Source: Thermodesulfobacteriota bacterium (lineage in GTDB: Bacteria > Desulfobacterota_D > UBA1144 > Nemesobacterales > Nemesobacteraceae). From it: DNA of 64,000 bases. The position numbers were made by a program, and so were the translations under genes. This document shows positions 1-64,000 of this stretch, one piece after another. The notes below the pieces were generated by a model. It did no database searches. It saw only the letters and a list, made by a program, of their open reading frames with translations, and was not told the DNA's origin. The DNA lies in the NCBI GenBank assembly GCA_965207685.1, contig OZ242294.1, forward strand, positions 1,226,677 to 1,290,676, written 5' to 3'. The stretch's first letter is position 1; the number at the start of each line of letters is the position of its first letter.

Positions 1-867
1 TTCCCTTAGGGAATTGAGCACCTTATCAACGGTTATCATCTTCATGTACTCGCAGACCGCGTCGGCCTTGGCGGGGTAAAACTCCTTTTCAGGGCTTTGC
101 TTTCTGAGCGTATGGAGAATGCCGGTTTCAGTAGCAACCACGAACTCGGGGGTTTCGGAATTGCGCGTGTAGTCAATCATCTTTCCCGTAGAGAAGAACT
201 TTATCTCCTTTGCAAGCTCGTCATCCCCGGCGGCTGAATGAAGAAAAGACGTGGTGCAGCCGCATTCGGGGTGAACTATCATCTCCGCGTTGGGATAGGA
301 CTCCTTTATCCTTCTTATGTCCTTCGGCCGTATTCCCGCGTGCACGTGGCATTCCCCGGGCCAGATGTGAATCTTCCTGCCCGTAGCCTTGGAGACGAAA
401 GCGCCCAGGAACATGTCGGGCAGAAAAAGTATCTCCCTGTCCTTGGGGATGGATTCCACTATCTTGACGGCGTTTGAGGAGGTGACGCAGTAATCGGTCT
501 CTGACTTTACGGCGGCCGAGGTGTTAACGTAGGAAACCACGAGTGCGTCCGGGTGCTCGGACTTCCACTTCTTGAGCTGTTCCAAGTTTATCGTCTCGGC
601 AAGGGAGCAGCCCGCCTCGGGATCGGGAATAAGAACCTTCTTGTCGGGAGAGATTATGGATGCGGTTTCGGCCATGAAGTGGACTCCGCAGAAGATGATG
701 ATTTCCGCATCGGTTTCAGAAGCCTTCTGCGAGAGACCCAGAGAATCTCCCGTGTAGTCGGCAAGGTCCTGAATTTCGGGTATCTGGTAGTTATGGGCCA
801 GAATTACCGCGTTTTTCTCCCTTCTAAGCCTGTCTATTTCTTCTGAAATATCATGTAAACTGTCCAT
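1..867 (-). CDS. nadA: quinolinate synthase NadA (N-terminal ~289 aa; C-terminus lies beyond window start)
   Basis: Translated by hand on the minus strand from the ATG at 867: MDSLHDISEEIDRLRREKNAVILAHNYQIPEIQDLADYTGDSLGLS...HPECGCT... This is the typical NadA fold and Cys pattern. It is not in the ORF track because no stop falls inside the window. It sits directly downstream of nadB-nadC. Confidence 0.85.
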   Translation of the reverse strand, partial: MDSLHDISEEIDRLRREKNAVILAHNYQIPEIQDLADYTGDSLGLSQKASETDAEIIIFCGVHFMAETASIISPDKKVLIPDPEAGCSLAETINLEQLKKWKSEHPDALVVSYVNTSAAVKSETDYCVTSSNAVKIVESIPKDREILFLPDMFLGAFVSKATGRKIHIWPGECHVHAGIRPKDIRRIKESYPNAEMIVHPECGCTTSFLHSAAGDDELAKEIKFFSTGKMIDYTRNSETPEFVVATETGILHTLRKQSPEKEFYPAKADAVCEYMKMITVDKVLNSLRE

Positions 868-904
868 CTCAACAGCCGGGTATCCCCTATGAAGCCCGCA
901 ACTT

Positions 905-1768
905 TCAGTCTAACACATCAAAAGAAATATCTAAACACGGAGCCGAGTGTGTAAGAGCTCCGACAGATATGAAATCGACTCCGCTTCGGGCCATCTCTTT
1001 AATGTTCTCAAGGGTAATCCCGCCGGATACCTCGACAAGCGCACGGCGGTCTATGAGAATCACAGCCTCCCCGATTTCCGCAATGTCCATGTTGTCAAGC
1101 ATTATGACGTCAGCGCCGCAGGAAACCGCCTCCTTTACCTGCTCCATGGTCTTTGTCTCGACCTCTATAGGGAAATCCCCTCCGACGCCTTTCCTTGCCT
1201 TCGCGACGGCTGCCGCTATACCCCCCGCGGCCTTTATGTGATTGTCCTTTATGAGCACTCCGTCGTAAAGCCCGGCGCGGTGATTGTGCCCCCCGCCGGC
1301 GACCACCGCGTATTTGCTGATCCACCTGAGTCCCGGAAGGGTTTTTCTCGTATCCTTTATCTTCACTCCGGAACCAGCCACGGCCTCCACGAAAAAAGAA
1401 GTGAGAGTCGAGATGCCGCTCATTTTCTGAAGGATGTTAAGAGCGGTCCGTTCCGCCGAAAGAATCGCCCTGCTCCTGCCCGTAACGCGGGCTAGGGTGT
1501 CTCCGGGCGAAACCCTGTCTCCGTCATGGACAATCTCTTCCCATACGCAGTCCGGATCAAGCTTCCGGAAAACCGCACAAGAAAGTCCCATTCCCGAAAC
1601 CACACCGGTCCCCTTCGCACGCATTTCTCCGGTTAAAACGGCATCTTCGGGAACTATGCTCCCGGTCGTAACGTCTCCGCTTCCTATATCCTCCCTAAGG
1701 GCAAGTTCCAAAACGGCATCAACTTCCTGAGGATAATTTCCGTGCGTATTCATCAGTCGGCTCCGCAA
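905..1768 (-). CDS. nadC: nicotinate-nucleotide pyrophosphorylase (quinolinate phosphoribosyltransferase)
   Basis: 287 aa of full-length NadC/QPRTase-like sequence, in operon order nadB-nadC-nadA. Confidence 0.9.
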   Translation of the reverse strand: MRSRLMNTHGNYPQEVDAVLELALREDIGSGDVTTGSIVPEDAVLTGEMRAKGTGVVSGMGLSCAVFRKLDPDCVWEEIVHDGDRVSPGDTLARVTGRSRAILSAERTALNILQKMSGISTLTSFFVEAVAGSGVKIKDTRKTLPGLRWISKYAVVAGGGHNHRAGLYDGVLIKDNHIKAAGGIAAAVAKARKGVGGDFPIEVETKTMEQVKEAVSCGADVIMLDNMDIAEIGEAVILIDRRALVEVSGGITLENIKEMARSGVDFISVGALTHSAPCLDISFDVLD

Positions 1769-1773
1769 ACCTC

Positions 1774-3336
1774 CTATTCCTTCCTGAAAACCAGGTGTTT
1801 TTCATAATCCGAGTCCTCCTCCGGATAATCAGACCTCATGTGGGCTCCCCGCGACTCCTTTCTCGAAAGGGCTGCGCGCGCGACCAGAAGACACACATCA
1901 AGCATCGTCCCGAGCTTAAAGCCAAACCATCCGGGAACCCCTTGGCCGGCCGAGGAGACCTCCTCGAGCCGCGCGGCGAATTCCTTCATGTCCTCCCGTT
2001 CTCTCACTATCCCGAGATGCTTGCTCATTCCCCCGATTATCGTAGCCTTGGCCTCGTTGAAAAACCCGGCATCGGCTTCCCTGGTGTCGGCAAGCATAAA
2101 ACCTTCGAAATCCCCGCCGATGTCCCCTGTACGCCGCCTGCTAGACGCGCTGTCAACACACCTTTTGGCAAACACCATGCACTCGAGAAGGGAATTGCTC
2201 GCAAGGCGGTTGGCACCGTGGACGCCGGTATTCGAAACCTCTCCGCATGCGTAAAGACCCTCTATGTTAGTCTCTCCCATGAGACTGGTTCTTACTCCGC
2301 CTATTGTGTAATGGGCGGCGGGAGCAACGGGAATGCGGTCTCTGGCAAGATCAAAACCCGAATCCCTGCAGAGCCTGTCTATGTTAGAGAACCTTTTCCT
2401 TACGAATCCGGGGTCCATGTGGGAGAGATCGAGATACACGTAGTCTTCCCCGCAGGATCTCATCTCGCTGTGAATCGCCTTTGAGACCACGTCCCTCGGC
2501 GCGAGTTCAAGGAGGGGACTGTAGCGTTCCATGAACCTTGTCCCCCGGGCGTTAAGGAGATAGGCTCCCTCCCCCCTTATTGCCTCGGTCAAAAGAAAGG
2601 CTTCACCTTCTGAGCCGCTGAAAACAGTGGGGTGGAACTGAACGAACTCCATGTCGGAAATCTCGGCTCCCGCTCTCCAGGCGAGCGATATGCCTTCCCC
2701 GGAAGCCCCTTCCGGATTGGTGGTCCTCCTGTAAAGGGCGCTCGCGCCGCCGGTGGCGACTATGGTGCAGGGAGAAGAAATTCTCACGTAGCTTTCCTTC
2801 CCCTCGTCGTAACCCCAGACGCCGTAGCATCTTTCCCCGTCTGAGATTATGTCGGTAACCGTGACAAGCTCCAGAATGGTTACCGATTCACTTGAACTCA
2901 CGTAAGAGATGAGAAAATCGATCATCTCCTTTCCCGTCGAGTCGCCTCCCGCGTGAAGGACTCTTCTTTTGGAGTGGCCACCCTCGAGGCCGAGCAGAAG
3001 ACCGCTGTCGTCGGAATCGAATTTCATGCCGAGATTTATCAGGTCCGCGACCCTTTCCCTGCCCTCTTCAACCAGGATCTGCACCGCGCGGGCATCGCAA
3101 AGTCCTCTTCCCGCGGCAATCGTGTCCTCTTGGTGAAAAACGGGCGAGTCCTCGGGGTCGACGGCAGCTGCGATTCCCCCCTGAGCCCAGTATGAATTGC
3201 TTTGCACGAGGGTCTGCTTGGTCACCACCACGCACCGGCCAAGAGAAGACGCGCACACCGCGGCGTAGAGACCCGCAAGCCCCCCGCCCACAACAAGAAA
3301 ATCACACTCGACGTCAATAATTTCCGCGCTCATCAA
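1774..3336 (-). CDS. nadB: L-aspartate oxidase
   Basis: 520 aa. N-terminal FAD-binding GxGxxG (VVGGGLAGLYAA) and flavoprotein succinate-dehydrogenase/fumarate-reductase-like core typical of NadB. Confidence 0.9.
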   Translation of the reverse strand: MMSAEIIDVECDFLVVGGGLAGLYAAVCASSLGRCVVVTKQTLVQSNSYWAQGGIAAAVDPEDSPVFHQEDTIAAGRGLCDARAVQILVEEGRERVADLINLGMKFDSDDSGLLLGLEGGHSKRRVLHAGGDSTGKEMIDFLISYVSSSESVTILELVTVTDIISDGERCYGVWGYDEGKESYVRISSPCTIVATGGASALYRRTTNPEGASGEGISLAWRAGAEISDMEFVQFHPTVFSGSEGEAFLLTEAIRGEGAYLLNARGTRFMERYSPLLELAPRDVVSKAIHSEMRSCGEDYVYLDLSHMDPGFVRKRFSNIDRLCRDSGFDLARDRIPVAPAAHYTIGGVRTSLMGETNIEGLYACGEVSNTGVHGANRLASNSLLECMVFAKRCVDSASSRRRTGDIGGDFEGFMLADTREADAGFFNEAKATIIGGMSKHLGIVREREDMKEFAARLEEVSSAGQGVPGWFGFKLGTMLDVCLLVARAALSRKESRGAHMRSDYPEEDSDYEKHLVFRKE

Positions 3337-3354
3337 AACCGCCTGCCTTTTCCA

Positions 3355-5970
3355 CTAGCTCACCGCTGATATAAGAAAATCCTCTATCTTTCTGAGTCTC
3401 TTGGCACCGCTTATCTTGCGCCCTCTCGAGTCACGCACGTAAAACGTATCGGTAACCTGGTCCGCCCTGGTCGAAATCTTGGCGTAGTCGATAGAAAGAT
3501 CCATCTCCGCAATTGCTTTCGTGATGCCGTAGAGAAGCCCCTCCCGGTCATGGGCATAAACCTCTATCACGGTCGCCCTGTCTGAAGACTCGTTGTCAAA
3601 CACGATTTCCGGGGGATACTCGGGAACCTTTCTTCCATAGGAGGAATAATTTCTCTTCCTCCTCTCAACCAGCTCGTCAACCTCAGCATTTCCATCAAGT
3701 ACCTTCCCGAGGTTTTTGTCGACCTTTTTCCACACCTCGCCATACTCCTCTTCGGTCAGGTGATTGGTCCTCTCCACATAGAAGACGTCAAGTGCCTTCT
3801 TATCAAGCGTGGTTACGATTCTTGCCCCCAGAATATTGAGTCCGTTCGCGCTCAGAATCCCGCAGAACACCGAGAATATCCCTTTCTTGTCGGGAGCACA
3901 GACTGTAAACTCGTCGTATTCCTCGTAGCGGATTACCTCCGTCCCGAACTTCTCCTCAATGGAGCCCAGCAGCTTCACGTGGCGCAAAATGTTCTGTCTT
4001 GAGAACTGGCCGAAATAGGAAACCGGCATTTTCTTCAATATTTTTCTCACCTTGCGCTCGGGAATCTCTCCGTCGGCGTCGGCCACTATGTCCAAGATCA
4101 TCTTCTCCATCCACTCCTGGTCGGTTTTGCGCCGGTATGTGCCTGCGGACATTTGCCGAAGGGTCTTCACGTAGAGTTCCTGGAGCAGCATCCCCGTCCA
4201 GTCTTTCCACACGTCGGGACCGACCGATCTTATGTCCGCGAAAGTCAGCAGGTAGAGCAAAGAGAGTGTTTCCTGATCGGGAATGGACTTGGCCAGCCGC
4301 TTGAGAACAACCGGGTCGTCAAGATCCCTTCTCTGGGAGAAATGGACCATGGCCAGATGGTGCCTCACCAAGAATTCAAGCTGCTCAGCGTCGGAGTCCC
4401 CGAGACCCATCCTCTCGGCTATCTTCGGAATCATGGCGGCCCCTTTCTGCGCGTGGCTTCCCCCCTGGCCCTTCCCCATATCGTGGAAAAGGCAGGCGAG
4501 AAAAAGAACATGTCTTTTCACCAAGGTCTCGGCGACTTTGGTGAGAAAGGGAAATTTCTTCTCGTATTCGTAATTTATAAGCCTTTCGATCTCCCTTACC
4601 ATGAATATGGAGTGTATGTCGACTGTATAGACGTGGTAGGAATCAAACTGCACCATGCAGACTATTTTCCCGAATTCCGGAATGAAGCGGCCCAGAAGGC
4701 GCATCTCGTTCATCTTGAGCAGCATTTTCGAGACATCCTTTCCGAAACGCAGGAGCCTCAGGAACATCCTGTTGAACTCCGGGTCGTTTCGGACCTTTTC
4801 GTCTATGCGGGTTGCCTGTTCACCCATGAGAAGTTCAAGGTATTCTGTGAATTCGACCGAGTGACGGTCAGCGTATTCAAACGCGCGCAGGAAATTGCAG
4901 AAGTCCTCGCTGAAAACGTTTCTGCTCGTCACGGAGAGATACTTGCCCCGTATCGTAAACCCGTGGTCAAGATGAATGGCCTTCTTCGCGAGCCTTCTTC
5001 GCGCGTACGCCCTCGTGCATTTTTCCGTCAGCCTCCGGGACTGCTGTACCAGCACCGCGGCACGGAGATAGTAGATCCTCATGAACTTCTCCACCGCACG
5101 GAGCTTTCCGTCCCTGTAACCGAAAGATTTTGCTGCTTGGACCTGAAGATCGAAACTCAGGTTGTCCTCCCTTCTTTTCGCCTGGTAATGCAGCTGCGCA
5201 CGCACGAGCAGAAGGAAGTTAAGGCATTTGCGTATCACCCCGTATTCCCTCTCCGAGACGAACCCCCTCTGGAGCACCTCCTCGAAACTCTTGGCCTTGT
5301 AGCTTGCCTGCGCTATCCACATCGCCGTCTGGAACTCCCTGAGCCCTCCCCTTCCTTCCTTAACGTTAGGCTCGAGGATGTAGAGGGTTTTTCCGTATCT
5401 CTCTCCCCTTACATCCCTCTCGTCCATTTTTCTCCTTATGAAATCGTGTGAAATCTTTGGGAGCACCTCGCCGTAAATTTCGTTTTCAAGTTCACCGTAA
5501 AGAGCCCTGTCCCCGCATATGAACCTCGAGTCGAGAAGAGAACTCAGGATGGTAACGTCGTTTCTGTCCATCGAGAGCTCCCTGCACTCCTCAAGGCTTC
5601 TCGTGCAGTTCCCCACATCCATCTTCGTGTCCCAGAGAAGATAAAGCATCCGCTCCACCACTTCCTCGGCTAAGCCCTTCGAGCCCTTTTTGTGAAGAAA
5701 AAGAAGATCTATGTCGGAGTACGGGGAAAGCTCCTCCCTGCCGTAACCCCCGAGAGCCACTATGGAGACGCCTTTGAGTTCCGGGTAGCCGTACCGCGAA
5801 AGGGCCCGTTTGATGAACTCGTCCACGACCGCGGTTCTCTCCTGGGCAAGCTCGTAGCCTATGAGGGCCTTGTTTTTCCTCCTCCTCGCGTAATGGCGCC
5901 TGCGTATATGCTCGTAGGAGTCCGTAAAGAAAGTCAGAAGCTCATTCTCAGTGGTCTCAAGTTTTTTCAC
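3355..5970 (-). CDS. glnD: [protein-PII] uridylyltransferase / uridylyl-removing enzyme
   Basis: 871 aa. N-terminal nucleotidyltransferase (GGYGREELSPYSDIDLLF), central HD domain (HDMGKG), two C-terminal ACT-like domains. Confidence 0.85.
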   Translation of the reverse strand: MKKLETTENELLTFFTDSYEHIRRRHYARRRKNKALIGYELAQERTAVVDEFIKRALSRYGYPELKGVSIVALGGYGREELSPYSDIDLLFLHKKGSKGLAEEVVERMLYLLWDTKMDVGNCTRSLEECRELSMDRNDVTILSSLLDSRFICGDRALYGELENEIYGEVLPKISHDFIRRKMDERDVRGERYGKTLYILEPNVKEGRGGLREFQTAMWIAQASYKAKSFEEVLQRGFVSEREYGVIRKCLNFLLLVRAQLHYQAKRREDNLSFDLQVQAAKSFGYRDGKLRAVEKFMRIYYLRAAVLVQQSRRLTEKCTRAYARRRLAKKAIHLDHGFTIRGKYLSVTSRNVFSEDFCNFLRAFEYADRHSVEFTEYLELLMGEQATRIDEKVRNDPEFNRMFLRLLRFGKDVSKMLLKMNEMRLLGRFIPEFGKIVCMVQFDSYHVYTVDIHSIFMVREIERLINYEYEKKFPFLTKVAETLVKRHVLFLACLFHDMGKGQGGSHAQKGAAMIPKIAERMGLGDSDAEQLEFLVRHHLAMVHFSQRRDLDDPVVLKRLAKSIPDQETLSLLYLLTFADIRSVGPDVWKDWTGMLLQELYVKTLRQMSAGTYRRKTDQEWMEKMILDIVADADGEIPERKVRKILKKMPVSYFGQFSRQNILRHVKLLGSIEEKFGTEVIRYEEYDEFTVCAPDKKGIFSVFCGILSANGLNILGARIVTTLDKKALDVFYVERTNHLTEEEYGEVWKKVDKNLGKVLDGNAEVDELVERRKRNYSSYGRKVPEYPPEIVFDNESSDRATVIEVYAHDREGLLYGITKAIAEMDLSIDYAKISTRADQVTDTFYVRDSRGRKISGAKRLRKIEDFLISAVS

Positions 5971-5997
5971 TTTGGGATCCCAGGAAACAAATATCCG

Positions 5998-6639
5998 TTA
6001 AATCCTGACACTTAGCGCCACCCCGTCGCGAAGGGGAACCACCGTGGAGAAGAACTCCGGGTCCGAGAACAAAAGCCGGTTAAACTCCAAGACCCCTTCG
6101 GTGCTCTCAGAACCTCCGCCACCGAGAACCCTCCCTCCCCAAAGCACGTTATCGGTAATCAGCATCCCTCCGGGGTTAAGCTTCTCCCGCGCAAGCTCGA
6201 TAACCCGCGGGTAGTTCTCCTTGTCTATGTCATTGAATATAATATCAAATTTACCGTCCGAATTCGCAAGCACGTCGAGCGCATCTCCGCAGACAAAGCG
6301 GAGCTTGCGAATCTGCTCGGCCCGCGTGAAGTACCCGCGCGCCGCCTCCGCGTTTTCCTCAAGCCAGTCCGTGCAGGTTACCACGCCCCCGTCACCCAGA
6401 AAAAGGGAGAGCCAAAGGGCCGAGTACCCGAACCCGGAACCCATCTCGAAAATGCTTTGCGGCCTGCGCAGAAGGCATATCTGCGAAAGAAACCTCCCCA
6501 CAAGAGGCCCCACTATTTTCACGTCGCTCCCCTCCGCCCTCTTTTCCATTTCGCGAAAAACCTCGTGGACGCCGGGGTAGAGAGAGAGAATGTAATCCTC
6601 GATCTCGGGGTTCGTTATGGTTGCGCCTTCGTCCATCAC
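5998..6639 (-). CDS. class I SAM-dependent O-methyltransferase (caffeoyl-CoA OMT-like family 3)
   Basis: 213 aa. SAM-binding motif EMGSGFGYSALW and overall family-3 O-methyltransferase layout. Confidence 0.6.
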   Translation of the reverse strand: MMDEGATITNPEIEDYILSLYPGVHEVFREMEKRAEGSDVKIVGPLVGRFLSQICLLRRPQSIFEMGSGFGYSALWLSLFLGDGGVVTCTDWLEENAEAARGYFTRAEQIRKLRFVCGDALDVLANSDGKFDIIFNDIDKENYPRVIELAREKLNPGGMLITDNVLWGGRVLGGGGSESTEGVLEFNRLLFSDPEFFSTVVPLRDGVALSVRI

Positions 6640-7211
6640 TCGTTCTCGCCCCGACCGAAATCAACGAAGATCTCCCCTGTTCCCGCAGCCTTGTTCTCTA
6701 CTCTCGCAAGAACGAAAAGAAGATCCGAGAGGCGGTTAAGATAAATCAGAATCCTGCTTCCCTCCTCCGAGTCCTCGAAAAATGCCTCAACACCTCTCTC
6801 CGCCCTCCTGCACACCGTGCGGGCGAGATGAAGCCAGGCGGCGCCCTCCGCCCCTCCCGGCAAAACGAACTCCCTAAGCTCCCCGACCTCGGGCAAGAAC
6901 TCATCTATACGTTCCTCAAGCCGCTTCGCCATCCCCGCAGTCACTCTCGGCGGGGAAAAAGTCGAATCCCCCGGTGTCGCCAAGTCGCTTCCCACGGTGA
7001 AAAGCGCGTTCTGTATTTCCCGCAGAAGCTCCTTGACCCTGGGATCGACCGCTTTCGTGCAGGCAACCCCCAGAACCGAGTTAAGCTCGTCCACATCGCC
7101 GTACGCACTTACCCTCGATGACGATTTTCTCACCCTTTTTCCGCCCAGAAGCGAGGTTTTCCCGTCATCTCCAAGACCAGTGTAAACAGTAGTTATTCTC
7201 TTCTTAGGCAT
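6636..7211 (-). CDS. cob(I)yrinic acid a,c-diamide / cob(I)alamin adenosyltransferase (PduO-type, MMAB family)
   Basis: Probable start at the internal Met (MPKKRITTVYTGLGDDGKTSL...), which is the classic PduO-type N-terminus. The upstream extension of the ORF-track call is probably not translated. Confidence 0.75.
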   Translation of the reverse strand: MPKKRITTVYTGLGDDGKTSLLGGKRVRKSSSRVSAYGDVDELNSVLGVACTKAVDPRVKELLREIQNALFTVGSDLATPGDSTFSPPRVTAGMAKRLEERIDEFLPEVGELREFVLPGGAEGAAWLHLARTVCRRAERGVEAFFEDSEEGSRILIYLNRLSDLLFVLARVENKAAGTGEIFVDFGRGENE

Positions 7212-7339
7212 TTGAAAAAATTTTAACCGCCATCCTGCGAGCTTCAATTGCGGTTTGAATCTCCGCCCCTTGGTGCACATCCCAAGCACCTTGCCCGCCG
7301 CCGTAAATCATGTTAGTTTTTAATTTCCGGCTTTAAGTA

Positions 7340-7831
7340 GTGAGGAGGTTCGGAGTGCCTTTCCCCCCCAGGCTCATAGATAAGATACAAGAAATAGCGG
7401 ATGACCACGAAACCAGGCTTTCGGCGCTTATTCCCGTCCTGCGGGAAGTGCAGAACGAGTTCGGCTGGCTTTCCACCGAATCCATGGAAGAAGTCGCCGA
7501 GACGCTTGATATTCCCGCCTCTTCGGTTCAGAACGTTGCTTCATTTTACACCATGTTTTTCACAGAACCCGTGGGAACTCACGTTATGTGGCTCTGCAGG
7601 ACCCTCTCCTGCGCGCTTCGCGGAGCCGAGGGCCTGGAGCATCACCTCTGCAAGCGCCTAGGGGTAAAAACCGGTGAAACGACGGCCGACGGAAAAATAA
7701 CCTTTCTCGAAGCGGAATGTCTTGCTTCCTGCGGTACTGCCCCCGCCATGCTGGTAGACGATACTCTTTACGAGAACCTTACCGAATCGGAAGTTGACAG
7801 AATAGTTGATGAAATCAGGAAAAGGGGATGA
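7340..7831 (+). CDS. nuoE: NADH-quinone oxidoreductase subunit E-like [2Fe-2S] thioredoxin-fold protein (stand-alone)
   Basis: 163 aa with the NuoE/24-kDa-subunit Cys pattern (C..C...C...C in LCRTLSC ... CLASCGTAP). No other nuo genes are adjacent. Confidence 0.7.
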   Translation: MRRFGVPFPPRLIDKIQEIADDHETRLSALIPVLREVQNEFGWLSTESMEEVAETLDIPASSVQNVASFYTMFFTEPVGTHVMWLCRTLSCALRGAEGLEHHLCKRLGVKTGETTADGKITFLEAECLASCGTAPAMLVDDTLYENLTESEVDRIVDEIRKRG

Positions 7832-9156
7832 GCGAGAAACTAAAAAAGGACGCGAGAGAGCTTTTTGATCAGGCATTGAAGGAAGCCGACCCGGGGAAAT
7901 GCGTCCTTGAGCATATTAAACTCAAGGGCAAACAACTCAAGGTCGGAGGGCAGAGCTTTGATCTCTCCGATTTCGAGTCGGTATACGTAGTGGCCTTCGG
8001 AAAGGCCGCCTCCTCGATGGCCGGAGCGCTTGAGGAACTTCTCGGCGAGCGGATAACCGAGGGAATCGTGGTATCAAACGTCCGTTCCAAGCAGGCTTTT
8101 CAGAAAATGGACTTCTATCTCTCCTCTCACCCCGTACCGGATGAAAAAAGCGTCGAGGCAGCAAAAGAAGTAGTCTCACTTCTCGAAAGATCAGGAGAGA
8201 AGGATCTCGTGATCTTCCTTATATCGGGAGGCGGAAGCTCGATATTGGCGATGCCGAGTGAGGGACTCACCATAGAGGACAAGAGAGCCGTGACCCAGAG
8301 ACTGATGCTGAGAGGAGTCGACACCTACGGCCTTAACACCGTGAGGAAGAAAGTGTCGCAGATAAAAGGAGGAGGACTTCTTAAAAAAGCTCTGCCCTCG
8401 CGGGTCATCACGCTGATTCTCTCGGATGTCGTGGGCGACCGGCTTGAATTCATAGCTTCGGGACCCACGGTTCCCGACACTACGACCTACGAGGACGCGT
8501 GGCGGGTCATAGAGGCGCTTGAGCTTGAGCACAAAATTCCCCCGAGGGTGGTGGTGCATCTTGAGAGAGGAAGGGAAAATAACACTCCTCCCACGATGGA
8601 CCGCGAGCAGTACGAACGGAGCGGAGCCACCACGGTTGTTGTCGGAAACAATCACAAGGCGATAGTCTCGATGGAGAAGATGGCGAAGAAAATGGGGTAC
8701 AACACCCTTTTTCTCTCTTCCCAGATATCAGGAGAGGCGAGGGAGGTGGCCAAGGTGCTCGCGGGAATCTCCTTTGACATAAAAAGGTTCGGGAGGCCTG
8801 TTAAGAAACCCGCCTGCATACTTTTCGGGGGAGAGACGACAGTGAACGTAACGGGGCGGGGACGCGGCGGGCGCAACACCGAGACCGCCCTTTCCTTCTG
8901 CTTTGAGATAATAGGAAGCAGCGGAATCGTGGGGCTTTTCGCCGGAACCGACGGAATAGACGGTCCCACGGACGCCGCCGGGGCGATATGCGACGGGCAA
9001 TCGCGCCTGATAGCCAGATCAATGGGCATAAGCGCGAGAGACCATCTTGCCGACAACGATTCGTACTCTTTTTTTGAAACTCTGGGCGATCTCATAAAAA
9101 CCGGAAGCACGGGAACGAACGTCATGGACGTGGGAGTGGTTCTGATAGGAGAATGA
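7828..9156 (+). CDS. glycerate kinase (MOFRL family, glycerate 2-kinase / hydroxypyruvate reductase-like)
   Basis: 442 aa with the DUF4147 N-terminus plus MOFRL C-terminus layout (ILSDVVGD, GGETTV motifs). Confidence 0.75.
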   Translation: MSEKLKKDARELFDQALKEADPGKCVLEHIKLKGKQLKVGGQSFDLSDFESVYVVAFGKAASSMAGALEELLGERITEGIVVSNVRSKQAFQKMDFYLSSHPVPDEKSVEAAKEVVSLLERSGEKDLVIFLISGGGSSILAMPSEGLTIEDKRAVTQRLMLRGVDTYGLNTVRKKVSQIKGGGLLKKALPSRVITLILSDVVGDRLEFIASGPTVPDTTTYEDAWRVIEALELEHKIPPRVVVHLERGRENNTPPTMDREQYERSGATTVVVGNNHKAIVSMEKMAKKMGYNTLFLSSQISGEAREVAKVLAGISFDIKRFGRPVKKPACILFGGETTVNVTGRGRGGRNTETALSFCFEIIGSSGIVGLFAGTDGIDGPTDAAGAICDGQSRLIARSMGISARDHLADNDSYSFFETLGDLIKTGSTGTNVMDVGVVLIGE

Positions 9157-9196
9157 AAACCCATCGGACAGGTGGAACAGGAGAAAACCTCGAACG

Positions 9197-10552
9197 ATGG
9201 AAAATCTGACGAAAGCCCCCCTTCCAAGCAACGAAGAAGCGGAACGCGCGGTACTGGGTTCCATACTCATTGAAAGCAGCTCGATAAATCAGGTCCTCGA
9301 AATTCTCATAGCCGAGGACTTCTATAACGAAAGCCACTCCAAGATAATGAACTCCATGATAGATCTTGACAGGGAGGGCACACCCATCGACGTTCTCACC
9401 CTGTATGAGTGGATGGGCTCCAAGGGGATTATAGAAGAAGTCGGGGGGGCCGCCTACCTCACCTACCTGGTCTCGACCGTTCCCACGGCGGGAAACGTCG
9501 CTCATTACGCGAGGATAGTAAAAGACAAGTCCGTTCTGAGAAAACTGGTGCTCACCGCGACCGACATAGCGCACCGCGGGTACGGGCCCGACATTGAAGT
9601 CGACGAGTTCCTAGACAGGGCGGAGCAGTCAATCCTCGACATTGCCCAGAACAAGATAAAGCCGAGCTTCTGGCACTCTAGGGACCTTGCGCCGGTGGCG
9701 ATAGACAATATCGAGCAGCTCTACAAGAAAAAGGAGCTCATAACCGGCTTAAGAACCGGCTTTGAGAAACTTGACCACCTGACCTCGGGTCTTCAGAAAT
9801 CAGATCTCGTGATAATCGCCGCGCGCCCCGGGGCGGGGAAAACCTCGCTCTGCCTCAACATAATAAGCAACGCCGCGCTGAACGAAGATCTCTCGGTCGC
9901 CATGTTCTCACTTGAGATGACGAAGGAGCAGCTCATGATGAGACTTCTTTCCATAAACTCGAAAGTCAGTTTTTCGGCGATGCGAAGCGGGTACATAAGG
10001 GATAACGACCTGGAAAGGCTGTTTGATTCAGCCGAGAGGTACGCGAGCGCGAGCATTTTCATAGACGACACCCCGGCGCTTACCGTACTCGAGATAAGGG
10101 CGAAGGCGAGACGACTTAAAAAGGACAACCGTCTCGACCTGATCGTGGTCGACTATCTGCAGCTCATGAGAGGCAGTTCGAGAAATGAAACCCGGGAGAG
10201 GGAGATAGCGGAGATCTCGGGCGCCCTCAAGGCGCTCGCCAAGGAACTTGACGTTCCGGTAATAGGAATTTCCCAGCTAAGCCGCCAGACCGAAACCAGA
10301 ACCGACCGCCGTCCCCAGCTCTCAGACCTCAGGGAGAGCGGAGCCATAGAGCAGGACGCAGACGTGGTGCTTTTCATTCACCGCCAGGACATATACAGGA
10401 AAAACCCCGAGGAAAAAGACGGCATGGCGGAACTCATAATCGGAAAGCAGAGAAACGGTCCCACGGGAACCGTGAAGCTGGTGTTTCTTGAGCAAAACGG
10501 AGTTCCGAGCTTCGAGAATCCTTCGGACGAGTTCGAGGAGGGATTAGTCTAG
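9197..10552 (+). CDS. dnaB: replicative DNA helicase
   Basis: 451 aa. DnaB N-terminal domain (AERAVLGSIL), Walker A (ARPGAGKTS) and the RecA-like helicase motifs (SLEM, VDYLQLM, SQLSR). Confidence 0.9.
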   Translation: MENLTKAPLPSNEEAERAVLGSILIESSSINQVLEILIAEDFYNESHSKIMNSMIDLDREGTPIDVLTLYEWMGSKGIIEEVGGAAYLTYLVSTVPTAGNVAHYARIVKDKSVLRKLVLTATDIAHRGYGPDIEVDEFLDRAEQSILDIAQNKIKPSFWHSRDLAPVAIDNIEQLYKKKELITGLRTGFEKLDHLTSGLQKSDLVIIAARPGAGKTSLCLNIISNAALNEDLSVAMFSLEMTKEQLMMRLLSINSKVSFSAMRSGYIRDNDLERLFDSAERYASASIFIDDTPALTVLEIRAKARRLKKDNRLDLIVVDYLQLMRGSSRNETREREIAEISGALKALAKELDVPVIGISQLSRQTETRTDRRPQLSDLRESGAIEQDADVVLFIHRQDIYRKNPEEKDGMAELIIGKQRNGPTGTVKLVFLEQNGVPSFENPSDEFEEGLV

Positions 10553-11181
10553 ACTATGAATGGCTTTACGACCGCCTTGGACTTTGATTCCTTGAGATAA
10601 AGGGCGGGAGAGCGCTGCCAGGCGACGAATTTTTCGTAGATTTCTCCGAACTTCTGCCTGACCGAGGTCCAGTGAAAATCCCAGTCGTAGTTCCTCGGCC
10701 TGTCTGAAAAAAACATTTCGGAGAATATGGCGCTCTCCTCCGGGAGCCCCTTCTCCACGATCCAGCCTGTTCTCACGTTCGCGTAGCCGCTGGCAAACCC
10801 CATAGCCAGCGTTCCCTCGAGGCCGAGGCGCAGCGCTGCCGCGTTCACAAGCTCAACATAGACGTAGAGGGCTTCTGTTGTACGGTAGCTTTTCTCCGGG
10901 AACTTCTCCCGGAACTCGCGCAGGTTATTCACAAGATACATCGGATAATAGGTGGGAGAGTAAACCGAAACGGATTTCGTCGGACTCCCAAGCGGCTCGC
11001 GCGTTATCGTTTCCCCGGAAATCGTCCCGAGCATGAAATCATCCCCGCAAAAATCCCCCGTATCCCCGCAAAGAGCCAGGGAAACCCTTATCTTCTCCCA
11101 TTCTTCTCTGGCAATTTCGCTTGCGCGCGTTATCTCGCTGGCCGTCTCGTCAGCCGAAACAAGTTCTTCAAGTGAAGGCAT
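10549..11181 (-). CDS. hypothetical protein
   Basis: 210-aa ORF with coding-like composition, 4-bp overlap with the dnaB stop. I did not recognise a family. Confidence 0.4.
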   Translation of the reverse strand: MPSLEELVSADETASEITRASEIAREEWEKIRVSLALCGDTGDFCGDDFMLGTISGETITREPLGSPTKSVSVYSPTYYPMYLVNNLREFREKFPEKSYRTTEALYVYVELVNAAALRLGLEGTLAMGFASGYANVRTGWIVEKGLPEESAIFSEMFFSDRPRNYDWDFHWTSVRQKFGEIYEKFVAWQRSPALYLKESKSKAVVKPFIV

Positions 11182-11243
11182 CTGAAATAAAAATTCTCCT
11201 CGGCTTCAATATACATACACGGGGGGATTTATCAAAAAAGCGC

Positions 11244-11690
11244 TCAGGGCAAAAACCTCTCTCTCTCCTCAGGGGACGGCACGCGGCATGTGTCCCGTTT
11301 TCCGAAAATACTGTAGCGGTTCCTCGATACGATCCCGTAAAAATAGTCTTTTACAGGCCGGGGGACACATATTAGGAGCGCGGGAAGTGTCCAGAGACCT
11401 CCGAGCCTCCTAAGAACGAGCAAAACGGCGTCGGCGCCCTCATGAACCCCATTTTTATCAACATAGGCGATTTTCCACTCGCGCGGGGGCTCCTTCTGGT
11501 AAAGGGAAAATTCAGCAGCCGTCTCCCCCTGAACCGGGGAAAAGAATATTTCCCGGTGGACATCCGCCCACATCACAAAATCGACGAACCTGTTGCAGAA
11601 CCCGCACACGCCGTCAAAGAAAATCACTGGTTTTTCTGACCCCAGAATCTGTATCTCCCGTTTACGTAAGCTCCCGTATAAGGGTTTCAT
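11244..11690 (-). CDS. thiol-disulfide oxidoreductase DCC family protein (DUF393)
   Basis: FDGVCGFCN motif near the N-terminus, ~140 aa. The exact start is uncertain because it overlaps the next gene by 29 bp. Confidence 0.7.
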   Translation of the reverse strand: MKPLYGSLRKREIQILGSEKPVIFFDGVCGFCNRFVDFVMWADVHREIFFSPVQGETAAEFSLYQKEPPREWKIAYVDKNGVHEGADAVLLVLRRLGGLWTLPALLICVPRPVKDYFYGIVSRNRYSIFGKRDTCRVPSPEERERFLP

Positions 11691-12135
11691 GCTGGGGAAA
11701 TCTCAGCAGAAGGCTCTCCTGCGCGCCGAGTTCGAAATCCTCGAACTCAAACCCCGGGGCCATCGTAGTTCCCATAAAAGCATATCCGTGCTCCCCCTCC
11801 ACCACCATTGCGCCCTGCCAGGTCCCCCTGGGAACCACAAGCTGGGTCCTCTGGCCGGAGGGAAGATTATCGCCCATGAACACTATCCTCGATTCTCCCG
11901 TAGGATAGAGAAGCAGCATCTGGACGGGATCACCGAAGTAAAAATGGAAAATCTCGTCCGAATTCACCCTGTGCATTTTGGAATTCGCCTCCGATGTTAT
12001 AAGGTAGTAAATAGCAGTTGAAAGATTGCGGTCTTCTCCGGCCATTTCCTCGCTTCTGTAAGTCTCCTTGTAGTATCCCCCCTCGCCGGGAAGCTTTTTC
12101 AGCCCGAGTCTCTGTATAAGGTGGTCGGCTTTCAT
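11662..12135 (-). CDS. cupin-domain protein (DUF985-like)
   Basis: 157 aa, beta-rich, with a Gly/His pattern typical of small cupins. The family call is from memory. Confidence 0.55.
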   Translation of the reverse strand: MKADHLIQRLGLKKLPGEGGYYKETYRSEEMAGEDRNLSTAIYYLITSEANSKMHRVNSDEIFHFYFGDPVQMLLLYPTGESRIVFMGDNLPSGQRTQLVVPRGTWQGAMVVEGEHGYAFMGTTMAPGFEFEDFELGAQESLLLRFPQHETLIRELT

Positions 12136-12228
12136 GGATTTTCCTCCAGCAAAATTGTTAAAATCAAAGCAGCAATATAATATAATACGTCAGGACGATT
12201 TCACCATACAAAAACGGGGGATATTAAA

Positions 12229-12630
12229 ATGTCAGAAGAAGACACAAAGCCGCAAGAGGGAACAGAGTCAGAAGAGGCAGTGGCCGACAACTTTATGAAC
12301 TCCATAAACATGGCCTTTAACCTCGGAGTAGCGGCCCATCAGGCATCGGGCCAGTCAAAAAGCGTCGTAGAGATCGCAACCGAGCTAGGGAACCAGATAT
12401 ACCAGAATTTCGCACAGGCATACGGCGGCGAGATAAACGAGTCCTTTCTCAAGGCAAACACCGAATACTTTCTCCAGATAGCGCTCATGGGATACATAAT
12501 CCCCGGGGTGTGCGCTTTCGACAACGACTTCAAGGAGAGATTCTTCGCTCTTGTCTACGCCAGAGCTAAGCAGAACCAGCAGAGACAAAGCGGAGGGGAA
12601 CCCGAGGGCGGAAGCAGGATAATAACCTGA
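12229..12630 (+). CDS. hypothetical acidic protein
   Basis: 133-aa ORF with a good RBS-like GGGGGA upstream. No family recognised. Confidence 0.4.
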   Translation: MSEEDTKPQEGTESEEAVADNFMNSINMAFNLGVAAHQASGQSKSVVEIATELGNQIYQNFAQAYGGEINESFLKANTEYFLQIALMGYIIPGVCAFDNDFKERFFALVYARAKQNQQRQSGGEPEGGSRIIT

Positions 12631-12652
12631 GTGCGCCTGCGACCCGAGGCTC

Positions 12653-13774
12653 ATGAAAAAAGTTCTAGGCGGCAGGGAAAAAGTAAAAGTTGCGGTTGCC
12701 CAGACGGCTCCCGTGTTCATGGACAAGGAACGGACCCTTGAGAAGGCCTGTCGCGTGATAAGGGAAGCGGGAGACAACGGGGCGGAGCTTATCGCATTCC
12801 CCGAGGCATTCATACCAGGCTACCCGGCCTACTACACAGTCGGCTACGAAACCCCGCCGCACGACTGGACGGATTTCATGATCGCGCTTCAGGATAACTC
12901 CATAGTGATTCCCGGAGACGACACCGAGATGCTCGCAGAGGCGGCCAGAGCAGCCGACGCTCACGTGGTAATAGGCTGCAACGAGCTTGACGACCGCAAG
13001 GGAAGCCGCACCGTTTACAACTCCCTTCTTTTCATATCGCGCGAAGGCAAGGTGCTCGGCAGGCACAGAAAGCTCATGCCCACCTACACGGAGAGAGTCT
13101 ACTGGGGCCAGGGAGACGGAAGCGACATAACCACCTACGACACCGACATAGGAAGAATAGGGGGACTTGTCTGCTGGGAAAATCACATGGTTCTCGTAAG
13201 GGCCGCGATGGTTCACAGCGGACAGGACTTCCACGTGGCGGTGTGGCCGGGGAACTGGAGGAGAGGAGACGACAAGCTGCTTGCCGCCGAAACGGAGGAT
13301 CCCGGAGCGGGGTGCACGGTGCAACCGCTCATAAGGGTTCACGCGTTTGAATCGGGGGCGTTCGTGTTAAGCGCCTGTGGTTACCTTGACGACGACGATT
13401 TCCCTGAAAGATGGCACTACGTGCGCGACGGCAACCACATGAATTACGACTGGGCTCGAGGAGGAAGCTCCATCGTCAACCCAGCCGGCAGATATCTTTT
13501 TGAACCCCACTTCGAAAAAGATGCGATACTCTACGCCGACTGCTACGCGAACCAGATAAAGGCGGTAAAAGCCGTTTTCGACTCCTTGGGCCACTATTCA
13601 AGGTGGGACGTGGCCAAACTTCTTATTGACAGGGAGAAACGGGAACCCGTGGCGGAAAAAACCGCGGGACTTCGCATATCCTCCCAGAAAATAAAAAGAA
13701 TTTCAGACGAGTACGGGGTTTCTGAGGATAAGCTTGAGGCAATCGCAGAAGAGCTTAAAAAACTTCTTAACTGA
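12653..13774 (+). CDS. nitrilase / carbon-nitrogen hydrolase family protein
   Basis: E-K-C catalytic triad context: FPEAF (Glu), RHRKLMP (Lys), LVCWEN (Cys). 373 aa with a C-terminal extension. Confidence 0.8.
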   Translation: MKKVLGGREKVKVAVAQTAPVFMDKERTLEKACRVIREAGDNGAELIAFPEAFIPGYPAYYTVGYETPPHDWTDFMIALQDNSIVIPGDDTEMLAEAARAADAHVVIGCNELDDRKGSRTVYNSLLFISREGKVLGRHRKLMPTYTERVYWGQGDGSDITTYDTDIGRIGGLVCWENHMVLVRAAMVHSGQDFHVAVWPGNWRRGDDKLLAAETEDPGAGCTVQPLIRVHAFESGAFVLSACGYLDDDDFPERWHYVRDGNHMNYDWARGGSSIVNPAGRYLFEPHFEKDAILYADCYANQIKAVKAVFDSLGHYSRWDVAKLLIDREKREPVAEKTAGLRISSQKIKRISDEYGVSEDKLEAIAEELKKLLN

Positions 13775-13787
13775 GAACAAAAATCTT

Positions 13788-14759
13788 CTATGTCCCGGTC
13801 ATTGCGTCGGAGAGCTGAAGAACCTGTTTTTCCGCGTGGTAAGAGCTCCTGACAAGCGGCCCCGCTTCCACATGCGGGATACCGATTATTTTCTCTCCGT
13901 AGTTTTTAAGAGATTCGAACTCGACGGGGTGGTAGAACCTTGATACCGGTATATGGTCGATAGTGGGCTGCAGATACTGTCCTATGGTGACTATGTCGCA
14001 GCCGGCGCGCTTGAGATCCTTAAGCGTTTTGACGATTTCTTCGAAGTTCTCCCCGAGACCGACCATAATGCCTGACTTGGTAAGCATCCCAGACCTTCCC
14101 GTCTTCGCGGACAGCGAAAGAAGTTCAAGAGACCTGCCGTAGACCGCCTGCGGCCTCACGGACCTCGTTCTTCCCGACTGAGTTTTCTGCGGAAGAGAGT
14201 AGAGTCTCGGGACGGTTTCAATATTATGGTTCAAAACGTCGGGAGATGACGCTATCACTTTGTGAATCGCCTCGGGTTCCCCTTTGAAGTCCGGGATTAG
14301 AACTTCGATTTTTACCCCCGGGGCGCTCTTCCTTACCTCGTTTACGGTCCGTGCGAAGATACAGGCGCTTTCATAGTTTCTGTCATCCCTGTTTACCGAA
14401 GTTATAACTACGTGGGTAATCCGCGCGTTGTTTTTCTGAAGCTCCGCGACCGCCGCGGCCACTCTGGCGGGCTCTTCCCAGTCGAGTTCGCCGCCTTTTC
14501 CCGTTTTCACATGGCAGAAGCCACAGCTTCTCGTGCAGACGTCCCCCAGAATCATAAAAGTGAGCGTTCCGGCCCCCCAGCACTCCCCTATGTTCGGGCA
14601 CTTCGCCTCCTCACACACGGTGTGAAGGCCAAATTCGCGCACCAAGCTCCTAAGCTTGGTATAATTCGGACCGCTTGGGATTCTTGCCTTTATCCATTCG
14701 GGTTTTCTGCGAGTCCCCGTACGGCCAGGCATTTGGGTTTCAGTAATGGCGGAATTCAT
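13788..14759 (-). CDS. lipA: lipoyl synthase
   Basis: Radical-SAM CxxxCxxC (CTRSCGFC) plus the N-terminal auxiliary cluster cysteines (CEEAKCPNIGEC). Full length, 323 aa. Confidence 0.9.
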   Translation of the reverse strand: MNSAITETQMPGRTGTRRKPEWIKARIPSGPNYTKLRSLVREFGLHTVCEEAKCPNIGECWGAGTLTFMILGDVCTRSCGFCHVKTGKGGELDWEEPARVAAAVAELQKNNARITHVVITSVNRDDRNYESACIFARTVNEVRKSAPGVKIEVLIPDFKGEPEAIHKVIASSPDVLNHNIETVPRLYSLPQKTQSGRTRSVRPQAVYGRSLELLSLSAKTGRSGMLTKSGIMVGLGENFEEIVKTLKDLKRAGCDIVTIGQYLQPTIDHIPVSRFYHPVEFESLKNYGEKIIGIPHVEAGPLVRSSYHAEKQVLQLSDAMTGT

Positions 14760-15121
14760 TTCGGTGTCCTGAACACATCACGGGGAGGAGTCTGCTCCCG
14801 GTAGCCGGCAGGTTTGTTCTGCAGAAGCTCCACCTCCAGCTTCCCGACTTTTTTCTCGAGATCCTTCACGGTTTCCCTGCTCCGCCTCAACTCGGACTTC
14901 GTGGAATGGCCTCTGGCAAAAGTCAGCAGAAAAAAAACAAAAGCGCCCAGAAGAAACGAGGCTCCTATTATCCCGGCATTGTAAACCGCCCACGTATTCT
15001 TAAAGGAAAAAAAACCCAGCTCGACTCTGAATACCTGCGTGGCTATCTCGAGGTTCTGTATGAAGAAAACGGCTACAAAACAGCATATGATCAGGAGAAA
15101 AAATCTTTTTACGTGTTTCAT
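14756..15121 (-). CDS. LapA-like (DUF1049) small inner-membrane protein
   Basis: Probable start at MKHVKRFF. Two transmembrane helices followed by a charged coiled tail. Overlaps the lipA start by 4 bp. Confidence 0.5.
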   Translation of the reverse strand: MKHVKRFFLLIICCFVAVFFIQNLEIATQVFRVELGFFSFKNTWAVYNAGIIGASFLLGAFVFFLLTFARGHSTKSELRRSRETVKDLEKKVGKLEVELLQNKPAGYREQTPPRDVFRTPK

Positions 15122-15275
15122 CGGTTGTTTGAAAAACGGTTTCGCTAAACCAGCGTGACCCGTCAAGCGGTACTGTATTGTAGAATATCGGTTTTTCGGG
15201 AAAATACCAGCCGCATCAGGCTGCTGTATAGGCGTTGCAAGACGAAGATTGATATGGAGTAAGCGGAAACCCCGG

Positions 15276-16196
15276 CTAGTAAACCACGTCGGCTATGTAG
15301 TAGAGACCGAAGCCGGTTCTCACGGGAGAGACAAAGGTCACGCGCTCAGACAGGACTTCGGGGAGAACGAAATCAAGTAGCGTTTTTTTCTTCATTGGAT
15401 ACTCCCTGATCCACGAATCCTCATCAAGACCCCCCAGCTTCCTCGCCTCGGCAATGGCGGCCTCAAGAGTCCCGATACGGTCAATCAGGCCGAGTTCCCT
15501 CGCCTGGCTTCCGATGAATATCTTTCCGTCAGAAAGCGAAGCGACTTTCGCCGCAGACAGCTTCCTTCTTTCGGAAATCATGTCCTTGAACTGGGAGTGG
15601 GTGCCGTCTATAAGCGTCTGCAGGTAAGCCTTCTGCGCCTCGGGCATTTTGCGAAGCGGCGAGCCAAGGTCCTTAAACTCCCCGCTTTTTATCACCTCGA
15701 CTTCCACTTTCGCCCACTTAAGCAGTTGCTCGTAGCTTGCAAACTGCGCTATCACGCCGATGCTGCCGGTCACGGTGCCGGGATTGGCATAAATCGTGGG
15801 CGCCGCGCAGGCGATATAGTAACCCCCCGAGGCAGCAACCGTTCCCATGCTGGCCACAACCGGCATTGCCTCGCCCAGACTTCTGAGTTCCTCATATATT
15901 TCCTGGGAGGCCGCGACTGCTCCTCCCGGGGAATTCACCCTTACCACGACAGCCTTTACGGAATCGGTTTCGCGTATTTTTCTTATGCTTTTAATATAGG
16001 GGTCGGGATCGATTATTATGCCGTCGATGTTTACCACCGCCACCCCGTCCCCACCGGGGGTCTGGCCATGGTCGGAGATCAGGACTCCTATGAGGATTCC
16101 TGTGAAACCGATAAGGAATATGACCAGAAGCGAGAGAAAAGTCTTAAGGAAAAAATTGAGGTCGGGAACTCTCACTTCGCTACCCTCCTCAGTCAA
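15276..16196 (-). CDS. sppA: signal peptide peptidase SppA (36K type, S49 family)
   Basis: 306 aa with an N-terminal transmembrane helix and the S49 ClpP-like fold motifs (VVRVNSPGG, GYYIA). Confidence 0.8.
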   Translation of the reverse strand: MTEEGSEVRVPDLNFFLKTFLSLLVIFLIGFTGILIGVLISDHGQTPGGDGVAVVNIDGIIIDPDPYIKSIRKIRETDSVKAVVVRVNSPGGAVAASQEIYEELRSLGEAMPVVASMGTVAASGGYYIACAAPTIYANPGTVTGSIGVIAQFASYEQLLKWAKVEVEVIKSGEFKDLGSPLRKMPEAQKAYLQTLIDGTHSQFKDMISERRKLSAAKVASLSDGKIFIGSQARELGLIDRIGTLEAAIAEARKLGGLDEDSWIREYPMKKKTLLDFVLPEVLSERVTFVSPVRTGFGLYYIADVVY

Positions 16197-17898
16197 GGGC
16201 CTTGAGCTTTTCGTTCAGGATGTCCCCGAGCTTGGAGGAACTCTCCTGCTGGGAAGACACAAAGTCTCTCATCGTGTCTTTTTCCTGCTTCTTTTCAAGC
16301 CTTCTGCGACTGAGATTCACTTGATGCTTAGGCTTGTTAAAACCTGTGACCAGACCGCTTATCTCGTCTCCAACCTTAATGGACTCCTTGCTGAACTCAT
16401 CGTCCTGGAATTCGCGGATGGCGTAAAATCCCGTTACGTTGTCGGCAAGCGCCACGGTGACGCCGCTTTCGAGAATTTCCTCTATCTTGGAGGTAACCAC
16501 GGTCTCGTTTACCTTGTAGTCCCGAAGCACCTTGTTCCACGGGTCCGGGGTGAGCTGCTTGACCCCAAGTCCGATTTTTCTCTGCCTCGGGATGACATTC
16601 AGCACAACAAGCTCTATTTCCTTACCCACGTCTTGGCTTGAGAAAACCTCAAGGGGGCTGATTTCCCCTTCCCACCTCAGATTTTCCGGGCGCACTAGCC
16701 CGACCATGTCCGGTGCAACTTCGACAAAAACCCCGAGTTCCGTGACGTTTCTTATGGTTCCGCTAACCCTGGTGTTAGGAGGATTGTTCCGCTTGAACTC
16801 ATCCCATGGGTTTTCCTGTACCTGCTTTAGGCTCAGCGAAATTCTTCTTTCCTTTGGCTTCACTCCCAGAACCGCGATCTCTATTTCGCTTCCGACTGAA
16901 ACTACTTCACTTGGATGACGGAAATTCTTAACCCAGGAAAGTTCGCTTACGTGCACAAGCCCCTCTATCCCCGGTTCAAGCTCGACGAACACACCGAATT
17001 CCGCCGCGAAGACCACCTTGCCCCTGACTCTATCGCCGACCTTGTATCTTTCCTGTATACTCTCCCACGGATCCTCGGTAGTCTGTTTCACCCCGAGGGT
17101 TATTTTCCCGTTTTCGATCTCAAGGCGAAGAATCTTTACCTGGACGTCCGTGCCCTCTTTAAGGACATCTCCAGGGTGCCTTACCCTCCCCCAGGAAAGT
17201 TCTCCTATCGGGACAAAGCCCTCTATGCCCCCTATGTCCACGAAAGCACCGGCGTCAATTATCTTCACCACGTTTCCAGAAATAGTCTGGCCTTCCGAGA
17301 TGGTGGCAAGCGTTTCCTTTTTCTTCTCCTCCCTCTGTTCTTCGAGAATTACCCTTCTCGACACTACTATGCCGTTATCGTTGTTCTGAATAATGCGGGT
17401 TTCGATAGTCTGGCCTACCATCTCGTCAAAATCCGCAACCGGCCGCAGGCCAACCTGGGAACCGGGAAGAAAGACCTTGAAGGGAGCATGCTGCCCTATG
17501 TCGCAGTTAAAACCGCCTTTAACTCTGTTTAGAATTTTCGCAGAGACTGATTCTTTGTTCTTGAATTTCTCCTCGATCGCCCGCTTTTCTCTGATCTGGT
17601 CTGCTTTCTGTTTGGAAGCCCTGACGGTGTTCGGGTTAGGTCTTTCGACCAGAACCTCTATATCCGAGCCCACCGAGACTTCATATTCGCCGTCTTTGTT
17701 TAGAAATTGGTTTATGGGAACTATGCACTCGAACTTGAACCCCAAGTCTATGAAAACAGCGTCGGAATCAACCCTTATCACCCTTCCTTTCGCTATTTCA
17801 CCGTTCTCGGGCTCGCTTAAGCGCGATTCCATGCTTTCATCAAGCAACTCCTCAAAGCTTTTTTCATTCGAATCCGTAATATCATTATCCTGAATCAT
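16189..17898 (-). CDS. rpsA: 30S ribosomal protein S1
   Basis: 569 aa. Six S1 domains (repeated G.V...G.FV.L motif). Confidence 0.9.
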   Translation of the reverse strand: MIQDNDITDSNEKSFEELLDESMESRLSEPENGEIAKGRVIRVDSDAVFIDLGFKFECIVPINQFLNKDGEYEVSVGSDIEVLVERPNPNTVRASKQKADQIREKRAIEEKFKNKESVSAKILNRVKGGFNCDIGQHAPFKVFLPGSQVGLRPVADFDEMVGQTIETRIIQNNDNGIVVSRRVILEEQREEKKKETLATISEGQTISGNVVKIIDAGAFVDIGGIEGFVPIGELSWGRVRHPGDVLKEGTDVQVKILRLEIENGKITLGVKQTTEDPWESIQERYKVGDRVRGKVVFAAEFGVFVELEPGIEGLVHVSELSWVKNFRHPSEVVSVGSEIEIAVLGVKPKERRISLSLKQVQENPWDEFKRNNPPNTRVSGTIRNVTELGVFVEVAPDMVGLVRPENLRWEGEISPLEVFSSQDVGKEIELVVLNVIPRQRKIGLGVKQLTPDPWNKVLRDYKVNETVVTSKIEEILESGVTVALADNVTGFYAIREFQDDEFSKESIKVGDEISGLVTGFNKPKHQVNLSRRRLEKKQEKDTMRDFVSSQQESSSKLGDILNEKLKALD

Positions 17899-17997
17899 TT
17901 TGTTTAGCCGCCTTTGCCATCAGTCTTTTACTAATAGAGGCAAGACTACACGAAAACTGCTTAAAAAGAAAAAGGCACTTGAGAAGAAAAGTTGTTT

Positions 17998-18672
17998 TCA
18001 ACCGCTGAGAAGGGAAATGTCCTTAACGCGAAGCGCTATCGCGGAAATCACCTCTTCGGCGTTCATGCTGGTCGTATCGATTATTACGGCGTCGGGAGCG
18101 GGGCGAAGGGGATTCTCGGCGCGAAGCGTGTCGCGACAATCCCTTCTGCGAAGTTCATTTTCGACCTCAGAAAGGGAAACATCGCCTCGCCCGATTTGAA
18201 GAAACCTTCTTTTCGCCCTCTCTGAGACCGAGGCTTCAAGGTAGAATTTGCACTTCGCACCGGGAAAAATATACGTTCCCATATCCCTTCCCTCGGCGAC
18301 TATATTTCCTCCCTCCCCGATCTTTCTCTGGATCCCGACGAGAAATTTCCTTACTTCGGCAAGTTCTGCAAGACGGGACGAAAGGGAAGATATCCGCTCC
18401 GTTCTTATGAGCTTCGATACGTCACGTCCGTCAAGTAGAACGTGACCCGCGGGGCCGAACCCCACGGTAGTTTCAGAAAGCAGTCGCGAGAAAGAAGCCG
18501 GATCGCTTGCATCCGCCGCCGCTTCATCCACCTTAAGCGCCACGGCCCTGTACATGGCACCCGTGTCAAGACACCAAAAACCGAGCAGTTCGGCAACTCC
18601 CCTGGCAACGGTGCTTTTCCCCACACCCGAAGGTCCGTCTATTGTAACAATATTGTCCCCGTTTGGCTTCAT
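17998..18672 (-). CDS. cmk: cytidylate kinase
   Basis: Start at the internal Met (MKPNGDNIVTIDGPSGVGKST, P-loop). Sits in the usual aroA-cmk-rpsA arrangement. Confidence 0.85.
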   Translation of the reverse strand: MKPNGDNIVTIDGPSGVGKSTVARGVAELLGFWCLDTGAMYRAVALKVDEAAADASDPASFSRLLSETTVGFGPAGHVLLDGRDVSKLIRTERISSLSSRLAELAEVRKFLVGIQRKIGEGGNIVAEGRDMGTYIFPGAKCKFYLEASVSERAKRRFLQIGRGDVSLSEVENELRRRDCRDTLRAENPLRPAPDAVIIDTTSMNAEEVISAIALRVKDISLLSG

Positions 18673-19958
18673 TTCCGCTCCCCAAGCGCATCGAAAAGCG
18701 GGAAAAATTCGGGAAACGAGATGGAAACACATCCCGCATCCCCAATCACCGTCTCTCCTCGGGCCCGCGTGGCAGCAACGGCAAGAGACATGGCAACCCG
18801 GTGGTCACCACGGCTCTCGCATCGGGCCCCATAAAGCTCACCCGTGCCGTTTATAATCATGCCGTCCTGTGTTTCCCGTATGTCCGCGCCCAGCTTCGAA
18901 AGCTCGCCCGTCATGGCACTTATCCTGTCGGTTTCCTTTACCCGAAGCTCCTCCGCGCCGCTTATCACCGTTTCGCCCTCGGCAAAACACGCGGCCACGG
19001 AAATAACGGGAAGCTCATCTATGGCGCGGGATACTGATTCTCCCTCTATACGCACTGCTCTCAGTGCGCAGTGACGGGCAATTACATCCCCTACCGGCTC
19101 TCCGCAGCACTCGCGGCGGTTCTCAACGGAGATGTCTGCCCCCATTTCCCGCAGGATATCTAGCACTCCCGTTCTAAGCGGGTTAAGCCCCACGTTCTTT
19201 ACCATGATTTCCGATCCCGGGTTTACAAGCGCAGCGACGATAAAAAAAGCCGCCGAAGAGATATCTGAAGGAATTTCAAGTTCGGTTGCCGAAAACTCGA
19301 CGCCCGGGCTTACCGAGACGCGGGTTCCATCCGTCTTCACCGGAACCCCGAAATGGCGGAGCATTCTTTCGGTGTGATCCCGGGTTCTTTCGGGTTCCGT
19401 CACGCTGGTCCGCCCCGCGGCATAGAGTCCCGCAAGCAGAAGCGAGGATTTTACCTGCGCACTAGCCACCGGAGAACGGTAGTCTATTCCCCGAAGTTCC
19501 GAGCCCGTTATGCGAAGCGGGAGGGTCTCTCCCTCTCCCGATATCCTGGCCCCCATGCTTCGAAGCGGAACGGTTACCCTAGACATGGGACGTCGGCGAA
19601 GCGAAGAGTCACCGGTAATGGTGGAAGAGAAGCTCTGGGCGCTCAGAATCCCCGCAAGCAGCCTGGCGGTGGTTCCCGAGTTCTCGGCGTCTATAATCTT
19701 GCGGGGCGCCTCGAGGCCGAAAAGGCCTTTCCCCGGAATCTCTACCTCTCCCGCGTCCACGTCCACACCGATTCCCATACCTCTAAAAGCGTTCGCGGTA
19801 GCGAGGGTGTCACGGGAAGCCAGAAACCCGGTCACTCTGGTTTTTCCCCGTGCGAGTGAGCCCAGAATGATCGCCCTGTGGGAAATGGATTTATCCCCGG
19901 GAGGGGCTATCTCTCCCGAAAACGTGCGGGGTTTTTCCTTGAGTATGAAATCGGACAT
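18669..19958 (-). CDS. aroA: 3-phosphoshikimate 1-carboxyvinyltransferase (EPSP synthase)
   Basis: Start at MSDFILKEK. Contains the LGNSGT-equivalent (AENSGTTARLL) and the overall EPSPS fold. The stop overlaps the cmk start. Confidence 0.85.
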   Translation of the reverse strand: MSDFILKEKPRTFSGEIAPPGDKSISHRAIILGSLARGKTRVTGFLASRDTLATANAFRGMGIGVDVDAGEVEIPGKGLFGLEAPRKIIDAENSGTTARLLAGILSAQSFSSTITGDSSLRRRPMSRVTVPLRSMGARISGEGETLPLRITGSELRGIDYRSPVASAQVKSSLLLAGLYAAGRTSVTEPERTRDHTERMLRHFGVPVKTDGTRVSVSPGVEFSATELEIPSDISSAAFFIVAALVNPGSEIMVKNVGLNPLRTGVLDILREMGADISVENRRECCGEPVGDVIARHCALRAVRIEGESVSRAIDELPVISVAACFAEGETVISGAEELRVKETDRISAMTGELSKLGADIRETQDGMIINGTGELYGARCESRGDHRVAMSLAVAATRARGETVIGDAGCVSISFPEFFPLFDALGERK

Positions 19959-19999
19959 CTTCTGACTGAGAATTATATACCAGTACCCTTCTGAAAGCT

Positions 20000-21560
20000 T
20001 AAAACAAGCGAAAAAAATAAAATCAAGTTTACTTAAATTCACGGGTTGCCTGACCGAGAGCTGCCTAATTTTACCTGTGCCATTGAGCACCTAGTTAGGA
20101 CAAGCGCCTCGGCCAGGCGCCGTGATAAATGCCCAGCAGGAAGTTCGTGCCCAAGAGCACCAGTACTGGTTCTGACAAGCATCACGGCAAACCCGAATTA
20201 AAAGGAGGTATTAGTTTACAATGAATAATCTTGAATCTCTATTTTTTGCGGGGATCGACTGGGGGAAAAGCTCCCACCAGGTCTGCGTCATTGACCCCGA
20301 AGGTTCCGTCGTCGGAGAAAAAAGCTTCAGACACACGGGAACCGGTCTTTTTGAAATGTCTCAGTGGATGAGGGAAGTATCAGGCCCTGAGAGCTGCGAC
20401 ATGGCCTTGGCCATAGAAGTGAACCACGGCCCCGTGGTGGAAAGTCTTTGCGAGCAGGGATTTATGGTTTATTCCATAAATCCCAAGCAGCTTGACCGTT
20501 TCAGGGACAGATTCTGCGTCTCTGGAGCCAAGGATGACAGAAAAGACGCCCTGGTTTTGGCCTCTGCGCTCCGCACGGACCGCAGACACTTCCGCCACGT
20601 TGAACCGCAGAATCCAGACGTCATAGTTCTGCGCGAACTCACCAGGACGAGAGAAGAACTCGTGAGAGAGCGCACGCGTCTTGTAAACCGTCTCCGCGTA
20701 CTGTTGTGGAGGTATTACCCCCAGTTCGAGGAACTTCTCGGCAGTACGGTAAGGCCATGGCACCTTGAACTGTGGGAGCTTATGCCCTGTCCTCGCGCGG
20801 CAAAAGGGAAAAGAGCCTCAACGGTACAGAAGATTCTCAAACGCAACAGGGTGAGGCGTATTGACGCCGAGGGAGCGCTCAAGATACTGCGGGCCGGGGA
20901 AATAAACGTGAGCGACGCGACCGTGAGCAGCTGCGTCTTCCATATAAGGTCGGTTGTCGAACGGTTGAAGGTGGCGGACCGTCAGCTCGGGGAAATCAAA
21001 GACTCTATAGACAAGGTTATAGTGACCATTAACGAAAAACTTAAGGCAGAAGGGAACGGGCCAACCGATATTGAGATTCTCCGCTCCATCCCCGGCGTGG
21101 GAACCGTGGTGCTCGCTACGCTTATTGCCGAGGCATGGAGTCTTGTGCGCCGTCGGGACTTCGAGGCGATTCGATGTCTCGGGGGCGTGGCTCCGGTGAC
21201 GAGACAATCGGGCAGGACAAAGCTGGTTGTCAGGAGAAGGGCTGTGTGCAGGAGCCTCTCGGCCGCGTTTCATGTTCTGGGCGGAGTGGCAGTAATCAAT
21301 GATCCGGCAAGCAGGGCAAAATACGAAGAGCTTCGGGGAAGGGGTCATGGTTACTGCAGATCCGTTCGCACCGTGTGCGACCGTCTTTTGTTCGTCGCCC
21401 GCGTCATTCTGAAAAAAGAGGAGTTGTTTGACAAGGAGCTCGGGAAACCTCTTCCGGACGCCGCGTAGTAAGGAACTATAGAGAAAAACCAGGGAGGAAT
21501 CTTAAAAAAAAGAAATTCGCTATATACATAAAATTTAAGCTTGTAAAAGACAGGAAGTCC
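20000..21560 (+). mobile_element. IS110-family insertion sequence (ends not defined; IS110 elements usually lack terminal inverted repeats)
   Basis: A single transposase gene flanked by non-coding DNA between aroA and a DUF2237 gene. The boundaries are approximate. Confidence 0.5.
20221..21468 (+). CDS. IS110 family transposase (DEDD-type)
   Basis: 415 aa. The N-terminal DEDD_Tnp_IS110 signature (GIDWGKSSHQVCVID) and the C-terminal Transposase_20 region (IPGVG...). Confidence 0.85.
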   Translation: MNNLESLFFAGIDWGKSSHQVCVIDPEGSVVGEKSFRHTGTGLFEMSQWMREVSGPESCDMALAIEVNHGPVVESLCEQGFMVYSINPKQLDRFRDRFCVSGAKDDRKDALVLASALRTDRRHFRHVEPQNPDVIVLRELTRTREELVRERTRLVNRLRVLLWRYYPQFEELLGSTVRPWHLELWELMPCPRAAKGKRASTVQKILKRNRVRRIDAEGALKILRAGEINVSDATVSSCVFHIRSVVERLKVADRQLGEIKDSIDKVIVTINEKLKAEGNGPTDIEILRSIPGVGTVVLATLIAEAWSLVRRRDFEAIRCLGGVAPVTRQSGRTKLVVRRRAVCRSLSAAFHVLGGVAVINDPASRAKYEELRGRGHGYCRSVRTVCDRLLFVARVILKKEELFDKELGKPLPDAA

Positions 21561-21622
21561 TAACTCGGTAAAACGATATATAATATTTTCCGTAAGGCGC
21601 AGTCTTTTACCCAAAGTGCAGG

Positions 21623-21997
21623 ATGAAAACGGAACAGAAAAACATCTTCGGCGAGAACCTGAAGGAATGCAGCACGGACCCAATGACCGGATTTTTCAGG
21701 GACGGCTGCTGCAGGGCGGCGGTCGAGGATGTGGGGTTTCATCTGGTCTGTGCGGAGATGACGGAGGAATTTCTCGAATTTTCGAAATCCAGGGGAAATG
21801 ACCTCTCAACTCCCCGGCCCGAGTTCGACTTTGCGGGGCTACGACCCGGAGACAGGTGGTGTCTTTGCGCGCTTCGCTGGAAAGAGGCGCTTGAGGGCGG
21901 CGTGGCTCCCCCGGTTTTTCTGCAGTCGACCCACGAATCGGTACTCAGGATCATTGACCTCTCCGATCTTAAGAAACACGCGGTCGACGTATCCTGA
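21623..21997 (+). CDS. DUF2237-like small protein
   Basis: 124 aa, Cys-rich (GCC, C..C). The family assignment is from memory and uncertain. Confidence 0.45.
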   Translation: MKTEQKNIFGENLKECSTDPMTGFFRDGCCRAAVEDVGFHLVCAEMTEEFLEFSKSRGNDLSTPRPEFDFAGLRPGDRWCLCALRWKEALEGGVAPPVFLQSTHESVLRIIDLSDLKKHAVDVS

Positions 21998-22037
21998 GCC
22001 TTGATTCCCCTGAATTTGCGTATACCATCTTCGTTCT

Positions 22038-23258
22038 GTGAAATACCTTATACTACAAGGCGACGGCATGCCCGACCACAAGCTCCCAGAACTTGAAGGC
22101 AGGACTCCGCTTGAAGTCGCTGACACCCCTAACCTTGACGCGATCGCCAAGCGGGCCGAGATTTTCGGGATCGCAAAGACCATTCCCGACCCTCTTCCCC
22201 CGGGAAGCGACGTGGGAAACCTCGCGGTGCTTGGCTATGACCCGACGAAATACTACACGGGAAGATCCCCTCTCGAAGCCGCGAGCATAGGCGTCTCGCT
22301 CGGGGAAACGGATGTCACAGTCCGCTGCAACCTGGTAACCCTGAGCGAAGAAAATGGCCACACGGTGATGGAAGACTACAGCGCCGGACACATAGCGGAT
22401 GAGGATGCAGCCAGTATAATCGAGGATCTGAAAAAGGAGTTCGACGGGGAGGAGTTCTCGCTAAGCCAGGGGGTAAGCTACAGGCATCTTCTTCTCTGGC
22501 GAGGAGGAAACAGCGATATTCAAACAACCCCTCCTCATGACATTTCAGGAAAGAAAACCGCCCCATGGCTTCCTTCGGGAGAAGGGGCGGAAAAACTCGT
22601 CATACTCATGGAGAGATCCCGCAAGATACTGAAAGACCATCCCGTGAACAAAAAAAGAAGGACCGAGGGGAAAAACACCGCAGACTCCATATGGCTCTGG
22701 GGCGAAGGGACAAGGCCCGAGATGCCGTCCCTTTCAGAGCTTTACGGGATCACAGGATCCGTCGTATCGGCGGTTGATCTGGTAAAGGGAATAGGAATAT
22801 TCGCCTCGATGGAAGTAATCGAGGTTCCGGGAGCTACCGGGTACCTTGACACAAACTACGCGGGGAAGGTAAGCGGCGCGCTTGAGTCGCTGCAGCGCGT
22901 GGACCTTGCTATGATCCACATAGAGGCGACGGACGAAACGGGTCACGTCGGAGATGCCCGTCTCAAGATACAGGCGGTTGAAGATTTCGACCAGAAGGTA
23001 GTAGGACCCGCACTTGCGGGTATGGAGCAGTTCGGCCAATACAGGGTTCTAGTGCTCTCCGATCATCCAACCCCCATAGACCTGAGAACCCACTCAAACG
23101 AGCCCGTTCCCTTCGCCATACTCGATTCCGCAAACTCTTCGGTAAAAGACAACTCGCTTGTCTACACAGAGGACTGCGCCGCCGCAAGCGGGGTGTTCGT
23201 CAAAGAAGGCTGGAAGCTCATGGGAACACTTGTCGGAAAGCAGTACGTTCAAAGATAG
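22038..23258 (+). CDS. apgM: cofactor-independent phosphoglycerate mutase, archaeal type
   Basis: 406 aa with the metalloenzyme motifs of the ApgM/PF01676 family (LQGDGMPD, HIEATDETGH, LSDHPTP). Confidence 0.75.
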   Translation: MKYLILQGDGMPDHKLPELEGRTPLEVADTPNLDAIAKRAEIFGIAKTIPDPLPPGSDVGNLAVLGYDPTKYYTGRSPLEAASIGVSLGETDVTVRCNLVTLSEENGHTVMEDYSAGHIADEDAASIIEDLKKEFDGEEFSLSQGVSYRHLLLWRGGNSDIQTTPPHDISGKKTAPWLPSGEGAEKLVILMERSRKILKDHPVNKKRRTEGKNTADSIWLWGEGTRPEMPSLSELYGITGSVVSAVDLVKGIGIFASMEVIEVPGATGYLDTNYAGKVSGALESLQRVDLAMIHIEATDETGHVGDARLKIQAVEDFDQKVVGPALAGMEQFGQYRVLVLSDHPTPIDLRTHSNEPVPFAILDSANSSVKDNSLVYTEDCAAASGVFVKEGWKLMGTLVGKQYVQR

Positions 23259-24154
23259 TACTTAAGCCCGACCGTAACGGTCCAGTTGTCTGTGTCATCC
23301 ACCTCGAAATCTGACGTAAGGGGTGTAACTCCGTCGGCGCGCACGGGTTCGTGGTCCCGGACTTGCGTCCAGGACACATCGTCGCGGTCATAACCGCTAA
23401 AGCGCGTCCAGCGGACCTTGGCGCCAACTGAGAAATCGTCGCCAAGCGCGTAATCAACTCCGCCTACTAACTGGAAGCCAAATCTGGTCTTCCCAAGCGC
23501 GGTAGCTAAAGAGCTGGTCGTGCCCTCCGCGGCATCCTGCCACGGCTCCGTTCCCAAATCGCTCTTCCGCAGGAATTTCACCGAGTAGCGCATTTCCGTC
23601 GAGGCTATACCTATACCGGCTCCAACATAAGGCGTAAAAGGTGAGTCGTTGCGCAAGTCGTAGTAGGCGTTCAGGAAGAGATGATGAGCGTTCAGATCAT
23701 ACACACGTTCTGAAGGAGGGTCGTTCTCATCCCATTCGCTAGTCTTCTGATCAAGAGGGTCGTCACTGTCCGAACCGATGCGCACGAGCCTGCTCTCGGA
23801 AGCCTGACGGCGGTTAAGGTACTCCGCTTCAAAGCGCAGCCCGTTGCCAAGCGCATAGCCAAAAGTCGCACCACCCACATACCCCAGGCCGGGGCCAAAA
23901 ACATTCGCAACGGTGGATGCCTTATCGGCCGTACATTCCGCATCAGTCGGCGGAGTCGTACCTGAGGGATAAAGAAGGGAGTCGCACCGGGTCGGGTGAT
24001 TTATAAAGGAATGAGAGACATCCAAGTCTCCCGACTTTGAAAATCCCCCTTCAAGCCCGATATAGAACCTATCCTCAGCCGAAGCTGAAGACGAACCAAA
24101 GATCAAAAGCAAGGCCGCAAGCCAAAAACACGTATTTGCCGCCACATATCTCAT
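23249..24154 (-). CDS. outer-membrane beta-barrel protein (OmpA-like/porin superfamily)
   Basis: Signal peptide (AALLLIFGSSSASA). Alternating amphipathic beta strands and a C-terminal aromatic end (LKYYL). Confidence 0.55.
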   Translation of the reverse strand: MRYVAANTCFWLAALLLIFGSSSASAEDRFYIGLEGGFSKSGDLDVSHSFINHPTRCDSLLYPSGTTPPTDAECTADKASTVANVFGPGLGYVGGATFGYALGNGLRFEAEYLNRRQASESRLVRIGSDSDDPLDQKTSEWDENDPPSERVYDLNAHHLFLNAYYDLRNDSPFTPYVGAGIGIASTEMRYSVKFLRKSDLGTEPWQDAAEGTTSSLATALGKTRFGFQLVGGVDYALGDDFSVGAKVRWTRFSGYDRDDVSWTQVRDHEPVRADGVTPLTSDFEVDDTDNWTVTVGLKYYL

Positions 24155-24222
24155 TTTAGCTCCTCCTTTCGACGCAAATTCTTTTTAAGCCTGATAAACA
24201 ATACTGAAACAATCAAAAAAAA

Positions 24223-24993
24223 CTATGGTTTTTTCACCTCTTCCCATATCTCGTCCATCTGCTCCACGGAAAGAGCGGTTACCTCTTTTCTCTCAGCCCG
24301 CACTCTTTTCTCAAGTCTTGAGAATCTTTCTATGAACTTCGCTACCGCACCGTGAGATGCGGTCTCCGCGTCGATATCAAGGTGTCTTGCAAGGCTTACT
24401 ACGGAAAAGACAAGATCCCCCCACTCCTCCTGAGACCTGTTTTTCCTGCCGGCTTCAATTTCCCGTTCAAGCTCAGCCAATTCCTCTTTTACCTTCGCAA
24501 GAACCGAAGAAACGTCGCTCCAGTCAAACCCCGTACGGGCTGCCTTCTCACCGACCCTCTGCGCTCGCATCAAAGAGGGCATGGCTCTCGGTATTTCCTC
24601 CAGATCGGACCTCCCTTTTTTCTCCTTGAGTTTTTCGGCGTTCCAGGTCCTTAAGGCTTCTTCAGCGTCCTTGGCCTTTTTCTCACCGAACACATGAGGG
24701 TGCCTTCTTACAAGCTTGTCGTGGAGCCTCTGGGTGACGTCGCCTATGTCAAACTTCCCCTCCTCATTCGCTATCTGGGAGATGAAGACGACCTGGAAAA
24801 GAAAATCTCCAAGCTCCTCTATGAGTCCGTCCGTGTCCCCAAGTTCTATTGCCTGTATCACTTCGTAGGCCTCTTCAAGAACATAAGCACGAAGCGACCT
24901 GAGGGTCTGCTCCCTGTCCCATGGACAGCCTCCCGGAGCGCGAAGGCGCCTCGCGAGCGAAACTATATCCTCGAAAGTCTTTTTCTCTTTCAT
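24223..24993 (-). CDS. mazG: nucleoside triphosphate pyrophosphohydrolase
   Basis: Two MazG EExxE repeats (LEEAYEV ... EELAELERE) and RRHPHVFG. Start set at MKEKKTFEDIV to avoid overlap with the upstream gene. Confidence 0.8.
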   Translation of the reverse strand: MKEKKTFEDIVSLARRLRAPGGCPWDREQTLRSLRAYVLEEAYEVIQAIELGDTDGLIEELGDFLFQVVFISQIANEEGKFDIGDVTQRLHDKLVRRHPHVFGEKKAKDAEEALRTWNAEKLKEKKGRSDLEEIPRAMPSLMRAQRVGEKAARTGFDWSDVSSVLAKVKEELAELEREIEAGRKNRSQEEWGDLVFSVVSLARHLDIDAETASHGAVAKFIERFSRLEKRVRAERKEVTALSVEQMDEIWEEVKKP

Positions 24994-25007
24994 AACTCCT
25001 GGCGCAA

Positions 25008-26138
25008 CTAGACCCGAAACCTTTTCGAACACCGGGTCAGGTTCTCGTTTCCATCCCGCGTCACCAGAACCACGTCCTCTATCCTGACTCCCCCGAGACG
25101 CTCGTAGTAAAGACCGGGCTCGACAGTAACGACATTTCCCTCTCTCAGGACCTCACTCCCGGGACCGATTCTCGGCGGCTCATGGATGTCAAGCCCGAGA
25201 CCGTGTCCCGTGGAATGTATGAAGCCCTCGGGGCTCCCGGAACCCGAACCCGTGGTAGGAAATCCGCGTTCCGTGAAAAAATCTATTACCGCGCCATGCA
25301 CGTCCTTTGATCTCACGCCATCCTTTATCATGGAAAGCGCGATTTTCTGGCCGCGCAAAACGGTATTGTACATCCTTGAAAGTTCCGCCGAAGGCTCGCC
25401 CTTAACAACTGTCCTCGTCATATCGCCGAAGTAGCCGTTCTCCTGGGATCTCGGGAAAATGTCGATCACCACCGGCCATCCGGCCTTAAGAGGACCCGAC
25501 CCCTTCTCATGGGGCATGGAGCCCTGGACCCCTCCGGCCACTATAGTATTCGAAGCCACATACCCACGTGTGGCAAGATAGGAGCTTACGGCGGAGCGCA
25601 CTATCTCCGAGGTAAGGGGCTTGCCGTCACGGTAAAGGACGGAGCCCTTCACCACTGAATCCGATATCATTGAAATGGCAATTCTCATGGCCCATGCCGT
25701 AGCGGAAAGCGCCTTCTTTATGAGTGAAACTTCCGCCGGGGATTTCCTGAGACGCCCGGGAAAAAGAAAATCCGTTTTCGCGGTCTTGACGAAAAAACCG
25801 GCCCCCCGAAGCGCGTCGGCATAGGAAACCGGAAAATGTCTCTGGACAATCAGGCTCCTTACTCCTCTCTGTTTTAGGATTGCCGCGGCCACCTCGGCGA
25901 TCCCGGGCCGTTTTCTCCTCCTTCCGCGAATTGCGGCAATCCACTCTCCGAGCGAGACAACCCGCTCTACCCTTGCCTCTTTTTTCCCCCGTTCAAGTTC
26001 AAGGTCGCTAAGAACCAGTGTCCCCTCCCCGTCGTGTTCGAAAAAAATGACGGGATCAGGAACGAAAAAGCCGGTTCTGTGGTAAAGGTCAGAATTACGC
26101 TCGCTCGAATCGATTATAAGGTAGGCCGTCTTGCTCAC
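25008..26138 (-). CDS. M24 family metallopeptidase (Xaa-Pro aminopeptidase/prolidase-like)
   Basis: C-terminal pita-bread domain with HSTGHGLGLDIHE and VEPGLY...IED metal ligands. Confidence 0.8.
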   Translation of the reverse strand: MSKTAYLIIDSSERNSDLYHRTGFFVPDPVIFFEHDGEGTLVLSDLELERGKKEARVERVVSLGEWIAAIRGRRRKRPGIAEVAAAILKQRGVRSLIVQRHFPVSYADALRGAGFFVKTAKTDFLFPGRLRKSPAEVSLIKKALSATAWAMRIAISMISDSVVKGSVLYRDGKPLTSEIVRSAVSSYLATRGYVASNTIVAGGVQGSMPHEKGSGPLKAGWPVVIDIFPRSQENGYFGDMTRTVVKGEPSAELSRMYNTVLRGQKIALSMIKDGVRSKDVHGAVIDFFTERGFPTTGSGSGSPEGFIHSTGHGLGLDIHEPPRIGPGSEVLREGNVVTVEPGLYYERLGGVRIEDVVLVTRDGNENLTRCSKRFRV

Positions 26139-26280
26139 GCCGAAAACTATACAGTAAACCTAGGCGGGCGGGCAAACTGGGGGGCACTTGCCGCTTCCGC
26201 TTTGACAACCGCTCCCGGCAGATGTATTTTGTTATGTGGAGTGGTAAAAGAAATTCACACTGCGAGGAGGCAGAGGAAAT

Positions 26281-26604
26281 ATGTTTTCCGTAACTCCCAA
26301 AGCCGTAGATGAAATAAAAAGGCTGCTTGCCGAAGACGACATCGAAAATGCGTTTCTCAGGGTAAGGATAGTGCCCGGGGGCTGTTCCGGGTTTTCCTAC
26401 GAGATGGGATTCGACGACGAAACCGATGAAGGGGACAACTTGGTCGAATCCGACGGCATAAAGGTCGCTATCGACGAGATCAGCTACACCTATCTCGACG
26501 GATCGGTTCTTGATTTCAAGGACGGTCTTGAAGGAAAGGGCTTTGCGATCGAAAACCCTAATGCGACCGGTTCCTGCGGCTGCGGACAGTCTTTCACCGC
26601 ATAG
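26281..26604 (+). CDS. erpA: iron-sulfur cluster insertion protein ErpA/IscA (HesB family)
   Basis: 107 aa, GGCSGF ... C-terminal GSCGCGQSF signature. Confidence 0.8.
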   Translation: MFSVTPKAVDEIKRLLAEDDIENAFLRVRIVPGGCSGFSYEMGFDDETDEGDNLVESDGIKVAIDEISYTYLDGSVLDFKDGLEGKGFAIENPNATGSCGCGQSFTA

Positions 26605-26838
26605 AAAAAGAAATCCGCAATATTCAGACTTTTCCCCAAAAAACCTTTGCCTAGTCCCGTGGCGAATCTTCGCGCGGAAGATTCATTGAGCGTTGGTAGG
26701 CCGGAAAAACGGACTTCTTGGACTGTTTACGAGCAACGAATCATGGTTTTCGGGAAAACGGATTCCTTTTCGCATAAACAAATTTGATTATATAATTATA
26801 CGTAGCGGATTCGCTAAGCGGTTACCGCAGAACATACC

Positions 26839-28686
26839 ATGGCATCGACGGCAAAAATACTTCAGGCCCACGAGGAAGCAAAGAGCTTTGACAGGATAAA
26901 GTCAAAGCACCTGATCGGAACCCTCTTTACCGACTTTACTCCCTGGGACAAACTCTACGGGTTCAGGAACTTTATCCACGCTCCCTCGGGTAAGAAGATC
27001 GAGTTTGTTAACGACCCCGTCGTCATAGTGGGTACGGCCGTGTTCAAGGGCACCGGGGAGGAAGTGGCCATAATAGCCCAGCAGACCCCCTCGAGCGAAA
27101 AGGAAAGAACCACGCTTAACTATGGAATGGTAAAGGCCGACGGGTACGGACTTTCTTTGTGCATGATGGAATACGCAGAGCAGAACCGCCTCAAGCTCTT
27201 CACGTTCATCGACACTGTAGGCGGAGACCCATACGAGTACTCGGCCGAAAAACTCCAGTCCTGGCTGATCTCCTACTGTCAATCGAAGATGATTTCCATA
27301 AGAACGAAAACGATAACCACCGTGCTCGGTCTCGGGGGAAGCGGGGGCGCGATCGCGATACAGCTCGGACACAAAAGGCTGATGCTCTCGCGAGCCGAAT
27401 ATTCGGTGATAACCGCCGAGGGCTGCTCCGCTATTCTTTTCAGAAGTGCGGACAAGGTCGCAGAAGCGCTTGAGGTGCTGCAGCCCACAGCGAATCACAT
27501 GAAAAAATACGGAATAATAGACGAGATAGTAAAAGAGGCCCCTCTCGGAAGAAACAATTACATCCCCTCGACCCTCAAGAACCTGCAGGCATCCCTCACC
27601 GCCACCTCGAAGGAACTTGACCGCTACGACGTAAGGCACCTGCGCGAGGAGCTGCGAAGGAAAATCGAGCTCTGCGGACAGATAAAAAAACAGCAGAAAA
27701 TCTACCAGGGAATCTCGAAAAAAATAAAAGCCTGGCTTCCTAACTACTTCAGCGGGAAAAAAGAAAATCCGGATATCTCCGAAATGCAGATAGCCATCTA
27801 CGGAGCGGAACCCCACTTCTGCAACGACGAAAAGGACGGCCAGGGGAAAATCATACGCCCCGGCTGCAAGAAACAGCTCACGAAAACAGAACTGCACGCG
27901 AACAATTCCTCGTGTCCTTACTGCAGCCGCCCCGAAGCGCTTAGTTCCGATGACTACCTGGACTTCCTTCTGGACGAGGCATCCTTCCACGAAATAGAAC
28001 CGGCCCTTTCCCTTGAGGACGTGGATTCGCTCTACAAATTCTTCAATTACTCGTCTTCGATACAGAAACTCGCCGGGAAAACCGACTCCAAGGATTCCCT
28101 CGTAACGGGCTACGGGACCATGTTCGGCATACCCGTGGCGGTGGCAGTCTGCGACTTCCGGTTCATGGGCGGGTCGATGAGTTCCGTTTTCGGCGAGAAG
28201 ATGAACAGAGTCGTCAGCTACGCCATAGAGAGCGGGCTTCCCCTTCTAACGATAACGGTAAGCGGGGGAGCCCGGATGCAGGAGGGAACCGTGGCACTCT
28301 ATCAGATGGCGAAAACCATAGCTGCAATCATGAGACTGAAGGAACACGGGCTCCCGAACATCTCCATACTCGGCCACCCGACAACTGGAGGAGCTCTTGC
28401 GAGCTACTCGGTCCAGGGAGACTTCATAATAGCAGAGAAAAAAGCGACAATCGCTTTTGCCGGAGACCGGGTTGTGAAGCTCACGAGCGGCGGACGCGGG
28501 GTCGACCCGAAAATAATGTCCTCTGAGTTCTACGAAGAACACGGAGGGGTTCACCTGGTAGTCGAAAGGAGCAAGATAAAACCTGCGATCTCGGGGCTGC
28601 TTAAATTCAGGGGCTTTAAGAACAGCCTGGACGCCGGGGCATTTCACCAACGCCCGGACGGTGGAGTTGAAGACGACTGGCTTTAG
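26839..28686 (+). CDS. acetyl-CoA carboxylase carboxyltransferase, fused alpha (AccA-like) + beta (AccD-like) subunits in one polypeptide
   Basis: 615 aa. The N-terminal half has the AccA-like FIDTVGGDPY...AE motif. The middle has a Zn-ribbon (C..C...C..C, CPYCSRPE). The C-terminal half has the AccD-like FMGGSMSSVFGEK and HGLP...GGA motifs. Confidence 0.7.
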   Translation: MASTAKILQAHEEAKSFDRIKSKHLIGTLFTDFTPWDKLYGFRNFIHAPSGKKIEFVNDPVVIVGTAVFKGTGEEVAIIAQQTPSSEKERTTLNYGMVKADGYGLSLCMMEYAEQNRLKLFTFIDTVGGDPYEYSAEKLQSWLISYCQSKMISIRTKTITTVLGLGGSGGAIAIQLGHKRLMLSRAEYSVITAEGCSAILFRSADKVAEALEVLQPTANHMKKYGIIDEIVKEAPLGRNNYIPSTLKNLQASLTATSKELDRYDVRHLREELRRKIELCGQIKKQQKIYQGISKKIKAWLPNYFSGKKENPDISEMQIAIYGAEPHFCNDEKDGQGKIIRPGCKKQLTKTELHANNSSCPYCSRPEALSSDDYLDFLLDEASFHEIEPALSLEDVDSLYKFFNYSSSIQKLAGKTDSKDSLVTGYGTMFGIPVAVAVCDFRFMGGSMSSVFGEKMNRVVSYAIESGLPLLTITVSGGARMQEGTVALYQMAKTIAAIMRLKEHGLPNISILGHPTTGGALASYSVQGDFIIAEKKATIAFAGDRVVKLTSGGRGVDPKIMSSEFYEEHGGVHLVVERSKIKPAISGLLKFRGFKNSLDAGAFHQRPDGGVEDDWL

Positions 28687-28714
28687 TCATCCAAAACGCC
28701 TCCCGCGGAACCAA

Positions 28715-31700
28715 TCAGAAGTTAACCTCCCCTCTCAGCATGACTCCATGCTCCGGCTCAGCAGTATCGCTCTGCCTGCGTTCTGTCTCAAGACTCAGGC
28801 TCGCGGAGCGCCCGAGATCAAGACGGCTTCCAAGCCTGTAGTGCTGCCGCCCGTCTCCGCCGAGCCTCAGGCCGCTGTATGGAGTAAGAAGTCCGTCTCC
28901 GCCGAGAGCAGCAAGCCCATAACCGAATTCCGCGTCAAGGTGCATATCATTGCCCCCGCCATCCTCAGACGAGAGCCCATCCACTCCACGCTCCCAAAGA
29001 CTGTCAACGCCGCTTGAGGTATCTCCCCACTCAGGCGCCACGCTGAACAGCACTCCCCGCTTGTCCGCCCCCGTATCGAAGATCACGGTTCCTCCCACGC
29101 CCCACTGGCTGAACTCCTCCGAGCTGTGTGCCGCAAGCCAGCGTCCCCTGCCCGAAATGCTGAGACCCAAGCTGGGGTTCTCATAGAGGAAACCTCCTCC
29201 TATTTCGACCCCCGTTCCCGTCTCCCCGTCTCCTCCGTCATGGCGAAGCGCTACCTCGACCAAGGGATTAAACCAGGTTCCGGACGCAAACCTGTACTCG
29301 TAGCTTCCCTCCATGCTGAGACGCAGTTGGTGCACGCCGAGCGACATCTCCTCGATCATGTAGTCGTCCCCCTCAACGTCCATCCACACCTTAAACGCCT
29401 CGCTCTTTAGCGAGAAAGTCGTGTCTCCCACGTCAAACACCCTGGCGCTTCCTCCCGCCGCCACCGATTTGTAGCTTAAATCGCTTGTGGCTACCTTCCT
29501 CGCACCCTCGTCGTCTATGTCTATTTGCCCACGCCCGTAGCCAAGCGCACTCCAGAGGTAAACATCTTCCGAGAGGAACCAGGAAACATAAGGAGACACG
29601 CTCACCATCTTGATATAGTAATCGCCCCTTCCTACTTCTCCCGGCGTCGTGTCCGTATAATCGAAATCTCCCTTCGTAAGAGACAGGGAAAGTCCCGTCA
29701 ACACCTTCTCGTTAAGCCACCTGTCAACTCCCATGTAGCCGCTCACGATCCGCCCGTCCCACTTGAACCATTCGTCACTTGCGACCGAAAAATTGTTGTA
29801 ATCCGCCTTGCCCCAGAATCCGATGCTTCCTCTTCTCTCGACGATCACGGGCTTTTGATCCTCGTCAACCCACATGTTGTTATCCGCAGAATCCTCCTGT
29901 GGAGACTCTCCGACGTGTCCTTTCGGGTCTTCTTCCGGATGCTTTCCCACATAGCCGCCTGGATCTTCCTGCGGATGTTCCTTCGGTTTCCTGAGCATAA
30001 CTCCGGCCTCTATTATGAATGAAGACCCGTAAAGCAGCTCCTCGAGGCTGAGAGCTTCCCACTGGTCAGGGTCGTCCCATATATCGGTTCCAATCACTTC
30101 GTGAAGGTTCGCGTGCTGATCCATAAGTCTGAACATCCCCGTACGCTCGTATGATCCCGAAAGCACGCTGTCAAGACGCCAGGTGAGGGCGTCAACCGAA
30201 TTCCTGAGCATGGTTCGCCCGAATGTGGGAAGGATTCTCAGGCTTGCGCGCCTTGCGCGCCGGATCTCTGTAGTGTTCGCCTCGGCCGTTGCTTCGGCTG
30301 AGGGGTCCCCCGGACCTACATCGTTCACCGCGCGCACCCTGAAAGAGTATACGGTGCCGTTTTCAAGGCCCGCGACCGTGTAGCTGGTTTCATTCGTCTC
30401 CCTGGAACCGCTCTGATCTATTGAGGTCCAGCCGCCGTAAGACCCGTTTTCCTCCTTCTGGCTGTACTCGTAACCGGTGATCGGCAGACCGCCGTTATCC
30501 GCAGGCCGCTCCCATACAAGAGTCACGCGCTGGTCCCCCGGCGTCGCTGTCAGATTCCGGGGCGCACCCGGCACTGTGGCGGGCGTTGCGCTTGCTGGCT
30601 CGGAGGCGGGGCCGGGACCAACGCTGTTTACCGCCCGCACCCTGAACCCGTAGGTCTCTCCATTGGTAAGCCCCGTGACGGTGTAGGAGGTGGTCGTTCC
30701 TCCTGTTGAGATCCACTCACCGTCATCAACCTTGTATTCATAACGCTCAATGGAGCTTCCTCCATTATCAGACGCATCCCAGCTAAGAGCTACCTCTCCA
30801 TTGCCCCGTGTCGCCATCAAGTTCCGGGGCGCACCCGGTACAGTGGTAAGCGTAACGCTTGCCGGCTCGGACGCGGGGCCGGGACCAACGCTGTTTACCG
30901 CCCGCACCCTGAACCCGTAGGTCTCTCCATTGGTAAGCCCCGTGACGGTGTAGGAGGTGGTCGTTCCCCCTGTTGAAACCCATGGGCCTCCATCGATCCT
31001 GTATTCGTAGCGTCCAATGGGACTTCCTCCATTATCGGGCGCATCCCAGCTAAGAGCTACCTCGCCATTGCCCCGTGTCCCCTCCAGGTTCCGGGGCGCA
31101 CTAGGTACCGTGGCGGGGGTTGCGCTTGCCGGCTCGGACGCGGGGCCGGGACCAACGCTGTTTACCGCCCGCACCCTGAATCTGTAGGTCTCTCCATTGG
31201 TAAGCCCCGTAACGGTGTAGGAGGTGGTCTTTCCTCCTGTTGAGGTCCACTCGCCGTCATCAACCTTGTATTCGTAGTGTTCAATGGGGCTTCCTCCGTC
31301 ATCGGGCGCATCCCAATTAAGCGTTGCCCTACCGTCCCCACTCATAGCCATCAACCCCGAAGGCGCACCCGGAAGCGCCGACGACGGGACGGGATTTCTC
31401 ACCTGCGAGGGCACTTTCGTATTTGAATCCGGAGATCCATTCTCATTCACGTCGGTCACGTTGATGGTCACCGTGATGGTACCAGTCAAGCCGCCCGGGT
31501 CCCGTGCGGTAACCGTAACCGTATAAATACGCTTGGGCCCCTCGTAGTCAAGGGCCGCCTTTGTCTGTATCTGCCCGGAAGTCTGGTCTTCAAGCGCAAA
31601 GGAAGCCGCATCCGTACCCCCAAGCGAATAGGTGAGACTGCCCCGGTCACCGGAGTCCGGGTCCGTAGCTGTAACCGCCGCACCGATATCTCTTCCAGGC

Positions 31701-33679
31701 GGCGTGTTCTCCGCCACAGAACGCGTGGCCGTGTTGGGCTGGAAGTAAGGCGCATTGTTTGACGGCGGCTCTACACGCGTCACAAGGTCAGAAATTGCGT
31801 ACGCCATTTTCCCGGAACCGCGCCGGTCCGTGTAGGTCACCTTTGCCCTCAGGTAATTGTCCACATCGCCCGATACCGGCGTGTAGGCGTTGCCGTTCGG
31901 GGTCCCGCTTACCGAACCCCAGCCATTCGTCCGGCTGGTTGACTTCTCCCATGTCCACGTTTCACCCGATACTGAACCGTCGGGATCGATTAGAGTCGCT
32001 TCAAGCTCCGTACCCACCTGTGGCTGCCTGGAAGAAAGAGTCACCTCTCCCTCTTCCTCCACATCGGTCACATTAATAGTCACCGTGGTCGTAATTTCCG
32101 AGGTCCTGTCCGTGACTTTAACCACCACGCCCGCATAAGAACTTTTGGTCTCGTAGTCAAGAGGCGCCTTGGTCTTTATCTGCCCGGAGGAATCAATATC
32201 AAATGAAAGTTTAGATACATCATCGAGCGAGTAGATAAGTGTTTCGTTTTCCGGGTCCGTAACCGCAATCGGTGTCCCGATGTCTACTCCAGGCCCCGTG
32301 TTCTCAGCCACAGAAAACATGTCCGGTGGGGGATCAGGATCAAAATAGGGCGCCCAGTTTACTGCCGGCACCTTTCCAGCGGACTCCGCCTCCGCGCTTT
32401 TATCAGGACCGTGGCCATCGGTATAGGAGGCCACCGCCCGCAGGTATTTATCTTCATCGTCTTCAACATTCGGGTCGCTGTCGGCAACCGGCGTGTAGGT
32501 TGCAGTCGTGGAACCGCTGCTCGTGGCACCGGTGATCGGATTCCAGTTGGTTTTGTCAGCTGACCTATACCATGTCCACTCCACATCCGTTATAGAACCG
32601 TCAGGATCAGTCAAAGTCGCAGTCAGCTCCTCATCTATTGCCAGCGTGCCGGACAGGGTCACCGTTCCAGGCTGATCTGGAGGAGGTACGCCTTCCGTCG
32701 TCGCGCTTGCTATGTTTGAAGGATCGCTTGTGCCCTCGGAGTTAATAGCAGAAACCTGGTAATGCCGCGTGTCTCCGGGAGAAAGACCGCTATGTGTATA
32801 CGTCGTGTCTGTATTGCCAGTGTCGTCTTCAAGATTCGTCCAAGAATAATTTGGGGGACCAGATGTTGAGACCTCGATTTTGTAGCCTTCCACGTAGGAG
32901 TTGGGAGCGCGCCACTTAAGCACAATCATGCTCTGCCCTTTAGGTTCCGCTTCCAGGTTCCTAGGCGGATCCGGAGCAGTGATGGAACAGACAACTCCCG
33001 CGTGTTCGAAGCTTCTGCAATTATGGGTGCCGACAGGAGTAGTAGACTGCCCAGCGCCCCTAGGACAATCAATCAGCCTCGTTTCAGTGCCTACGCAGAG
33101 AATATCGTCAAGCCAGAATTCATTGTTAGTCTTGTAGTCGCCCTTGGAAGAATCGATTATTGAAGGGCCGTCAAGCTCTAGCAGCGTCTTCGCGAATTCC
33201 GGCATATAATCCGAATGCTGACCACCTGTATCCTTCAGCTGCTTGCACGCGATTTCTGCGTCTTCGTCGGTGAAATAGTCATCGCATATTCCTCTCCACT
33301 CGGCATCGGTACCGTCATTATAATAAACTTCAAGCCTGCCTATGTCGGCCGTGACCGTACAGCTACTCGTGTTCGTGGTATCGCACAATCGAAGATCCCC
33401 GTTGCTCTGCGCATGCGCAGTTACGGAGAAAAACGCCAGCGGCAACAGTACTGCCAGCAGAAAGCAGACCCTGTCTCTCAGGCTTTCTGTTTTCCCAAGA
33501 AAGGGCGGCGGACGCAGAAACCCCCGCCCCTTCAGACAAAAGAGCGTTAACAGGGTTTCAAGTGCCTTGGTTTTTGCCCGGTTCGGGACTGGCTCAGTCT
33601 TTCTCTCGTCCGGATACGGGGACAAGAGGGATTTTCGCTGGCGCTCTACCGAAGAGACAAGCCGTTTATGTTCCACCAT
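28715..33679 (-). CDS. giant cell-surface protein: signal peptide, SRCR-like domain, FN3, 2x(Ig-like + cadherin repeat), 4x FN3, C-terminal autotransporter-like outer-membrane beta-barrel
   Basis: 1654-aa ORF. The hydrophobic signal segment LLAVLLPLAFFSVTAHA lies ~70 aa into the ORF, so the true start codon is uncertain. The SRCR consensus blocks are GRLEV.YNDG..WRGICDD, FWLDDILCVGTE..L.DCP and HNC...EHAGVVCS. The cadherin-like blocks are VAEN..PG..IG..V.A.DPD...L.YSL...FAID..SG.I.T...LDYE. Four FN3 repeats follow (WDAPDNGGSPI..YEY....GLTNGETY.FRVRAVN). The C-terminal ~520 aa are beta-rich and end in ...RGEVNF. Confidence 0.8.
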   Translation of the reverse strand: MVEHKRLVSSVERQRKSLLSPYPDERKTEPVPNRAKTKALETLLTLFCLKGRGFLRPPPFLGKTESLRDRVCFLLAVLLPLAFFSVTAHAQSNGDLRLCDTTNTSSCTVTADIGRLEVYYNDGTDAEWRGICDDYFTDEDAEIACKQLKDTGGQHSDYMPEFAKTLLELDGPSIIDSSKGDYKTNNEFWLDDILCVGTETRLIDCPRGAGQSTTPVGTHNCRSFEHAGVVCSITAPDPPRNLEAEPKGQSMIVLKWRAPNSYVEGYKIEVSTSGPPNYSWTNLEDDTGNTDTTYTHSGLSPGDTRHYQVSAINSEGTSDPSNIASATTEGVPPPDQPGTVTLSGTLAIDEELTATLTDPDGSITDVEWTWYRSADKTNWNPITGATSSGSTTATYTPVADSDPNVEDDEDKYLRAVASYTDGHGPDKSAEAESAGKVPAVNWAPYFDPDPPPDMFSVAENTGPGVDIGTPIAVTDPENETLIYSLDDVSKLSFDIDSSGQIKTKAPLDYETKSSYAGVVVKVTDRTSEITTTVTINVTDVEEEGEVTLSSRQPQVGTELEATLIDPDGSVSGETWTWEKSTSRTNGWGSVSGTPNGNAYTPVSGDVDNYLRAKVTYTDRRGSGKMAYAISDLVTRVEPPSNNAPYFQPNTATRSVAENTPPGRDIGAAVTATDPDSGDRGSLTYSLGGTDAASFALEDQTSGQIQTKAALDYEGPKRIYTVTVTARDPGGLTGTITVTINVTDVNENGSPDSNTKVPSQVRNPVPSSALPGAPSGLMAMSGDGRATLNWDAPDDGGSPIEHYEYKVDDGEWTSTGGKTTSYTVTGLTNGETYRFRVRAVNSVGPGPASEPASATPATVPSAPRNLEGTRGNGEVALSWDAPDNGGSPIGRYEYRIDGGPWVSTGGTTTSYTVTGLTNGETYGFRVRAVNSVGPGPASEPASVTLTTVPGAPRNLMATRGNGEVALSWDASDNGGSSIERYEYKVDDGEWISTGGTTTSYTVTGLTNGETYGFRVRAVNSVGPGPASEPASATPATVPGAPRNLTATPGDQRVTLVWERPADNGGLPITGYEYSQKEENGSYGGWTSIDQSGSRETNETSYTVAGLENGTVYSFRVRAVNDVGPGDPSAEATAEANTTEIRRARRASLRILPTFGRTMLRNSVDALTWRLDSVLSGSYERTGMFRLMDQHANLHEVIGTDIWDDPDQWEALSLEELLYGSSFIIEAGVMLRKPKEHPQEDPGGYVGKHPEEDPKGHVGESPQEDSADNNMWVDEDQKPVIVERRGSIGFWGKADYNNFSVASDEWFKWDGRIVSGYMGVDRWLNEKVLTGLSLSLTKGDFDYTDTTPGEVGRGDYYIKMVSVSPYVSWFLSEDVYLWSALGYGRGQIDIDDEGARKVATSDLSYKSVAAGGSARVFDVGDTTFSLKSEAFKVWMDVEGDDYMIEEMSLGVHQLRLSMEGSYEYRFASGTWFNPLVEVALRHDGGDGETGTGVEIGGGFLYENPSLGLSISGRGRWLAAHSSEEFSQWGVGGTVIFDTGADKRGVLFSVAPEWGDTSSGVDSLWERGVDGLSSEDGGGNDMHLDAEFGYGLAALGGDGLLTPYSGLRLGGDGRQHYRLGSRLDLGRSASLSLETERRQSDTAEPEHGVMLRGEVNF
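30545..31350. repeat. three tandem near-identical ~267-270 bp units (each encoding one FN3 domain) inside the giant surface-protein gene
   Basis: Near-identical ~110-nt stretches (GCCGGCTCGGACGCGGGGCCGGGACCAACGCTGTTTACCGCCCGCACCCTGAA...) recur at about 30596, 30861 and 31128. The ORF track also shows duplicated frame-shifted peptides at 30495-30716 and 30783-30983. Confidence 0.8.
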
Positions 33680-33884
33680 ATTAGCCGGTCTTTATATGAA
33701 GAATGCGGGGAATCCGAAAAAAAAGACAACCCGACTTTTCTTCAATGATTTTAGGCCTCGCACACGCACATACGAATGCCTGAGACCAAAAGAATCCTTC
33801 CGATTTAATCCGTTAAGGCGAAGCTTCGGTCGAATCGCCTGTTCCTACACAATATATTGTAGTAAAGTGAGTCTGCAGTGTCAA

Positions 33885-33900
33885 GATATTCCTTTAAATC
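33885..33900. repeat. 16-bp direct repeat GATATTCCTTTAAATC (left target-site duplication of the IS)
   Basis: Identical 16-mer immediately outside both IS termini (33885-33900 and 35313-35328). Confidence 0.75.
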
Positions 33901-33962
33901 TGTAGGGGGTCAATTAAAATGTCCGTTTTTTGAGTTAATTAGTTGTCCGGTTTGGTTTTCTT

Positions 33963-34002
33963 CAAATCAGCCTCGAAGGGCGAGCCCGAAGAGGCTGATT
34001 TG
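33963..34002 (-). terminator. perfect 12-bp stem / 16-nt loop hairpin just downstream of the transposase stop, inside the IS
   Basis: CAAATCAGCCTC-(16 nt)-GAGGCTGATTTG read directly from the sequence. No obvious T-tract follows, so its function as a terminator is inferred. Confidence 0.4.
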
Positions 34003-34013
34003 AAACCGTCTCC

Positions 34014-35207
34014 TTACCCCGTCGCCATCTTCCTTCTCTGTTCAGTTTCTTCCACGAGATTCCCTTCCCTGTCATAAAACCCCAGCCTGCGTTTCCCTTC
34101 ATGAAACACCCCTATGCTCCCATCCTCGTACTCATGCACCGCAACCTTCGCCCTCACGAAGTGATAACGATCCTTAACCGGCGGGATCTGCAAACTCATA
34201 CCCCTGTACCTGACACAATTGTCGTTGCCCACTGCCCTTGTGTGCTTAAGACACAGTATGTCATCCAAACCCACTCCGAGCAGCGGTACGAACGCACTGC
34301 CTTCCTCAGCCGCCGCTACCGCGAAACGCCCGTTGAAATCCCCTATAAAACTCTCCGAGAGAAACCTGTTCGCCTCCTCCATATCCTCTATACCCCTCTC
34401 CTCCAACTCCACAGGCAACCGCCCCTGCAACGTCTTGAACATCCTCTCGCTTCGCCCCCTTGCCTCAGGGGAGTATCCCGGAATCATTAAAACGCCCAGC
34501 TCGGCCATCGCTCTTCCAAACTGCGTGGGATTCTCCTTGTCAACCCGCCCCCCGGCCCGGGGAGTACTCCAGTAATGAGACCCTCTGTCACTGTAGAAAC
34601 TTGAGAATATGCCCTCACTCTCCAATACCTCCCGCACACCCCTCATGCTGCTCTGTGTGCCCTCCTGGGCACAGAAGAAAGCACTGTATATCCGCCCCGT
34701 GGCGTCATCCATGGTCACTACAAGGTCCCACACCTCCCGGGGAACCCACCTGTGAGTGCTCGCATCCTGATGTATCATCTCCCCCTCTCGCTTCTTGCGT
34801 TCCCTCAGCTCCCGGTGCGGCCCGCGGCGGCGCCCCCTGGGAACCGCTCCCGCATCCTGCAGACACCTCTTAACCCAGCTGTAGCCGCGGGTGCCCCCGT
34901 GGCGCTCTGTGTATGCCTCGTAGAAATGCCTTATGTTACGATTCGGATAACAACCCATGTATAGCTCCACTACCTCCGAAACCTCCTGCGGTGAAGCACG
35001 CCGAGGTGATGTCCTGCCCAAGCGCTTGTCCGAAAGTCCTTGTCTTCCCCACGCTTCGTAACGAACCACGTAGCGGCGGAAGGTCCTCTCGCTCATCTCA
35101 AGCTGCTCCCCGGCTTCTGCCTGGGTGAACTCCCTCTGCTTCCATCTGTTGTATACAGACTCAAACCGGTTTGCCCTGACCATCTGCAAATACCTTGACT
35201 GATCCAT
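34014..35207 (-). CDS. DDE transposase (N-terminal HTH + rve/integrase core)
   Basis: 397 aa. HTH region (LEMSERTFRRYVVRY) and DDE residues in the contexts IHQDAS, VTMDDAT and SPEARGRSER. Confidence 0.8.
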   Translation of the reverse strand: MDQSRYLQMVRANRFESVYNRWKQREFTQAEAGEQLEMSERTFRRYVVRYEAWGRQGLSDKRLGRTSPRRASPQEVSEVVELYMGCYPNRNIRHFYEAYTERHGGTRGYSWVKRCLQDAGAVPRGRRRGPHRELRERKKREGEMIHQDASTHRWVPREVWDLVVTMDDATGRIYSAFFCAQEGTQSSMRGVREVLESEGIFSSFYSDRGSHYWSTPRAGGRVDKENPTQFGRAMAELGVLMIPGYSPEARGRSERMFKTLQGRLPVELEERGIEDMEEANRFLSESFIGDFNGRFAVAAAEEGSAFVPLLGVGLDDILCLKHTRAVGNDNCVRYRGMSLQIPPVKDRYHFVRAKVAVHEYEDGSIGVFHEGKRRLGFYDREGNLVEETEQRRKMATG

Positions 35208-35312
35208 CTCTACCTCCTCGTTCTCCAGAGGAAATAAATCTAGTCAACCACTGCCTCTACAAACCGGACAACTAATTAACTCAAAAACCGGTCATATAAC
35301 GTACTCTCTACA

Positions 35313-35328
35313 GATATTCCTTTAAATC
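35313..35328. repeat. 16-bp direct repeat GATATTCCTTTAAATC (right target-site duplication of the IS)
   Basis: Identical to 33885-33900. Confidence 0.75.
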
Positions 35329-35465
35329 CCGATTCTTACGTCACGAAATTGAGAAAAAACTTGCAAATACAGACGCAATTCCCGCATACGGAAGAAGATT
35401 TACTCAAACAGACATGGCATGGAACTGGACGGGTGCGGTTGATCGGGAACCCGGAAGCGGGCACG

Positions 35466-36086
35466 TCATGTGGCCGGGGGCGTGTCGGGCTTCTCGGAGT
35501 AGGTGCCGTCAAGCCCCATTATTTTTGAAATTTCCTCGGGGGAATCGAGTATCTCGCCCTTGCCCATCTTGTAAAGGAAATTCGCGTTATCCCTCGGGGC
35601 ATCGCTTTTTACGTTCGGGTCGAAGAAAACCTCTTTGGTGTGAACAAGTCCCGCGCGGTTATACGAGGCGAGTTCGTACTTCATTCCCATCCTGAGCGCG
35701 TCGCACGGGCAGGCCTCGACGCAGAAGCCGCAGAAAACGCAACGCATGAAGTCTATGTTGTATACCTTGGGTCTCCTCTCGATTCCGTAATCGTCCGCGG
35801 GTTCCGAAACTATGGAGATGGCCTGGGTGGGACACGCGATCTCGCAGAGCTTGCACGCAACGCACCTTATCTCTCCCTCGTCATCGGCAGGCATTACGTG
35901 AAGCCCCCGGTAGTTCTCGGGAAGGGCCTTTACCTCCTCGGGGTATTTAACGGTTATCGGCTGGTGATTCGTTATGTGCCTTATCGTAATCATGAGGCCC
36001 TTTAGGACCTGGGGAATGTAAAGCTTCTCCCAGAAGGAAAGCCGCGGGCGCTCAAGCACTTTTACGTTTATCGCCATAGTAACCAT
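35466..36086 (-). CDS. nuoI: NuoI-like 2x[4Fe-4S] ferredoxin (NADH-quinone oxidoreductase subunit I homolog, stand-alone)
   Basis: Two CxxCxxCxxxCP motifs (CVACKLCEIACP, CVFCGFCVEACP) in NuoI-like spacing. No neighbouring nuo genes. Confidence 0.7.
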   Translation of the reverse strand: MVTMAINVKVLERPRLSFWEKLYIPQVLKGLMITIRHITNHQPITVKYPEEVKALPENYRGLHVMPADDEGEIRCVACKLCEIACPTQAISIVSEPADDYGIERRPKVYNIDFMRCVFCGFCVEACPCDALRMGMKYELASYNRAGLVHTKEVFFDPNVKSDAPRDNANFLYKMGKGEILDSPEEISKIMGLDGTYSEKPDTPPAT

Positions 36087-36120
36087 CTATATACCACAGA
36101 AAGGGAAAATACTGAAGCCG

Positions 36121-37863
36121 CTAGCGGAAAAAACTGCGGCGGCGGCGAAGGATGAGGGCAAACGCAAGCCCTGAGCCGCAAAGAAGCCAGAGCGCGGTTT
36201 CGCCGTCTCCCAGAACAAGCTTGCCCGTCCCTATCATAAAGCAGAGAAGAAAGGACACGACAAGCGACCAGTTAAAAAAGACCGAGGAGAAAACTCCCCG
36301 CCCCGGCGCAATCCCCGCTCTCGCGCGGACGGGGGACCAGAAGCCCGGGGGCCTCACCCTTGAGTAAAATTCCGAGAGTTTTTCCCAGGGCTCGGGAGCG
36401 GTGACGAAAGTGGCCGCGACCCAGCAGGCTATCGAGACGGGAACGACCAGTATCTGGTGGCGAAGCTCAAGCGGAATACCCTTGGCTTCGGTGTAGAGGA
36501 TCAGAACCAGTATGGTCGCAAGTGACGAGGCAAGCGCCACTATCTCGCTCCAGGCGTTTATCCTCCACCAAAACCACCTGAGTATCAGCACGAGGCCAAT
36601 TCCCGAACTCATGGCCCAGAGGAATATCCAGGCGTCCCCTATGTTCTTTATCCGAAGCGCCACCGCCCCCGCGATGACGGCAAGGACCACGGTCGCGACC
36701 CTCGAGACCGCCACGTAATGGCGTTGCGGGGCAGTTTGCCGCACGAACCTCCTGTAAAGATCATTCACAAGATATGAAGCTCCCCAGTTAAGATGGGTAG
36801 AAACCGTGGACATAAACGCCGCGAGAAAGGAAACCAGCAGAAGACCGCGAAGACCTGGCGGGAGAAAATCCCTTATCATCACAAGGTACACCGACTCGTC
36901 GTCCCCTCCCGCCACTCCGGCCGCCTCGGGAAAGATTACAACCGAGGCCAGGGCCACCAGAACCCACGGCCAGAGGCGAAGCACGTAATGGTTAAGCGCA
37001 AACCACGCCGTGCCCGCAAGCGCGTGTCTTTCGTCTTTTGCGGAACAGAGCCTCTGTATGAAGTAGCCTCCACCGTCGGCGTTGTGCGAGGACCACCAGA
37101 CCACGGTCATGAAAATGAGGAATGTGAAAAAGTCAGAGGAGAAAAACTCTCCAGTGCCTGCAGGCTGGGTGATGAACATGGAGGTCTGCTCGGGGGGAAG
37201 CTCCGCGATTTTGCTTACGAACTGTCCGTACCCTCCGACCGCGTCAGAATTTATAACCACGACCGCGAGTATGATTGTGCCGCCGAGCGCTATTGCGTAC
37301 TGCACGAAATCCGTTATCACGACCCCCCAGAGACCTGAGAAGACAGTGTAGACGAGTACGATTCCAACGCAGAGGGAAACCGCGTATATCTGCCCCACTC
37401 CGAAAAAGACCTCGAACACCTTGGTCATCGCGGTTATCACCCAGCCCATCACTATGAAATTGAAAATCGTCGAGAAATAGAATGCCTTGAACCCCCGGAG
37501 AAACGCGGCGGGGCGGCCCCCGTAGCGAAGCTCTATGAGTTCGTTATCGGTTATCACCTGCGCCCTTCTCCAGAGCCTTGAGAAAACCACTATCACTAGC
37601 GCGTGGCTGAAGATGTAGTTCCACCAGAACCAGTTCTTCCATATCCCCTCGGTTCTTATCCACCCGGTTATGGCAAGCGGGGTGTCCGCGGCGAAAGTGG
37701 TGGCGACCATCGAGGTCCCGAGAAGCCACCAGGGAAGCCCGCGTCCCGAGACGAAATAGTCGGAAAGACTCCCCGATGCCCTCCTTGAAAAATAAAATCC
37801 CACTCCCAGAGAAAAAACCAGGTAGAGGCCGACTAGCATCCAGTCTACGGCGTGGAGTGTCAT
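36121..37863 (-). CDS. sodium:solute symporter (SSF) family transporter
   Basis: 580 aa, ~13-14 predicted transmembrane segments, with the SSF N-terminal pattern (GR.LP....G.S..AT..SA.T..G). Confidence 0.8.
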   Translation of the reverse strand: MTLHAVDWMLVGLYLVFSLGVGFYFSRRASGSLSDYFVSGRGLPWWLLGTSMVATTFAADTPLAITGWIRTEGIWKNWFWWNYIFSHALVIVVFSRLWRRAQVITDNELIELRYGGRPAAFLRGFKAFYFSTIFNFIVMGWVITAMTKVFEVFFGVGQIYAVSLCVGIVLVYTVFSGLWGVVITDFVQYAIALGGTIILAVVVINSDAVGGYGQFVSKIAELPPEQTSMFITQPAGTGEFFSSDFFTFLIFMTVVWWSSHNADGGGYFIQRLCSAKDERHALAGTAWFALNHYVLRLWPWVLVALASVVIFPEAAGVAGGDDESVYLVMIRDFLPPGLRGLLLVSFLAAFMSTVSTHLNWGASYLVNDLYRRFVRQTAPQRHYVAVSRVATVVLAVIAGAVALRIKNIGDAWIFLWAMSSGIGLVLILRWFWWRINAWSEIVALASSLATILVLILYTEAKGIPLELRHQILVVPVSIACWVAATFVTAPEPWEKLSEFYSRVRPPGFWSPVRARAGIAPGRGVFSSVFFNWSLVVSFLLCFMIGTGKLVLGDGETALWLLCGSGLAFALILRRRRSFFR

Positions 37864-39377
37864 GGATCTATTCTCACCGGAAGTCTCGCCGTGGACACCC
37901 TCTCTCCCGTAAGGATTTCCGCGGCCGCACGGCCCGCTACGCGCGAGGAATCGAAGAGCGAAACCACAGTATCGAAAAAGGGAAACTCGGCCGCCGGATA
38001 GGGAGAGCCGAAGGTAAGCAGAATTTTTTCACCCGGAAAGGAGGAAAGGCCGTTTACGTAACCGGCTATCGCCGGGGGAATAATGCAGTTCTCCGTCCAT
38101 CCTGCCGGGGCGGCGGACAAAACGCACACAAGCGAGGAAATGTTTTCCCTTGGCGGCGGCTCAGGCCAGCAAAAGGTCTTCTCCACCGCCACCGCCCCCC
38201 CGGAGAGTCCCTCGCAAAGCCCGGCCAGAAGCTCATCCGTGTCTTCTTTGCCGAAGTGAAAGATCGAGACTTTTTCGCCGGGAAGCCTGCCTCCTCGAAC
38301 AACGCAGGCCGAGCGACGGGCGATTTCCCCTGCCTCCCGGTGGTTTTTCTTAAAATCGGGTGCCGGAATTTCTTCCCCGGCCGAGGCGAAAAGCCCCTTC
38401 GCATAGGATATCCTGGAGAGAGATTCTCCCCGTGCGGGATCTTGGAAAAAGTCATCCTCCGCCCGTCTTTCGAGAAACCCTTCCGGGTCCCTTGGATCAA
38501 GAACTATATCCACCCCACATGCAAGGGCTGCCAGGATGTTTTCCTCCTCACGCTCATCTCCTCCCAGCGCGTCCATCCTAAAGGAATCCGAGACAATCAG
38601 GCCGCTGAATCCGAGTCTTCCGCGCAGAAGACCACGCAGAATCGGGTCCGAAAGAGTGGCGGGGACTCCGAGCGGGTCAAGAGCCGGAAAACAGACGTGT
38701 GCCGGCATCACGCAGTGAAGCCTTTTCGCAATAGCTTCCCGGAAAGGGGCAAGATCCGATTCCACGAGGCACTCAAGCGATCTCCGGACGCTGGGAAGAC
38801 TCACATGGGAATCCTCAAGGGTGGCGCCGTGGCCTGGAAAATGCTTCGCGCAGGCAAGCACTCCCTCTTTCTGCATGGTTTCCGCAAAAACCCCTCCCAG
38901 TTTTGAAACCAACGCGGGATCATCGGAGAAGGCCCTTGCGTTTATTATCGGATTTTGCGGCTCGGAATTCACGTCAAGAACCGGAGCGAAAGCGAGATTG
39001 AGCCCGCAGTATCTCATCTCCCGGGCCGTTATGACTGCCTGGCGCCTTAAAAGCTCCTCGTCGTCCATTGCCCCCTGAGCCATCGCGAAAGGAAAAAGAG
39101 TTCCTCCCGAAACCCGCTGACCGAGGCCCCTTTCAACGTCGCAGCCAAAAAAAAGCGGGAACTCGGAGAGAGCCACAAGCCTACGTGTGGTCTCCCTCAC
39201 CCGCTCGATGTCCCCGTTGAATATTATGAAACCGCAGACGCAGAAATCCCGCGCGAGACGCTCCGCCTGTTTGACCGAGCCGGGGTCTTGGAAATCGATT
39301 CTCGGCATAATAAACTGCGCCGCGCGCCGGGGCGCGGGGAGATCTTTTGACGAAAAAACGGAAGGATTCTCATACAT
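37860..39377 (-). CDS. nagZ: glycoside hydrolase family 3 protein (beta-N-acetylhexosaminidase NagZ-like, with C-terminal extension)
   Basis: GH3 N-terminal catalytic domain motifs (KHFPGHG, the D-containing SDSFRMDALGG). Start set at MYENPSVF to avoid overlap with anmK. Confidence 0.7.
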   Translation of the reverse strand: MYENPSVFSSKDLPAPRRAAQFIMPRIDFQDPGSVKQAERLARDFCVCGFIIFNGDIERVRETTRRLVALSEFPLFFGCDVERGLGQRVSGGTLFPFAMAQGAMDDEELLRRQAVITAREMRYCGLNLAFAPVLDVNSEPQNPIINARAFSDDPALVSKLGGVFAETMQKEGVLACAKHFPGHGATLEDSHVSLPSVRRSLECLVESDLAPFREAIAKRLHCVMPAHVCFPALDPLGVPATLSDPILRGLLRGRLGFSGLIVSDSFRMDALGGDEREEENILAALACGVDIVLDPRDPEGFLERRAEDDFFQDPARGESLSRISYAKGLFASAGEEIPAPDFKKNHREAGEIARRSACVVRGGRLPGEKVSIFHFGKEDTDELLAGLCEGLSGGAVAVEKTFCWPEPPPRENISSLVCVLSAAPAGWTENCIIPPAIAGYVNGLSSFPGEKILLTFGSPYPAAEFPFFDTVVSLFDSSRVAGRAAAEILTGERVSTARLPVRIDP

Positions 39378-39379
39378 TT

Positions 39380-40561
39380 TTACAAGACGTTCTTCCCGAT
39401 CGAGATTTTTCCGAGAAGCGTGGCGTTTCGGGCTCCCGTGACTCCCGGCACGTTTGCCCTGTTCCCGCACACGGTTTCATTCGCGAGCACCGCGAATCCC
39501 ACGGCTTCCTTGGCATCTGCGGGAATGCCGTATTCATCCGAAAGGCAAAGCCTCGTCGGAGCGAGCTTTTCGCGAAGCCTCGAGACCATTACGGGGTTTT
39601 TGGCGCCGCCGCCGCTCAGCACGACTTCTCCCACATCCACACCAGGGTAAACAAACCTTTCATAGGCGGAAACTATGGAGCAGACGGTAAACTCGACGAG
39701 CGTGCGCAGGAGATCGGGAAGGGAAATATCCTTTTTTTCAGCAAACGAAAGAAGCCTCACGACCATTTCCTCTCCGAAAAGTTCCTTACCGGTTGATTTA
39801 GGAGGTTTTATATCAAAATAGGGGTTTTTCATGAGACTACGCAGGAGGTCCTCTTTAACCGAACCTTCCTTCGCTATTGCGCCGTCTTCGTCAAAACTCT
39901 TCTTGCCGCCCGAGGCAAGGCGCGCCACCGAGTCAATCAGGGAATTGCCGGGGCCCGTATCGAACGCCAGGGTCTCCCCGAGTTTTCCCGTGACCAAAGT
40001 GCAGTTGGAAATGCCGCCTATGTTCTGGGCAATTACGTTTTTACCGGTTCCAGAGAACAGCAGGTAGTCAACGTAGGGGATAAGGGGCGCTCCTTCTCCG
40101 CCCGCCGCCATGTCCCTAGTTCTGAAATCTCCCACTGTGGTAATTCCCGTAGCCTCGCAGATAACATCCGCTTCGCCCAGCTGAAGGGTCGAGGAAACTT
40201 CTTGCCCCAGAGAAGGGGGGTTATGAAAAAGTGTCTGGCCGTGGGTACCCACCAGGTCAATCTCGGTCGTTTTCAGTGCGGCTTTCCGGAGAAGATCAAA
40301 GACTGCTGTTGCAAACTCCTGCCCGAGCAGGAAATTCAGATCAGATAGTGAGGAGGTGTTCAGGGTGCCGGGAGAGAGAAGAAGCTTCCTCGCGGCATCG
40401 GAGTATTCCCGGCAGATAAAGTCCTCGATCTGTACTTCTGTATCTTCTCCCGAGCCGCGAATCCTTACCAGCGCCGCGTCAATACCGTCCATCGAAGTCC
40501 CGGAAATGAGACCGACTACCAGTTTTTCTTCTTTTGAAATTATCGGACGGAGCCAGTTCAC
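39380..40561 (-). CDS. anmK: anhydro-N-acetylmuramic acid kinase
   Basis: 393 aa, N-terminal GLISGTSMDGIDAALV signature of AnmK (ASKHA fold). Confidence 0.85.
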   Translation of the reverse strand: MNWLRPIISKEEKLVVGLISGTSMDGIDAALVRIRGSGEDTEVQIEDFICREYSDAARKLLLSPGTLNTSSLSDLNFLLGQEFATAVFDLLRKAALKTTEIDLVGTHGQTLFHNPPSLGQEVSSTLQLGEADVICEATGITTVGDFRTRDMAAGGEGAPLIPYVDYLLFSGTGKNVIAQNIGGISNCTLVTGKLGETLAFDTGPGNSLIDSVARLASGGKKSFDEDGAIAKEGSVKEDLLRSLMKNPYFDIKPPKSTGKELFGEEMVVRLLSFAEKKDISLPDLLRTLVEFTVCSIVSAYERFVYPGVDVGEVVLSGGGAKNPVMVSRLREKLAPTRLCLSDEYGIPADAKEAVGFAVLANETVCGNRANVPGVTGARNATLLGKISIGKNVL

Positions 40562-40579
40562 ATGGAAAAAGCTACCTGA

Positions 40580-40809
40580 TGAAAAAAGGATTTAGCAGGC
40601 AGATGTATTAATTGTTGAGCTTAGAAGAACCCACGAGCTTATGGCAAAGTCCGTTAGGCAAATTTAACGAGTTAAACATCTTACAACCATTTTAAAAGGC
40701 ACATCTTTCTGCGGATATATTATGTATATTTATATATTGACATTATTTATTATTACGTATATATATAACTATACGATGAATCTATTTGCATAGCCATTGA
40801 GGATATACA
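40580..40809. other. AT-rich non-coding segment (islet boundary / promoter region of the mobile mystery protein pair)
   Basis: Sharp drop in GC (e.g. TATATATTGACATTATTTATTATTACGTATATATATAACTATACG) relative to the flanking genes. Confidence 0.4.
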
Positions 40810-41271
40810 ATGAGTGTTAAAACGATTATTACGAGACAGTATCGCGAAAAGCTTAACCAAGCCGCTTTGAAGTTTCAGAATTTCACCCTACCTTCTGAAG
40901 GCTGGATTCGTACAGCCAGAAAAGCTCTTGGCATGTCTGCGGCGCAACTGGCCCGCCGTCTGGGAAAAACCCGAGCACTTGTCTCTAACACAGAAAAGGC
41001 CGAGCTTGACGGTAGAGTGACTTTAAAAACCATGCGGTCCATGGCGGAGGCGGCAAATTGTCGTTTCGTTTATGCTTTTGTACCAGAAGAAAGCGTAGAA
41101 ACCATCATCAGGCAGCGCGCCAGAGAAAAAGCCAAGCAACGCGTGATGGAAGCCTCTAGCCACATGGCACTTGAACAACAAACTATTTCTCAAAGCCAGA
41201 TCGAATTTGAAATAGAACGTCTTGCAGAAAACATTCTCAGAGAACGGCCAGGCTATTTGTGGGACGACTAG
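40810..41271 (+). CDS. mobile mystery protein A (XRE-type HTH; TIGR02612-like)
   Basis: 153 aa. HTH (LGMSAAQLARRLGKTRALVSNTEK) and a C-terminal region typical of the protein A partner of Fic-family protein B. Low GC. Confidence 0.75.
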   Translation: MSVKTIITRQYREKLNQAALKFQNFTLPSEGWIRTARKALGMSAAQLARRLGKTRALVSNTEKAELDGRVTLKTMRSMAEAANCRFVYAFVPEESVETIIRQRAREKAKQRVMEASSHMALEQQTISQSQIEFEIERLAENILRERPGYLWDD

Positions 41272-41280
41272 AATCCAACA

Positions 41281-41871
41281 ATGATGAACCATTCAACAGA
41301 AGATACAATGTCGCTTGATCCCGATGAGGTGCGAGGCCTAAAATTCAAGCACATAACGACGCGGAGCGAACTGAATCATCTGGAACAAGCCAACATCCAA
41401 AGCGGCATAGCATGGATGCGCCAAAGCAGACGCACTGACCTGCTGTCGGAAGGTTACGTATGTCAACTGCATAGACGTCTGTTCGGCGAAGTCTGGTCAT
41501 GGGCAGGGACATTTCGTCATACAGGCAAGAATATCGGGGTTGACCCACTCTATATTGCCGTAGAACTGCGCACACTGCTTGACGACATGAAATATTGGTT
41601 CAACAATGAAACCTATCCGCCGCGCGAAGCGGTAATCCGCTTCCATCATCGTCTGACGGCAATTCATCCCTTTCCCAACGGCAACGGTCGTCATGCCAGA
41701 ATCATGGCGGACGCACTGCTCATCAAATTGTACAAACTACCAACCATAGACTGGGCCGGAGGCCATGATCTCGCTTCTATGAACAGCAGGAGAAAAACCT
41801 ACATTCAGGCGTTGCAAGCGGCGGATAGAGGCAATTACGAGCCCCTGCTCGCATTTGCGGGTATCAGGTAA
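41281..41871 (+). CDS. mobile mystery protein B (Fic/Doc family; TIGR02613-like)
   Basis: Canonical Fic motif HPFPNGNGRHAR (HxFx(D/N)GNGRxxR), 196 aa. Immediately downstream of protein A. Confidence 0.8.
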   Translation: MMNHSTEDTMSLDPDEVRGLKFKHITTRSELNHLEQANIQSGIAWMRQSRRTDLLSEGYVCQLHRRLFGEVWSWAGTFRHTGKNIGVDPLYIAVELRTLLDDMKYWFNNETYPPREAVIRFHHRLTAIHPFPNGNGRHARIMADALLIKLYKLPTIDWAGGHDLASMNSRRKTYIQALQAADRGNYEPLLAFAGIR

Positions 41872-42034
41872 TCAGGTTGATTGGGATACAATAAAAAACC
41901 TGAGTATACCGCCCGTAAAAGTTCTTCTCGATATTGGAACTCACCCTGTCTTTTGGTAGCAAAACTGATTTGTTAACCTCGCAAGATTCCTGATTCGTCA
42001 CCGCCAGCAGAATCTAGGAAACAAGTCACAGGCG

Positions 42035-42967
42035 TCACGGATTCCCCGTTCCTCGGGATGTGCTTCTGAGGGCCTTCTTCAAGTACCCGTCGTTTTCCAG
42101 TAGTAGTTCGACGGACTCTTCAGGCGAGAGACCAACGAGTTTCATTACCACGGCAACCTTGAGATTCCCGTCGGCTTCCCGCAAAAGCGAGGCAGCTTCT
42201 TCTTCCCCCACGCCACATATGTCCATTATGATTCTTCTTGACCTGTCAACAAGCTTCGAGGAAGTGGGCTTAAGATCAACCATCAGGTTTCCGTAAGTCT
42301 TCCCGAGAAGCACCATCGCGGTCGTCGTAACCATGTTAAGAACCATCTTGGTAGCGGTAGCGGCCTTGAGTCTCGTGGAACCCACTATCACTTCAGGGCC
42401 GACAAGAAGGGTTATGACCAAGTCGGCGGGGACGTTCTCCGGCTCGCTGCAGCATACAAGTATGCTTGCGCAGCCAACCGTGCGGGCGTACTCGAGGGCG
42501 GATATCACAAACGGCGTGCCGGAACTTGCCGCGATTCCCAGGACCACGTCGCACTCTGAGAGTTTTTTGTCACGGAGGGCTTCCACGGAAGCCGTAGGGG
42601 AATCCTCAGCTCCCTCGACCGAGTTCCATACCGCATCCCGCCCTCCCGCCATAACCGCCTGCACCGTCTCGGGGTCCGTTCCGAAAGTAGGCGGGCATTC
42701 GGCAGCTTCCATCACCCCGAGCCGCCCGCTTGTTCCCGCCCCGACGAAAAAAACCCTGCCGTTGCTCTCAAGGGAGCGGAAAACCATTTCCGCCGCCTGG
42801 GAGATTGAATCTTTTTCTCTGGAAACAGCCTCAAACGCCGCCTGATCTTCCCCGCTTATAAGATCGATGATCTCAGAACATGAAAGTTCATCGATACTAA
42901 CCGTCCTCGGGTTTACTTTCTCTGTGAGCAGGTGTCCTGTCCGGCGAGTCTTCTCCACAGGAAACAT
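42035..42967 (-). CDS. murQ: N-acetylmuramic acid 6-phosphate etherase
   Basis: SIS domain (VGAGTSGRLG) and MurQ-like length and layout, 310 aa. Confidence 0.85.
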   Translation of the reverse strand: MFPVEKTRRTGHLLTEKVNPRTVSIDELSCSEIIDLISGEDQAAFEAVSREKDSISQAAEMVFRSLESNGRVFFVGAGTSGRLGVMEAAECPPTFGTDPETVQAVMAGGRDAVWNSVEGAEDSPTASVEALRDKKLSECDVVLGIAASSGTPFVISALEYARTVGCASILVCCSEPENVPADLVITLLVGPEVIVGSTRLKAATATKMVLNMVTTTAMVLLGKTYGNLMVDLKPTSSKLVDRSRRIIMDICGVGEEEAASLLREADGNLKVAVVMKLVGLSPEESVELLLENDGYLKKALRSTSRGTGNP

Positions 42968-43058
42968 TATATCTGAAACGTGCGCCGCTTATCCGGAGAA
43001 CCGTCTGTGGTGCCGGTTTGATTTGTAAGCAATATCCGTATAGAGTCCTTTGGGTATT

Positions 43059-43132
43059 GCGGGTGTAGCTCAGCTGGCCAGAGCATTGGCTTCCCAAGCC
43101 AAGGGTCGCGGGTTCGAATCCCGTCGCCCGCT
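43059..43132 (+). tRNA. tRNA-Gly (anticodon CCC)
   Basis: Folded by hand: acceptor stem GCGGGTG/CGCCCGC, D-arm GCTCAGCTGGCCAGAGC, anticodon stem TTGGC/GCCAA with loop TTCCCAA (anticodon CCC at 43093-43095), T-arm GCGGGTTCGAATCCCGT, discriminator U. Confidence 0.8.
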
Positions 43133-43245
43133 CTCACTGCCCAAAAACTGTATTTATTCCGGTCATCACGTTAATATCAAATTTGCCCAGTTTCTATTGA
43201 TAATTTGACCTGAGTTCTATTGACAATTTCACCCTTTTTGATAAT

Positions 43246-44559
43246 GTGTTCAGAAAATTATACGGAGAAAAAACGGTGTCTGAACAAGAAGAGATTTTAC
43301 CGCGTCATTTGTCGACGAAACTCGATAAGGCCCTAGATTCGGCAAGAATAGTAAACATTGTAGGTCCTAGACAGGCTGGAAAAACTACATTGGTACGGGA
43401 TTTGCATAAAAACGGCAGATTCATCACGCTTGACGACGAATCAATGCTCATGGCTATAGAAAACGATCCTGGCGGACAACTCGAAAGCCTGACGACTGGA
43501 CTAGAGACGGAACCTCTGATAATTGACGAAATCCAACGCTCAAAGGGGCTAGTTCTGGCGATCAAAAAGAAAGTCGACGGCAATCGCCGTAAAGGTCAGT
43601 TTATCCTGACGGGTTCTTCAAATATTTTCATGTCCCTTGGAGTCGCCGACTCCCTGGCCGGCCGAATGAGAGTGCTCAAGCTATGGCCGCTGACTGTCTC
43701 GGAAATCAGGAAGCGAAACCCTTCGAGGATACTGACGTGGGCCTTGCGGCCTGCACCGAAACTCGCCGCGCTACCAACACCTGAAAAAACGGACCGTAAG
43801 TCTTACATCGACATAATTCTGCGAGGCGGCTTCCCGGAAATTTTCCCCTTGGAGGCAGAAGAACGGCAAGAATATTATCGGGACTATGTTGACGCCATTG
43901 TGGACAGAGATGTGGCCGACGTTCTTCCCGTACGGAAAACGGATGCCCTCCGACGACTTATCAATCAACTGGCCGTGAGAACCGCTATGGAGTTGAACCT
44001 CTCTGAAATCTGCGAACTGGTCGGCGTTCAACGTAACACGCTTGAGCAATACCTCGAGGTGCTCTTGCGCCTGTCCGTGGTAAACAGGCTGGGAGCATGG
44101 GCGTCGGGCGAATCTAGGCGAGAAATCAAAAACGCAAAAAACCACTTTGTAGACACGGGGGTCGCCTGCGCTCTACGCAGACTGACATCCGAGAGTTTTC
44201 ACGCGGACGCAAATCCAGCTGCATTAGGTGGTCTGCTCGAAAGCTTCGTCTATTCAGAGTTGCTACGTTCAGTTCCGTATCAGGATCAGAATTTTCACTT
44301 TTATCACTGGCGAGACAGTCGCGGACGCGAAATAGATATTGTGGCTGAATCCGCAACTCGACTGATCTGCATCGAAGTGAAGGCTTCAACCACGATCTCG
44401 CCTCAGGATTTGAAGCACCTCAAGTGGTTTGCGAAAAAAGGGCCTGGAACCACCAGAGAAGTGATAGGCTTGGTATTTTATCTCGGCCAAGAAAAGCTCA
44501 GCTTCGGAAACGGCATCTTCGCTCTGCCGGTCAGCATACTGTGGAGCACCGTGTCTTAA
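43246..44559 (+). CDS. AAA+ ATPase with DUF4143 C-terminal domain
   Basis: Walker A GPRQAGKTT, Walker B LIIDEIQ, 437 aa. Confidence 0.75.
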   Translation: MFRKLYGEKTVSEQEEILPRHLSTKLDKALDSARIVNIVGPRQAGKTTLVRDLHKNGRFITLDDESMLMAIENDPGGQLESLTTGLETEPLIIDEIQRSKGLVLAIKKKVDGNRRKGQFILTGSSNIFMSLGVADSLAGRMRVLKLWPLTVSEIRKRNPSRILTWALRPAPKLAALPTPEKTDRKSYIDIILRGGFPEIFPLEAEERQEYYRDYVDAIVDRDVADVLPVRKTDALRRLINQLAVRTAMELNLSEICELVGVQRNTLEQYLEVLLRLSVVNRLGAWASGESRREIKNAKNHFVDTGVACALRRLTSESFHADANPAALGGLLESFVYSELLRSVPYQDQNFHFYHWRDSRGREIDIVAESATRLICIEVKASTTISPQDLKHLKWFAKKGPGTTREVIGLVFYLGQEKLSFGNGIFALPVSILWSTVS

Positions 44560-44684
44560 GAAAATCCTGTTCAAGCATGAAAATTGGAAATCTTCCTTCC
44601 AATTTTCCATGCTTCTTCAAGGATAGGGAAAAGACCAGATTGCATTAATTGCCGTGCTCGGGCGGAAGCTTCGGAATCACCTAC

Positions 44685-45299
44685 TCAAGATTTTTTCTCA
44701 AAAACCAGATATTTAAGGCCGAAAAAATTCCAGAAAAGCGTGAATACCAAGGACACCGCGGCCCCTATATTGGCCCACACAGTGGAAGAGATGGAACCCC
44801 CCGAACCGCCGAACTCGGCGACCACGTATGAAGCGACCGTAACGTTTATCACGAGTCCCACGCCCACGACGGCGAAGAACCTTATGAACTGGTTCATCCA
44901 CCCCTCGACCTCCCTGCTGCCAAAAGTCCAGAACTTGTTCCACGCGTAGCCGTTAACGTTTGCCAGAATAAAGGAGGCCGCCTTGAAAACCGAGTAGAGA
45001 ACCCCCTCCGCCACCCCGGAATAATAGATGAGCAGGTTCAGTATTCCGAAATCGATCACGAGGTTCGAAAAACTTATAATGCAGAACTTTGCAAACTGGA
45101 CCAGCGAGGACCAACGGGAGAAAAATCCGAGAAAAAGAAAGTGGATCACGGGACTCAGTATGAAAAGTCCCCACTGCACTCCCGCAAGCGTGGAGTATAC
45201 TCCCGGCATCTCGGCGCGAAGCATGAAGAAGAGAAGTAGTACGAAAAACGCGTTTATCTCGCTTATTACGAATAAAACGGGGTAATCCGATCTCGTCAT
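44685..45299 (-). CDS. GtrA-family membrane protein
   Basis: ~200 aa, four transmembrane helices. The GtrA-like layout call is from memory. Confidence 0.55.
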   Translation of the reverse strand: MTRSDYPVLFVISEINAFFVLLLFFMLRAEMPGVYSTLAGVQWGLFILSPVIHFLFLGFFSRWSSLVQFAKFCIISFSNLVIDFGILNLLIYYSGVAEGVLYSVFKAASFILANVNGYAWNKFWTFGSREVEGWMNQFIRFFAVVGVGLVINVTVASYVVAEFGGSGGSISSTVWANIGAAVSLVFTLFWNFFGLKYLVFEKKS

Positions 45300-45383
45300 A
45301 GCTGGTTTTCGGGGAAAAAAAGGGTTGCACCCCGGAGCACAAGGCTTCGGGATACAACCCTGAAAACTGTACTTGCCTTACCT

Positions 45384-46160
45384 TCAGTTAACTACCTGGT
45401 ACTGGGGATAGACAAAGCTTCCCTTAGTCCAGATCGCCCAGGTTGGATCCGCAAGCGGCTTAAGCTTGTTAAGCGGATGGCCTTCGGGAGCCGTGAACGT
45501 TATTTTCGGGTTAGCCATGGACACCGTCCCCCCGTTCCAGGGAATTGGGTACTTGACCACTCCCTTGTCTTCCATAAAGCCGAAGTAGTTAAGGTGTCCT
45601 CCGCCGAATCCTCCAAGTTCGCTTCCGACCTCGGCCGTGGCTTCGATCATCGACTGTCCGCCAACTTCAAGCTTTGTCTTCAGCACTCCGTTCTCCACCA
45701 CGGTGGTTGTCATTCCCTCCTGAGCGGGAATGCCGACGGGCTTGGTGAACTCCCTCATCCTTGGAGAGCTGTTATAGTAATGAACGAAGTACCTTCCCGG
45801 GTAGGTTATGTCGGAATCCATCACGTACGAGTCGTGGCCTTCAAGCTCAATCGTGAGATAGGTGAGCGTGTACGCACCGAATCCCGAGGTCTGGTTCTTG
45901 TCGGGAACCGTGTACATGTTTATGACCACGTGATTGCCCGGATGGGGCTTAAGACCCGCCGGAAGCATCGATTTCAGAACCTCCGGGTCGGCTTTATAGC
46001 CCGCAATGAACATCCAGGCACCAGTTACCAGCTGCGGCCCCGGAAGCGAAAACGCTTTGGCCGGGGCTTCGGGCGGGGCTTCGCCCGAGTGCGTGACCGT
46101 GAGCGGAACTGCACAGAAAACCAAAGCAATCAAAAAAACCAAAAACCTTCTAGCTAACAT
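45384..46160 (-). CDS. hypothetical secreted protein
   Basis: Start at MLARRFLVFLIALVFCAVP (signal peptide). No family recognised with confidence. Confidence 0.4.
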   Translation of the reverse strand: MLARRFLVFLIALVFCAVPLTVTHSGEAPPEAPAKAFSLPGPQLVTGAWMFIAGYKADPEVLKSMLPAGLKPHPGNHVVINMYTVPDKNQTSGFGAYTLTYLTIELEGHDSYVMDSDITYPGRYFVHYYNSSPRMREFTKPVGIPAQEGMTTTVVENGVLKTKLEVGGQSMIEATAEVGSELGGFGGGHLNYFGFMEDKGVVKYPIPWNGGTVSMANPKITFTAPEGHPLNKLKPLADPTWAIWTKGSFVYPQYQVVN

Positions 46161-46232
46161 CTCTATTACCTCCTTTGAAGCTGTCTGACTCTCTATTCCC
46201 GGCGCCACAAGCGGGCAGGACCCGCCCGAACC

Positions 46233-47010
46233 CTAAGGTCCTTCCGACGCCCTTTTCTCTTTTTCTTCTATCATATACCTCACGGCCGAGCGAACAAACC
46301 TGTTTCTCTCGGCCTCACCGAGCACCCCTTTAAGCGCGTCGTGAACCGAGGGGTCCACTACAAGCCCCCCAATCGAGCCTTCTCCTTCCCTGATCATCCG
46401 GGAAACCTCGGCCAAGTTGGAGGAGAAGCTCCGCATGTCAGCTGCGAACTCCTCGTCGTAGATGAGAGTATGCAGGAAACCCTCCTGCTTCTCATCCGCA
46501 AACGCCTCCACTATCTTGTCGAGATTCCTTGAGATGGCCGTGAGGTTCGTGACGAATTCCTCTGACTGGCTTATTATCTCCTGCATCTCGGGCGACGTGT
46601 AGCCCTTGATCACGATCCCGTCGCGGGCCCTGCCTATGTTCTCTCCCTGGCCGGGAACGATCTCGACGAATTTCGCCCCCAGAAGCCCTTCGGTCTTGAT
46701 CGTGGCGTGAGAATCCTTTGAGATCCTGGCAAGCGCCCGCTTGCTGATTTCCATCACGACCTGAACCTTCCCGAGGGAAGGTTCATCCGAAAATCCGATG
46801 GATGATACCGATCCCACGCCCACACCCGAGAGACGGACATAAGCACCTTCGAGCAGCCCCGCCGAGTTGTCAAAGTAGGTCTTTACCTTGTACTCCTTCT
46901 CGAAGAGCTCCTCCTGTCCGCTTATCGTAAAAACTCCGTAAACGAAGATGACGATAGATACCAGAACGAAAATCCCTACCTTGAGCTGAGTTGATCTCTC
47001 TTTTTTCACC
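46233..47010 (-). CDS. MCE/MlaD family protein (orphan, no adjacent MlaE/MlaF)
   Basis: N-terminal transmembrane helix (VGIFVLVSIVIFVYGVF) followed by the MCE domain. Probable GTG start. Confidence 0.65.
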
Positions 47011-47171
47011 TGCGCTCTCCCGGCGCGACCAGCACGCCTTACCTTTGGTATTGTACCGAAAAACCATATTGTTTGTAAGCAGAGAATTGAAAATCCGGGC
47101 GGCTGTGATAACCTCAATTATCCGATTCCATCCGAGGCGCGTCCCCTGATTCCGAAAAGGAGCTTTCATTC

Positions 47172-48737
47172 ATGGCAAGGGTAAAAAGAGCGGTAATAAG
47201 CGTTTACGACAAAAAGGGGGTAGCCAAGCTCGCAAAGGGCCTGGGGGAGCTGGGCGTGGAAATGCTCTCAACCGGAGGGACCGCAAGAAGGCTCAGGGAC
47301 GGCGGGGCGAAGGTAACGGAGATCTCTGACTACACGGGGTTTCCCGAAATACTGGGAGGAAGGGTGAAGACGCTTCACCCCAGAATCCACGGGGGGCTTC
47401 TCGGAATAAGGGACGATGAGCGCCACCTTGGGGAAATGGCCCAAAATTCCATAGAACCGATAGACATGCTCGTTGTCAACTTCTACCCTTTTGAGGAAGT
47501 GGTCGCAAAAGAGGGGACCACTTTTTCTGAAGCGATAGAGAACATAGACATAGGGGGACCGGCAATGCTTCGGGCCGCGGCGAAAAACTATGCGTCTGTA
47601 ATCGTGCTCACCGATCCCGAAGACTACGGTGCGGTGCTCAGGGAGCTTCGCAGAAACAAGGGGGAAATTTCCCCCGAGACCAATTTCCGCCTCTCGGCAA
47701 AGGCCTTTTCCTACGTCTCGAGGTACGACGCGGCGATATCGAATTATCTCTCGTCCCTCGGACCTGACGGCGAAAGAAACCCGCTTCCGGCGACCTACAC
47801 CCTCTACCTCGAAAAAAAGCTTGATCTTCGCTACGGGGAGAATCCCCACCAGCTGGGGGCCTTCTACACAGAAAACGGCATTACCGGTGCGCACTGCGTG
47901 GCAAACGCCAGGCAGCTCCAAGGGAAGGAGCTTTCGCTTAACAACATATACGACACCGACTCCGCCTTCGAGCTTGTAAGGGAGTTCAAAGAGACCGCAT
48001 GCGTAATAGTGAAGCATAATAATCCCTGCGGAGCGGCACTCGGAGACACTCCCGCAGAGGCATTCTCCCGGGCGAGGGAATGTGACCCAGAAAGCGCCTT
48101 CGGCGGGATAATCGCTTTTAACAGGGAGGTTGACGAGACTGCTGCAGAAGAGATAGCCGGCATGTTCACCGAGGTCGTGATAGCCCCCGGCTTTTCAGAG
48201 AAAGCACTCATGCTGCTATCGGCAAGAAAGAACCTGCGTGTGCTTCTCTCAGGGGGCATGGACATCGCCGGGGCAGGCACCTGGGACATAAAGAAGGTGA
48301 CGGGCGGAGCCCTAATACAGCAAAGCGACAGGGGATGGGGGGATGATTTTTCAGACATGAAGGTCCCGACCAAAAGAAAACCTACCGCAGAGGAGATGGC
48401 CGACCTTCACTTTGCCTGGAAAGTCTGTCAGCACACCAAGTCAAACGCCATTGTCTACGCGAGGGATCTCCGGACGGTAGGCATAGGAGCGGGACAGATG
48501 AGCAGGGTCGATTCCGTAAGGATCGCCGGGATGAAGGCCCGCACGCCGACCGATGGTTCGGTGCTCGCTTCTGACGCGTTTTTTCCTTTCAGGGACGGTG
48601 TTGACGAAGCGGCAAGGGCGGGAATAACCGCAATAGCACAGCCCGGAGGGTCGGTAAGGGATGCCGAAGTGATCGCCGCGGCGGATGAACACTCAATGGC
48701 GATGGTCTTTACCGGAAAAAGGCACTTCAAACACTGA
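47172..48737 (+). CDS. purH: bifunctional AICAR formyltransferase / IMP cyclohydrolase
   Basis: 521 aa. MGS-like N-terminus (RALISVYDK-type start) and AICARFT C-terminus. Confidence 0.9.
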   Translation: MARVKRAVISVYDKKGVAKLAKGLGELGVEMLSTGGTARRLRDGGAKVTEISDYTGFPEILGGRVKTLHPRIHGGLLGIRDDERHLGEMAQNSIEPIDMLVVNFYPFEEVVAKEGTTFSEAIENIDIGGPAMLRAAAKNYASVIVLTDPEDYGAVLRELRRNKGEISPETNFRLSAKAFSYVSRYDAAISNYLSSLGPDGERNPLPATYTLYLEKKLDLRYGENPHQLGAFYTENGITGAHCVANARQLQGKELSLNNIYDTDSAFELVREFKETACVIVKHNNPCGAALGDTPAEAFSRARECDPESAFGGIIAFNREVDETAAEEIAGMFTEVVIAPGFSEKALMLLSARKNLRVLLSGGMDIAGAGTWDIKKVTGGALIQQSDRGWGDDFSDMKVPTKRKPTAEEMADLHFAWKVCQHTKSNAIVYARDLRTVGIGAGQMSRVDSVRIAGMKARTPTDGSVLASDAFFPFRDGVDEAARAGITAIAQPGGSVRDAEVIAAADEHSMAMVFTGKRHFKH

Positions 48738-48904
48738 GCACCTCCCTGTTAAAGAAAAGGTTTGGCGATATCCTTTCCTAACGAAAGCCCCAAAGAAAAG
48801 AAGCTTTCTTTAGGAATCAACTAAAGAAAAATTTTCAGGGGTTTCTTTCTTAAAGGAATTTCCAGAGAAAGGTTTTTTCGCTGGAGATAAATAACGGAAG
48901 ATAC

Positions 48905-49168
48905 TTAGCGCTTAATGTCCTCGCGATATTTCGCCTCTCTTGACAGCCAGAAATCCGCACTGCCACCGAGCACCTGTTCCAGCCGAAGTGCGGCTTCCTC
49001 CGTAATCACCGCCTTGCCTTGTACAAGTTGGCTTACGTGCTTTGTCGTATAACCGGCACGGTCTGCGAATTTAGCCTGAGTCCAGTTCTTTTCCTCCAGG
49101 ATGTCACGGATCGTATCTCCAGGCGGCGGCAACAGCCATTTCGGTTCAAACCGATCAAGATTTTCAGT
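48905..49168 (-). CDS. higA: HigA-family antitoxin-like HTH protein (XRE)
   Basis: Start at MTENLDRF. HPGEIL-like (PPGDTIRDIL), HTH, and the ...SADFWLSRE tail typical of HigA. No HigB partner adjacent. Confidence 0.6.
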   Translation of the reverse strand, partial: TENLDRFEPKWLLPPPGDTIRDILEEKNWTQAKFADRAGYTTKHVSQLVQGKAVITEEAALRLEQVLGGSADFWLSREAKYREDIKR

Positions 49169-49202
49169 CATGATAGCTCTTATAAATAGAACCCATATTG
49201 AC

Positions 49203-49529
49203 TTAACCTGAAATAAGATAAATCCGCTTTTGCAGATTGCCGGAAGCAAGAGCAACAACTTTGGGGATAAACGGCCTTAATTCCTGTAAACGGTTTTGAC
49301 GCGCAACCATGATGATGACGGGAATTGTCAGGTAAGCCAAGTTCTGCTGGTATTCAATACCCCGGTCTACTGTGATCAGGACATCAAATCCATGGGCGGA
49401 GGCGAGGCGCAACAGATCGCCGTTGCTGCTGCCAGTCCATCCCATTTGCTGGACTGTGCGTACTTCAAATTCACCGGGAAAAAACGAACCGAGTCTCTTT
49501 GGAACGGATTCGTCAAGCAGTAGCTTCAT
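49203..49529 (-). CDS. DUF5615-family PIN-like protein (putative toxin)
   Basis: Start at MKLLLDESVP, which is the characteristic N-terminus of DUF5615/Mut7-C-like PIN proteins. Confidence 0.6.
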   Translation of the reverse strand: MKLLLDESVPKRLGSFFPGEFEVRTVQQMGWTGSSNGDLLRLASAHGFDVLITVDRGIEYQQNLAYLTIPVIIMVARQNRLQELRPFIPKVVALASGNLQKRIYLISG

Positions 49530-49737
49530 CCACTTTACCCACGAGCATTGCCTTTGCACGTTCAAGTACAGCAACCGCCTGATCGCGCGTTACTGTAGGG
49601 TAATCTTCCAAGAACTCGTCGAGACGGTCTCCCGCTTCCAAGTGCTCCATTAGGATTCGCACAGGAACCCTTGTTCCAGAAAAAACCGGAGTTCCGCCTA
49701 GAATGTCCGGATTTCTGTCAATTAACTTGTCCGCCAT
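49513..49737 (-). CDS. DUF433-domain protein (putative antitoxin partner of DUF5615)
   Basis: 74 aa. GGTPVFSGTRVPV motif of DUF433. Its stop overlaps the DUF5615 start by 17 bp, the usual toxin-antitoxin arrangement. Confidence 0.65.
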   Translation of the reverse strand: MADKLIDRNPDILGGTPVFSGTRVPVRILMEHLEAGDRLDEFLEDYPTVTRDQAVAVLERAKAMLVGKVDEATA

Positions 49738-49879
49738 AGCACTTTCCCCTTACGAAACAGTGTATACCGGAGAATCTGATTATCAAGAATGCACGAAGAG
49801 CCCACCAAAGCGAAGGCATAGAAACCTAACCCGGGGAAAGATAAAACCCTTCCTATCCAACCCTCTTAACCTTGATAAA

Positions 49880-51442
49880 TCAGTCAACTTCAAGATAAGG
49901 TCCGATGTCTGAGTGGTTCTCTATGAGAAAGGAGTTGCTCTCTATCATCGTCCCTCTCGCGCGCTCAAGATCGGCCAGGGCGATCCGGTGGCTGGCGAAG
50001 GCGCTTATGTAATTGGCCTCCGCGCTTATTAGGTCCCTCTGCGCTTCAAGAATCTCCCTGGTGGTGGAAAGTCCCGCCTTGAACTTTTCCTCCTCGTTCT
50101 GGAGCACTTCCTTTGCGAGATTGGTGGAAAGCGAGGCAGCCTCCATTCTCTTCTGGCTGCTTGCGATCTCCCTTATGGCGTTTCTAACGTCGAGGCGAAC
50201 TGTATCTTTCTGCTTCTGGTAGCTTATAACGCTTCGGTCATAGTCGGCGCGGGCCTTCGCGTAATCCCCCCAAGCCTTTCTACCGAAAATTGGAAAGCTC
50301 AGCCTCCCCGTAACGCTCCAGCTCGGAAAATCGCGGTCGACGATGCTGTCGTAGGCATGCGAGGAATCGACAAAGCGACGGGGGACGCCGCCAAACTCTC
50401 CGAAAACAAGCCTGTCGGGGTTCTCAGAGCCCCCAAGGCCCAGATACTCGAGGCGACCCTCGACTGTGAGGCGTGGCAATCTCTGGCGTGAGTAAAATGT
50501 CTTAAGCGCCTGCACCTTCTCCATTTCCCGCTCCGCACTGCGCATCTCGGGGCGTTTCTCAAACGCCTGTACCACGGCCACGGCCTCCGAGGCAGGCTCG
50601 TAAGCAGTCGGCATGGAGTCAGTTACCTCAAGGAGCTCAACGGTTTCTTCCAAGGGCATAGCGAGCAGGTTCTTAAGCGCGTCCATAGACGCCTCGTAGG
50701 CGTTCTCAGAGTTTATCATCCTCACCTTCCTGGCGGCGCTCTCGGAGCGCGCCTGGGTTAGGGCCACCTTGGGCAGAACCCCGACCTCAACCTTTACGCG
50801 GGTTCTCCTCTCAAGGTCCAGGGCGAGATCGTAGGCTTTTTTCTCAAGGTCGCGGTCATGGGCAGCGGCCACGACTCCCCAGTAGTTTCTCTCAAGATCA
50901 AAGAGCGTCTTCGCCACCATCCGCTCGAACTCGTAAATGGATATGTCCCTGTCCTTTCTCGAGAGCACCACAGACACCTTGTTAGAAGCTATATCGAAGC
51001 CGCGGAGCAGTTCCTGTCCCACGCTGAAACCGAGGCTTGCGGACCACGAAGGGCTCAGACTCTCAAGCGGGGAATCGGTCTCGCTCCTCGATACCTCAAG
51101 ATCGTAGAGCTTGTAGAAGGTTCCGGTAGGAAGCTTTCCAGAGAGTTCACTTCCGAAAGAAAAGACTTCGGCGTTTACTATTCCGTCCTCTATGAAAGCA
51201 CTGGGAGTGGGGTTTTTGGTGTCGGCGTAGGAGGCCATGAAGCTTATCTCGGGGTCATAGACTCCCTGTCTGCTCTTGTGCTCCCCCCGCGCAGCGTCGA
51301 CGCCAAGCATCCAGACCCTTATGTCGTGGTTTTTCTCAAGGGCCATTATCTTTGCTTGTGTAAGCGTAAGGGCATCCGCCCCGACCGGGGCGAAGAGAAA
51401 GCACACAGCAAAAACCAGAAAGATCTTAAAGCGTTTTGACAT
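49880..51442 (-). CDS. tolC: TolC-family outer-membrane efflux protein (orphan)
   Basis: 520 aa. Signal peptide and two TolC-like repeats with coiled regions. No adjacent pump genes. Confidence 0.8.
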   Translation of the reverse strand: MSKRFKIFLVFAVCFLFAPVGADALTLTQAKIMALEKNHDIRVWMLGVDAARGEHKSRQGVYDPEISFMASYADTKNPTPSAFIEDGIVNAEVFSFGSELSGKLPTGTFYKLYDLEVSRSETDSPLESLSPSWSASLGFSVGQELLRGFDIASNKVSVVLSRKDRDISIYEFERMVAKTLFDLERNYWGVVAAAHDRDLEKKAYDLALDLERRTRVKVEVGVLPKVALTQARSESAARKVRMINSENAYEASMDALKNLLAMPLEETVELLEVTDSMPTAYEPASEAVAVVQAFEKRPEMRSAEREMEKVQALKTFYSRQRLPRLTVEGRLEYLGLGGSENPDRLVFGEFGGVPRRFVDSSHAYDSIVDRDFPSWSVTGRLSFPIFGRKAWGDYAKARADYDRSVISYQKQKDTVRLDVRNAIREIASSQKRMEAASLSTNLAKEVLQNEEEKFKAGLSTTREILEAQRDLISAEANYISAFASHRIALADLERARGTMIESNSFLIENHSDIGPYLEVD

Positions 51443-51672
51443 CGAGATAACTCCGTTGGGTTGGAAGCGGACCCCAGAGTTTCGGCCCCCGGTCCGGATC
51501 CTTTGTCATCCTCTCTGAATGTGGGGTAAAAATTTACTGAGAAAACCGGAAAAAGCCTAATTTCGGGACCGGAAAAAGTTTCTCGCAGCTACAAAAAAAG
51601 GGCAAAAAAAAAAGCGGGCAACCTTTGTTAGGAAGCCCGCTTCATTCAAGCTTTGTGAGCTTTGTTTTGTTC

Positions 51673-53184
51673 TTATTTCATGAACTGATCAATGTAAACC
51701 ATCAGCCTACTCTGAAATCCCCAGATCGTATCGTCGGCTGTGGAACCGTCTCCGGCTTTAGCTTCAAGCAGGTCTTGAAGACCGTCTCCAGCGAGTACCA
51801 AGCTTCCGATGAAGTCAAGGTTTACGCCTGGATGAAGCGTCCAGGTAAGCGTTCCCTCAATCTCTGTACCGAGATAGTCGTCAACTTCAGTCGCTCCAAT
51901 ACCCGAACCGAAAAGACCGCTGTCAAAAGCCGAAACCGCATTAGTCTCGTCGTTCCAGGCAAACAGAACCTGAGGAGTTAAAGACAAGTTCTCAGCAAGA
52001 TTCACGTTCGCGTACGCCCTAGCGTAGATAGCGTTTATTACGCTTCCCTCTATCTGGTAGATAGTCGGAATGACGTGCTTGAAGAGAAGGTTATCTACGT
52101 TATAGGCCGGGCTGAACGGAAGGGCATTACCTTCAATCGTCAAAAGCGTATCACCGTCATCACCCTGCGCCCAACCGGCTTCAATACCTATAGCACTTAC
52201 CTGAGCCATCGTTGAAGGATAGATCTCAAGGCGGCCCGCCATGTCGAAAGCGTAGTCAAACTCAAACGCTGCCCCTGTAAAATCGGGCCCTCCTAAAGCA
52301 CTTGTATCTCCCGCTTCGAGTTCTCCCCCTCCGAACATCTGGACCTCATAGGTAAGGCTCCAGTTAGCAGCCTTAAGCACTAGAAGACCTGCATATAGAG
52401 AAGTGCGGTCAAGATCCCAATTGTAACCTAGGCCGGGGCTGAATACGTCGTTCTGATGCAGGTACGGGAATCCGTACGCTCCAACGGTCACGTTTACATC
52501 TCCCATCTGCTGGTTGTAAATACCCGCCGCGGCAAGTATGTCATAACCTGTACCGCTTGTACCGGCGAATAGGCTGGTTCCCTGAGTAAATACATCGGAC
52601 ACGAGAACCAGAGTAAAGGTTCCGGCACCCGCCGGGAAGGACTTGAGCCAAAGCAACCTGTCAACCACGAAACCGAGGTCCGAATGCGGATCATGTCCTC
52701 CGTTTGCGAGAATTCCGAGGCCCCAGTCAAAAGGCTGGCGTCCTACTCTAACAAAACCAAGGTTGTTCGGAAGAACTATGTCCGCGTGAAGCATGCGAAC
52801 GTTAAAATATCCGAAATCGTCGTCAAAGGTCTTAGCCCCTGTCAGAACCGCACCTCTGAAACGATCGGCTGGCCTCAAGTCTGAGAGCACCACGCTGTCG
52901 TTGTCACCAAAAAATCCGCTGGTAACACCACCCCATACCATGTTGTTCGCAACATCGACCTGAGCCCTAACGGTAACCGCATCGCTCAAGCTCAACTGGG
53001 GGGTGATCCTGAGTGTTGTGTCAGTGATATTAATCCTCTCACCGCCGGCGGTAGCATTGTCAATGACACGAGTTCTCGTTCTCATATAGCTCGGAAATCC
53101 GCCAAGCGACCAGTCTATCGCAAATGACGGAACCGACATGCCGAGAACGGCGAAAAATATAATAAGCCATCTGGCTTGAATCAT
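51673..53184 (-). CDS. uncharacterised outer-membrane beta-barrel protein
   Basis: 503 aa. Signal peptide (IFFAVLGMSVPSFA), Gly/aromatic-rich alternating strands, C-terminal ...IDQFMK. Confidence 0.5.
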   Translation of the reverse strand: MIQARWLIIFFAVLGMSVPSFAIDWSLGGFPSYMRTRTRVIDNATAGGERINITDTTLRITPQLSLSDAVTVRAQVDVANNMVWGGVTSGFFGDNDSVVLSDLRPADRFRGAVLTGAKTFDDDFGYFNVRMLHADIVLPNNLGFVRVGRQPFDWGLGILANGGHDPHSDLGFVVDRLLWLKSFPAGAGTFTLVLVSDVFTQGTSLFAGTSGTGYDILAAAGIYNQQMGDVNVTVGAYGFPYLHQNDVFSPGLGYNWDLDRTSLYAGLLVLKAANWSLTYEVQMFGGGELEAGDTSALGGPDFTGAAFEFDYAFDMAGRLEIYPSTMAQVSAIGIEAGWAQGDDGDTLLTIEGNALPFSPAYNVDNLLFKHVIPTIYQIEGSVINAIYARAYANVNLAENLSLTPQVLFAWNDETNAVSAFDSGLFGSGIGATEVDDYLGTEIEGTLTWTLHPGVNLDFIGSLVLAGDGLQDLLEAKAGDGSTADDTIWGFQSRLMVYIDQFMK

Positions 53185-53525
53185 CTCTCCTTACCTCCTG
53201 TAAAATTTATATCCAAAATAAACGACCATCTCCTGATTTCCCTAAAATGGACGCAGTATATGATCAAACTCTCTATAAGCTTACTACAAAAGCAAGCCTA
53301 ATTTCAAGCATTTTTTTCCTTAACGAAAATCCTTCCCCTTCCTTAATACGCCCTTAACAATAAATTACAAAGGCGTTTATGTCAAGAGTCTTTGACCGAA
53401 AAACCCAAATACAGATAACCTTAAAAAGCACTGTCGACTTGTGAACCCAAGCGGTCCGAAAACATGCGCATTATCCCGACCGGCGCGTAAACGACAGAAG
53501 TCTCGGTCAGAATCCCCCTTCATTA

Positions 53526-54248
53526 TCATCCCCGCCCGAAAAAACGAAGCGTAACGAAGGGTATCAGGCTAAGCACGGGTGAAAGCGCAAGCTGCGCCGT
53601 AGCGCTTTTCCGAAGAGGCTCCTTCATCGCCATTATCCCCGAGTAAAGCGAAGCAGGGTTCCCAACCAACCCTTTTACGGTCTCGCAGAAGAAAAACACG
53701 TTCCGGGGACTCAGCAAAAAAACCAGCAGGTTAAATACCAGAAATATCAGAACTCCCTTCGCAATAAGACTCAGCGTCCTTCCCCAGACAAGGGAGTTAA
53801 CAGCTTTCCTCGTGAGGTTTCCCCCATAATACCTGGCAAGCATTCCCCCGAGAATGACCGTCATCATGATGCTTATCCCGAAACCGAAAAGAAAGACCAG
53901 GCACTTACTGAAAAGATCGGCCGTCCCCCCGAAAGCCGGAATCACCTCCTCCCAAACCCCCCAGGCAAGCGGAAGAAGCAACCCCAGAAACGCCCCCTCC
54001 CAGAAACCGCTTCGAAAGCCCACCATGAAAAAAGTGAGCACCCCCCTCATAGTGAGGAAGTCAGAAGGTATGTCCTGCCCCGTGCGCTCTATTATATGGT
54101 ACTGCTGTATCTCCGATATCGCGTCTATAAGGTTGCGCGGGGACGCGTGAGGCGAAGACGATATGGGGGTGAAACCTCCCCGCCCGCCGCTCACGGCCTT
54201 TTTCCTCCACATATAAAGTGGGAGAAAACAGGAGGTTTCGCGACCCAC
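53526..54248 (-). CDS. hypothetical integral membrane protein
   Basis: ~5 hydrophobic segments. The start is uncertain. Flanked by AT-rich DNA. Confidence 0.4.
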   Translation of the reverse strand: MGRETSCFLPLYMWRKKAVSGGRGGFTPISSSPHASPRNLIDAISEIQQYHIIERTGQDIPSDFLTMRGVLTFFMVGFRSGFWEGAFLGLLLPLAWGVWEEVIPAFGGTADLFSKCLVFLFGFGISIMMTVILGGMLARYYGGNLTRKAVNSLVWGRTLSLIAKGVLIFLVFNLLVFLLSPRNVFFFCETVKGLVGNPASLYSGIMAMKEPLRKSATAQLALSPVLSLIPFVTLRFFGRG

Positions 54249-54548
54249 AGGTCAACTGGAACAGTCGCCCCGGGAAATTTTTCGGAAAAAGGTTTGGACA
54301 TTTGAAGGGAAATGTAATACTAAGCCTTTTAAATGTCCAGACTGCCATAACCAGCCGAATCAAGATTCACTCTTCTTTCCTATGAGTTGGGCAATTAAAA
54401 TAGCGATTTGAAGATTGCGTGCGCAAACTTGAATTCTGAATTCAAATATGTAGAATTGAAATCAAAGGTTCCTCCCTGATGACAAGAACCCAAGGGGTTC
54501 TCTCCGGTAACGGAGTAGTTGGGGAGGTCGTTTTTTTAGATTTACCCT

Positions 54549-55208
54549 CTAATAATAGTATCTCATTCCACTTCGGAAAATACTGAATTCGCTTCGAATC
54601 CCCTCCTTTATACGATCATAGTATTCTGTCTCACCCCTCTGCCATTTCCGAAACACAGCCCAGCAGCAGTAATCCGCGACCTGCAGTCCGTAGTGCGAAC
54701 GCGACGCGTGATGCAGGATGTGATATCTCCTGCCCTGCGGCAACATCTTCGCCAACGCGAGCTGGACACCTTTTTCAATCGCCCGCCTTTTCTTATTAAC
54801 CGGAACCGTATCAGTTATTACTATGACATCGTCAGCGTCCTCCCCCAACTGGGGAACAAGGAATTTTAACAGGTATCCGAGCATTTCCGGGTAGAAGCGC
54901 TTTACATCCTGAAGGGCCGGGCCGGTTTTTCTTTTCTCAACTACAAGACAGTCAATACGCATGCTTCCAAGATTTCTGGCGATCAGATCAAATATGCTGT
55001 TGCGGACGTGAATGTTGTCTTCTGAGCAGTGGAAATACTCCATCCCCAAGCCGTATTCGAGACAATCGTGTCTGTAGGCGTCAAGCTTCTGGTATATAGG
55101 AAACGGTCGGCGCATACTGATGCTCGTCAATATAAAGTAAGGCGTTCCGTTTGTGCTGAAGTCGAGATTGCCCGCTTCATCAAGAAAAATGTAAGTGCAG
55201 GGTGTCAT
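54549..55208 (-). CDS. DUF3800-domain protein
   Basis: Start at MTPCTYIFLDEAGN. The N-terminal YIFLDE.G and C-terminal GLQVADYCCWAVF are the two hallmark motifs of DUF3800. Confidence 0.6.
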   Translation of the reverse strand: MTPCTYIFLDEAGNLDFSTNGTPYFILTSISMRRPFPIYQKLDAYRHDCLEYGLGMEYFHCSEDNIHVRNSIFDLIARNLGSMRIDCLVVEKRKTGPALQDVKRFYPEMLGYLLKFLVPQLGEDADDVIVITDTVPVNKKRRAIEKGVQLALAKMLPQGRRYHILHHASRSHYGLQVADYCCWAVFRKWQRGETEYYDRIKEGIRSEFSIFRSGMRYYY

Positions 55209-55550
55209 ATTCTTTCCTTCCACAAGACCCGCCCAGTCCGGCAAAATCGTAAAAAGCGTGGAAACCGGACTGGATACCCGCTTCAAGGCTTGATCCAACT
55301 CCGCTTATTTCCAGTGAACTCCTTTGCCGTTAACAATCAAGAAGCGGCTGGTTGAAGTAGAAATTCAGCAGATTGATCTTGGAAAATACCTGATCGGCAT
55401 TCTCAAACCAATAATGTTTTTCAGTAAGGAAAAACCTGATTCTCTCGCACCCTGTGGACTAACCGGATTCGCCGTTCCTGGAAAATTTCTCAAAAAAAGA
55501 TATGGACATTCGGTACTAATTGTAATACACTGTATTTCAAATATCAAAAA

Positions 55551-56963
55551 ATGGACAAAAAAATAAAGGATGCCAACAGGAAAAACCAAGAAAAGACCCG
55601 GGAGAAAAACCCCTTGATCGGACTCCGCGTAAAGAAACTCAGCGACATCCCTCCGCCCGCGGGAATAGCCATAGGAGAGGGCGTCGCGCTTGACTGCGAT
55701 CCCGAAACAAAGCCCGCCCCGGTAACGGTTCCCGACGCAGACCGCGAGGGACACATATTCACCATGGGCGCCACGCGAAGCGGAAAGACCCGCCTCGCCG
55801 AGGGCATGATAGAGCACGATATAAGGGCGGGGAGAAGCATCCTGTGGATAGACCCCAAGGGGGATAACGCTATTTTCTCAAAAATAGTGGCCACAGCCAG
55901 GGAAACAGGAAGGGAAGAGGATCTTCTTTTCTTCTCCCCGGTTTTTCCCCGCTACTCGGTAAAGATAGACCCTCTCTCTCACTACTTCATGCCCGAGGAG
56001 GTCGTTAACCACGTCGTCTCGGGAGTACGGGTCCGCGAGGAGTTCTACTTCAACATAGCCTACGAGGTGACGCTCGTCGTGGTGCAGGGACTCATGCTGA
56101 TATCGAGATCCCTCGGGGAGCGACCTATGTTCACCTTCCGCAGGATAAAGGAGAACATAGGCTACAGGGAACTCGAGGGCCTTCGCGCCCAGATAGCCGA
56201 GATAGACGATCCCGAGGCGGAGGAGATCCTCATGAACCTCGACCAGATCCTATCCTCTCCCCAGGACTACTTCTCCAAGGTCTCCTCAAGCCTCCGTACC
56301 GTGATAACGTCGCTTAGCTCGGGTTCGGTGGGAGAAATCATCGGCAAGGACACATCAAACCGGTTCATAGAGCGCCTTGAGGCGGGAAAGAGAGTGATAC
56401 TCGTCGTGCAGACAGGCTCACTTCTCACCAGGAAAACGGCGCATATAATGGCGCGGGTGCTTCTCTCCATGGTGCAAAGCTTCGTAGGCAGGGTGCTGGC
56501 TTCTCACCGGAAGATCGACCCTCCCTTAGCAGTGTACGCAGACGAGGCGTCAAATGTCCTTTACTTCGGGATAGACGACCTTTTCAACAAGGCGGGCGGA
56601 GCCGGAGTGTGGATTCACATGCTGACCCAGAGCAAGCAGGATCTCGTGGCCGAACTCGGCCCAGCCTACACGGGCAAGATACTCGACAACACGAACACCA
56701 AGGTAGTTTTCCGCGTTAACGACCCCAACACCGCAGCCTACGCCTCCCGCATGGCCGGGACGAGAAAAAGATTCTCCCCAATAATGAGTCTCGGCGGGGG
56801 TCTCAGCTTGAGGGAGATAGAGGAGAGCAGGGTGCCGCCCGAGAGCTTCCTTAGGCTCGGGCGAAGGGAGTTCTACGCCTTTACCTTCGACGGCATATAC
56901 AGGGGCAGGACCCTCGATGTGAGTCCGTGCGAGGAAATACGGTTCCCGGAGATAAAAAACTGA
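55551..56963 (+). CDS. traD: type IV coupling protein-like ATPase (TraD/TrwB/VirD4 family) without N-terminal transmembrane anchor
   Basis: Walker A GATRSGKT followed by ILWIDPKGD, Walker B VYADEAS, a TQSKQDL sensor, and a TraG-D_C-like NTNTKVVFRVND. The N-terminal 60 aa are charged and not hydrophobic. Confidence 0.7.
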   Translation: MDKKIKDANRKNQEKTREKNPLIGLRVKKLSDIPPPAGIAIGEGVALDCDPETKPAPVTVPDADREGHIFTMGATRSGKTRLAEGMIEHDIRAGRSILWIDPKGDNAIFSKIVATARETGREEDLLFFSPVFPRYSVKIDPLSHYFMPEEVVNHVVSGVRVREEFYFNIAYEVTLVVVQGLMLISRSLGERPMFTFRRIKENIGYRELEGLRAQIAEIDDPEAEEILMNLDQILSSPQDYFSKVSSSLRTVITSLSSGSVGEIIGKDTSNRFIERLEAGKRVILVVQTGSLLTRKTAHIMARVLLSMVQSFVGRVLASHRKIDPPLAVYADEASNVLYFGIDDLFNKAGGAGVWIHMLTQSKQDLVAELGPAYTGKILDNTNTKVVFRVNDPNTAAYASRMAGTRKRFSPIMSLGGGLSLREIEESRVPPESFLRLGRREFYAFTFDGIYRGRTLDVSPCEEIRFPEIKN

Positions 56964-56986
56964 TGAAGGAGAAAAGGAGAACCAAA

Positions 56987-58360
56987 ATGAAGTACCTACC
57001 GCAAGTGGCGATCAGCTGGGAGACGGCAGCCGCGTTTTCGCTTCTCTGCTTCTCCCTGGGCGCGACCTTCTGCGCGCTTGCGCTAAGACGCAGAAGAGAA
57101 AAACGAAGCGGACCCGAGACAATAGAGTTCATAACGGCTTCGGCGGCGAGAGCCTCGCAGAGACAAGACGGCGCAGAATCAGGAACCATAGGAGCTCTCG
57201 CGGAGAGCCTCTGGCTGAGAAGCGATCCCGGGCTTGCGGTGCTCTCGGATTCAGAACCTTTGGTCGTAACCACCTTCAAAAATCCAGAGACCCAAACTTT
57301 CTGGACAGAAGAGATAGAACCCAATCGCCGACTCTTTGAGAAAAGACGCGAACTTGCGGTAATAGAGAGGGTTCTCCTAGAGCTTGATGAACATGGCCTC
57401 TGCTCAAGTGTCGTTTCTGGGGACGGGAAAAGCGCGTTTTTGCCAACTGCAAAGAGATTCTCGCGCGTTACCCTGCTTGACCACTCGCTTCGGGTAGCGC
57501 GGTGCATGAGGGGAATATACGATTCGCTCTACACGGAGAGAATTCTCTACGGGAAGCATCTCATCGCCGCTCTCGCCCACGATGTCGGAAAAATGGAGCA
57601 CCTGCGCCCCGAAGACAAGCGCTACATAAAGGATGACCACGCGGCGGCATCGGCAAGAGCGCTTAACGGTTGGATAATGGAGTGCGGGGGAGAAAAAGCC
57701 GCTTTTGAGTTTCGCTCCGCGGTGGACGCCGTCAGGAACCATCACAGAAGCGCAAACGCACCCGATCCCATTCTGGAGAACCTCAAAAGAGCGGATACGG
57801 CGGCACGGGAGGAGGAATTCTCGGGCGTGCGCAAAAAGCCACGCCCGGCGGCCGCGCCCGACGGCGGCACGGATGCCGAACCACCCGGGTGGCTCCTTCG
57901 CGACATGCCCCAGATACTAAACGACCATGTGGGGCCCGCAATAAACATGGCGGCACTCGAGGAGGCTCCCTTTGCCCGGGCGATCTCCTCCACAAACGGG
58001 ATCGTCTACGTCGATCCCCACTACCTTTTCGACGGCGTTAGGGAGCATATGGAGCGGGAGGAGATAGCGGACATGAGATTTTTCGACCCGTCCCGCCCCG
58101 CGGAGCTTCAGGCAAAGCTCCTGGTAACAAACTCACTTAAATCCCGCAACTGGGTGGGCGAAGGAGTTCGCGACGGCTACTACGCTGCCTTCTGGAATTA
58201 CGAGTATAGGGGGAAGAAGGTAAGAAAAGGCGGTTTCTGGATACCCGTTTTCGCGGAAGCGTTTGAAGTGCCGCTTTCCGAACTTGAAAAAAGAAAAAAC
58301 GCGGAGCTTCGCCGGATCACTTCCGTTGGGCCGTGTCTTGCGCGGGGACGGAAAAAATAA
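56987..58360 (+). CDS. membrane-anchored HD-domain (metal-dependent phosphohydrolase) protein
   Basis: Start at MKYLPQV. It is preceded by GGAGAAAAGGAG and follows the coupling-protein stop. One transmembrane helix (AAAFSLLCFSLGATFCALAL), then HD motifs H...HDVGK. The region upstream of this start is arginine-rich. Confidence 0.55.
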   Translation: MKYLPQVAISWETAAAFSLLCFSLGATFCALALRRRREKRSGPETIEFITASAARASQRQDGAESGTIGALAESLWLRSDPGLAVLSDSEPLVVTTFKNPETQTFWTEEIEPNRRLFEKRRELAVIERVLLELDEHGLCSSVVSGDGKSAFLPTAKRFSRVTLLDHSLRVARCMRGIYDSLYTERILYGKHLIAALAHDVGKMEHLRPEDKRYIKDDHAAASARALNGWIMECGGEKAAFEFRSAVDAVRNHHRSANAPDPILENLKRADTAAREEEFSGVRKKPRPAAAPDGGTDAEPPGWLLRDMPQILNDHVGPAINMAALEEAPFARAISSTNGIVYVDPHYLFDGVREHMEREEIADMRFFDPSRPAELQAKLLVTNSLKSRNWVGEGVRDGYYAAFWNYEYRGKKVRKGGFWIPVFAEAFEVPLSELEKRKNAELRRITSVGPCLARGRKK

Positions 58361-58424
58361 ACTAAACTCAACCGGGCGGCAAGTGTCTGTCCGAAAAAAA
58401 ACACATTTTACTGGAGGAAACAAA

Positions 58425-58838
58425 ATGAAAAATAAAAAAACAGGCAACGTTACACTCGTCCTTGGCCAGACACCGTACGGGCAGCTCGAGCGGGAAGCCC
58501 GCAAGAGAGCGCTCTCGCCGGGAGACTATCTCGAGATGCTGATAGAAATGGATCACATCTCCAACACGGGAGGTGACCCGGGGGAAATGGTGTCCGTGTC
58601 AATATCGGAGAGACACTACTCCCTTCTTCGCCGGGAAGCGGAAGCTGCCGGACGCGGGGCGGACAAGAGCGCCGAGATGATAATAGGCATCTCGGCGGAG
58701 ATGCTCCCTGAGAGGCCGCTTTCGAGGGAGAGGTTTGACGCCGTGGTGGAAGCGTGGGGAGGTGTCGATTTTCCGAGCGAGAGGAAACAGGGAAACGCGC
58801 AGGAGCGCGGAAACTCTCTTCAGAAAGCCTCGTCCTAG
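58425..58838 (+). CDS. small protein with two tandem ribbon-helix-helix-like repeats (TraY-like relaxosome accessory protein candidate)
   Basis: 137 aa. Two beta-strand + helix units (VTLVLGQTPYGQLEREARKRALSPGDYLEMLI and VSVSISERHYSLLRREAEAAGRG...MIIGI). It sits immediately upstream of the pilin gene, as traY does in F. Confidence 0.45.
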   Translation: MKNKKTGNVTLVLGQTPYGQLEREARKRALSPGDYLEMLIEMDHISNTGGDPGEMVSVSISERHYSLLRREAEAAGRGADKSAEMIIGISAEMLPERPLSRERFDAVVEAWGGVDFPSERKQGNAQERGNSLQKASS

Positions 58839-58962
58839 TGACTGAAGAGGCGGGGAATCTTCATTTCCCCGCAGAGGCTTAACGACAAAATCTATATGGC
58901 ATAACAAAAAAACGGACATTTGCCGCACCTGCAATCAAACGCGAAAAAATATCTCACAACAC

Positions 58963-59310
58963 ATGAAAACCACATTACTAAGGAGGCTGGCTAATATGAA
59001 AACATACGAGGCAAGATTTCCCCGCGCCGTCGCAGCCGCGCTTTTAACGGTGGTCGCGCTGGCACTTTTTTTCCCGGACACGGCACTCGGGGGGACCACG
59101 GGCACGGAGTTCCAGAGCATCTACGACAAGGTAAAGGGATGGTCCACCGGCTACCTGGGGAGGCTGCTTGCGCTCTGCACTTTCATAATAGGTCTCGGGG
59201 CTTCCATCATGCGCCAGACCCTTTTTCCCGCGCTCACGGGAATAGGAGTGGCGCTCGTGGTCTCGCTCGGCCCGTCACTCATAGAGGGAATCGCCACGGG
59301 AACGTTCTAG
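58963..59310 (+). CDS. traA: F-type conjugative propilin TraA
   Basis: The leader ends ...VVALALFFPDTALG (compare F TraA ...AAVLMMFFPQLAMA). The mature part is ~72 aa with two hydrophobic segments. The position before traL-traE-traK-traB fits. Confidence 0.65.
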   Translation: MKTTLLRRLANMKTYEARFPRAVAAALLTVVALALFFPDTALGGTTGTEFQSIYDKVKGWSTGYLGRLLALCTFIIGLGASIMRQTLFPALTGIGVALVVSLGPSLIEGIATGTF

Positions 59311-59577
59311 ATGAGAACGAGAATCCCGAGATACATAGACGACCCTCCCCAGATATTCTGGTGGGAGATCGATGAAGTGGCGCTTTTCAGCGGGGCGTTC
59401 GTGATCGGGGCGCTTTCGGGTCAGACGCTCGGAGGACTGCTCGCGGGCTTTGTCCTTTCCTGGCTGCTTGAGCGCCTCAAATCCGGGCGGGGAAGCGCCT
59501 TTCTCGTTCACCTTGCCTACTGGTACGGTCTCTCGGGGGTAAAGCCCGAGAGTCACAGAGAGAGGTTCTTCGAGTGA
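59311..59577 (+). CDS. traL: TraL-like type IV conjugative transfer protein
   Basis: 88 aa. RIPRYIDDPPQIF...DE...LKSGRGS...YWYGL pattern matches F TraL (R.P..LD.P..I.G...DE ... LK.GRG ... YW..P). One transmembrane segment. Confidence 0.6.
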   Translation: MRTRIPRYIDDPPQIFWWEIDEVALFSGAFVIGALSGQTLGGLLAGFVLSWLLERLKSGRGSAFLVHLAYWYGLSGVKPESHRERFFE

Positions 59578-60164
59578 TGCTGATACGCACGTTCCGGGAG
59601 AGATGGCTTAACCTGGCCCGGGAAAACGGCCTGCTTCGCTTCGCCGTGGGGGCACTCTGCGTAACGGTAGCGCTTCAGGGCTGCCACATGAAAAAGCTCT
59701 CCGAACGCACGACCGTGCACGTTCACGTGCCCGAATACATGCAAAAGGACTTCACCGTCAGCGCAGCGGGAACGGCTTCGCTCGCCTACACCGAGCAGTG
59801 GGCGCTCAGTCTCCTTCCCTTCGTAGCGTCCTTCACCGCGGAAACCGTGGACTTTAACATAAGGCAGTTCCTCCTCTACGTTCACCCCGAAAGCTACGAC
59901 CCCATTTCCGGATTCCTGCTTGAAAAATCAAAAGAGATAAAAACAAGCGGAGTCGCCCAGGCTTTTTTTCCGAAAACGGTGGCCATGGAGGAAGAAGGAA
60001 CGGTTGTGGCGGTAAGCGGACAGCGCACCAGGGTAGTCGGTAACGTGGTGACCGACCAGAGGGAGGTTGTCTACAGGATCCACTTCGAACTGGGGGTTAA
60101 CAACCGTCCGCTCGTAACCGAACTTATCGAAAACGAAGGAGGGCAAGGTGCAGATGAATACTGA
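59574..60164 (+). CDS. traE: TraE-like (VirB8-like) inner-membrane conjugation protein
   Basis: 196 aa with an N-terminal transmembrane helix, in the position and size expected for traE. The sequence match is judged weakly from memory. Confidence 0.45.
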   Translation: MMLIRTFRERWLNLARENGLLRFAVGALCVTVALQGCHMKKLSERTTVHVHVPEYMQKDFTVSAAGTASLAYTEQWALSLLPFVASFTAETVDFNIRQFLLYVHPESYDPISGFLLEKSKEIKTSGVAQAFFPKTVAMEEEGTVVAVSGQRTRVVGNVVTDQREVVYRIHFELGVNNRPLVTELIENEGGQGADEY

Positions 60165-60870
60165 TCTTCCCTCGCGCACTCTCGCTGTCTTCGTCGCGGC
60201 ATTTTTTGCTTTCGCCACTACCGCAACCGCTCTCACCATAGATCTCGGAAAAACCCGGGAGGAAGAACCGATATCGATCGGGGTATCCCGCACCGACACA
60301 AACAGGATCAAACTTCCGGAAACCATAATAAACGCCTTCAGTTCAAACGGGTCGATTGACGTAAAGATAATCGACCGCTCGGCGCTTGTAAGAGCAGAAG
60401 ATCCGGCGGAACTAATAATCTTGACCGGGAAAAGAAGGCTAACCCTGCTGCTTTCGCCCGAGGATGGCCCCTCGCGCACCGTCATAATGAGGGACGAAGA
60501 CTCACCGTCCCCAGATCCGGCCAAGGAGGCAACAGGAAGCGCAGAGCCCCTACCCTACGAAAAAGCCATAACGGAACTCGTGCTCTCCCTGGCCTCGGGT
60601 TCCTCCGATACGGAAAAAACCTCAGAAAAAGAGCAGGAATTCTCACCCTCGCCCTCCCTTTTCCTCGCACGCCACGCGGAGGCGGCATCGCCTCCCCTTT
60701 TCGCCTCGCTCTACATGGTAAGAAACGGGGGATCCAAAAAAGTCGTTCTCACGGAAAGCATGTTCTCCTCAGACCCCGAAACGGTAGCCGTGGGCATGGA
60801 GCGGGACGAGCTTTCGCCGGGAGAGTCCGCGCGGATCTTCGTGGTCACGAAAAAGGAACCTGGGCGATGA
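60148..60870 (+). CDS. traK: TraK-like (VirB9 N-domain/secretin-like) periplasmic protein
   Basis: 240 aa with a signal peptide (AVFVAAFFAFATTATA), in the position and size of traK. Family call by synteny. Confidence 0.45.
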   Translation: MQMNTDLPSRTLAVFVAAFFAFATTATALTIDLGKTREEEPISIGVSRTDTNRIKLPETIINAFSSNGSIDVKIIDRSALVRAEDPAELIILTGKRRLTLLLSPEDGPSRTVIMRDEDSPSPDPAKEATGSAEPLPYEKAITELVLSLASGSSDTEKTSEKEQEFSPSPSLFLARHAEAASPPLFASLYMVRNGGSKKVVLTESMFSSDPETVAVGMERDELSPGESARIFVVTKKEPGR

Positions 60871-62025
60871 TCGGGAAGATACGGAAAATCTACGCCGAAA
60901 GAAAACGCCAGACTCTCGCCGCGGCGACCGTACTGTCCGGGTTTGCCATCGTGGCCCTGGTTCTGCTCCTGCTCGGAGGAGAGGAAAAGGGACTGCTCGG
61001 GGAGAAGAAAACGCAGGGAAGCATAAAGATTCTGCGGGGAGTGGATCTTGCCCGGGAAAAATGGCGCATAGAGGGGGAAAAGCGCCTGGGAATGATAGAG
61101 ACCGAACAGAGGGAGATAAGAAAAGAACTGGAAGCAATTTCCTCCGCGCTTGGGGAGTTCAAGAAGAAATCTTCCGAACCGTACCCCTACCCGCCTCCAC
61201 TCGTCGGGAACGAAGCCTCACCCGAAGCGGAGTTCCCTCCCGCTCCGCTCCTGCCGGGCGCGGCCGAAACGCCGCCCGAGCCCCCGAAAAGACAAAACCC
61301 GATACGGGTTTTCTCTCCCATCGGGGGCATCCCGGCCGAGGAATCGGCCCCAGAGCCTGCGCTTGTTAACTGGATTCCCTCGGGAAGCTTTGTTCCGGGA
61401 GTACTCCTAAGCGGCCTCGACGCCCCCACAGCAACCGCTTCCTCGCGAAATCCGCATCCCGTGCTGATACATCTCGTGGAGGCTTCGCGCCTGCCCGGCC
61501 TGCGGCGTATGAACATAGCGCGCTGCCACGTGACGGGAGCAGGGTACGGACAGCTCGCAAGCGAGAGAGCGTACGTGAGGCTCGAGAGGATGGCGTGCGT
61601 GCTTCGTTCGGGAGACGTGATAGACACCAAGATAAAAGGATATGTGGCCGGAGAGGACGGAAAGACCGGGAATCCGGGGAAGGCTGGTTTCAAAGCAGGG
61701 AAAGATGCTCTCGCGGGGAATCCTGGCCGGCTTTGCCTCGGGCTTCGGCGAGGTGGTTGAAACTTCGAATTCAACATCCGGGGTGGTCGCGGGCGGAACA
61801 TTTACCGTGAGTTCCAGGAGTTCCCGGGATCTTGTGAAGACAGGAATCGGGGGCGGGGCTGGGGAAGCCGGAAGGCTTCTCGCGGAGTACTATCTCAAGC
61901 TCGCCGAGGAGGTGTTTCCGGTAATAGAGATAGACGCGGGGCGCCGAGTCGACGTGATCATAACCGAGGGGATGGAGCTTGCCCCCAGAAAAACCGACTA
62001 CGCCGCAAGGAAGGAAAAGGGATGA
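60867..62025 (+). pseudogene. traB: TraB (VirB10-like) gene with apparent +1 frameshift near 61650-61760 (two overlapping ORFs 60867-61760 and 61642-62025)
   Basis: The first ORF has an N-terminal transmembrane helix plus a Pro-rich linker (PYPYPPPLVG...PPAPLLP...PPEPP) and the start of a beta-domain (IDTKIKGYVAGEDGKTG). The second ORF continues in another frame with the VirB10-like tail (LSRGILAGFASGFGEVV...GRRVDVIITEGMEL). Confidence 0.6.
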
Positions 62026-62525
62026 GGAAATTCGCCCCGTTCCTTATTTTTTTCGCTCTGTTCGCTACGGCCTGCGCCGGCGGGTCGTCGCGCTACGGCT
62101 GCCCAGCGGCATCGGGTCATTCATGCAAAAGCGTCTCAGAGGTTTATGCCGAGACAATTTCGGGTCGCAGAAGCGGTGCGGATCCTCTCTCTCCGGGCAA
62201 CGGAAAAAGCGCGCGCGAAGGCGTGAGAAAAAAGTTTCTGAAAGGCAGCGCTTTCCGCCCCGGGAAAAATGAGCGGAGCGAAGCGGGAACCACCCAGACC
62301 GCGCAACCGGAGAAAACGATGCCCGTTTATGTTCCCCCGCGCACAATACGCCTCTGGATAGCCCCGTGGCAGGATGCCCGGGGCGTCTTTCACTCGGGCA
62401 AATACGTGTACCTGCTTTCGGGCAGGGGGCGGTGGACTATAGGCGGCAAAGCTGTTCCGCTCGGAGAGTCCGATAGAGGGTATCCGCAAAACATCCGCCT
62501 CCGGGGAACCGGGAGGGTTCCCTGA
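62022..62525 (+). CDS. traV: TraV-like outer-membrane lipoprotein
   Basis: 167 aa. Signal peptide with Cys (LFATAC) and a C-terminal IRLWIAPWQDARGVFHSGKYVYL motif typical of TraV. Confidence 0.6.
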   Translation: MRKFAPFLIFFALFATACAGGSSRYGCPAASGHSCKSVSEVYAETISGRRSGADPLSPGNGKSAREGVRKKFLKGSAFRPGKNERSEAGTTQTAQPEKTMPVYVPPRTIRLWIAPWQDARGVFHSGKYVYLLSGRGRWTIGGKAVPLGESDRGYPQNIRLRGTGRVP

Positions 62526-64000
62526 TGGGCGTTGCGAAAGAGCGGCTGCGGGAGCTTGCCGCAAGGGATTCGCTTTCGGATTACCTTCCCTATGTGGCAT
62601 GGGAAGAGGGGATGTACGTTCTGGCCGACATGTCGCTCGGCTTCATATGGGAAATAAACCCGCTTCTTTTCGCAGGAGAGGACGCAAAGAGGATTCTCGG
62701 CGGAATGCTCGGCAACCGTGTGCTTCCACCGGGAACCTCGGTCAAGTTCCACGTGTTTGCCTCCGAGCTCATATCCCCGTTTTTCCCCGAGGAAGAAACG
62801 GCGCAAGCCAGGATCTGCCGGGAGATCGCCGCCGAAAGAAAGCGGCTTTACACCCTCGAGATGCGCGACAGAGTCGGGACCCCCGCGAGGGATTTCCGGT
62901 TTCTCGTGTCGGTGAGGATTCCTTCCGGCTTCGGAAAAAAGAAAGTTGCGGAATCCGTGTGGGACAAGCAGACGGAGGACACCCGCAAGCTCGGGGCGAA
63001 CGTGGCGGGGGTTCTCAGTTCCGCGCAGCTTTACCCGCGCGACCTCCCTCCGGCCGAGCTGATACTCGTCCTGCGCGAGGCGCTTAACCCCGATGCGCGC
63101 TGGTATGATGACCCTTACTATCTCGGCACCGGCGGTCTCTATAACCGAAACGATGAGATAAGAAACCAGATAATAGACCGAGAGACGATGATAGAGGTGC
63201 GGGCGGGGGAAATAAAGCTCGGGGACTCTCACCTGCGGGGATATTCCCCCGCATCCATGCCCGAGTACTTTTCGCTCGACGAGTTCCACGAACTGCTTGG
63301 AGATCCGTTGCGGGGACTCTCGCAGGTGCCCGTGTATTTTTTCCTGCAGGCGGGATTCGTCGTCCCGGAGAGAAAGAAGGCCTCTCAGGTAAGTGCCAAG
63401 GCCGTCATGGTGAAGCAGCAGAGCTTCGGGCTCGTGACGAGATTCATTCCAAAGCTCAGGAAAAAAGCGGAGAACTTCGACTTTTTCGTAAACGCCCTTG
63501 AGGACGAGGACCTGGTCATGGGATCCCTGAGCCTCTTTCTCCGGACCCGAAGCGACGAGGAGGCCGAGAGGGTAAAGGAGATGGTAACGGGGATATGGAG
63601 GGCCAGAAACTTCGATCTTCGCGAGGAAAAATACATACTGCTCCCCCTCCTGCTCGAGGGCCTCCCGCTCGGCTCGGAGCCCGCGTTCGTCCGCCTTCTC
63701 AGGCGGAATTCAACGATGCAGACCTCGGCCGGGGCATCCATGCTTCCCGTCATGTCAGACTGGAAGGGAACGGGCTCGGGACCTCTTACCTTCATATCGA
63801 GAAGGGGACAGATAATGAAACTTGATCTTTTCAGCTCAGCTTCCAACTACAACTGCGCGGTGTTCGCCCAGTCGGGCTCGGGAAAGTCCTTTCTAACCTC
63901 GGACATGATCACCGGATATCTTTCGGAGGGGGCGCGGGTGTTCGTGATAGACATAGGCCGCTCATACGAGAAGCTCTGCGGTCTCGTGGGCGGTGAGTTC
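62524..64000 (+). CDS. traC: TraC (VirB4-family) conjugative ATPase, N-terminal ~490 aa (continues past window end)
   Basis: Translated by hand from the ATG at 62524: MGVAKERLRELAARDSLSDYLPYVAWEEGMYVLADMSLGFIWEINPLLFAG ... NYNCAVFAQSGSGKSFLTSDMI...VFVIDIGRSYEKLCGLVGG. This parallels F TraC (GFMLEAIP ... CGTSGAGKTGL ... FDMGDGYKSLC). Not in the ORF track because no stop falls in the window. Confidence 0.85.

Follow-up and report, generated by a model that had tools for sequence, protein, structure and literature searches.

Organization of the Locus

The window, meaning the whole 64,000-nucleotide (64 kb) stretch of DNA that was analysed, contains a complete insertion sequence (IS) of 1412 bp at positions 33901-35312, with TGTAG...CTACA ends and its transposase encoded on the minus strand. 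The IS is located between two genes that are also on the minus strand. The gene upstream of the insertion encodes a NuoI-like 4Fe-4S protein (35466-36086), and the gene downstream encodes a surface protein of 1654 amino acids that features SRCR, cadherin, and five FN3 domains (28715-33679). The latter is an accessory gene and lies downstream of the promoter that the IS appears to have targeted. The distance from the IS end at 33901 to the ATG of the surface-protein gene at 33679 is 222 bp, in agreement with the ~220 bp given in the first-pass annotation of this DNA. The same annotation described an intact IS with TGTAG ends, a DDE transposase and an internal hairpin, and all of these features are present where it had placed them.

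The terminal inverted repeats are 54 and 53 bp long and match at 45 positions, with a single 1-nt indel. The left inverted repeat (35260-35312, minus strand) is proximal to the transposase gene and consists of the tip TGTAGAGAG followed by two (A/T)TG(A/T)CCGG motifs. The right inverted repeat (33901-33954, minus strand) has the tip TGTAGGGGG and features an outward-facing TTGACC 7 bp from the tip. The length of ~55 bp proposed earlier for the repeats is therefore correct, but the perfect inner run is 28 bp (33927-33954 versus 35260-35287) and not 30 bp. Each repeat contains two (A/T)TG(A/T)CCGG motifs, the second being an internal motif near each end. Imperfect inverted repeats with a second, internal transposase-binding motif near each end are one of the criteria by which the IS1202 family is recognized, and the architecture in the window agrees with the published inverted repeats of the ISTde1 group.

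A conserved hairpin (33961-34004, minus strand) lies in the gap that separates the stop codon of the transposase gene from the right inverted repeat. It is formed by a 14-bp perfect outer stem and an inner stem (-32.8 kcal/mol, z = -2.5), and six covarying pairs were found across 10 related IS copies. Because the hairpin is conserved with covariation, it is functional in some way. A role as an intrinsic terminator was rejected, since there is no U tract after it on either strand and a terminator scan makes no call there. An Rfam search of 33200-35600 gave no match.

Transposase and Family Assignment

The transposase gene (34014-35207, minus strand) encodes a protein of 397 amino acids and is preceded by a GGAGG ribosome-binding site. 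The catalytic residues are D148, D207, and E254, with an extra pair, D167-D168, and a glutamine, Q261, at position E+7. Across 47 homologues the aspartates and the glutamate do not vary, and Q261 is shared by at least 90% of these proteins. D207 and E254 are separated by 47 residues; a relative that is 71% identical (L008) has the same D-to-E spacing, yet its duplications are 5-6 bp. The predicted model of the transposase features an RNase H fold, a beta-barrel, and two domains of the helix-turn-helix type, and its best fold matches are TnsB, IstA, and MuA. These matches come from the fold search only, and a PDB sequence search with the transposase returned no match. Exact-sequence look-ups of the window transposase and NuoI found no record. 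Full-length relatives of the IS are ~84% identical at the nucleotide level, each with its own duplications.

The element had been proposed to be either an IS1202-group member or an unusual IS481 member. The NCBIfam model NF033594 (ISNCY_2), which we take to stand for the IS1202 group (formerly ISNCY), matches the transposase with 342 bits against a cutoff of 250 and covers profile positions 2-359 of 368. The IS481 model NF033577 scores 92 bits, below its cutoff of 224, so that the first half of the proposal stands and the second is discarded. IS481 transposases are distantly related DDE enzymes and IS481 elements also have TGT ends, however, the long duplication and the glutamine at E+7 of the window IS do not fit that family. 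Both family papers describe the IS1202 family as having a DDE triad with two extra aspartates between D1 and D2, a glutamine rather than K/R at E+7, a single transposase ORF of 394-507 amino acids, and an element of 1.3-2.0 kb. The TGT...ACA ends, the 16-bp duplication, the 1412 bp, and the 397 amino acids of the window element are within the ranges of Table 7 of PMC10132070.

Judged by duplication length, ends, size, and transposase features, the element is classed as a typical, ordinary member of the ISTde1 subgroup of the IS1202 family. It shares with ISTde1, ISCARN53, ISFersp1, and ISPa130 the transposase family, the DDE triad with the extra DD and the Q at E+7, TGT...ACA ends, inverted repeats with two motifs, a length of 1.3-1.4 kb with a transposase of ~400 amino acids, a duplication of 15-17 bp and, as shown here, insertion abutting a -35 hexamer. 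It differs in that it faces the promoter with its right inverted repeat, whereas most published members do so with the left. The tip of its right repeat is TGTAGG, with TTGACC 7 bp inside, whereas most published members have a TGTCAA tip. Additionally, its host is Dadabacteria/Thermodesulfobacteriota-like and is missing from the published host list. TnsB (Tn7, type V-K CAST), IstA (IS21), and MuA have helix-turn-helix domains, an RNase H core, a beta-barrel, and TGT ends in common with the family (PMC10132070), however, they need a separate AAA+ or target-selector partner (TnsC with TnsD or TniQ, IstB, MuB) and the window IS encodes one protein only.

Target-Site Duplication and Empty Sites

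The IS is flanked by a perfect direct repeat of 16 bp, GATATTCCTTTAAATC. One copy is beside the left inverted repeat on the nuoI side (35313-35328), and the other is beside the right inverted repeat (33885-33900), where it abuts the -35 hexamer of the predicted surface-gene promoter. These are the only two copies in the 64 kb, even with 2 mismatches allowed (expected 0.03). The 16-mer is AT-rich (11 of 16 bases). The repeat would measure 17 bp if the A at 33884/35312 were counted; 16 bp is preferred because the ends of the family are TGT...ACA.

Empty sites were located via orthologues of the N-terminus of the surface protein. In two related genomes, L127 and L129, nuoI and the surface gene are neighbours without an intervening IS; both genomes are collinear with the reconstructed empty site and carry the 16-mer once. 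Since two IS-free relatives carry the interval with a single 16-mer, the repeat is a true target-site duplication, as the first-pass annotation had read it. The possibility that the annotation had raised against its own reading, a duplication already present at empty sites, was checked in the same two genomes, and the 16-mer is single-copy in both. The insertion was made by a 16-bp staggered cut, which became the flanking duplication. The closest NuoI relatives (L030-L035) are unusable as empty sites because the whole surface gene is absent from them, and a search of JGI metagenomes for exact 23-nt matches to either the filled or the empty junction had no hits.

The Promoter of the Surface-Protein Gene

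The predicted promoter of the surface gene features a -35 hexamer, TTGACA (33879-33884, minus strand), whose first base adjoins the duplication, and a -10 hexamer, TACAAT (33856-33861, minus strand), after a 17-nt spacer. This sigma70-type promoter, TTGACA-17-TACAAT, agrees with the consensus at 11 of 12 positions and is part of the host DNA that separates the gene from the IS. It is a prediction from consensus and conservation: both hexamers are identical in the window, L116 (a related genome that is discussed below), L127, and L129, and the spacer is about half conserved. There are only 12 strict promoter-like sites in the 64 kb, and the duplication abuts one of them exactly.

The IS ends upstream of the -35 hexamer, at a distance of exactly 16 bp, and the duplication restores this stretch. 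The insertion leaves the core promoter intact and has moved only what lies beyond about -52, by 1.4 kb. We infer that the surface gene keeps its own predicted basal promoter and that the IS gains a harmless intergenic site.

Insertion Beside -35 Hexamers in Related Elements

Both founding papers on the IS1202 family found no target for the subgroups with long duplications. The published flanks of these subgroups were taken from the ISTde1 and IS1202 sheets of Supplementary Table 1 of Siguier et al., with the rows transcribed by hand. In 22 of the 36 rows of the ISTde1 sheet, TTG is directly adjacent to the duplication at the left-repeat side (p = 6e-31). When the ISTde1 sites are aligned on TTG, T24, A25, and T29 are each found in 24 of 27, and there is a hint of an extended -10 TG. 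The IS1202 sheet has TTG abutting the duplication in 23 of 32 rows (p = 7e-35). A -10-like hexamer is present at the expected distance, with a 17-bp spacing, in 27 of these 32 rows, versus 6 of 32 on the other side. Six of the nine IS1202 rows that lack TTG have the -10 at the exact distance.

Newly gathered insertion sites give the same picture. Among 55 flanks from the left-repeat side, 38 have TTG 15-18 nt from the IS tip, and it is at 16 nt in 23 of the 38 (background 1-2 per offset). When 46 sites are aligned on TTG, a TAnnnT for which they were not selected emerges behind a spacer of 17 nt (T 28/43, A 35/43, T 30/42). Of 130 unique flanks, 29 have the full promoter-like motif at offsets 15-18, and none of the remaining offsets between 0 and 69 has it more than once. 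The length of the duplication equals the TTG offset in all 12 sites with a scorable duplication. Part of the gathered flank set is noisy, as many short-read metagenome contigs are without matching duplications, probably because of chimeric assembly across the repeat. A crude test of ORF direction counted 25 outward versus 8 inward ORFs on the promoter side and 30 versus 17 on the other side, a result that does not clearly set the two sides apart. A dif-like site beside TTGACA was also considered and rejected, as the flanks have no common motif beyond the two promoter hexamers.

The IS clade of the window has the promoter motif on the right-repeat side in nearly every copy. The right inverted repeat is the one that faces the promoter in this clade, and the left one has this position in most of the family.

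Insertion with base-pair precision beside -35 boxes is very probably a habit of the family, and base-pair-precise insertion on the -35 side by these elements is probably so far unpublished. For the window we put the probability at roughly 0.85 that the IS sits at the preferred target of its group, just upstream of the -35 of a sigma70-type promoter, which here is that of the surface gene.

Selection of the Target

One of the two cuts adjoins TTGACA on its upstream side, and the other was made 16 bp farther from the gene. The promoter as a whole would direct target capture, most likely with the promoter-bound RNA polymerase holoenzyme (sigma region 4) as the landmark. We regard the chances of the promoter-bound holoenzyme being the landmark for target capture as about even. 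A parallel to such a landmark would be found in the sister subgroup, ISAba32, whose insertions lie 5 bp from dif sites bound by XerC. The ISAba32/ISAjo2 elements (dif and pdif 'site hunters') belong to the IS1202 family as well, and they also insert in one orientation, with a spacing from a host protein's binding site that is constant to the base pair. They differ in that their landmark is the XerC arm of dif-like sites at 5 bp, with duplications of 3-6 bp, versus the -35 box and 16 bp for the window IS.

In a more specific and more tentative form, the ISTde1 group (15-18 bp) and the IS1202 group (24-28 bp) might both use promoter-bound holoenzyme as the target selector and contact region 4 of sigma70/sigmaA on the -35 box. 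The upstream edge of the -35 would then set the position of one strand transfer, with the second occurring at a distance of one to two and a half helical turns. Two observations favour a role for the polymerase, namely the -10 at the exact distance in six of the nine TTG-less IS1202 rows and the hint of an extended -10 TG.

It is also possible, although we consider it somewhat doubtful, that the transposase itself reads TTGACA with no RNA polymerase, and that the -10 signal comes from the purging of intragenic non-promoter insertions. TTG is invariant and placed to the base pair, and most published ISTde1 and IS1202 right inverted repeats begin with TGTCAA, so that a readout of TTGACA could be caused by its likeness to this tip of most right ends in the family. 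Genomic IS copies are survivors of selection, and the enrichment of -10 hexamers could come from that selection. However, six of the nine IS1202 rows without TTG keep a -10-like hexamer exactly where it is expected, and weak -35 hexamers (TTGCGC, TTGCCG) are paired with a perfect TATAAT at 17 bp. The right tip in the clade of the window is TGTAGG, yet the target is TTGACA. Conservation falls from A4 to C5 to A6, much as it does in promoters at large.

The yeast elements Ty3 and Ty1 insert at Pol III promoters, keeping a set distance from a promoter element, and spare the gene. If the polymerase-guided reading is right, the IS elements share with them this fixed-distance integration at promoters that spares the gene. 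Ty3 and Ty1 are different in being eukaryotic, in using an RNA intermediate, and in having an integrase tethered to TFIIIB or Pol III, and they are not homologous elements. If guidance by the holoenzyme is true, these elements would be the first known case of bacterial transposons that home in on the transcription machinery, and a prokaryotic counterpart of Ty3 and Ty1.

Age of the Insertion and Its Effect on the Surface Gene

L116 features a related IS between nuoI and the surface gene, in the same position and orientation as in the window. This match, together with an IS identity (84%) that is near the host identity (86%), could indicate an old insertion that is orthologous to that of L116 and goes back to a common ancestor, instead of a separate event of recent date. 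We consider this improbable. The window genome is not a sister of L116: it is closest to L031 (90.9%), which has neither the surface gene nor the IS, and L127 and L129 are without the IS. The two duplication copies within each genome have the bases of their own lineage, GAATATC in the window and GAACATC in L116, and the duplication in L116 is 7 bp versus 16 bp in the window. Additionally, the L116 transposase is present in at least four identical copies in its assembly, and therefore the IS there moved recently. Base-pair-precise targeting of promoters predicts just such recurrence. A recent insertion, as the first-pass annotation had proposed, is borne out in the sense that it post-dates the local sequence divergence, since both copies of the repeat in the window carry the 16-mer version of their own lineage and the relatives are empty.

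The annotation had further suggested that the IS displaced or supplied a promoter for the surface gene, and had proposed a scan of the IS ends for outward-facing hexamers. The outward TTGACC, 7 bp from the tip of the right inverted repeat, could in principle provide a -35. Alternatively, the transposase transcript could read through, as the transposase and surface genes are co-directional and the hairpin, having no U tract, may not terminate transcription. Supply or replacement of the promoter by either route is nevertheless very unlikely. The native TTGACA-17-TACAAT is intact in host DNA and is conserved in IS-free relatives. The hexamer 17 nt downstream of TTGACC is AATATC, which is without the final T and is no usable -10 partner, and a scan for another minus-strand promoter between the IS and the surface gene found none.

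The chemistry of the IS1202 family is presumed to be copy-out-paste-in. A circle-junction promoter, in which the right repeat would provide an outward -35 and the left repeat an inward -10, fails for the window IS, since the spacer would be ~21 nt if the ends abut directly. Such a promoter is plausible in those published members whose tips are TGTCAA and TGTAAT and whose junction is 16-17 bp.

A coincidental adjacency through near-random insertion into AT-rich intergenic DNA would agree with the AT-rich 16-mer and with the survival of intergenic sites under selection, but it is hardly credible when the duplication exactly abuts one of only 12 strict promoter-like sites in 64 kb and the abutment recurs in the clade of the window, in distant metagenome relatives, and in two published curated sets (p <= 1e-19).

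Implications

For the host genome, the element is an ordinary passenger IS upstream of a surface gene whose predicted promoter is kept. For the family, the flanks from the published tables and about 100 new sites point to a preference, precise to the base pair, for the upstream edge of promoters of the sigma70 type in many phyla. If confirmed, this preference would explain why these elements are tolerated, as no gene or core promoter is ever split. It would predict repeated independent hits at one promoter, as seen in the window and L116, and tandem arrays with one common duplication. For annotators, it would mean that common IS positions in the IS1202 family are unreliable as markers of descent. 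The preference would also open a test of whether a transposase reads the transcription machinery, and it would suggest a single-protein tool for placing DNA directly upstream of promoters.

An Intact Insertion Sequence of the IS1202 Family

The element occupies positions 33901-35312 (1412 bp, TGTAG...CTACA ends) and has a minus-strand gene on either side: one is NuoI-like (35466-36086), and the other (28715-33679) encodes a surface protein of 1654 aa that contains SRCR and cadherin domains and five FN3 domains. The first-pass annotation described an IS of this length with a transposase, a hairpin, and a 16-bp direct repeat, all of which are present, and its estimate of ~220 bp between the IS end and the surface-gene start agrees with the 222 bp measured to the ATG. 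The terminal inverted repeats, a right repeat facing the surface gene (33901-33954) and a transposase-proximal left repeat (35260-35312), are 54 and 53 bp long with 45 matching positions and one 1-nt indel; this fits the ~55 bp claimed, and the inner perfect run is 28 bp instead of 30 bp. The direct repeat GATATTCCTTTAAATC lies on both sides of the element (33885-33900 and 35313-35328) and has only these two copies in the 64-kb window with up to two mismatches permitted (0.03 expected).

The transposase ORF (34014-35207, minus strand, 397 aa) occupies the element. The protein scores 342 bits against the NCBIfam model ISNCY_2 (cutoff 250) and 92 bits against the IS481 model, below its cutoff of 224, which upholds the IS1202-group (ISNCY) assignment proposed initially and removes the unusual IS481 member offered beside it. 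The IS1202 family is defined by TGT...ACA ends, a length of 1.3-2.0 kb, a single transposase of 394-507 aa, and a DDE triad accompanied by two additional aspartates and a Q at E+7, and its subgroups differ in duplication length, with 5-6 bp for ISAba32, 15-17 bp for ISTde1, and 27-28 bp for IS1202 (bioRxiv 10.1101/2022.12.17.520857, PMC10132070). The transposase features D148, D167-D168, D207, E254, and Q261; among 47 homologues the aspartates and the glutamate are invariant and Q261 is at least 90% conserved. The AlphaFold model (mean pLDDT 82) reveals two helix-turn-helix domains, an RNase H core, and a C-terminal beta-barrel, with TnsB, IstA, and MuA as best fold matches, the same matches given for ISAjo2 in PMC10132070. 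Since the family criteria, the residues, and the fold fit, the element is a regular member of the ISTde1 subgroup. Its closest copies (83% aa, 84% nt) are found in Dadabacteria/Thermodesulfobacteriota metagenome-assembled genomes of 1.6-1.9 Mb.

The hairpin (33961-34004, -32.8 kcal/mol, z = -2.5) separates the transposase stop codon from the right inverted repeat. It is kept in ten related IS copies (the window's and nine others), in which six of its pairs covary and the loop, TTCGGGCT(A)CGCCC, is conserved. A U tract after the hairpin was not found on either strand; an A-rich tract follows it instead, which rules out a canonical terminator.

Empty Sites and Probable Independent Insertions

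The nearest relatives by NuoI (L030-L035, 93-97% aa) have convergent nuoI and accA genes with ~100 bp between them and lack window 28687-35483, which holds the surface gene and the IS; the surface gene itself is therefore accessory. It fills the slot between nuoI and accA in the window and in three related loci, L116, L127, and L129. Outside bacteria, its SRCR domain is best matched by an SSC5D-like protein from a sponge (Halichondria), and this similarity suggests that the surface protein is eukaryote-like and belongs to a sponge symbiont. L127 and L129, which were found through orthologues of the surface-protein N-terminus, carry the surface gene ~350 bp after nuoI with no IS between. Their spacer is collinear with the reconstructed empty site of the window and contains the 16-mer in single copy, GAATTTACATGAATATG compared with GATTTAAAGGAATATC in the window. 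The empty-site comparison set in advance thus identifies the flanking repeat as a genuine target-site duplication, and the insertion is real.

L116, on a 1.66-Mb contig, features a related IS (84% nt, L116:1396-2830) between nuoI and the surface gene that matches the window's IS in position and orientation, and its transposase has at least four identical copies in that assembly. The L116 duplication is only 7 bp (GAACATC), with TTGACA directly next to it; L121 has an 8-bp repeat, also directly followed by TTGACA. Compared over nuoI and the 3' part of the neighboring sodium:solute symporter (SSF) gene, host identity is 90.9% between the window and L031, 86.2% between the window and L116, 85.6% between the window and L127, and 90.7% between L127 and L129. 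L031 has neither the surface gene nor the IS, so the IS-bearing window and L116 genomes are not sisters. Within each of these two genomes, both duplication copies carry the lineage's own bases, which, together with the IS-free L127 and L129 and the non-sister relationship, supports an insertion after the lineages had diverged, in line with the recent one proposed earlier. The simplest reading is that the window and L116 represent independent hits on one promoter, the outcome that precise targeting predicts.

The Promoter at the Insertion Point

The minus strand reads from the right inverted repeat (...CCCCCTACA) through GATTTAAAGGAATATC into TTGACA ctgcagactcactttac TACAAT, with the hexamers at 33884-33879 and 33861-33856, and a promoter scan determined that TTGACA-17-TACAAT matches the consensus at 11 of 12 positions. 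Both hexamers are the same in the window, L116, L127, and L129 and the spacer sequence drifts, a pattern that is, judged from conservation, the probable phylogenetic footprint of a working promoter older than the IS. The duplication regenerates the 16 bp upstream of the -35. The first-pass annotation suggested that the IS might have displaced or supplied the surface-gene promoter, however, the promoter is intact and conserved in IS-free relatives and therefore was not displaced, and for the outward-facing TTGACC of the right repeat the sequence 17 nt on, AATATC, is a poor -10. The ~170 nt from the predicted transcription start to the ATG (window 33680-33850, minus strand) carry blocks kept in four genomes, such as GGATTAAATCGGAAGGATT and a T8 run, and no Rfam match was found in this interval.

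A Positional Rule across the Family

In related copies from species-representative genomes, the host flank that follows the right repeat and duplication starts with TTGACA or TTGnnn, and the order right repeat, duplication, TTGnnn recurs in nearly all of eleven further loci with the closest IS copies. A further 80 loci of more distant relatives were taken from JGI metagenomes, with IS ends set by inverted-repeat alignment. Here 38/55 flanks have TTG at a distance of 15-18 nt from the tip of the left repeat, 23 of them at exactly 16 nt (background 1-2 per offset), and TTGAC is found at 15-18 nt in 22/55, where ~0.05 are expected. Alignment of 46 unique sites on TTG gave A, C, and A at positions 4-6 (32/46, 32/46, and 26/46) and, 17 nt further on, brought out a TAnnnT that had not been selected for (T 28/43, A 35/43, T 30/42). 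The full promoter-like motif occurs at offsets 15-18 in 29/130 unique flanks and at most once per offset elsewhere in 0-69. For each of the 12 sites where a duplication could be scored, its length (15-17 bp) is the same as the offset of the TTG. The side used differs between groups: TTG is on the right-repeat side only in 10 copies of the window's clade and on the left-repeat side only in none, compared with 3 and 27 in other relatives.

Published data confirm the rule independently: Siguier et al. give curated ends, duplications, and flanks in Supplementary Table 1, from which every row having a duplication was transcribed. On the ISTde1 sheet, TTG adjoins the duplication on the left-repeat side in 22/36 rows (binomial p = 6e-31), and another 5 rows have it solely on the right-repeat side. 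The aligned sites feature T24, A25, and T29 (each 24/27), a -10-like hexamer at spacers of 16-18 in 22/27 (control spacers 1, 7, and 3), and a hint of an extended -10 TG. The IS1202 sheet, with duplications of 24-29 bp and including IS1202 itself from Streptococcus pneumoniae, shows TTG adjoining the duplication on the left-repeat side in 23/32 rows (p = 7e-35) and a -10-like hexamer at the expected distance in 27/32, vs. 6/32 on the right-repeat side. Sequences with at least 5/6 matches to TATAAT cluster 22-23 nt from the duplication boundary, and the -10 is at the right distance in 6/9 rows lacking TTG. tRNA genes are directly downstream of several targeted promoters (ISCde4, ISDku2, ISFersp1, ISSua1, and ISTna1 rows). 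Three ISVbsp4 rows have no TTG at the duplication and have a common GGGGCA ~10-12 nt to its left, perhaps an alternative target motif used by this branch.

Three compound arrangements also fit repeated insertion at -35-like hexamers, some of them within the IS itself: tandem copies with one common 15-bp duplication (L124:1380-2840), a copy next to the remnant of an older IS, both at one TTGACT (L119:1330-1400), and one IS joined 8 bp upstream of a TTGACT just inside another copy's left end (L122/L123). In L003, the first 33 nt of the left inverted repeat (1058-1090) lie 1.84 kb upstream of the remaining element (2934-4317), and the left end is interrupted by an insertion.

Possible Landmarks for Insertion

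Since the hexamer always adjoins the duplication, the proximal cut keeps a fixed place and only the distal one varies; in different elements it falls at a distance of 5-6, 7-8, 15-18, or 24-29 bp. We infer that roughly one helical turn separates the successive steps of 5-6, 16-17, and 27-28. Three copies in one genome (L008, L009, and L010 in OZ245933.1; ~2880-2900 and 4308) encode a transposase 71% identical to that of the window with no indel, yet they have 5-6 bp duplications, with the left repeat 5-6 bp from TTGACA, so duplication length in this clade is not set by a catalytic-domain indel.

The favored reading, with a probability of about 0.5, is that promoters would be recognized through promoter-bound RNA polymerase holoenzyme as the landmark for insertion. 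A direct reading of TTGACA followed by selection is a tentative alternative, judged somewhat improbable. The holoenzyme is preferred because the insertion point is coupled to the -10 just as tightly as to the -35, also at sites with a degenerate -35, because a good -10 allows a weak -35 hexamer to be used, and because the rule spans Firmicutes, Proteobacteria, and Dadabacteria. It is also preferred because a sister subgroup of the IS1202 family homes to XerC-bound sites.

According to both family papers (bioRxiv 10.1101/2022.12.17.520857, PMC10132070), no target was found for the long-duplication subgroups, and full-text searches short of TnPedia and the Siguier et al. journal article gave no account of IS1202-family or other bacterial IS that target promoters or the -35. 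A base-pair-precise preference for sites upstream of promoters in two IS1202-family subgroups is apparently unreported so far. As an IS, this copy adds an ordinary member to a subgroup already known. The value of the finding is the target preference that its position revealed, not the supply or displacement of a promoter, which the evidence does not support.

Follow-up and report, generated by a model that had tools for sequence, protein, structure and literature searches.

The two-gene cassette mobAB, which splits a peptidoglycan-recycling operon between murQ and anmK, is an ordinary representative of the 'mobile mystery protein A/B' family (TIGR02612/TIGR02613). We regard it, with moderate confidence, as an old, vertically inherited A/B cassette that works as a type II toxin-antitoxin or abortive-infection-like module. 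The analysis covered a stretch of 64 kb (the window) and a comparison set of 21 'Dadabacteria'/Thermodesulfobacteriota genomes, made up of the window and 20 further loci.

Both genes lie on the forward strand. mobA (mobile mystery protein A, 40810-41271) encodes 153 aa and is followed in the same frame, after a gap of 9 nt, by mobB (mobile mystery protein B, 41281-41871), which encodes a single-domain Fic-fold protein of 196 aa; this is the order of a two-gene operon. In profile searches, protein A scored 164.6 bits against NCBIfam TIGR02612 mob_myst_A (cut-off 122.6; residues 8-152 aligned to profile positions 6-149 of 150) and 31.5 bits against Pfam HTH_3. Similarly, protein B scored 266.6 bits against NCBIfam TIGR02613 mob_myst_B (cut-off 124.4; residues 11-193 aligned to positions 3-185 of 186) and 52.1 bits against Pfam Fic (PF02661; cut-off 24). 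The profile matches and ORF coordinates thus confirm the HTH and Fic pair that a sequence-only reading of this DNA had placed between anmK and murQ. Judged by the family profiles, each ORF is intact over its full length, with all catalytic and family-invariant residues kept. Full-length scores above the cut-offs, A-then-B order and an accessory or mobile setting are common to the window pair and the two families, whose names are those of hypothetical equivalogs, and no difference from them was found. The small, adjacent genes with a DNA-binding-type protein encoded upstream have the layout of type II toxin-antitoxin systems.

The cassette is flanked by anmK (39380-40561, reverse strand; NF007148, 443 bits), which is divergent from mobA, and murQ (42035-42967, reverse strand; NF003915, 358 bits), which is convergent with mobB. 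The real insert is the entire murQ-anmK spacer, 40562-42034; an islet had earlier been proposed at 40580-41880, which is the right location with a slightly too narrow extent. That an accessory module interrupts a functional set was borne out by relatives in which the two genes are adjacent: the set consists of murQ, anmK, nagZ and a transporter, and the murQ-anmK gap is 8-20 bp in the three outgroups among the 21 genomes and 61 bp in the closest relative. Four ingroup genomes carry intact mobAB at exactly the same site, five hold deletion remnants (orphan A or truncated B) and nine, including the closest relative, are without any cassette. Clean murQ-anmK gaps of 61-64 bp are present in L001, which is the closest relative (97% AnmK identity), and in L002.

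A tRNA-Gly(CCC) gene (43059-43133, forward strand) adjoins murQ in 20 of 20 relatives and begins 1188 bp from the mobB stop, in agreement with the 1.2 kb given previously. On its other side lies an accessory AAA_14/DUF4143 ATPase gene (43246-44559, forward strand; PADLOC candidate PDC-S01), which was present at this site in only three ingroup genomes (the window, L016 and L023). There are two variable hotspots, one in the murQ-anmK gap and a second that begins at the 3' side of the tRNA; in relatives they hold toxin-antitoxin genes, IS elements and candidate defence genes, such as HigB, an HTH-M78 protein and DUF4143 ATPases. The integration hotspot suspected near the tRNA therefore exists as variable sites, but the islet is not at the tRNA, as murQ lies between them. 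No integrase ORF was found between anmK and GtrA, no second copy of the tRNA 3' end of at least 10 nt, and no direct or inverted repeats or target-site duplication flanking the islet. Transposon- or integrase-mediated insertion is therefore not supported, and the islet does not have the features of a tRNA-targeted integrative island.

Each of the three ingroup subclades has the pair or its remnants at the identical site, and the boundaries of the insert are the same in every carrier. Between genomes, the pair and its flanking genes have reached synonymous divergences of the same order. Between the window and L006, dS was 0.25 for A and 0.27 for B, versus 0.375 for anmK and 0.32 for murQ; the corresponding values were 1.15 and 0.74 versus 0.66 and 0.52 for L010, and 0.81 and 0.91 versus 0.50 and 0.75 for L016. 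Both genes are under purifying selection, with dN/dS of 0.08-0.23 for A and 0.10-0.16 for B. The shared site, the flank-like dS and the purifying selection together indicate that the insertion dates to about the ingroup ancestor. The presence/absence pattern of mobAB mainly reflects loss, that is, an old, selected accessory insertion that is repeatedly losing pieces.

The sequence-only reading took the pair to be recently acquired, and a recent horizontal transfer into the window genome would fit the clean gaps in L001 and L002, the low GC of mobA and its 5' flank, and the orphan-A alleles, which form a clade in conflict with the flank tree. We consider such a transfer unlikely given the identical boundaries in carriers, the pair or remnants in each subclade and a pair dS that tracks the flank dS. 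The conflict between trees indicates that recombination does move alleles at the murQ-anmK site. The 55 ORFs of the window have a mean GC of 0.542 (sd 0.027) and a mean GC3 of 0.626 (sd 0.053). The values of mobA (GC 0.476, GC3 0.455; z -2.4 and -3.2) are the lowest among them, and those of mobB (GC 0.508, GC3 0.548; z -1.3 and -1.5) are mildly low only; the markedly lower GC described earlier thus holds for mobA and for the 5' flank (40562-40809, GC 0.31) and is marginal for mobB, and the 3' flank (41872-42034) has a GC of 0.44. The region upstream of A was AT-rich at every locus compared (GC 0.15-0.44), and coding GC varied between loci from 0.42 to 0.63. The AT-rich 5' flank does not represent unameliorated foreign DNA, since it constitutes the conserved promoter/operator region of the cassette in every host.

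Within this 5' intergenic region, every relative has kept about 40 nt next to anmK (40564-40603), whether or not it carries the insert, and the remainder is cassette DNA. A sigma-70-like promoter can be read at 40737-40765 on the forward strand, with TTGACA at 40737-40742, a 17-nt spacer and TATATA at 40760-40765; a consensus promoter scan did not pick it up, as its -10 box has A as the last base. TTGAC is kept in 9 of 11 aligned mobA upstream regions. Two 17-nt direct repeats, TATTAYGTATATWTATA (40718-40734 and 40751-40767, forward strand), lie 33 nt apart and bracket the -35 box as putative operator boxes; in aligned upstream regions they are kept in L006, L010, L016 and L013 and across phyla. 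In addition, an inverted repeat, GTATA-N8-TATAC (40757-40774, forward strand), overlaps the -10 box and is a candidate operator for the HTH protein A. It has one match in the 64-kb window and none in 100 shuffles. The composite TTGAC-N13-17-GTATA-N7-9-TATAC was found solely upstream of mobA, at 8 of 46 loci, including those in Methylotenera and Nitrospirales. As predicted from these patterns, TTGACA-N14-GTATA-N8-TATAC is the promoter/operator of the cassette itself and is recognisable across phyla. The inverted repeat, which is kept over the -10 box, and the repeated boxes form a putative operator, through which the pair may autoregulate in the manner of type II toxin-antitoxin systems. A ribosome-binding site (GAGGA, 40800-40804, forward strand) lies 5 nt 5' of the mobA ATG.

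The stops of mobB and murQ converge on a 3' spacer (41872-42034) that is kept along with the cassette in L006, L010, L016 and L023. Directly past the mobB stop, a hairpin (TCAGGTT-N18-AACCTGA) can be read that has no 3' T-run. A scan of the spacers for intrinsic terminators found no canonical terminator, and an Rfam scan of 40400-43300 (E up to 1) matched the tRNA alone.

With this promoter/operator in place, ORFs of full length, the invariant residues present and dN/dS well below 1, we find it very improbable that mobAB is a non-functional relic that is decaying in the window genome too, even with every stage of decay present among the relatives.

Protein A has an Xre-type HTH core at about residues 32-81, an N-terminal helix at 3-22 and C-terminal helices at 96-120 and 128-151. 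The core superposes best on HigA2/HigA3, HipB and Cro/c2 (Foldseek; weak matches, E ~0.1), and a sequence search of solved structures gave a marginal Xre match only. The core thus resembles that of Xre antitoxins of the HigA/HipB type, to which protein A adds N- and C-terminal helices that have no structural match. A PxEGW sequence at residues 28-32 is near-invariant among protein A homologues and is predicted to form a loop ahead of HTH helix 1 rather than a helix.

Protein B was modelled by AF2 with a pLDDT of 83.5, and the model matches Fic structures at a Foldseek probability of 1.00; among the structures that it matches best are those of the class I toxins VbhT, EcFicT, Fic-1 and BepC (TM 0.6-0.68). 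By sequence, no solved structure was closer than FICD (E ~1e-8). The similarity to structure 7cb8, presumably that of CccR, is marginal (E 0.0097). The active-site codons (41665-41700, forward strand) encode HPFPNGNGRHAR at residues 129-140, H129-P-F-P-N133-G-N-G-R137-H-A-R140. This departs from the canonical HxFx(D/E)GN(G/K)RxxR in having Asn at motif position 5, and all other positions agree. Asn occupies this position in 118 of 120 close homologues and 116 of 119 diverse representatives, and the family motif reads HxFxNGNGRxxR. Among mobB homologues, the catalytic His, GNGR and the final Arg do not vary, except that one close homologue has GNSR. Identity of B across phyla is 61-75%, which is unusually high for a toxin. 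As read from the motif, the replacement of the metal-binding Asp/Glu by Asn could give B a chemistry different from that of canonical Fic enzymes.

We searched both A and B for the inhibitory motif [ST]xxxE[GN] across 240 homologues and 150 representatives. Within B it occurred in 6 of 120 close homologues (chance level) and 16 of 119 representatives, with no conserved position; the missing internal motif rules out a class II or III Fic protein. In window A there is a T26-LPS-E30-G31 match, which coincides with the PxEGW site; of 120 homologues, 119 keep E-G, and 43% only have S/T at position -4. With this partial match and the predicted loop, the site is a possible but uncertain means by which A would neutralise B, and class I a possible placement of the pair.

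Several known systems resemble mobAB in part. The class I Fic toxin-antitoxin systems (VbhT/VbhA, EcFicT/FicA, the latter being YhfG, and Fic-1/AntF) share with it a small single-domain Fic-fold protein and a partner gene just upstream. The class I toxins have the catalytic His, GNGR and final Arg of B but are only 18-25% identical to it in sequence, and they carry Asp/Glu at motif position 5 where B has Asn. Further, the class I partner is a helical peptide of ~60 aa with [ST]xxxE[GN], whereas mobA encodes a 153-aa Xre-HTH protein in which a conserved canonical inhibitory helix is not evident. Phd/Doc resembles the mobAB layout in its Fic/Doc-superfamily toxin and its upstream, DNA-binding, autoregulating antitoxin; unlike A, Phd is not an Xre HTH protein, and B keeps GNGR where Doc has Lys. 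The Doc motif, which Castro-Roa reportedly described in 2013, is said to read HxFx(D/N)(A/G)NKR, with the Lys inverting ATP and giving kinase activity. A Doc-like kinase was ruled out for B because the family keeps the GNGR glycine.

CccR of Yersinia pseudotuberculosis is a class II Fic protein with an HTH and the motif HPFGNGNGRTVR, and it AMPylates FtsZ at Thr8 (PMC9755527). It shares with mobAB the Asn-variant motif and the union of a Fic enzyme with an HTH function, autorepressing in CccR. CccR is a single polypeptide of 400 aa that is T6SS-secreted and has an internal inhibitory helix, S59ARIEG, whereas in mobAB the HTH protein is separate and B has no internal motif. Because CccR is a proven AMPylase with the same Asn variant, the mobB motif is compatible with AMPylation. 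Protein B also matches the PADLOC profiles PDC-S04 (best E 1.2e-22, near full length; no curated cut-off) and SoFic (E 2.6e-15), although its score for the NCBIfam SoFic equivalog is 22 bits, far below the cut-off of 550. The resemblance to these candidate defence systems extends to the locus, a hotspot with toxin-antitoxin and candidate defence genes, but PDC-S04 is a single-gene candidate, and mobAB comprises two genes.

Taking these features together, we propose that the cassette entered the murQ-anmK spacer at about the base of the Dadabacteria-like clade and was then inherited vertically, with some lineages keeping it under purifying selection and others deleting it. Protein A would bind GTATA-N8-TATAC and the flanking TGTATAT boxes over the TTGACA/TATATA promoter and thereby repress mobAB. 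It would also keep B inactive by direct binding, probably via its N- and C-terminal helices or the PxEGW loop. When A is depleted through loss of the element, proteolysis or a transcription shut-off, for example during phage infection, B may be freed. As a Fic-fold nucleotidyl transferase with the Asn-variant HPFPNGNGRHAR, B would most likely transfer AMP, and free B may modify a conserved essential host protein and so arrest growth.

The decay of the cassette bears on this model. Orphan A is intact and under selection in four genomes after deletion of B, three of which keep the first ~15-18 codons of B. B without A occurs once, as an N-terminally deleted remnant in L023, and an intact orphan B was never seen in the comparison set. 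This asymmetry was counted for a toxin/antitoxin pair. It speaks against A being an operon repressor only and B a non-toxic regulatory Fic enzyme, for instance a reversible AMPylase/deAMPylase, with no role in addiction or defence. Strict A/B co-occurrence also argues against such an arrangement, as does a patchy, plasmid- and ICE-borne distribution with frequent loss in close relatives, which is typical of selfish or defence modules and not of housekeeping regulators. In its favour, B has no canonical inhibitory helix and carries Asn, and its activity may thus be intrinsically low or different; B is strongly conserved across phyla; and the pair has long been retained under purifying selection in a small chromosome of 1.9 Mb. 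Fic proteins with deAMPylase or regulatory roles do exist, namely SoFic and Fic-1-AntF, and a PDC-S04 member had no anti-phage activity in the single native-host test found. On balance, we judge a purely regulatory role to be rather unlikely.

The A/B family is already known, widespread and plasmid- and ICE-borne, and the window pair is a further member. It comprises ~480 clusters at 50% identity (E below 1e-30). Among plasmid records, A was found on 255 and B on 263, close to 1:1 and with near-identical genus counts; carriers include Ti/At, rhizobial, Coxiella and Vibrio plasmids. Six other contexts were inspected (pAt, pTi, Methylotenera, Nitrospirales, Eilatimonas and Rhodospirillales; L040-L045), and in each of them A directly precedes B, the two genes overlapping by 4 bp or being separated by a small gap. 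In ICE and defence-island settings elsewhere, the cassette has RM enzymes, AAA_15/21 ATPases, HepT-MNT and conjugation genes among its neighbours. A phage origin of the cassette was ruled out, as there was no match in 50,697 phage records and only 18 IMG/VR contigs carried it.

Some of these contexts raise the question of whether the cassette mainly serves plasmid or ICE establishment or anti-defence, for example by modifying a defence or replication factor of the recipient, with the chromosomal copy as a stranded passenger. On pAt, the pair lies between a DUF1738-domain gene with DUF736/HU genes and traG/traD/traA; next to it on Ti plasmids is the gene for a DUF3991-toprim protein; and in Eilatimonas, the genes for the TrwB coupling protein and TrwC relaxase directly precede it. 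Moreover, ~100 of 253 B-carrying plasmids are conjugative. There are, however, no conjugation genes near the cassette in the window or its relatives, and other chromosomal copies reside in defence or toxin-antitoxin islands, not in transfer regions. A dN/dS of ~0.1-0.2 over dS of up to ~0.9 argues for a cell-autonomous function, and we hold a role centred on transfer to be improbable.

Our literature search found no functional study or experiment on any TIGR02612/TIGR02613 member. Pairs of Xre and Fic/Doc proteins have been predicted as toxin-antitoxin systems (PMC2701414), and a table of the immune systems that Tn7-like transposons carry as cargo places TIGR02613 under Fic/Doc (PMC8649781). 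Two papers were set aside, PMC12457610 since it concerns RES-Xre and PMC6549354 as not relevant.

A more far-reaching interpretation, which we offer tentatively, is that mobAB is a fourth regulatory class of Fic protein. Such a class would combine an Asn active site and the lack of a canonical inhibitory Glu helix with control by an Xre-HTH partner that acts in trans, by way of the PxEGW loop or the C-terminal helices; it would carry its own promoter/operator between phyla and possibly act on a substrate or target unlike those of known FicT toxins. Current views of Fic and toxin-antitoxin biology are left standing by the present results. For the window genome, the finding means that an old accessory cassette splits its peptidoglycan-recycling operon, and the relatives display the stepwise loss of a toxin-antitoxin-like module, from intact pair through orphan A and truncated B to empty site. 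For the family, the family-wide Asn variant, the missing canonical inhibitory motif and the cross-phylum promoter/operator provide handles for a first experimental characterisation.

A two-gene cassette lies between anmK (39380-40561, minus strand) and murQ (42035-42967, minus strand), where the ORF listing places mobA (40810-41271, 153 aa) and mobB (41281-41871, 196 aa) together on the plus strand. The mobA product scores 164.6 bits against NCBIfam TIGR02612 'mobile mystery protein A' (cut-off 122.6) and also matches Pfam HTH_3; the mobB product scores 266.6 bits against NCBIfam TIGR02613 'mobile mystery protein B' (cut-off 124.4), matches Pfam Fic and has the Fic motif HPFPNGNGRHAR at residues 129-140. 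Profile searches assigned the minus-strand neighbours to peptidoglycan recycling (MurQ etherase, AnmK, a GH3 NagZ-like hydrolase and an SSS-family transporter), and a tRNA/Rfam scan placed tRNA-Gly(CCC) at 43059-43133 (+), with an AAA_14/DUF4143 ATPase gene (43246-44559, +) directly 3' of it. The ORF listing, profiles and tRNA call thus bear out the sequence-only reading of an HTH and Fic pair between anmK and murQ, near tRNA-Gly. Of the 55 ORFs of the window, mobA has the lowest GC (0.476, z -2.4) and also the lowest GC3 (0.455, z -3.2), while mobB lies only slightly below the mean (z about -1.3 to -1.5); flank GC is 0.31 on the 5' side and 0.44 on the 3' side. The markedly low GC ascribed to the pair therefore holds for mobA and the 5' flank, and is marginal for mobB.

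Within 40562-42034 the cassette faces murQ tail to tail and anmK head to head, so that murQ read-through would be antisense to mobB and mobA, and transcription of the anmK-nagZ-transporter genes must begin at a promoter no more than about 250 bp from that of the cassette. Taken as their longest ORFs, anmK and the GH3 nagZ-like gene share 91 nt (39380-39470); the GTG listed as the nagZ start (39470) probably lies too far upstream, because several relatives give tblastn matches that start near residue 31.

An AnmK scan of species-representative genomes gave 20 close relatives, all Candidatus Dadabacteria/Thermodesulfobacteriota MAGs, onto which the window proteins were mapped and whose spacers were aligned (n=21 genomes with the window; L-numbers denote their loci). 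In the three outgroups (AnmK identity 67-71%), the murQ–anmK gap is 8-20 bp, and the two genes look co-transcribed. The intact pair occurs with exactly identical boundaries in four of the 18 ingroup genomes (the window, L006, L010 and L016), from just past the murQ stop to a point ~20 nt short of a conserved segment, TGCCTGCTAAA...CATCAGGTAGC, that lies upstream of anmK. Another four retain only an intact mobA (L003, 7262-7723; L013, 7262-7723; L004, 210-671; L011, 5815-6276), and since homology extends ~46-56 nt into the mobB 5' end in three of these, B has been deleted there. L023 has lost the promoter and mobA together with the first 34 codons of mobB, and nine ingroup genomes carry no trace of the pair, including L002 and the closest relative, L001 (AnmK 97%; gap 61 bp).

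The low GC had been read as recent acquisition. On a neighbour-joining tree of four flanking proteins, however, the pair or its remnants are present at the same site in all three ingroup subclades, and mobA and mobB have diverged between genomes at synonymous sites to an extent comparable with anmK and murQ. The dS values for mobA, mobB, anmK and murQ are 0.25, 0.27, 0.375 and 0.32 between the window and L006, 1.15, 0.74, 0.66 and 0.52 for L010, and 0.81, 0.91, 0.50 and 0.75 for L016. Recent acquisition, a claim on history only, is therefore unlikely; relatives with murQ and anmK adjacent do exist, as anticipated (the outgroups and L001), but the comparison points to an old pair. Both genes are constrained (dN/dS 0.08-0.23 for A and 0.10-0.16 for B), as are the orphan mobA genes (0.14-0.39), and we give very little credence to the cassette being a dead relic. 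The orphan-A alleles form one clade of the mobA tree while their hosts are scattered over three flank-tree subclades, a conflict which suggests that homologous recombination also shuffles alleles at the murQ–anmK site and may have spread the orphan-A allele. The simplest history would be one insertion near the ingroup base, after which the cassette was inherited vertically under selection and repeatedly deleted, in part or in full, and the data support an accessory, horizontally derived cassette.

The proposed integration hotspot is supported as a pattern because two sites vary in relatives. The murQ–anmK gap is occupied, depending on the relative, by an IS30-like transposase, by a DUF4143 ATPase distinct from the window's or by a 3.4-kb block, and the stretch from the tRNA-Gly 3' side to GtrA by HigB plus an HTH-M78 protein, transposase-like ORFs, a DprA/SLOG-like gene or the window's type of DUF4143 ATPase. 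The hotspot is not supported as a mechanism: no flanking repeats, integrase or att-like copy of the tRNA end were found around the islet, and murQ separates it from tRNA-Gly. The window's DUF4143 ATPase matches PDC-S01, a PADLOC candidate defence family (E 2e-139), and occupies the tRNA-Gly site in three ingroup genomes only (the window, L016 and L023); a 34%-identical paralogue lies between mobA and anmK in L004 and L011. On the tRNA-Gly side, four relatives (L003:3027-4543; L006:3694-5297; L007:4541-6177; L013:4462-5978) have a different toxin-antitoxin (TA)-type module, in which a gene for a HigB toxin (Pfam HigB_toxin, E 4e-34) precedes one for a 406-aa HTH_3 protein whose Peptidase_M78 (ImmA/IrrE-like) match is weak and below the Pfam cut-off. 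At the tRNA-Gly-side site of L014 (3834-5728), a DprA/SLOG-like gene (DNA_processg_A, E 2e-65) sits beside small ORFs with zero Pfam matches and may be another defence-type module. The 3.4-kb cargo of L012:4580-7926 and L015:4578-7926 is metabolic, not defence-related, and encodes a SAM methyltransferase, an enolase-superfamily protein (MR_MLE_C) and a GFO/IDH/MocA-type oxidoreductase. A tandem repeat of 23-nt period (AAACCGTAAAYYRGACGCT plus 4 nt; 1-4 copies) occurs in the murQ–anmK gap of five relatives (L014:7824-7911; L008:7869-7910; L007:7679-7697; L009:7901-7919; L004:1034-1052) and is absent from the window. Four of the five lack the pair entirely, and L004 has orphan A and the second DUF4143 gene; the repeat may serve as a regulatory element or a recombination site, or be left over from other cargo.

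Upstream of mobA lies a strong sigma-70-type promoter (TTGACA, 40737-40742; 17-nt spacer; TATATA, 40760-40765) with two 17-nt direct repeats around it, and an inverted repeat, GTATA-N8-TATAC (40757-40774), overlaps the -10 box; it occurs once in the 64-kb window and in 0 of 100 shuffles. Upstream alignment revealed a common layout (TGTATAT box, TTGACA, (T/A)GTATA...CTATAC and a GTATAC-like box at the RBS/start) shared with four other Dadabacteria loci and with Methylotenera, Nitrospirales, Eilatimonas and Rhodospirillales copies. The composite pattern was found upstream of mobA only, in 8/46 loci scanned. Copies outside Dadabacteria have coding GC of 0.42-0.63, yet the 120 nt upstream of A are always AT-rich (GC 0.15-0.44). 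The AT-rich flank is therefore a conserved, functional part of the module, most plausibly the operator for the HTH protein, and its interpretation as a compositional scar is ruled out; the AT-richness itself had been correctly noted. In the predicted structure of the mobA product, the Xre HTH core most resembles HigA and HipB antitoxins and Cro/c2 repressors, and an extra N-terminal helix and two C-terminal helices have zero structural matches. Family-invariant residues include P28, G31, W32, M119, E122, Q124 and W151.

The mobB model (AF2, pLDDT 83.5) is a standard Fic domain, with best PDB matches to BepC, FICD/Fic-1, EfFic, VbhT, EcFicT and Fic-1/AntF (TM 0.6-0.68, identity 17-26%); by sequence, FICD (E about 1e-8) was as close as any solved structure searched. 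The catalytic His, GNGR and last Arg are invariant among homologues. The family departs from the canonical HxFx(D/E)GNGRxxR by Asn at position 5 (118/120 close homologues; 116/119 diverse representatives), a variant shared by CccR of Yersinia pseudotuberculosis. AMP transfer is compatible with this variant, because CccR, with motif HPFGNGNGRTVR, AMPylates FtsZ Thr8 (PMC9755527). The inhibitory motif [ST]xxxE[GN] occurs among B homologues at chance level and is not conserved, and Class II/III Fic membership was rejected on this ground; Doc membership was also rejected. Class I Fic modules carry the inhibitory motif on the partner protein. In the window's A protein, T26-LPS-E30-G31 fits it in a predicted loop; across the A family, E-G alone is conserved, with S/T at position -4 in 43% of homologues.

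The pair belongs, without special features, to a curated NCBI family already named by PGAP, and a Dadabacteria homologue carries the label 'mobile mystery protein A'. The family comprises about 480 clusters at 50% identity (E <= 1e-30), with A directly upstream of B in every context inspected. Plasmid records with B number 253-263 and those with A 255, and both are spread over genera (Agrobacterium, Rhizobium, Coxiella, Vibrio and others) in near-identical counts; no INPHARED phage and only 18 IMG/VR contigs carry the family. On pAt, pTi and an Eilatimonas ICE the neighbours are tra/relaxase genes, and a conjugation-linked establishment or anti-defence role seems improbable to us. The Methylotenera copy lies in an RM/AAA_15-21/SNF2 island with AlpA and a Phage_CRI replication-protein gene, and the Nitrospirales copy has HepT-MNT and a RelA_SpoT gene nearby. 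Xre-Fic/Doc pairs were counted among predicted TA systems in 2009 (PMC2701414), and TIGR02613 has been listed among the cargo of Tn7-like transposons, as Fic/Doc defence/TA (PMC8649781). For the related PADLOC candidate PDC-S04, one native-host assay gave a negative result, and the literature searched contained no functional study of the mobile mystery A/B family.

The best-supported model, which we consider fairly probable, is an autoregulated type II TA-like or abortive-infection-like cassette. A would repress its own promoter and neutralise B by binding it, and freed B would nucleotidylylate an essential conserved target. The gene architecture, the strict co-occurrence of A and B, the candidate operator, the Fic fold with its intact catalytic core and the genomic company kept by the cassette argue for this model, as does the asymmetric decay, in which A can persist without B but an intact B is never seen without A. 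B might instead be a non-toxic regulatory enzyme under A's control, a rather doubtful alternative. What is mildly novel concerns the family and not the locus, namely the Asn variant, the missing inhibitory motif and the cross-phylum operator.

Follow-up and report, generated by a model that had tools for sequence, protein, structure and literature searches.

Comparison with described F-type systems

The systems closest to the gene cluster described here are the F plasmid, the SXT/R391 and IncC elements, which pair a MOBH relaxase with an F-type mating-pair-formation system (MPF-F), and the gonococcal island (GGI) of Neisseria gonorrhoeae. MOBH relaxases carry out site-specific, Mn2+/Co2+-dependent cleavage of oriT ssDNA, and in the GGI relaxase TraI, which carries an N-terminal membrane-associating helix, oriT cleavage depends on Y212, H215, and the HD motif (PMC6736028). 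The GGI exports chromosomal ssDNA instead of transferring itself (PMC6736028, PMC12857230).

At its end, the window, a 64,000-nt stretch of DNA from a Thermodesulfobacteriota bacterium, carries a genuine gene cluster for F-plasmid-like DNA transfer by type IV secretion. Profile searches recovered a coupling protein (T4CP), an HD-domain protein, and TraA, TraL, TraE, TraK, TraB, TraV, and TraC in the order given by a first-pass annotation of this DNA, within a set of ten genes that all lie on the plus strand. The match of these genes to tra families is far beyond chance. The F-type TraC (PF11130) by which MPF-F is recognized is present, and the F-specific TraL, TraE, TraK, TraB, and TraV have Pfam matches above the gathering score, TraK via its C-terminal domain. 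The remainder of the window had been called chromosomal, and DnaB, ribosomal protein S1, GlnD, purH, AccA/D, Pgm, and tRNA-Gly genes are found there. The cluster is carried by Candidatus Dadabacteria (Thermodesulfobacteriota), many of them from sponge metagenomes. The host genome also encodes a giant eukaryote-like fn3/cadherin/SRCR protein.

The cluster combines an unusual DNA-processing module with an otherwise canonical MPF-F system. It shares with the F plasmid the same families in the order traA-L-E-K-B-V-C, followed in relatives by trbI-traW-traU-trbC-traN-traF-traH-traG, and a small putative ribbon-helix-helix (RHH) gene occupies the place of traY. Unlike the F plasmid, the cluster lacks a TraI (MOBF) relaxase and TraM/TraJ, has its T4CP gene upstream of the pilin gene and without a membrane domain, includes an S26 (TraF/TrhF-like) peptidase, and is chromosomal and fixed. 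Likeness to SXT/R391 and IncC is seen in the T4CP, whose best NCBIfam match is SXT_TraD (1e-47, beginning at profile position 162), in the TraA family (NF041281), in an HD-type nuclease gene adjoining the T4CP gene, and in tra-region hot spots with defense and large Ig-like/adhesin genes; IncC pKHM-1 also has an S26 peptidase after traC. However, the T4CP here is 150 residues shorter and scores 163 bits against a family cut-off of 366, the HD protein is half as large as MobH and has no 3H motif, TraI_2_C, or TraI_2 match, traA comes first, T4CP-HD stands in place of mobH-traD, and there is no integrase. The GGI is likewise a chromosomal F-type T4SS with TraD beside an HD-type relaxase, and it is the best functional analogy for the Dadabacteria cluster. 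It differs in having a genuine MOBH relaxase (TraI, 850 aa, with both 3H and HD motifs) and in being horizontally acquired and present in only some strains, whereas the Dadabacteria cluster occurs in at least 19 species.

Gene content and chromosomal site of the cluster

Table. Features of the F-type cluster and its left border in the window
Feature	Coordinates	Strand	Remarks
mem240, polytopic membrane protein	53526..54248	-	at least four hydrophobic segments; outside the section described by the first-pass annotation
DUF3800 gene	54549..55298	-	Pfam DUF3800, 2e-13
Non-coding block just upstream of T4CP start	55480..55550	+	conserved across aligned relatives
T4CP (VirD4/TraD family), 470 aa	55551..56963	+	nucleotide-binding domain; no N-terminal transmembrane domain
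HD protein, 465 aa	56963..58360	+	Pfam HD, 3e-6
Small RHH-like protein, 137 aa	58425..58838	+	two beta-alpha-alpha-like repeats; start corrected to 58425
Hairpin and motif upstream of traA	58850..58927	+	conserved in relatives
TraA propilin, 104 aa	58996..59310	+	NF041281; ORF opens at 58963
TraL	59311..59577	+	PF07178, 2e-22; TIGR02762 above its cut-off
TraE	59574..60164	+	PF05309, 7e-26
TraK	60148..60870	+	TraK_C, 4e-11; TraK_N, 4e-4
TraB (VirB10-like)	60867..62025	+	TrbI/PRK13729 in two pieces
TraV lipoprotein	62022..62525	+	PF09676, 1e-15
TraC (VirB4-type ATPase), first 491 of ~808 residues	62525..64000, runs off window	+	PF11130, P-loop_TraG

The mating-pair-formation genes are canonical, comprising TraA, the TraL/E/K/B/V core, TraC, and then the downstream tra set. 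TraA scored 79 bits against NF041281 (NCBIfam cut-off, 50), with a further weak match to the TrbC/VirB2 profile, and has the leader peptide that the first-pass annotation reported, plus two hydrophobic segments. Its start was moved from 58963 and is probably at 58996, since a conserved ribosome binding site precedes that position (AAGGAGG-N8-ATG). TraC matched PF11130 with 178 bits (E 3e-52), and its Walker A motif lies at the window end. Identity of TraC is 75%–97% among 19 genomes and only about 30% to any plasmid TraC.

Further tra genes had been expected beyond the window and are found after TraC in relatives, in the order TrbI, S26 peptidase, TraW, a variable hot spot, TraU, TrbC, TraN, TraF, TraH, and TraG. 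The 95.5%-identical locus L001 has TraW, TraU, TrbC, and the start of a TraN-group ORF, and all seven of TraW, TraU, TrbC, TraN, TraF, TraH, and TraG are present in L009 and L025–L027. The traW-traU gap is a variable defense/adhesin hot spot in which Calx-beta/PKD adhesin-like genes sit. At least 19 Dadabacteria species genomes have the cluster, collinear and at one shared chromosomal position. On its left, OMP-mem240-T4CP is conserved in all relatives with a locus extending that far. The OMP gene is preceded in four of five contexts by a TolC-like gene, to the left of which the genes vary between genomes. The right flank was read in three divergent genomes (L025–L027), the source genome not being among them. 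In these, TraG is followed within 0.1–5.5 kb by a conserved chromosomal GT2 glycosyltransferase gene, joined by an aminotransferase gene in the two loci extending far enough. Neighbors are the same in every genome examinable on either side, with no variability in presence or location. We favor, with somewhat more confidence than doubt, the view that this section of the window makes up the first third of a full MPF-F T4SS/conjugation cluster that is fixed and vertically inherited in Candidatus Dadabacteria chromosomes.

The small gene between the HD protein and TraA, and its two beta-alpha-alpha-like repeats, are conserved in all relatives. Its earlier designation as a tandem RHH protein derives from a sequence pattern; the product has no Pfam, NCBIfam, or PDB profile match, and a single-sequence AF2 model of low confidence (pLDDT 44) has the beta-alpha-alpha pattern in the first repeat. 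We retain it as a putative tandem ribbon-helix-helix protein, perhaps a TraY-like accessory or regulator. Two conserved non-coding blocks accompany these genes. The one preceding T4CP contains a promoter-like TGGACA-N17-TACACT and an inverted repeat (TAATTGTAATACA / TGTATTTCAAATA, 55517–55543), and it is largely conserved with invariant cores such as GGACATT and GTAATAC, the most divergent relatives included, making it a candidate promoter/operator or oriT. The one preceding traA consists of a hairpin (GCGGGGAA/TTCCCCGC, 58850–58872), the pairing of which is kept by compensatory changes among relatives, and the motif CGGACAT(T/A)TGCCGCA (58913–58927), the core TGCCGCA of which is invariant in 20 loci. 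It is a candidate terminator plus operator, promoter, or nic region.

Coupling protein, HD protein, and mem240

The substrate-processing end of the cluster is non-canonical, with a T4CP that has no transmembrane domain, a divergently encoded mem240, a membrane-anchored HD protein, and the small RHH-like protein. The T4CP matched TraG-D_C (2e-12), T4SS-DNA_transf, and TrwB_AAD_bind, all above cut-offs, and aligns to IncC TraD over residues 158–615 only. No hydrophobic or transmembrane segment was found in a scan of the whole protein. Its length is identical in all relatives, and its dN/dS is 0.09–0.14. mem240 is kept beside it in every relative whose locus extends that far and would tether the soluble T4CP to the membrane.

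The HD gene is translationally coupled to the T4CP gene, which ends where it begins. Its product begins with an N-terminal transmembrane helix, comparable to the membrane-associating helix of GGI TraI; a linker leads to the HD phosphohydrolase domain, after which comes a conserved C-terminal domain without a fold match. The HD motif (H...HDxGK...H...D) is present, with H174, H206-D207-G209-K210, H226, H260-H261, and D278 invariant. The family also has an invariant Tyr five residues before an invariant His, and in alignment this His coincides with the one invariant in MOBH relaxases. Alignment to seven MOBH domains with hhalign gave a probability of 93.6% (E 2e-7), a signal due to the generic HD core; taken by itself, the C-terminal half had no hhalign match to MOBH and no Pfam or PDB match, and hhalign against a single MobH sequence returned no match. 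Neither the HD protein nor any of 39 relatives has a Pfam TraI_2 (PF07514) or NCBIfam MobH match, and Pfam HD is the sole domain matched, in 39 of 40 family members. The alternative 3H motif (PASExHHH), found in all seven MOBH sequences compared, is missing; the corresponding region reads GxCPSVV, without histidines. The 465-aa protein lacks the TraI_2_C domain that follows a disordered linker in MOBH relaxases. Structural neighbors of the HD domain are generic HD hydrolases, including cyclic-nucleotide phosphodiesterases. No recognized relaxase family occurs in the ten ORFs of the window or in relatives' genes up to 10 kb on either side; a relaxase gene may lie elsewhere in the genome. We take the HD protein to be a candidate for a relaxase of MOBH-like type or for a nuclease that processes DNA. 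It would nick or process DNA as HD-hydrolase-type MOBH relaxases do, acting at 55480–55550 or 58913–58927.

The T4CP-linked HD family numbers 669 cluster representatives at 50% identity, and the linkage of T4CP, HD protein, and mem240 extends across phyla. In the distant locus L031, a short T4CP (58%–63% identity, the range shared with L029), an HD protein (about 31%), and a mem240 homolog occur together. L030 has an HD protein with mem240, and L029 has a short T4CP and an HD protein with no mem240 homolog. The mem240 homologs adjoining T4CP-HD in L031 and L030 are 34% identical to the window protein (E 1.6e-26 and 2e-20). The same short T4CP and HD protein are found on the complete plasmids pPRO1 (Pelobacter propionicus), pIAE1 (Trichlorobacter lovleyi), and pHRV44 (Nitrosophilus labii). 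All three module genes are close together on pIAE1 and pHRV44, with mem240 adjacent and EAL and GGDEF genes beside the module; on pPRO1, T4CP and HD are adjacent and the mem240 homolog is about 32 kb away. The module adjoins F-type tra genes on pPRO1 and pHRV44. These copies differ from the Dadabacteria module in being plasmid-borne, with Rep/ParM/SSB/topoisomerase genes, and in their varying gene order, and the HD protein of pHRV44 is short (186 aa versus 465 aa in the window). MOB-suite types all three PLSDB plasmids as non-mobilizable, that is, as having no known relaxase.

Age, integrity, and proposed function

From one genome to another, Tra proteins are no more alike than the GT2 and aminotransferase beside them (45%–88% versus 76%–89% identity), and genome pairs rank alike for both. 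In comparison with L020, TolC DNA is 92%–95% identical and tra DNA about 95%. Codon usage of the tra genes matches that of housekeeping genes (r = 0.94), and dN/dS is 0.08–0.5 for every cluster gene, indicating purifying selection. Divergence in step with the flanks, host codon usage, and purifying selection together point to an old, vertically kept system. With the source genome read up to position 64000, the cluster is probably a long-established chromosomal system that is passed on vertically, and not a recent insertion.

The first-pass annotation correctly assigned the gene set to the MPF-F type and went on to interpret it as most likely the margin of an integrated plasmid or ICE whose relaxase and integrase genes would follow after position 64000. 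A complete set of conjugation genes that includes a T4CP would fit the left edge of an ordinary element whose relaxase, integrase, and att site lie past the window, as would the variable defense cargo inside the cluster (as in SXT/R391 ICEs), the genes left of TolC that differ between genomes, and the end of the source sequence at 64000 in the window. We nevertheless consider this very unlikely. Between TraG and the conserved chromosomal genes that follow it, no integrase or recognized relaxase was found in the three divergent genomes, and these right-flank genes are identical where Tra proteins differ by 25%–55%. Tra DNA is conserved no more than the flanking TolC, and codon usage is host-like. 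The left side of the window also has no integrase or att-like repeat between TolC and T4CP, and what follows the tRNA-Gly gene at 43059 is a gene for an AAA_14/DUF4143 ATPase, not an integrase gene.

A decaying remnant, non-functional in the source genome, perhaps eroding clade-wide, and kept by inertia in a reduced symbiont genome, is unlikely, though somewhat less so. A +1 insertion (one extra C) at about 61666, missing from five aligned relatives, divides traB into two ORFs (60867–61760 and 61642–62025) and splits the TrbI domain between profile positions 2–98 and 93–188; in L001, traB is unbroken, with an ORF of 385 aa. On the favored reading too, this frameshift may have silenced the system in the source genome, provided that it is no sequence error. 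Some core gene is frameshifted in 7 of 21 loci, with different genes broken in L007, L011, L012, L017, and L019 and many frameshifts in L020, a pattern that could reflect relaxed selection, and no recognized relaxase is present at the tra locus. However, the majority of the 21 loci are fully intact, dN/dS remains low in all genes (TraB, 0.07–0.17), and the lesions occur singly, differ from locus to locus, and are not shared, which is what recent events or assembly errors would produce. The flanking OMP gene of L020 is also broken, which suggests sequence quality rather than decay, and retention of ~25 kb of intact genes in 1.5–2.4 Mb genomes argues for use. A repurposed T4SS that moves no DNA could serve as an adhesive pilus or deliver protein to sponge cells or neighboring bacteria, with the HD protein a signaling or nucleotide phosphohydrolase and no relaxase. 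The want of a known relaxase family at the tra locus is compatible with this, as are the cyclic-nucleotide phosphodiesterases among the structural neighbors of the HD domain, the EAL/GGDEF genes on pIAE1 and pHRV44, the adhesin-like genes embedded between traW and traU, and the giant fn3/cadherin/SRCR protein of the host, and we regard it as very improbable.

Of the readings that retain DNA transfer, we tentatively put forward, as a possibility falling short of an even chance, that the HD protein founds an unrecognized relaxase family and that its module, together with the F-type T4SS, was domesticated as a DNA-exchange or export organ of Dadabacteria. The relaxase would be of the HD-hydrolase type, distantly MOBH-like without the 3H motif, and partnered with a membrane-tethered soluble T4CP. 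Integration functions would have been lost, leaving a permanent chromosomal organ that is kept throughout a class-level lineage of sponge symbionts. On the favored reading, this machine, whose cluster carries neither integrase nor excision genes, would transfer or export chromosomal DNA, Hfr-like or GGI-like, instead of moving itself. It would join the gonococcal island as a second example from nature. A conjugation apparatus kept at a single site in many species under purifying selection, in genomes of 1.5–2.4 Mb, implies a host-level benefit, for which chromosomal gene exchange, DNA release, and adhesion in sponge symbiont communities are candidates. The traW-traU defense hot spot shows that a hot-spot layout like that of SXT-type ICEs outlasts the loss of mobility.

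Plasmid and ICE typing tools judge mobility by known relaxase families. The HD family in F-type clusters with no other relaxase suggests a blind spot in such typing, through which conjugative elements look immobile; if the proposal is true, an entire class of F-type plasmids of Thermodesulfobacteriota and Campylobacterota typed as non-mobilizable would actually be conjugative.

The DUF3800 gene is outside the core system. It forms a variable 1.2-kb insertion between mem240 and T4CP, present only in the source genome and L002/L022, is bounded by an imperfect ~58-nt direct repeat, and has a codon usage that departs from that of the host.

F-type transfer genes in the window and in related genomes

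Ten collinear ORFs, most of them overlapping, make up the transfer gene cluster at the right end of the window (table below). Profile searches assigned nine of them as proposed in the first-pass annotation and left the small protein without a family; its list of ten genes and their order were right. Its description of the remaining window as chromosomal also holds (DnaB, ribosomal protein S1, GlnD, purH, AccA/D, phosphoglycerate mutase, and one tRNA-Gly). The profile match of the coupling protein (T4CP) to TraD begins only at the nucleotide-binding domain and aligns with residues 158–615 of IncC TraD; no hydrophobic segment was found in the T4CP. The traB frame is split by one extra C, an insertion missing in all five aligned relatives, and TraB of the nearest relative (L001) is an unbroken ORF of 385 aa.

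Features of the cluster and of the surrounding window
Feature	Position (nt)	Strand	Evidence or remark
IS110-family transposase	20221–21468		amid housekeeping genes
ACCA/carboxyl-transferase protein	26839–28686		single 615-aa ORF
Surface protein	28715–33679	-	1654 aa; fibronectin-III, cadherin, and SRCR domains
tRNA-Gly(ccc), then ATPase ORF	43059–44559		AAA_14/DUF4143 (+ NERD-like)
OMP503	51673–53184	-	503 aa; signal peptide
mem240	53526–54248	-	polytopic membrane protein
DUF3800 cassette	54262–55530		1.2 kb; insertion in block before T4CP
Direct repeat copies	54262–54320; 55472–55530		~58 nt, imperfect
DUF3800 gene	54549–55298	-	
Non-coding block 1	70 nt before T4CP start		TGGACA-N17-TACACT; inverted repeat 55517–55543
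Transfer gene cluster	55551–64000	+	ten ORFs
T4CP	55551–56963	+	TraG-D_C 2e-12; T4SS-DNA_transf; SXT_TraD 1e-47
HD-domain protein	56963–58360	+	465 aa; second of ten ORFs; HD family by profile search
HD protein, C-terminal domain	57870–58360	+	residues ~300–465
Small protein	58425–58838	+	137 aa
Non-coding block 2	58850–58927		before traA; hairpin with compensatory changes, then CGGACAT(T/A)TGCCGCA
TraA	start 58996	+	NF041281, 79 bits (cut-off 50); start by conserved AAGGAGG-N8-ATG
TraL		+	profile match 2e-22
TraE		+	profile match 7e-26
TraK		+	TraK_C 4e-11
TraB, in two ORFs	60867–61760; 61642–62025	+	TrbI/PRK13729; extra C at ~61666
TraV		+	profile match 1e-15
TraC	to window end	+	PF11130 3e-52; leaves the window past its Walker A motif

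Relatives were sought by scanning one genome per species with the TraC fragment. Matches of 75–97% identity occurred in 19 genomes, all of them MAGs of Candidatus Dadabacteria / Thermodesulfobacteriota and many of them complete chromosomes of 1.5–2.4 Mb. Gene order is constant wherever the fetched locus reaches (OMP, mem240, T4CP, HD, small protein, TraA-L-E-K-B-V-C). L001 has 95.5% DNA identity over 55481–64000 and continues after TraC with a TrbI_Ftype protein, an S26 signal peptidase (TraF_Ti/TrhF-like), TraW, Calx-beta/PKD insertions, TraU, TrbC, and the start of a TraN-group ORF. A relative with few insertions (L009) encodes TraW, a small protein, TraU, TrbC, TraN, TraF, TraH, and TraG. 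The further tra genes expected downstream are thus present in these two relatives, in L009 through TraG, which favours a complete MPF-F set. The gap between traW and traU in relatives (L001–L027) is a hypervariable hot spot within the tra operon, containing HipA/HTH toxin-antitoxin genes, AAA_21 with RloB, GmrSD, DruA, AbiEii, methylase and NgoFVII-type restriction genes, and Calx-beta/PKD adhesin-like genes. Ahead of traU there is usually a short ORF (135–190 aa) that is conserved but belongs to no family.

At least one core gene is frameshifted in 7 of 21 loci: TraB in the window and L011, TraB and TraC in L017, TraC in L019, S26 in L012, T4CP in L007, and several genes, including the flanking OMP, in L020. 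The lesions, frameshifts or stops, differ from locus to locus, with none in common, and the clusters are otherwise intact. Errors of assembly or a recent inactivation within single strains could explain them, and the apparatus of this strain has possibly been inactivated by the traB frameshift. The broken genes in L020 are TolC, OMP, TraK, and TraB, and a Fic gene replaces part of the OMP region there.

Inheritance of the cluster

The region had been read as the edge of an integrative conjugative element (ICE) or integrated plasmid, a reading favoured by the F-type conjugative set itself. Right flanks were read from the TraH neighbourhood in three genomes (L025–L027) that cover the full divergence range; the window genome's own right flank is not among them. 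All three have the same GT2 glycosyltransferase downstream of TraG (939–1000 aa), with the same aminotransferase next where the locus extends. Only AAA_14/DUF4143 ATPases, one PIN protein, and two family-less ORFs lie between TraG and these genes, and no integrase, excisionase, or recognised relaxase was found past TraG in the three right flanks. The first-pass reading is partly supported: the F-type conjugative set stands, and the ICE edge does not, with TraG followed by chromosomal genes in the three relatives. On the left, TolC-OMP-mem240-T4CP was found in four of five fetched contexts with occasional insertions, and gene content varies only beyond TolC in the five. Identity between genome pairs is 45–88% for Tra proteins versus 76–89% for the GT2 glycosyltransferase and aminotransferase; Tra proteins are never the more similar, and the pair that is closer in Tra is also the closer in the flanking proteins. 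Codon usage of tra and housekeeping genes is correlated at r = 0.94, compared with 0.86 between two halves of the housekeeping genes. Pairwise dN/dS is 0.08–0.5 for all genes (T4CP ~0.1, TraC ~0.09, HD ~0.2). Because of the shared flanks, the parallel divergence, the host-like codon usage, and these dN/dS values together, the cluster is most likely old, vertically inherited, and held by selection, rather than the end of an ICE that integrated recently.

Two possible signs of mobility were considered. No Pfam family matches OMP503, a probable outer-membrane protein that lies constantly between TolC and mem240. Its dS between the window and L001 is 0.70, versus 0.05–0.17 for tra genes, which first suggested a recent transfer of the tra region. 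OMP503 has 77–89% nucleotide identity to L001 and L020, compared with 92–98% for the neighbouring genes on both sides. Against L020, TolC on the far side (92–95%) is as conserved as tra DNA (~95%), so recent transfer was rejected and OMP503 is merely hypervariable. The tRNA-Gly and adjacent ORF were considered as the att/integrase end of an ICE and rejected because the ORF encodes an ATPase and because purH and other housekeeping genes intervene before tra. Paralogues of this ATPase occur near T4SS cluster ends in L022 (713–1903), L025 (14504–15742), and L027 (14526–15641 and 18529–19701).

The HD protein and its conserved module

The start of the HD protein gene overlaps the T4CP stop codon. 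The protein has a single transmembrane (TM) helix near its N-terminus, then a variable linker and the HD domain; its C-terminal domain is conserved and carries the motifs AFS..G.VYV.P, GYYG..F, and P..AEAF..SELE.RK. At ≥50% identity, a word-based search found it in Dadabacteria-like MAGs only. An exhaustive profile search yielded 669 cluster representatives (450 at E ≤ 1e-10), mostly 400–600 aa and spanning both domains. Among members that are 21–32% identical, the invariant residues are G145, S149, H174, H206-D207-x-G209-K210, Y221, H226, H260-H261, D278, R282, E285, and N328. The nearest PDB chains to a model of the protein are generic HD hydrolases. The C-terminal domain matched no Pfam, PDB (profile-based sequence search), or MOBH profile, and AlphaFold2 on 27 sequences gave no usable model of it.

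To our knowledge, MOBH is the only relaxase family of the HD-hydrolase type. No match was found between the HD protein and Pfam TraI_2 or NCBIfam MobH. Aligned by hhalign with a profile of seven MOBH N-terminal domains, the HD family scored a probability of 93.6% (E 2e-7). H226 aligns with the His that is invariant in MOBH and lies five residues downstream of Y221, itself an invariant residue. We make no MOBH claim, because only this seven-sequence profile matched; hhalign found no match to one IncC MobH sequence and no signal between the C-terminal half alone and MOBH. In TraI of the gonococcal genetic island, oriT cleavage requires the HD motif, an alternative 3H motif, Y212, and H215, and membrane association occurs via an N-terminal helix (PMC6736028; PMC12857230). 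The 3H motif (PASExHHH) is missing from the HD protein. Three defining features of MOBH were tested and not found, so the protein is not a demonstrable member. It is credible as a functional analogue of MOBH relaxases, and a relaxase activity is suggested by its linkage, its conserved Tyr, His, and HD residues, and the absence of another relaxase. The cluster most likely encodes an apparatus for F-type DNA transfer whose processing module is of HD type and departs from the canonical kind.

The same genes recur at distant loci. L029 has T4CP(468)-SLT-HD with ParM-like and toxin-antitoxin genes nearby; L031 has mem239, a small ORF, T4CP(449), HD, a small ORF, S26, TraF, TraH, TraN, a family-less ORF, and TraU; and L030 has HD, a small ORF, and mem238. 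Mem240 is homologous to mem239 (E 1.6e-26) and mem238 (2e-20), and the short T4CPs of the window and distant loci share 58–63% identity. Three complete plasmids also carry these genes: pIAE1 (SSB, SLT, a family-less ORF, T4CP, HD, a small ORF, and mem238), pPRO1 (SLT, a family-less ORF, T4CP, HD, TraF, and TraH), and pHRV44 (mem, HD, and T4CP, with TraU and TrbC a few kb off). All three are typed as non-mobilizable by MOB-suite. This recurrence marks a TM-less T4CP, the HD protein, and mostly a membrane protein as one conserved unit, in conjugation-type contexts that are often by F-type tra genes and have no known relaxase. The feature in the window thus reaches leftward through mem240 to 53526. 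A Desulfosarcina BuS5 plasmid was rejected as a comparison; its F-type set is rearranged and its HD-protein match is an N-terminal fragment only. EAL, GGDEF, and response-regulator genes adjoin the module on two unrelated plasmids, pIAE1 and pHRV44. These neighbours hint at cyclic-di-GMP control or a nucleotide-signalling role of the HD protein.

Small protein, non-coding blocks, and likeness to known systems

In the small protein, VTLVLGQTPYGQLEREARKRALSPGDYLEMLIEMD and VSVSISERHYSLLRREAEAAGRGADKSAEMIIGISAEML form a pair of conserved repeats with a beta-alpha-alpha-like pattern. An RHH fold had no Pfam, NCBIfam, or PDB profile match, and a single-sequence AF2 model was of low confidence; an RHH/TraY-like protein is plausible from the repeats. 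The two non-coding blocks are kept in all loci and are candidate promoter/operator or oriT sites, roles that computation does not separate. The DUF3800 cassette, present only in the window and two relatives (L002 and L022), is inserted directly after TGTAATAC, within the inverted repeat of the T4CP-upstream block. It is flanked by the imperfect direct repeat, and its codon usage departs from that of the host.

TraC has at most 33% identity to PLSDB plasmids, and judged by sequence the Mpf genes form a deep-branching MPF-F lineage. The cluster resembles the SXT/R391-IncC group in its best T4CP match (SXT_TraD), its TraA family, the position of the S26 peptidase gene behind traC, and a tra region that includes defence hot spots and genes for large surface proteins. 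In function the gonococcal genetic island comes closest: its F-type T4SS is chromosomal, includes TraD and an HD-type relaxase associated with the membrane, and exports chromosomal DNA. Here, in contrast, position is fixed across many species, integration functions are absent, the T4CP is split or soluble, and the HD protein is far smaller and lacks the 3H motif. Within the library searched, no relevant paper connects Dadabacteria or Nemesobacterales to a T4SS or to conjugation genes. The appeal of the cluster lies in a candidate unrecognised relaxase/T4CP-anchor module and in a possible lineage-wide domestication, both directly testable.

Elsewhere in the window, the IS110-family transposase lies amid housekeeping genes, and one ORF fuses AccA-like and AccD-like domains. 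The long fibronectin-III, cadherin, and SRCR protein is a eukaryote-like surface protein; such proteins have been reported for sponge symbionts.
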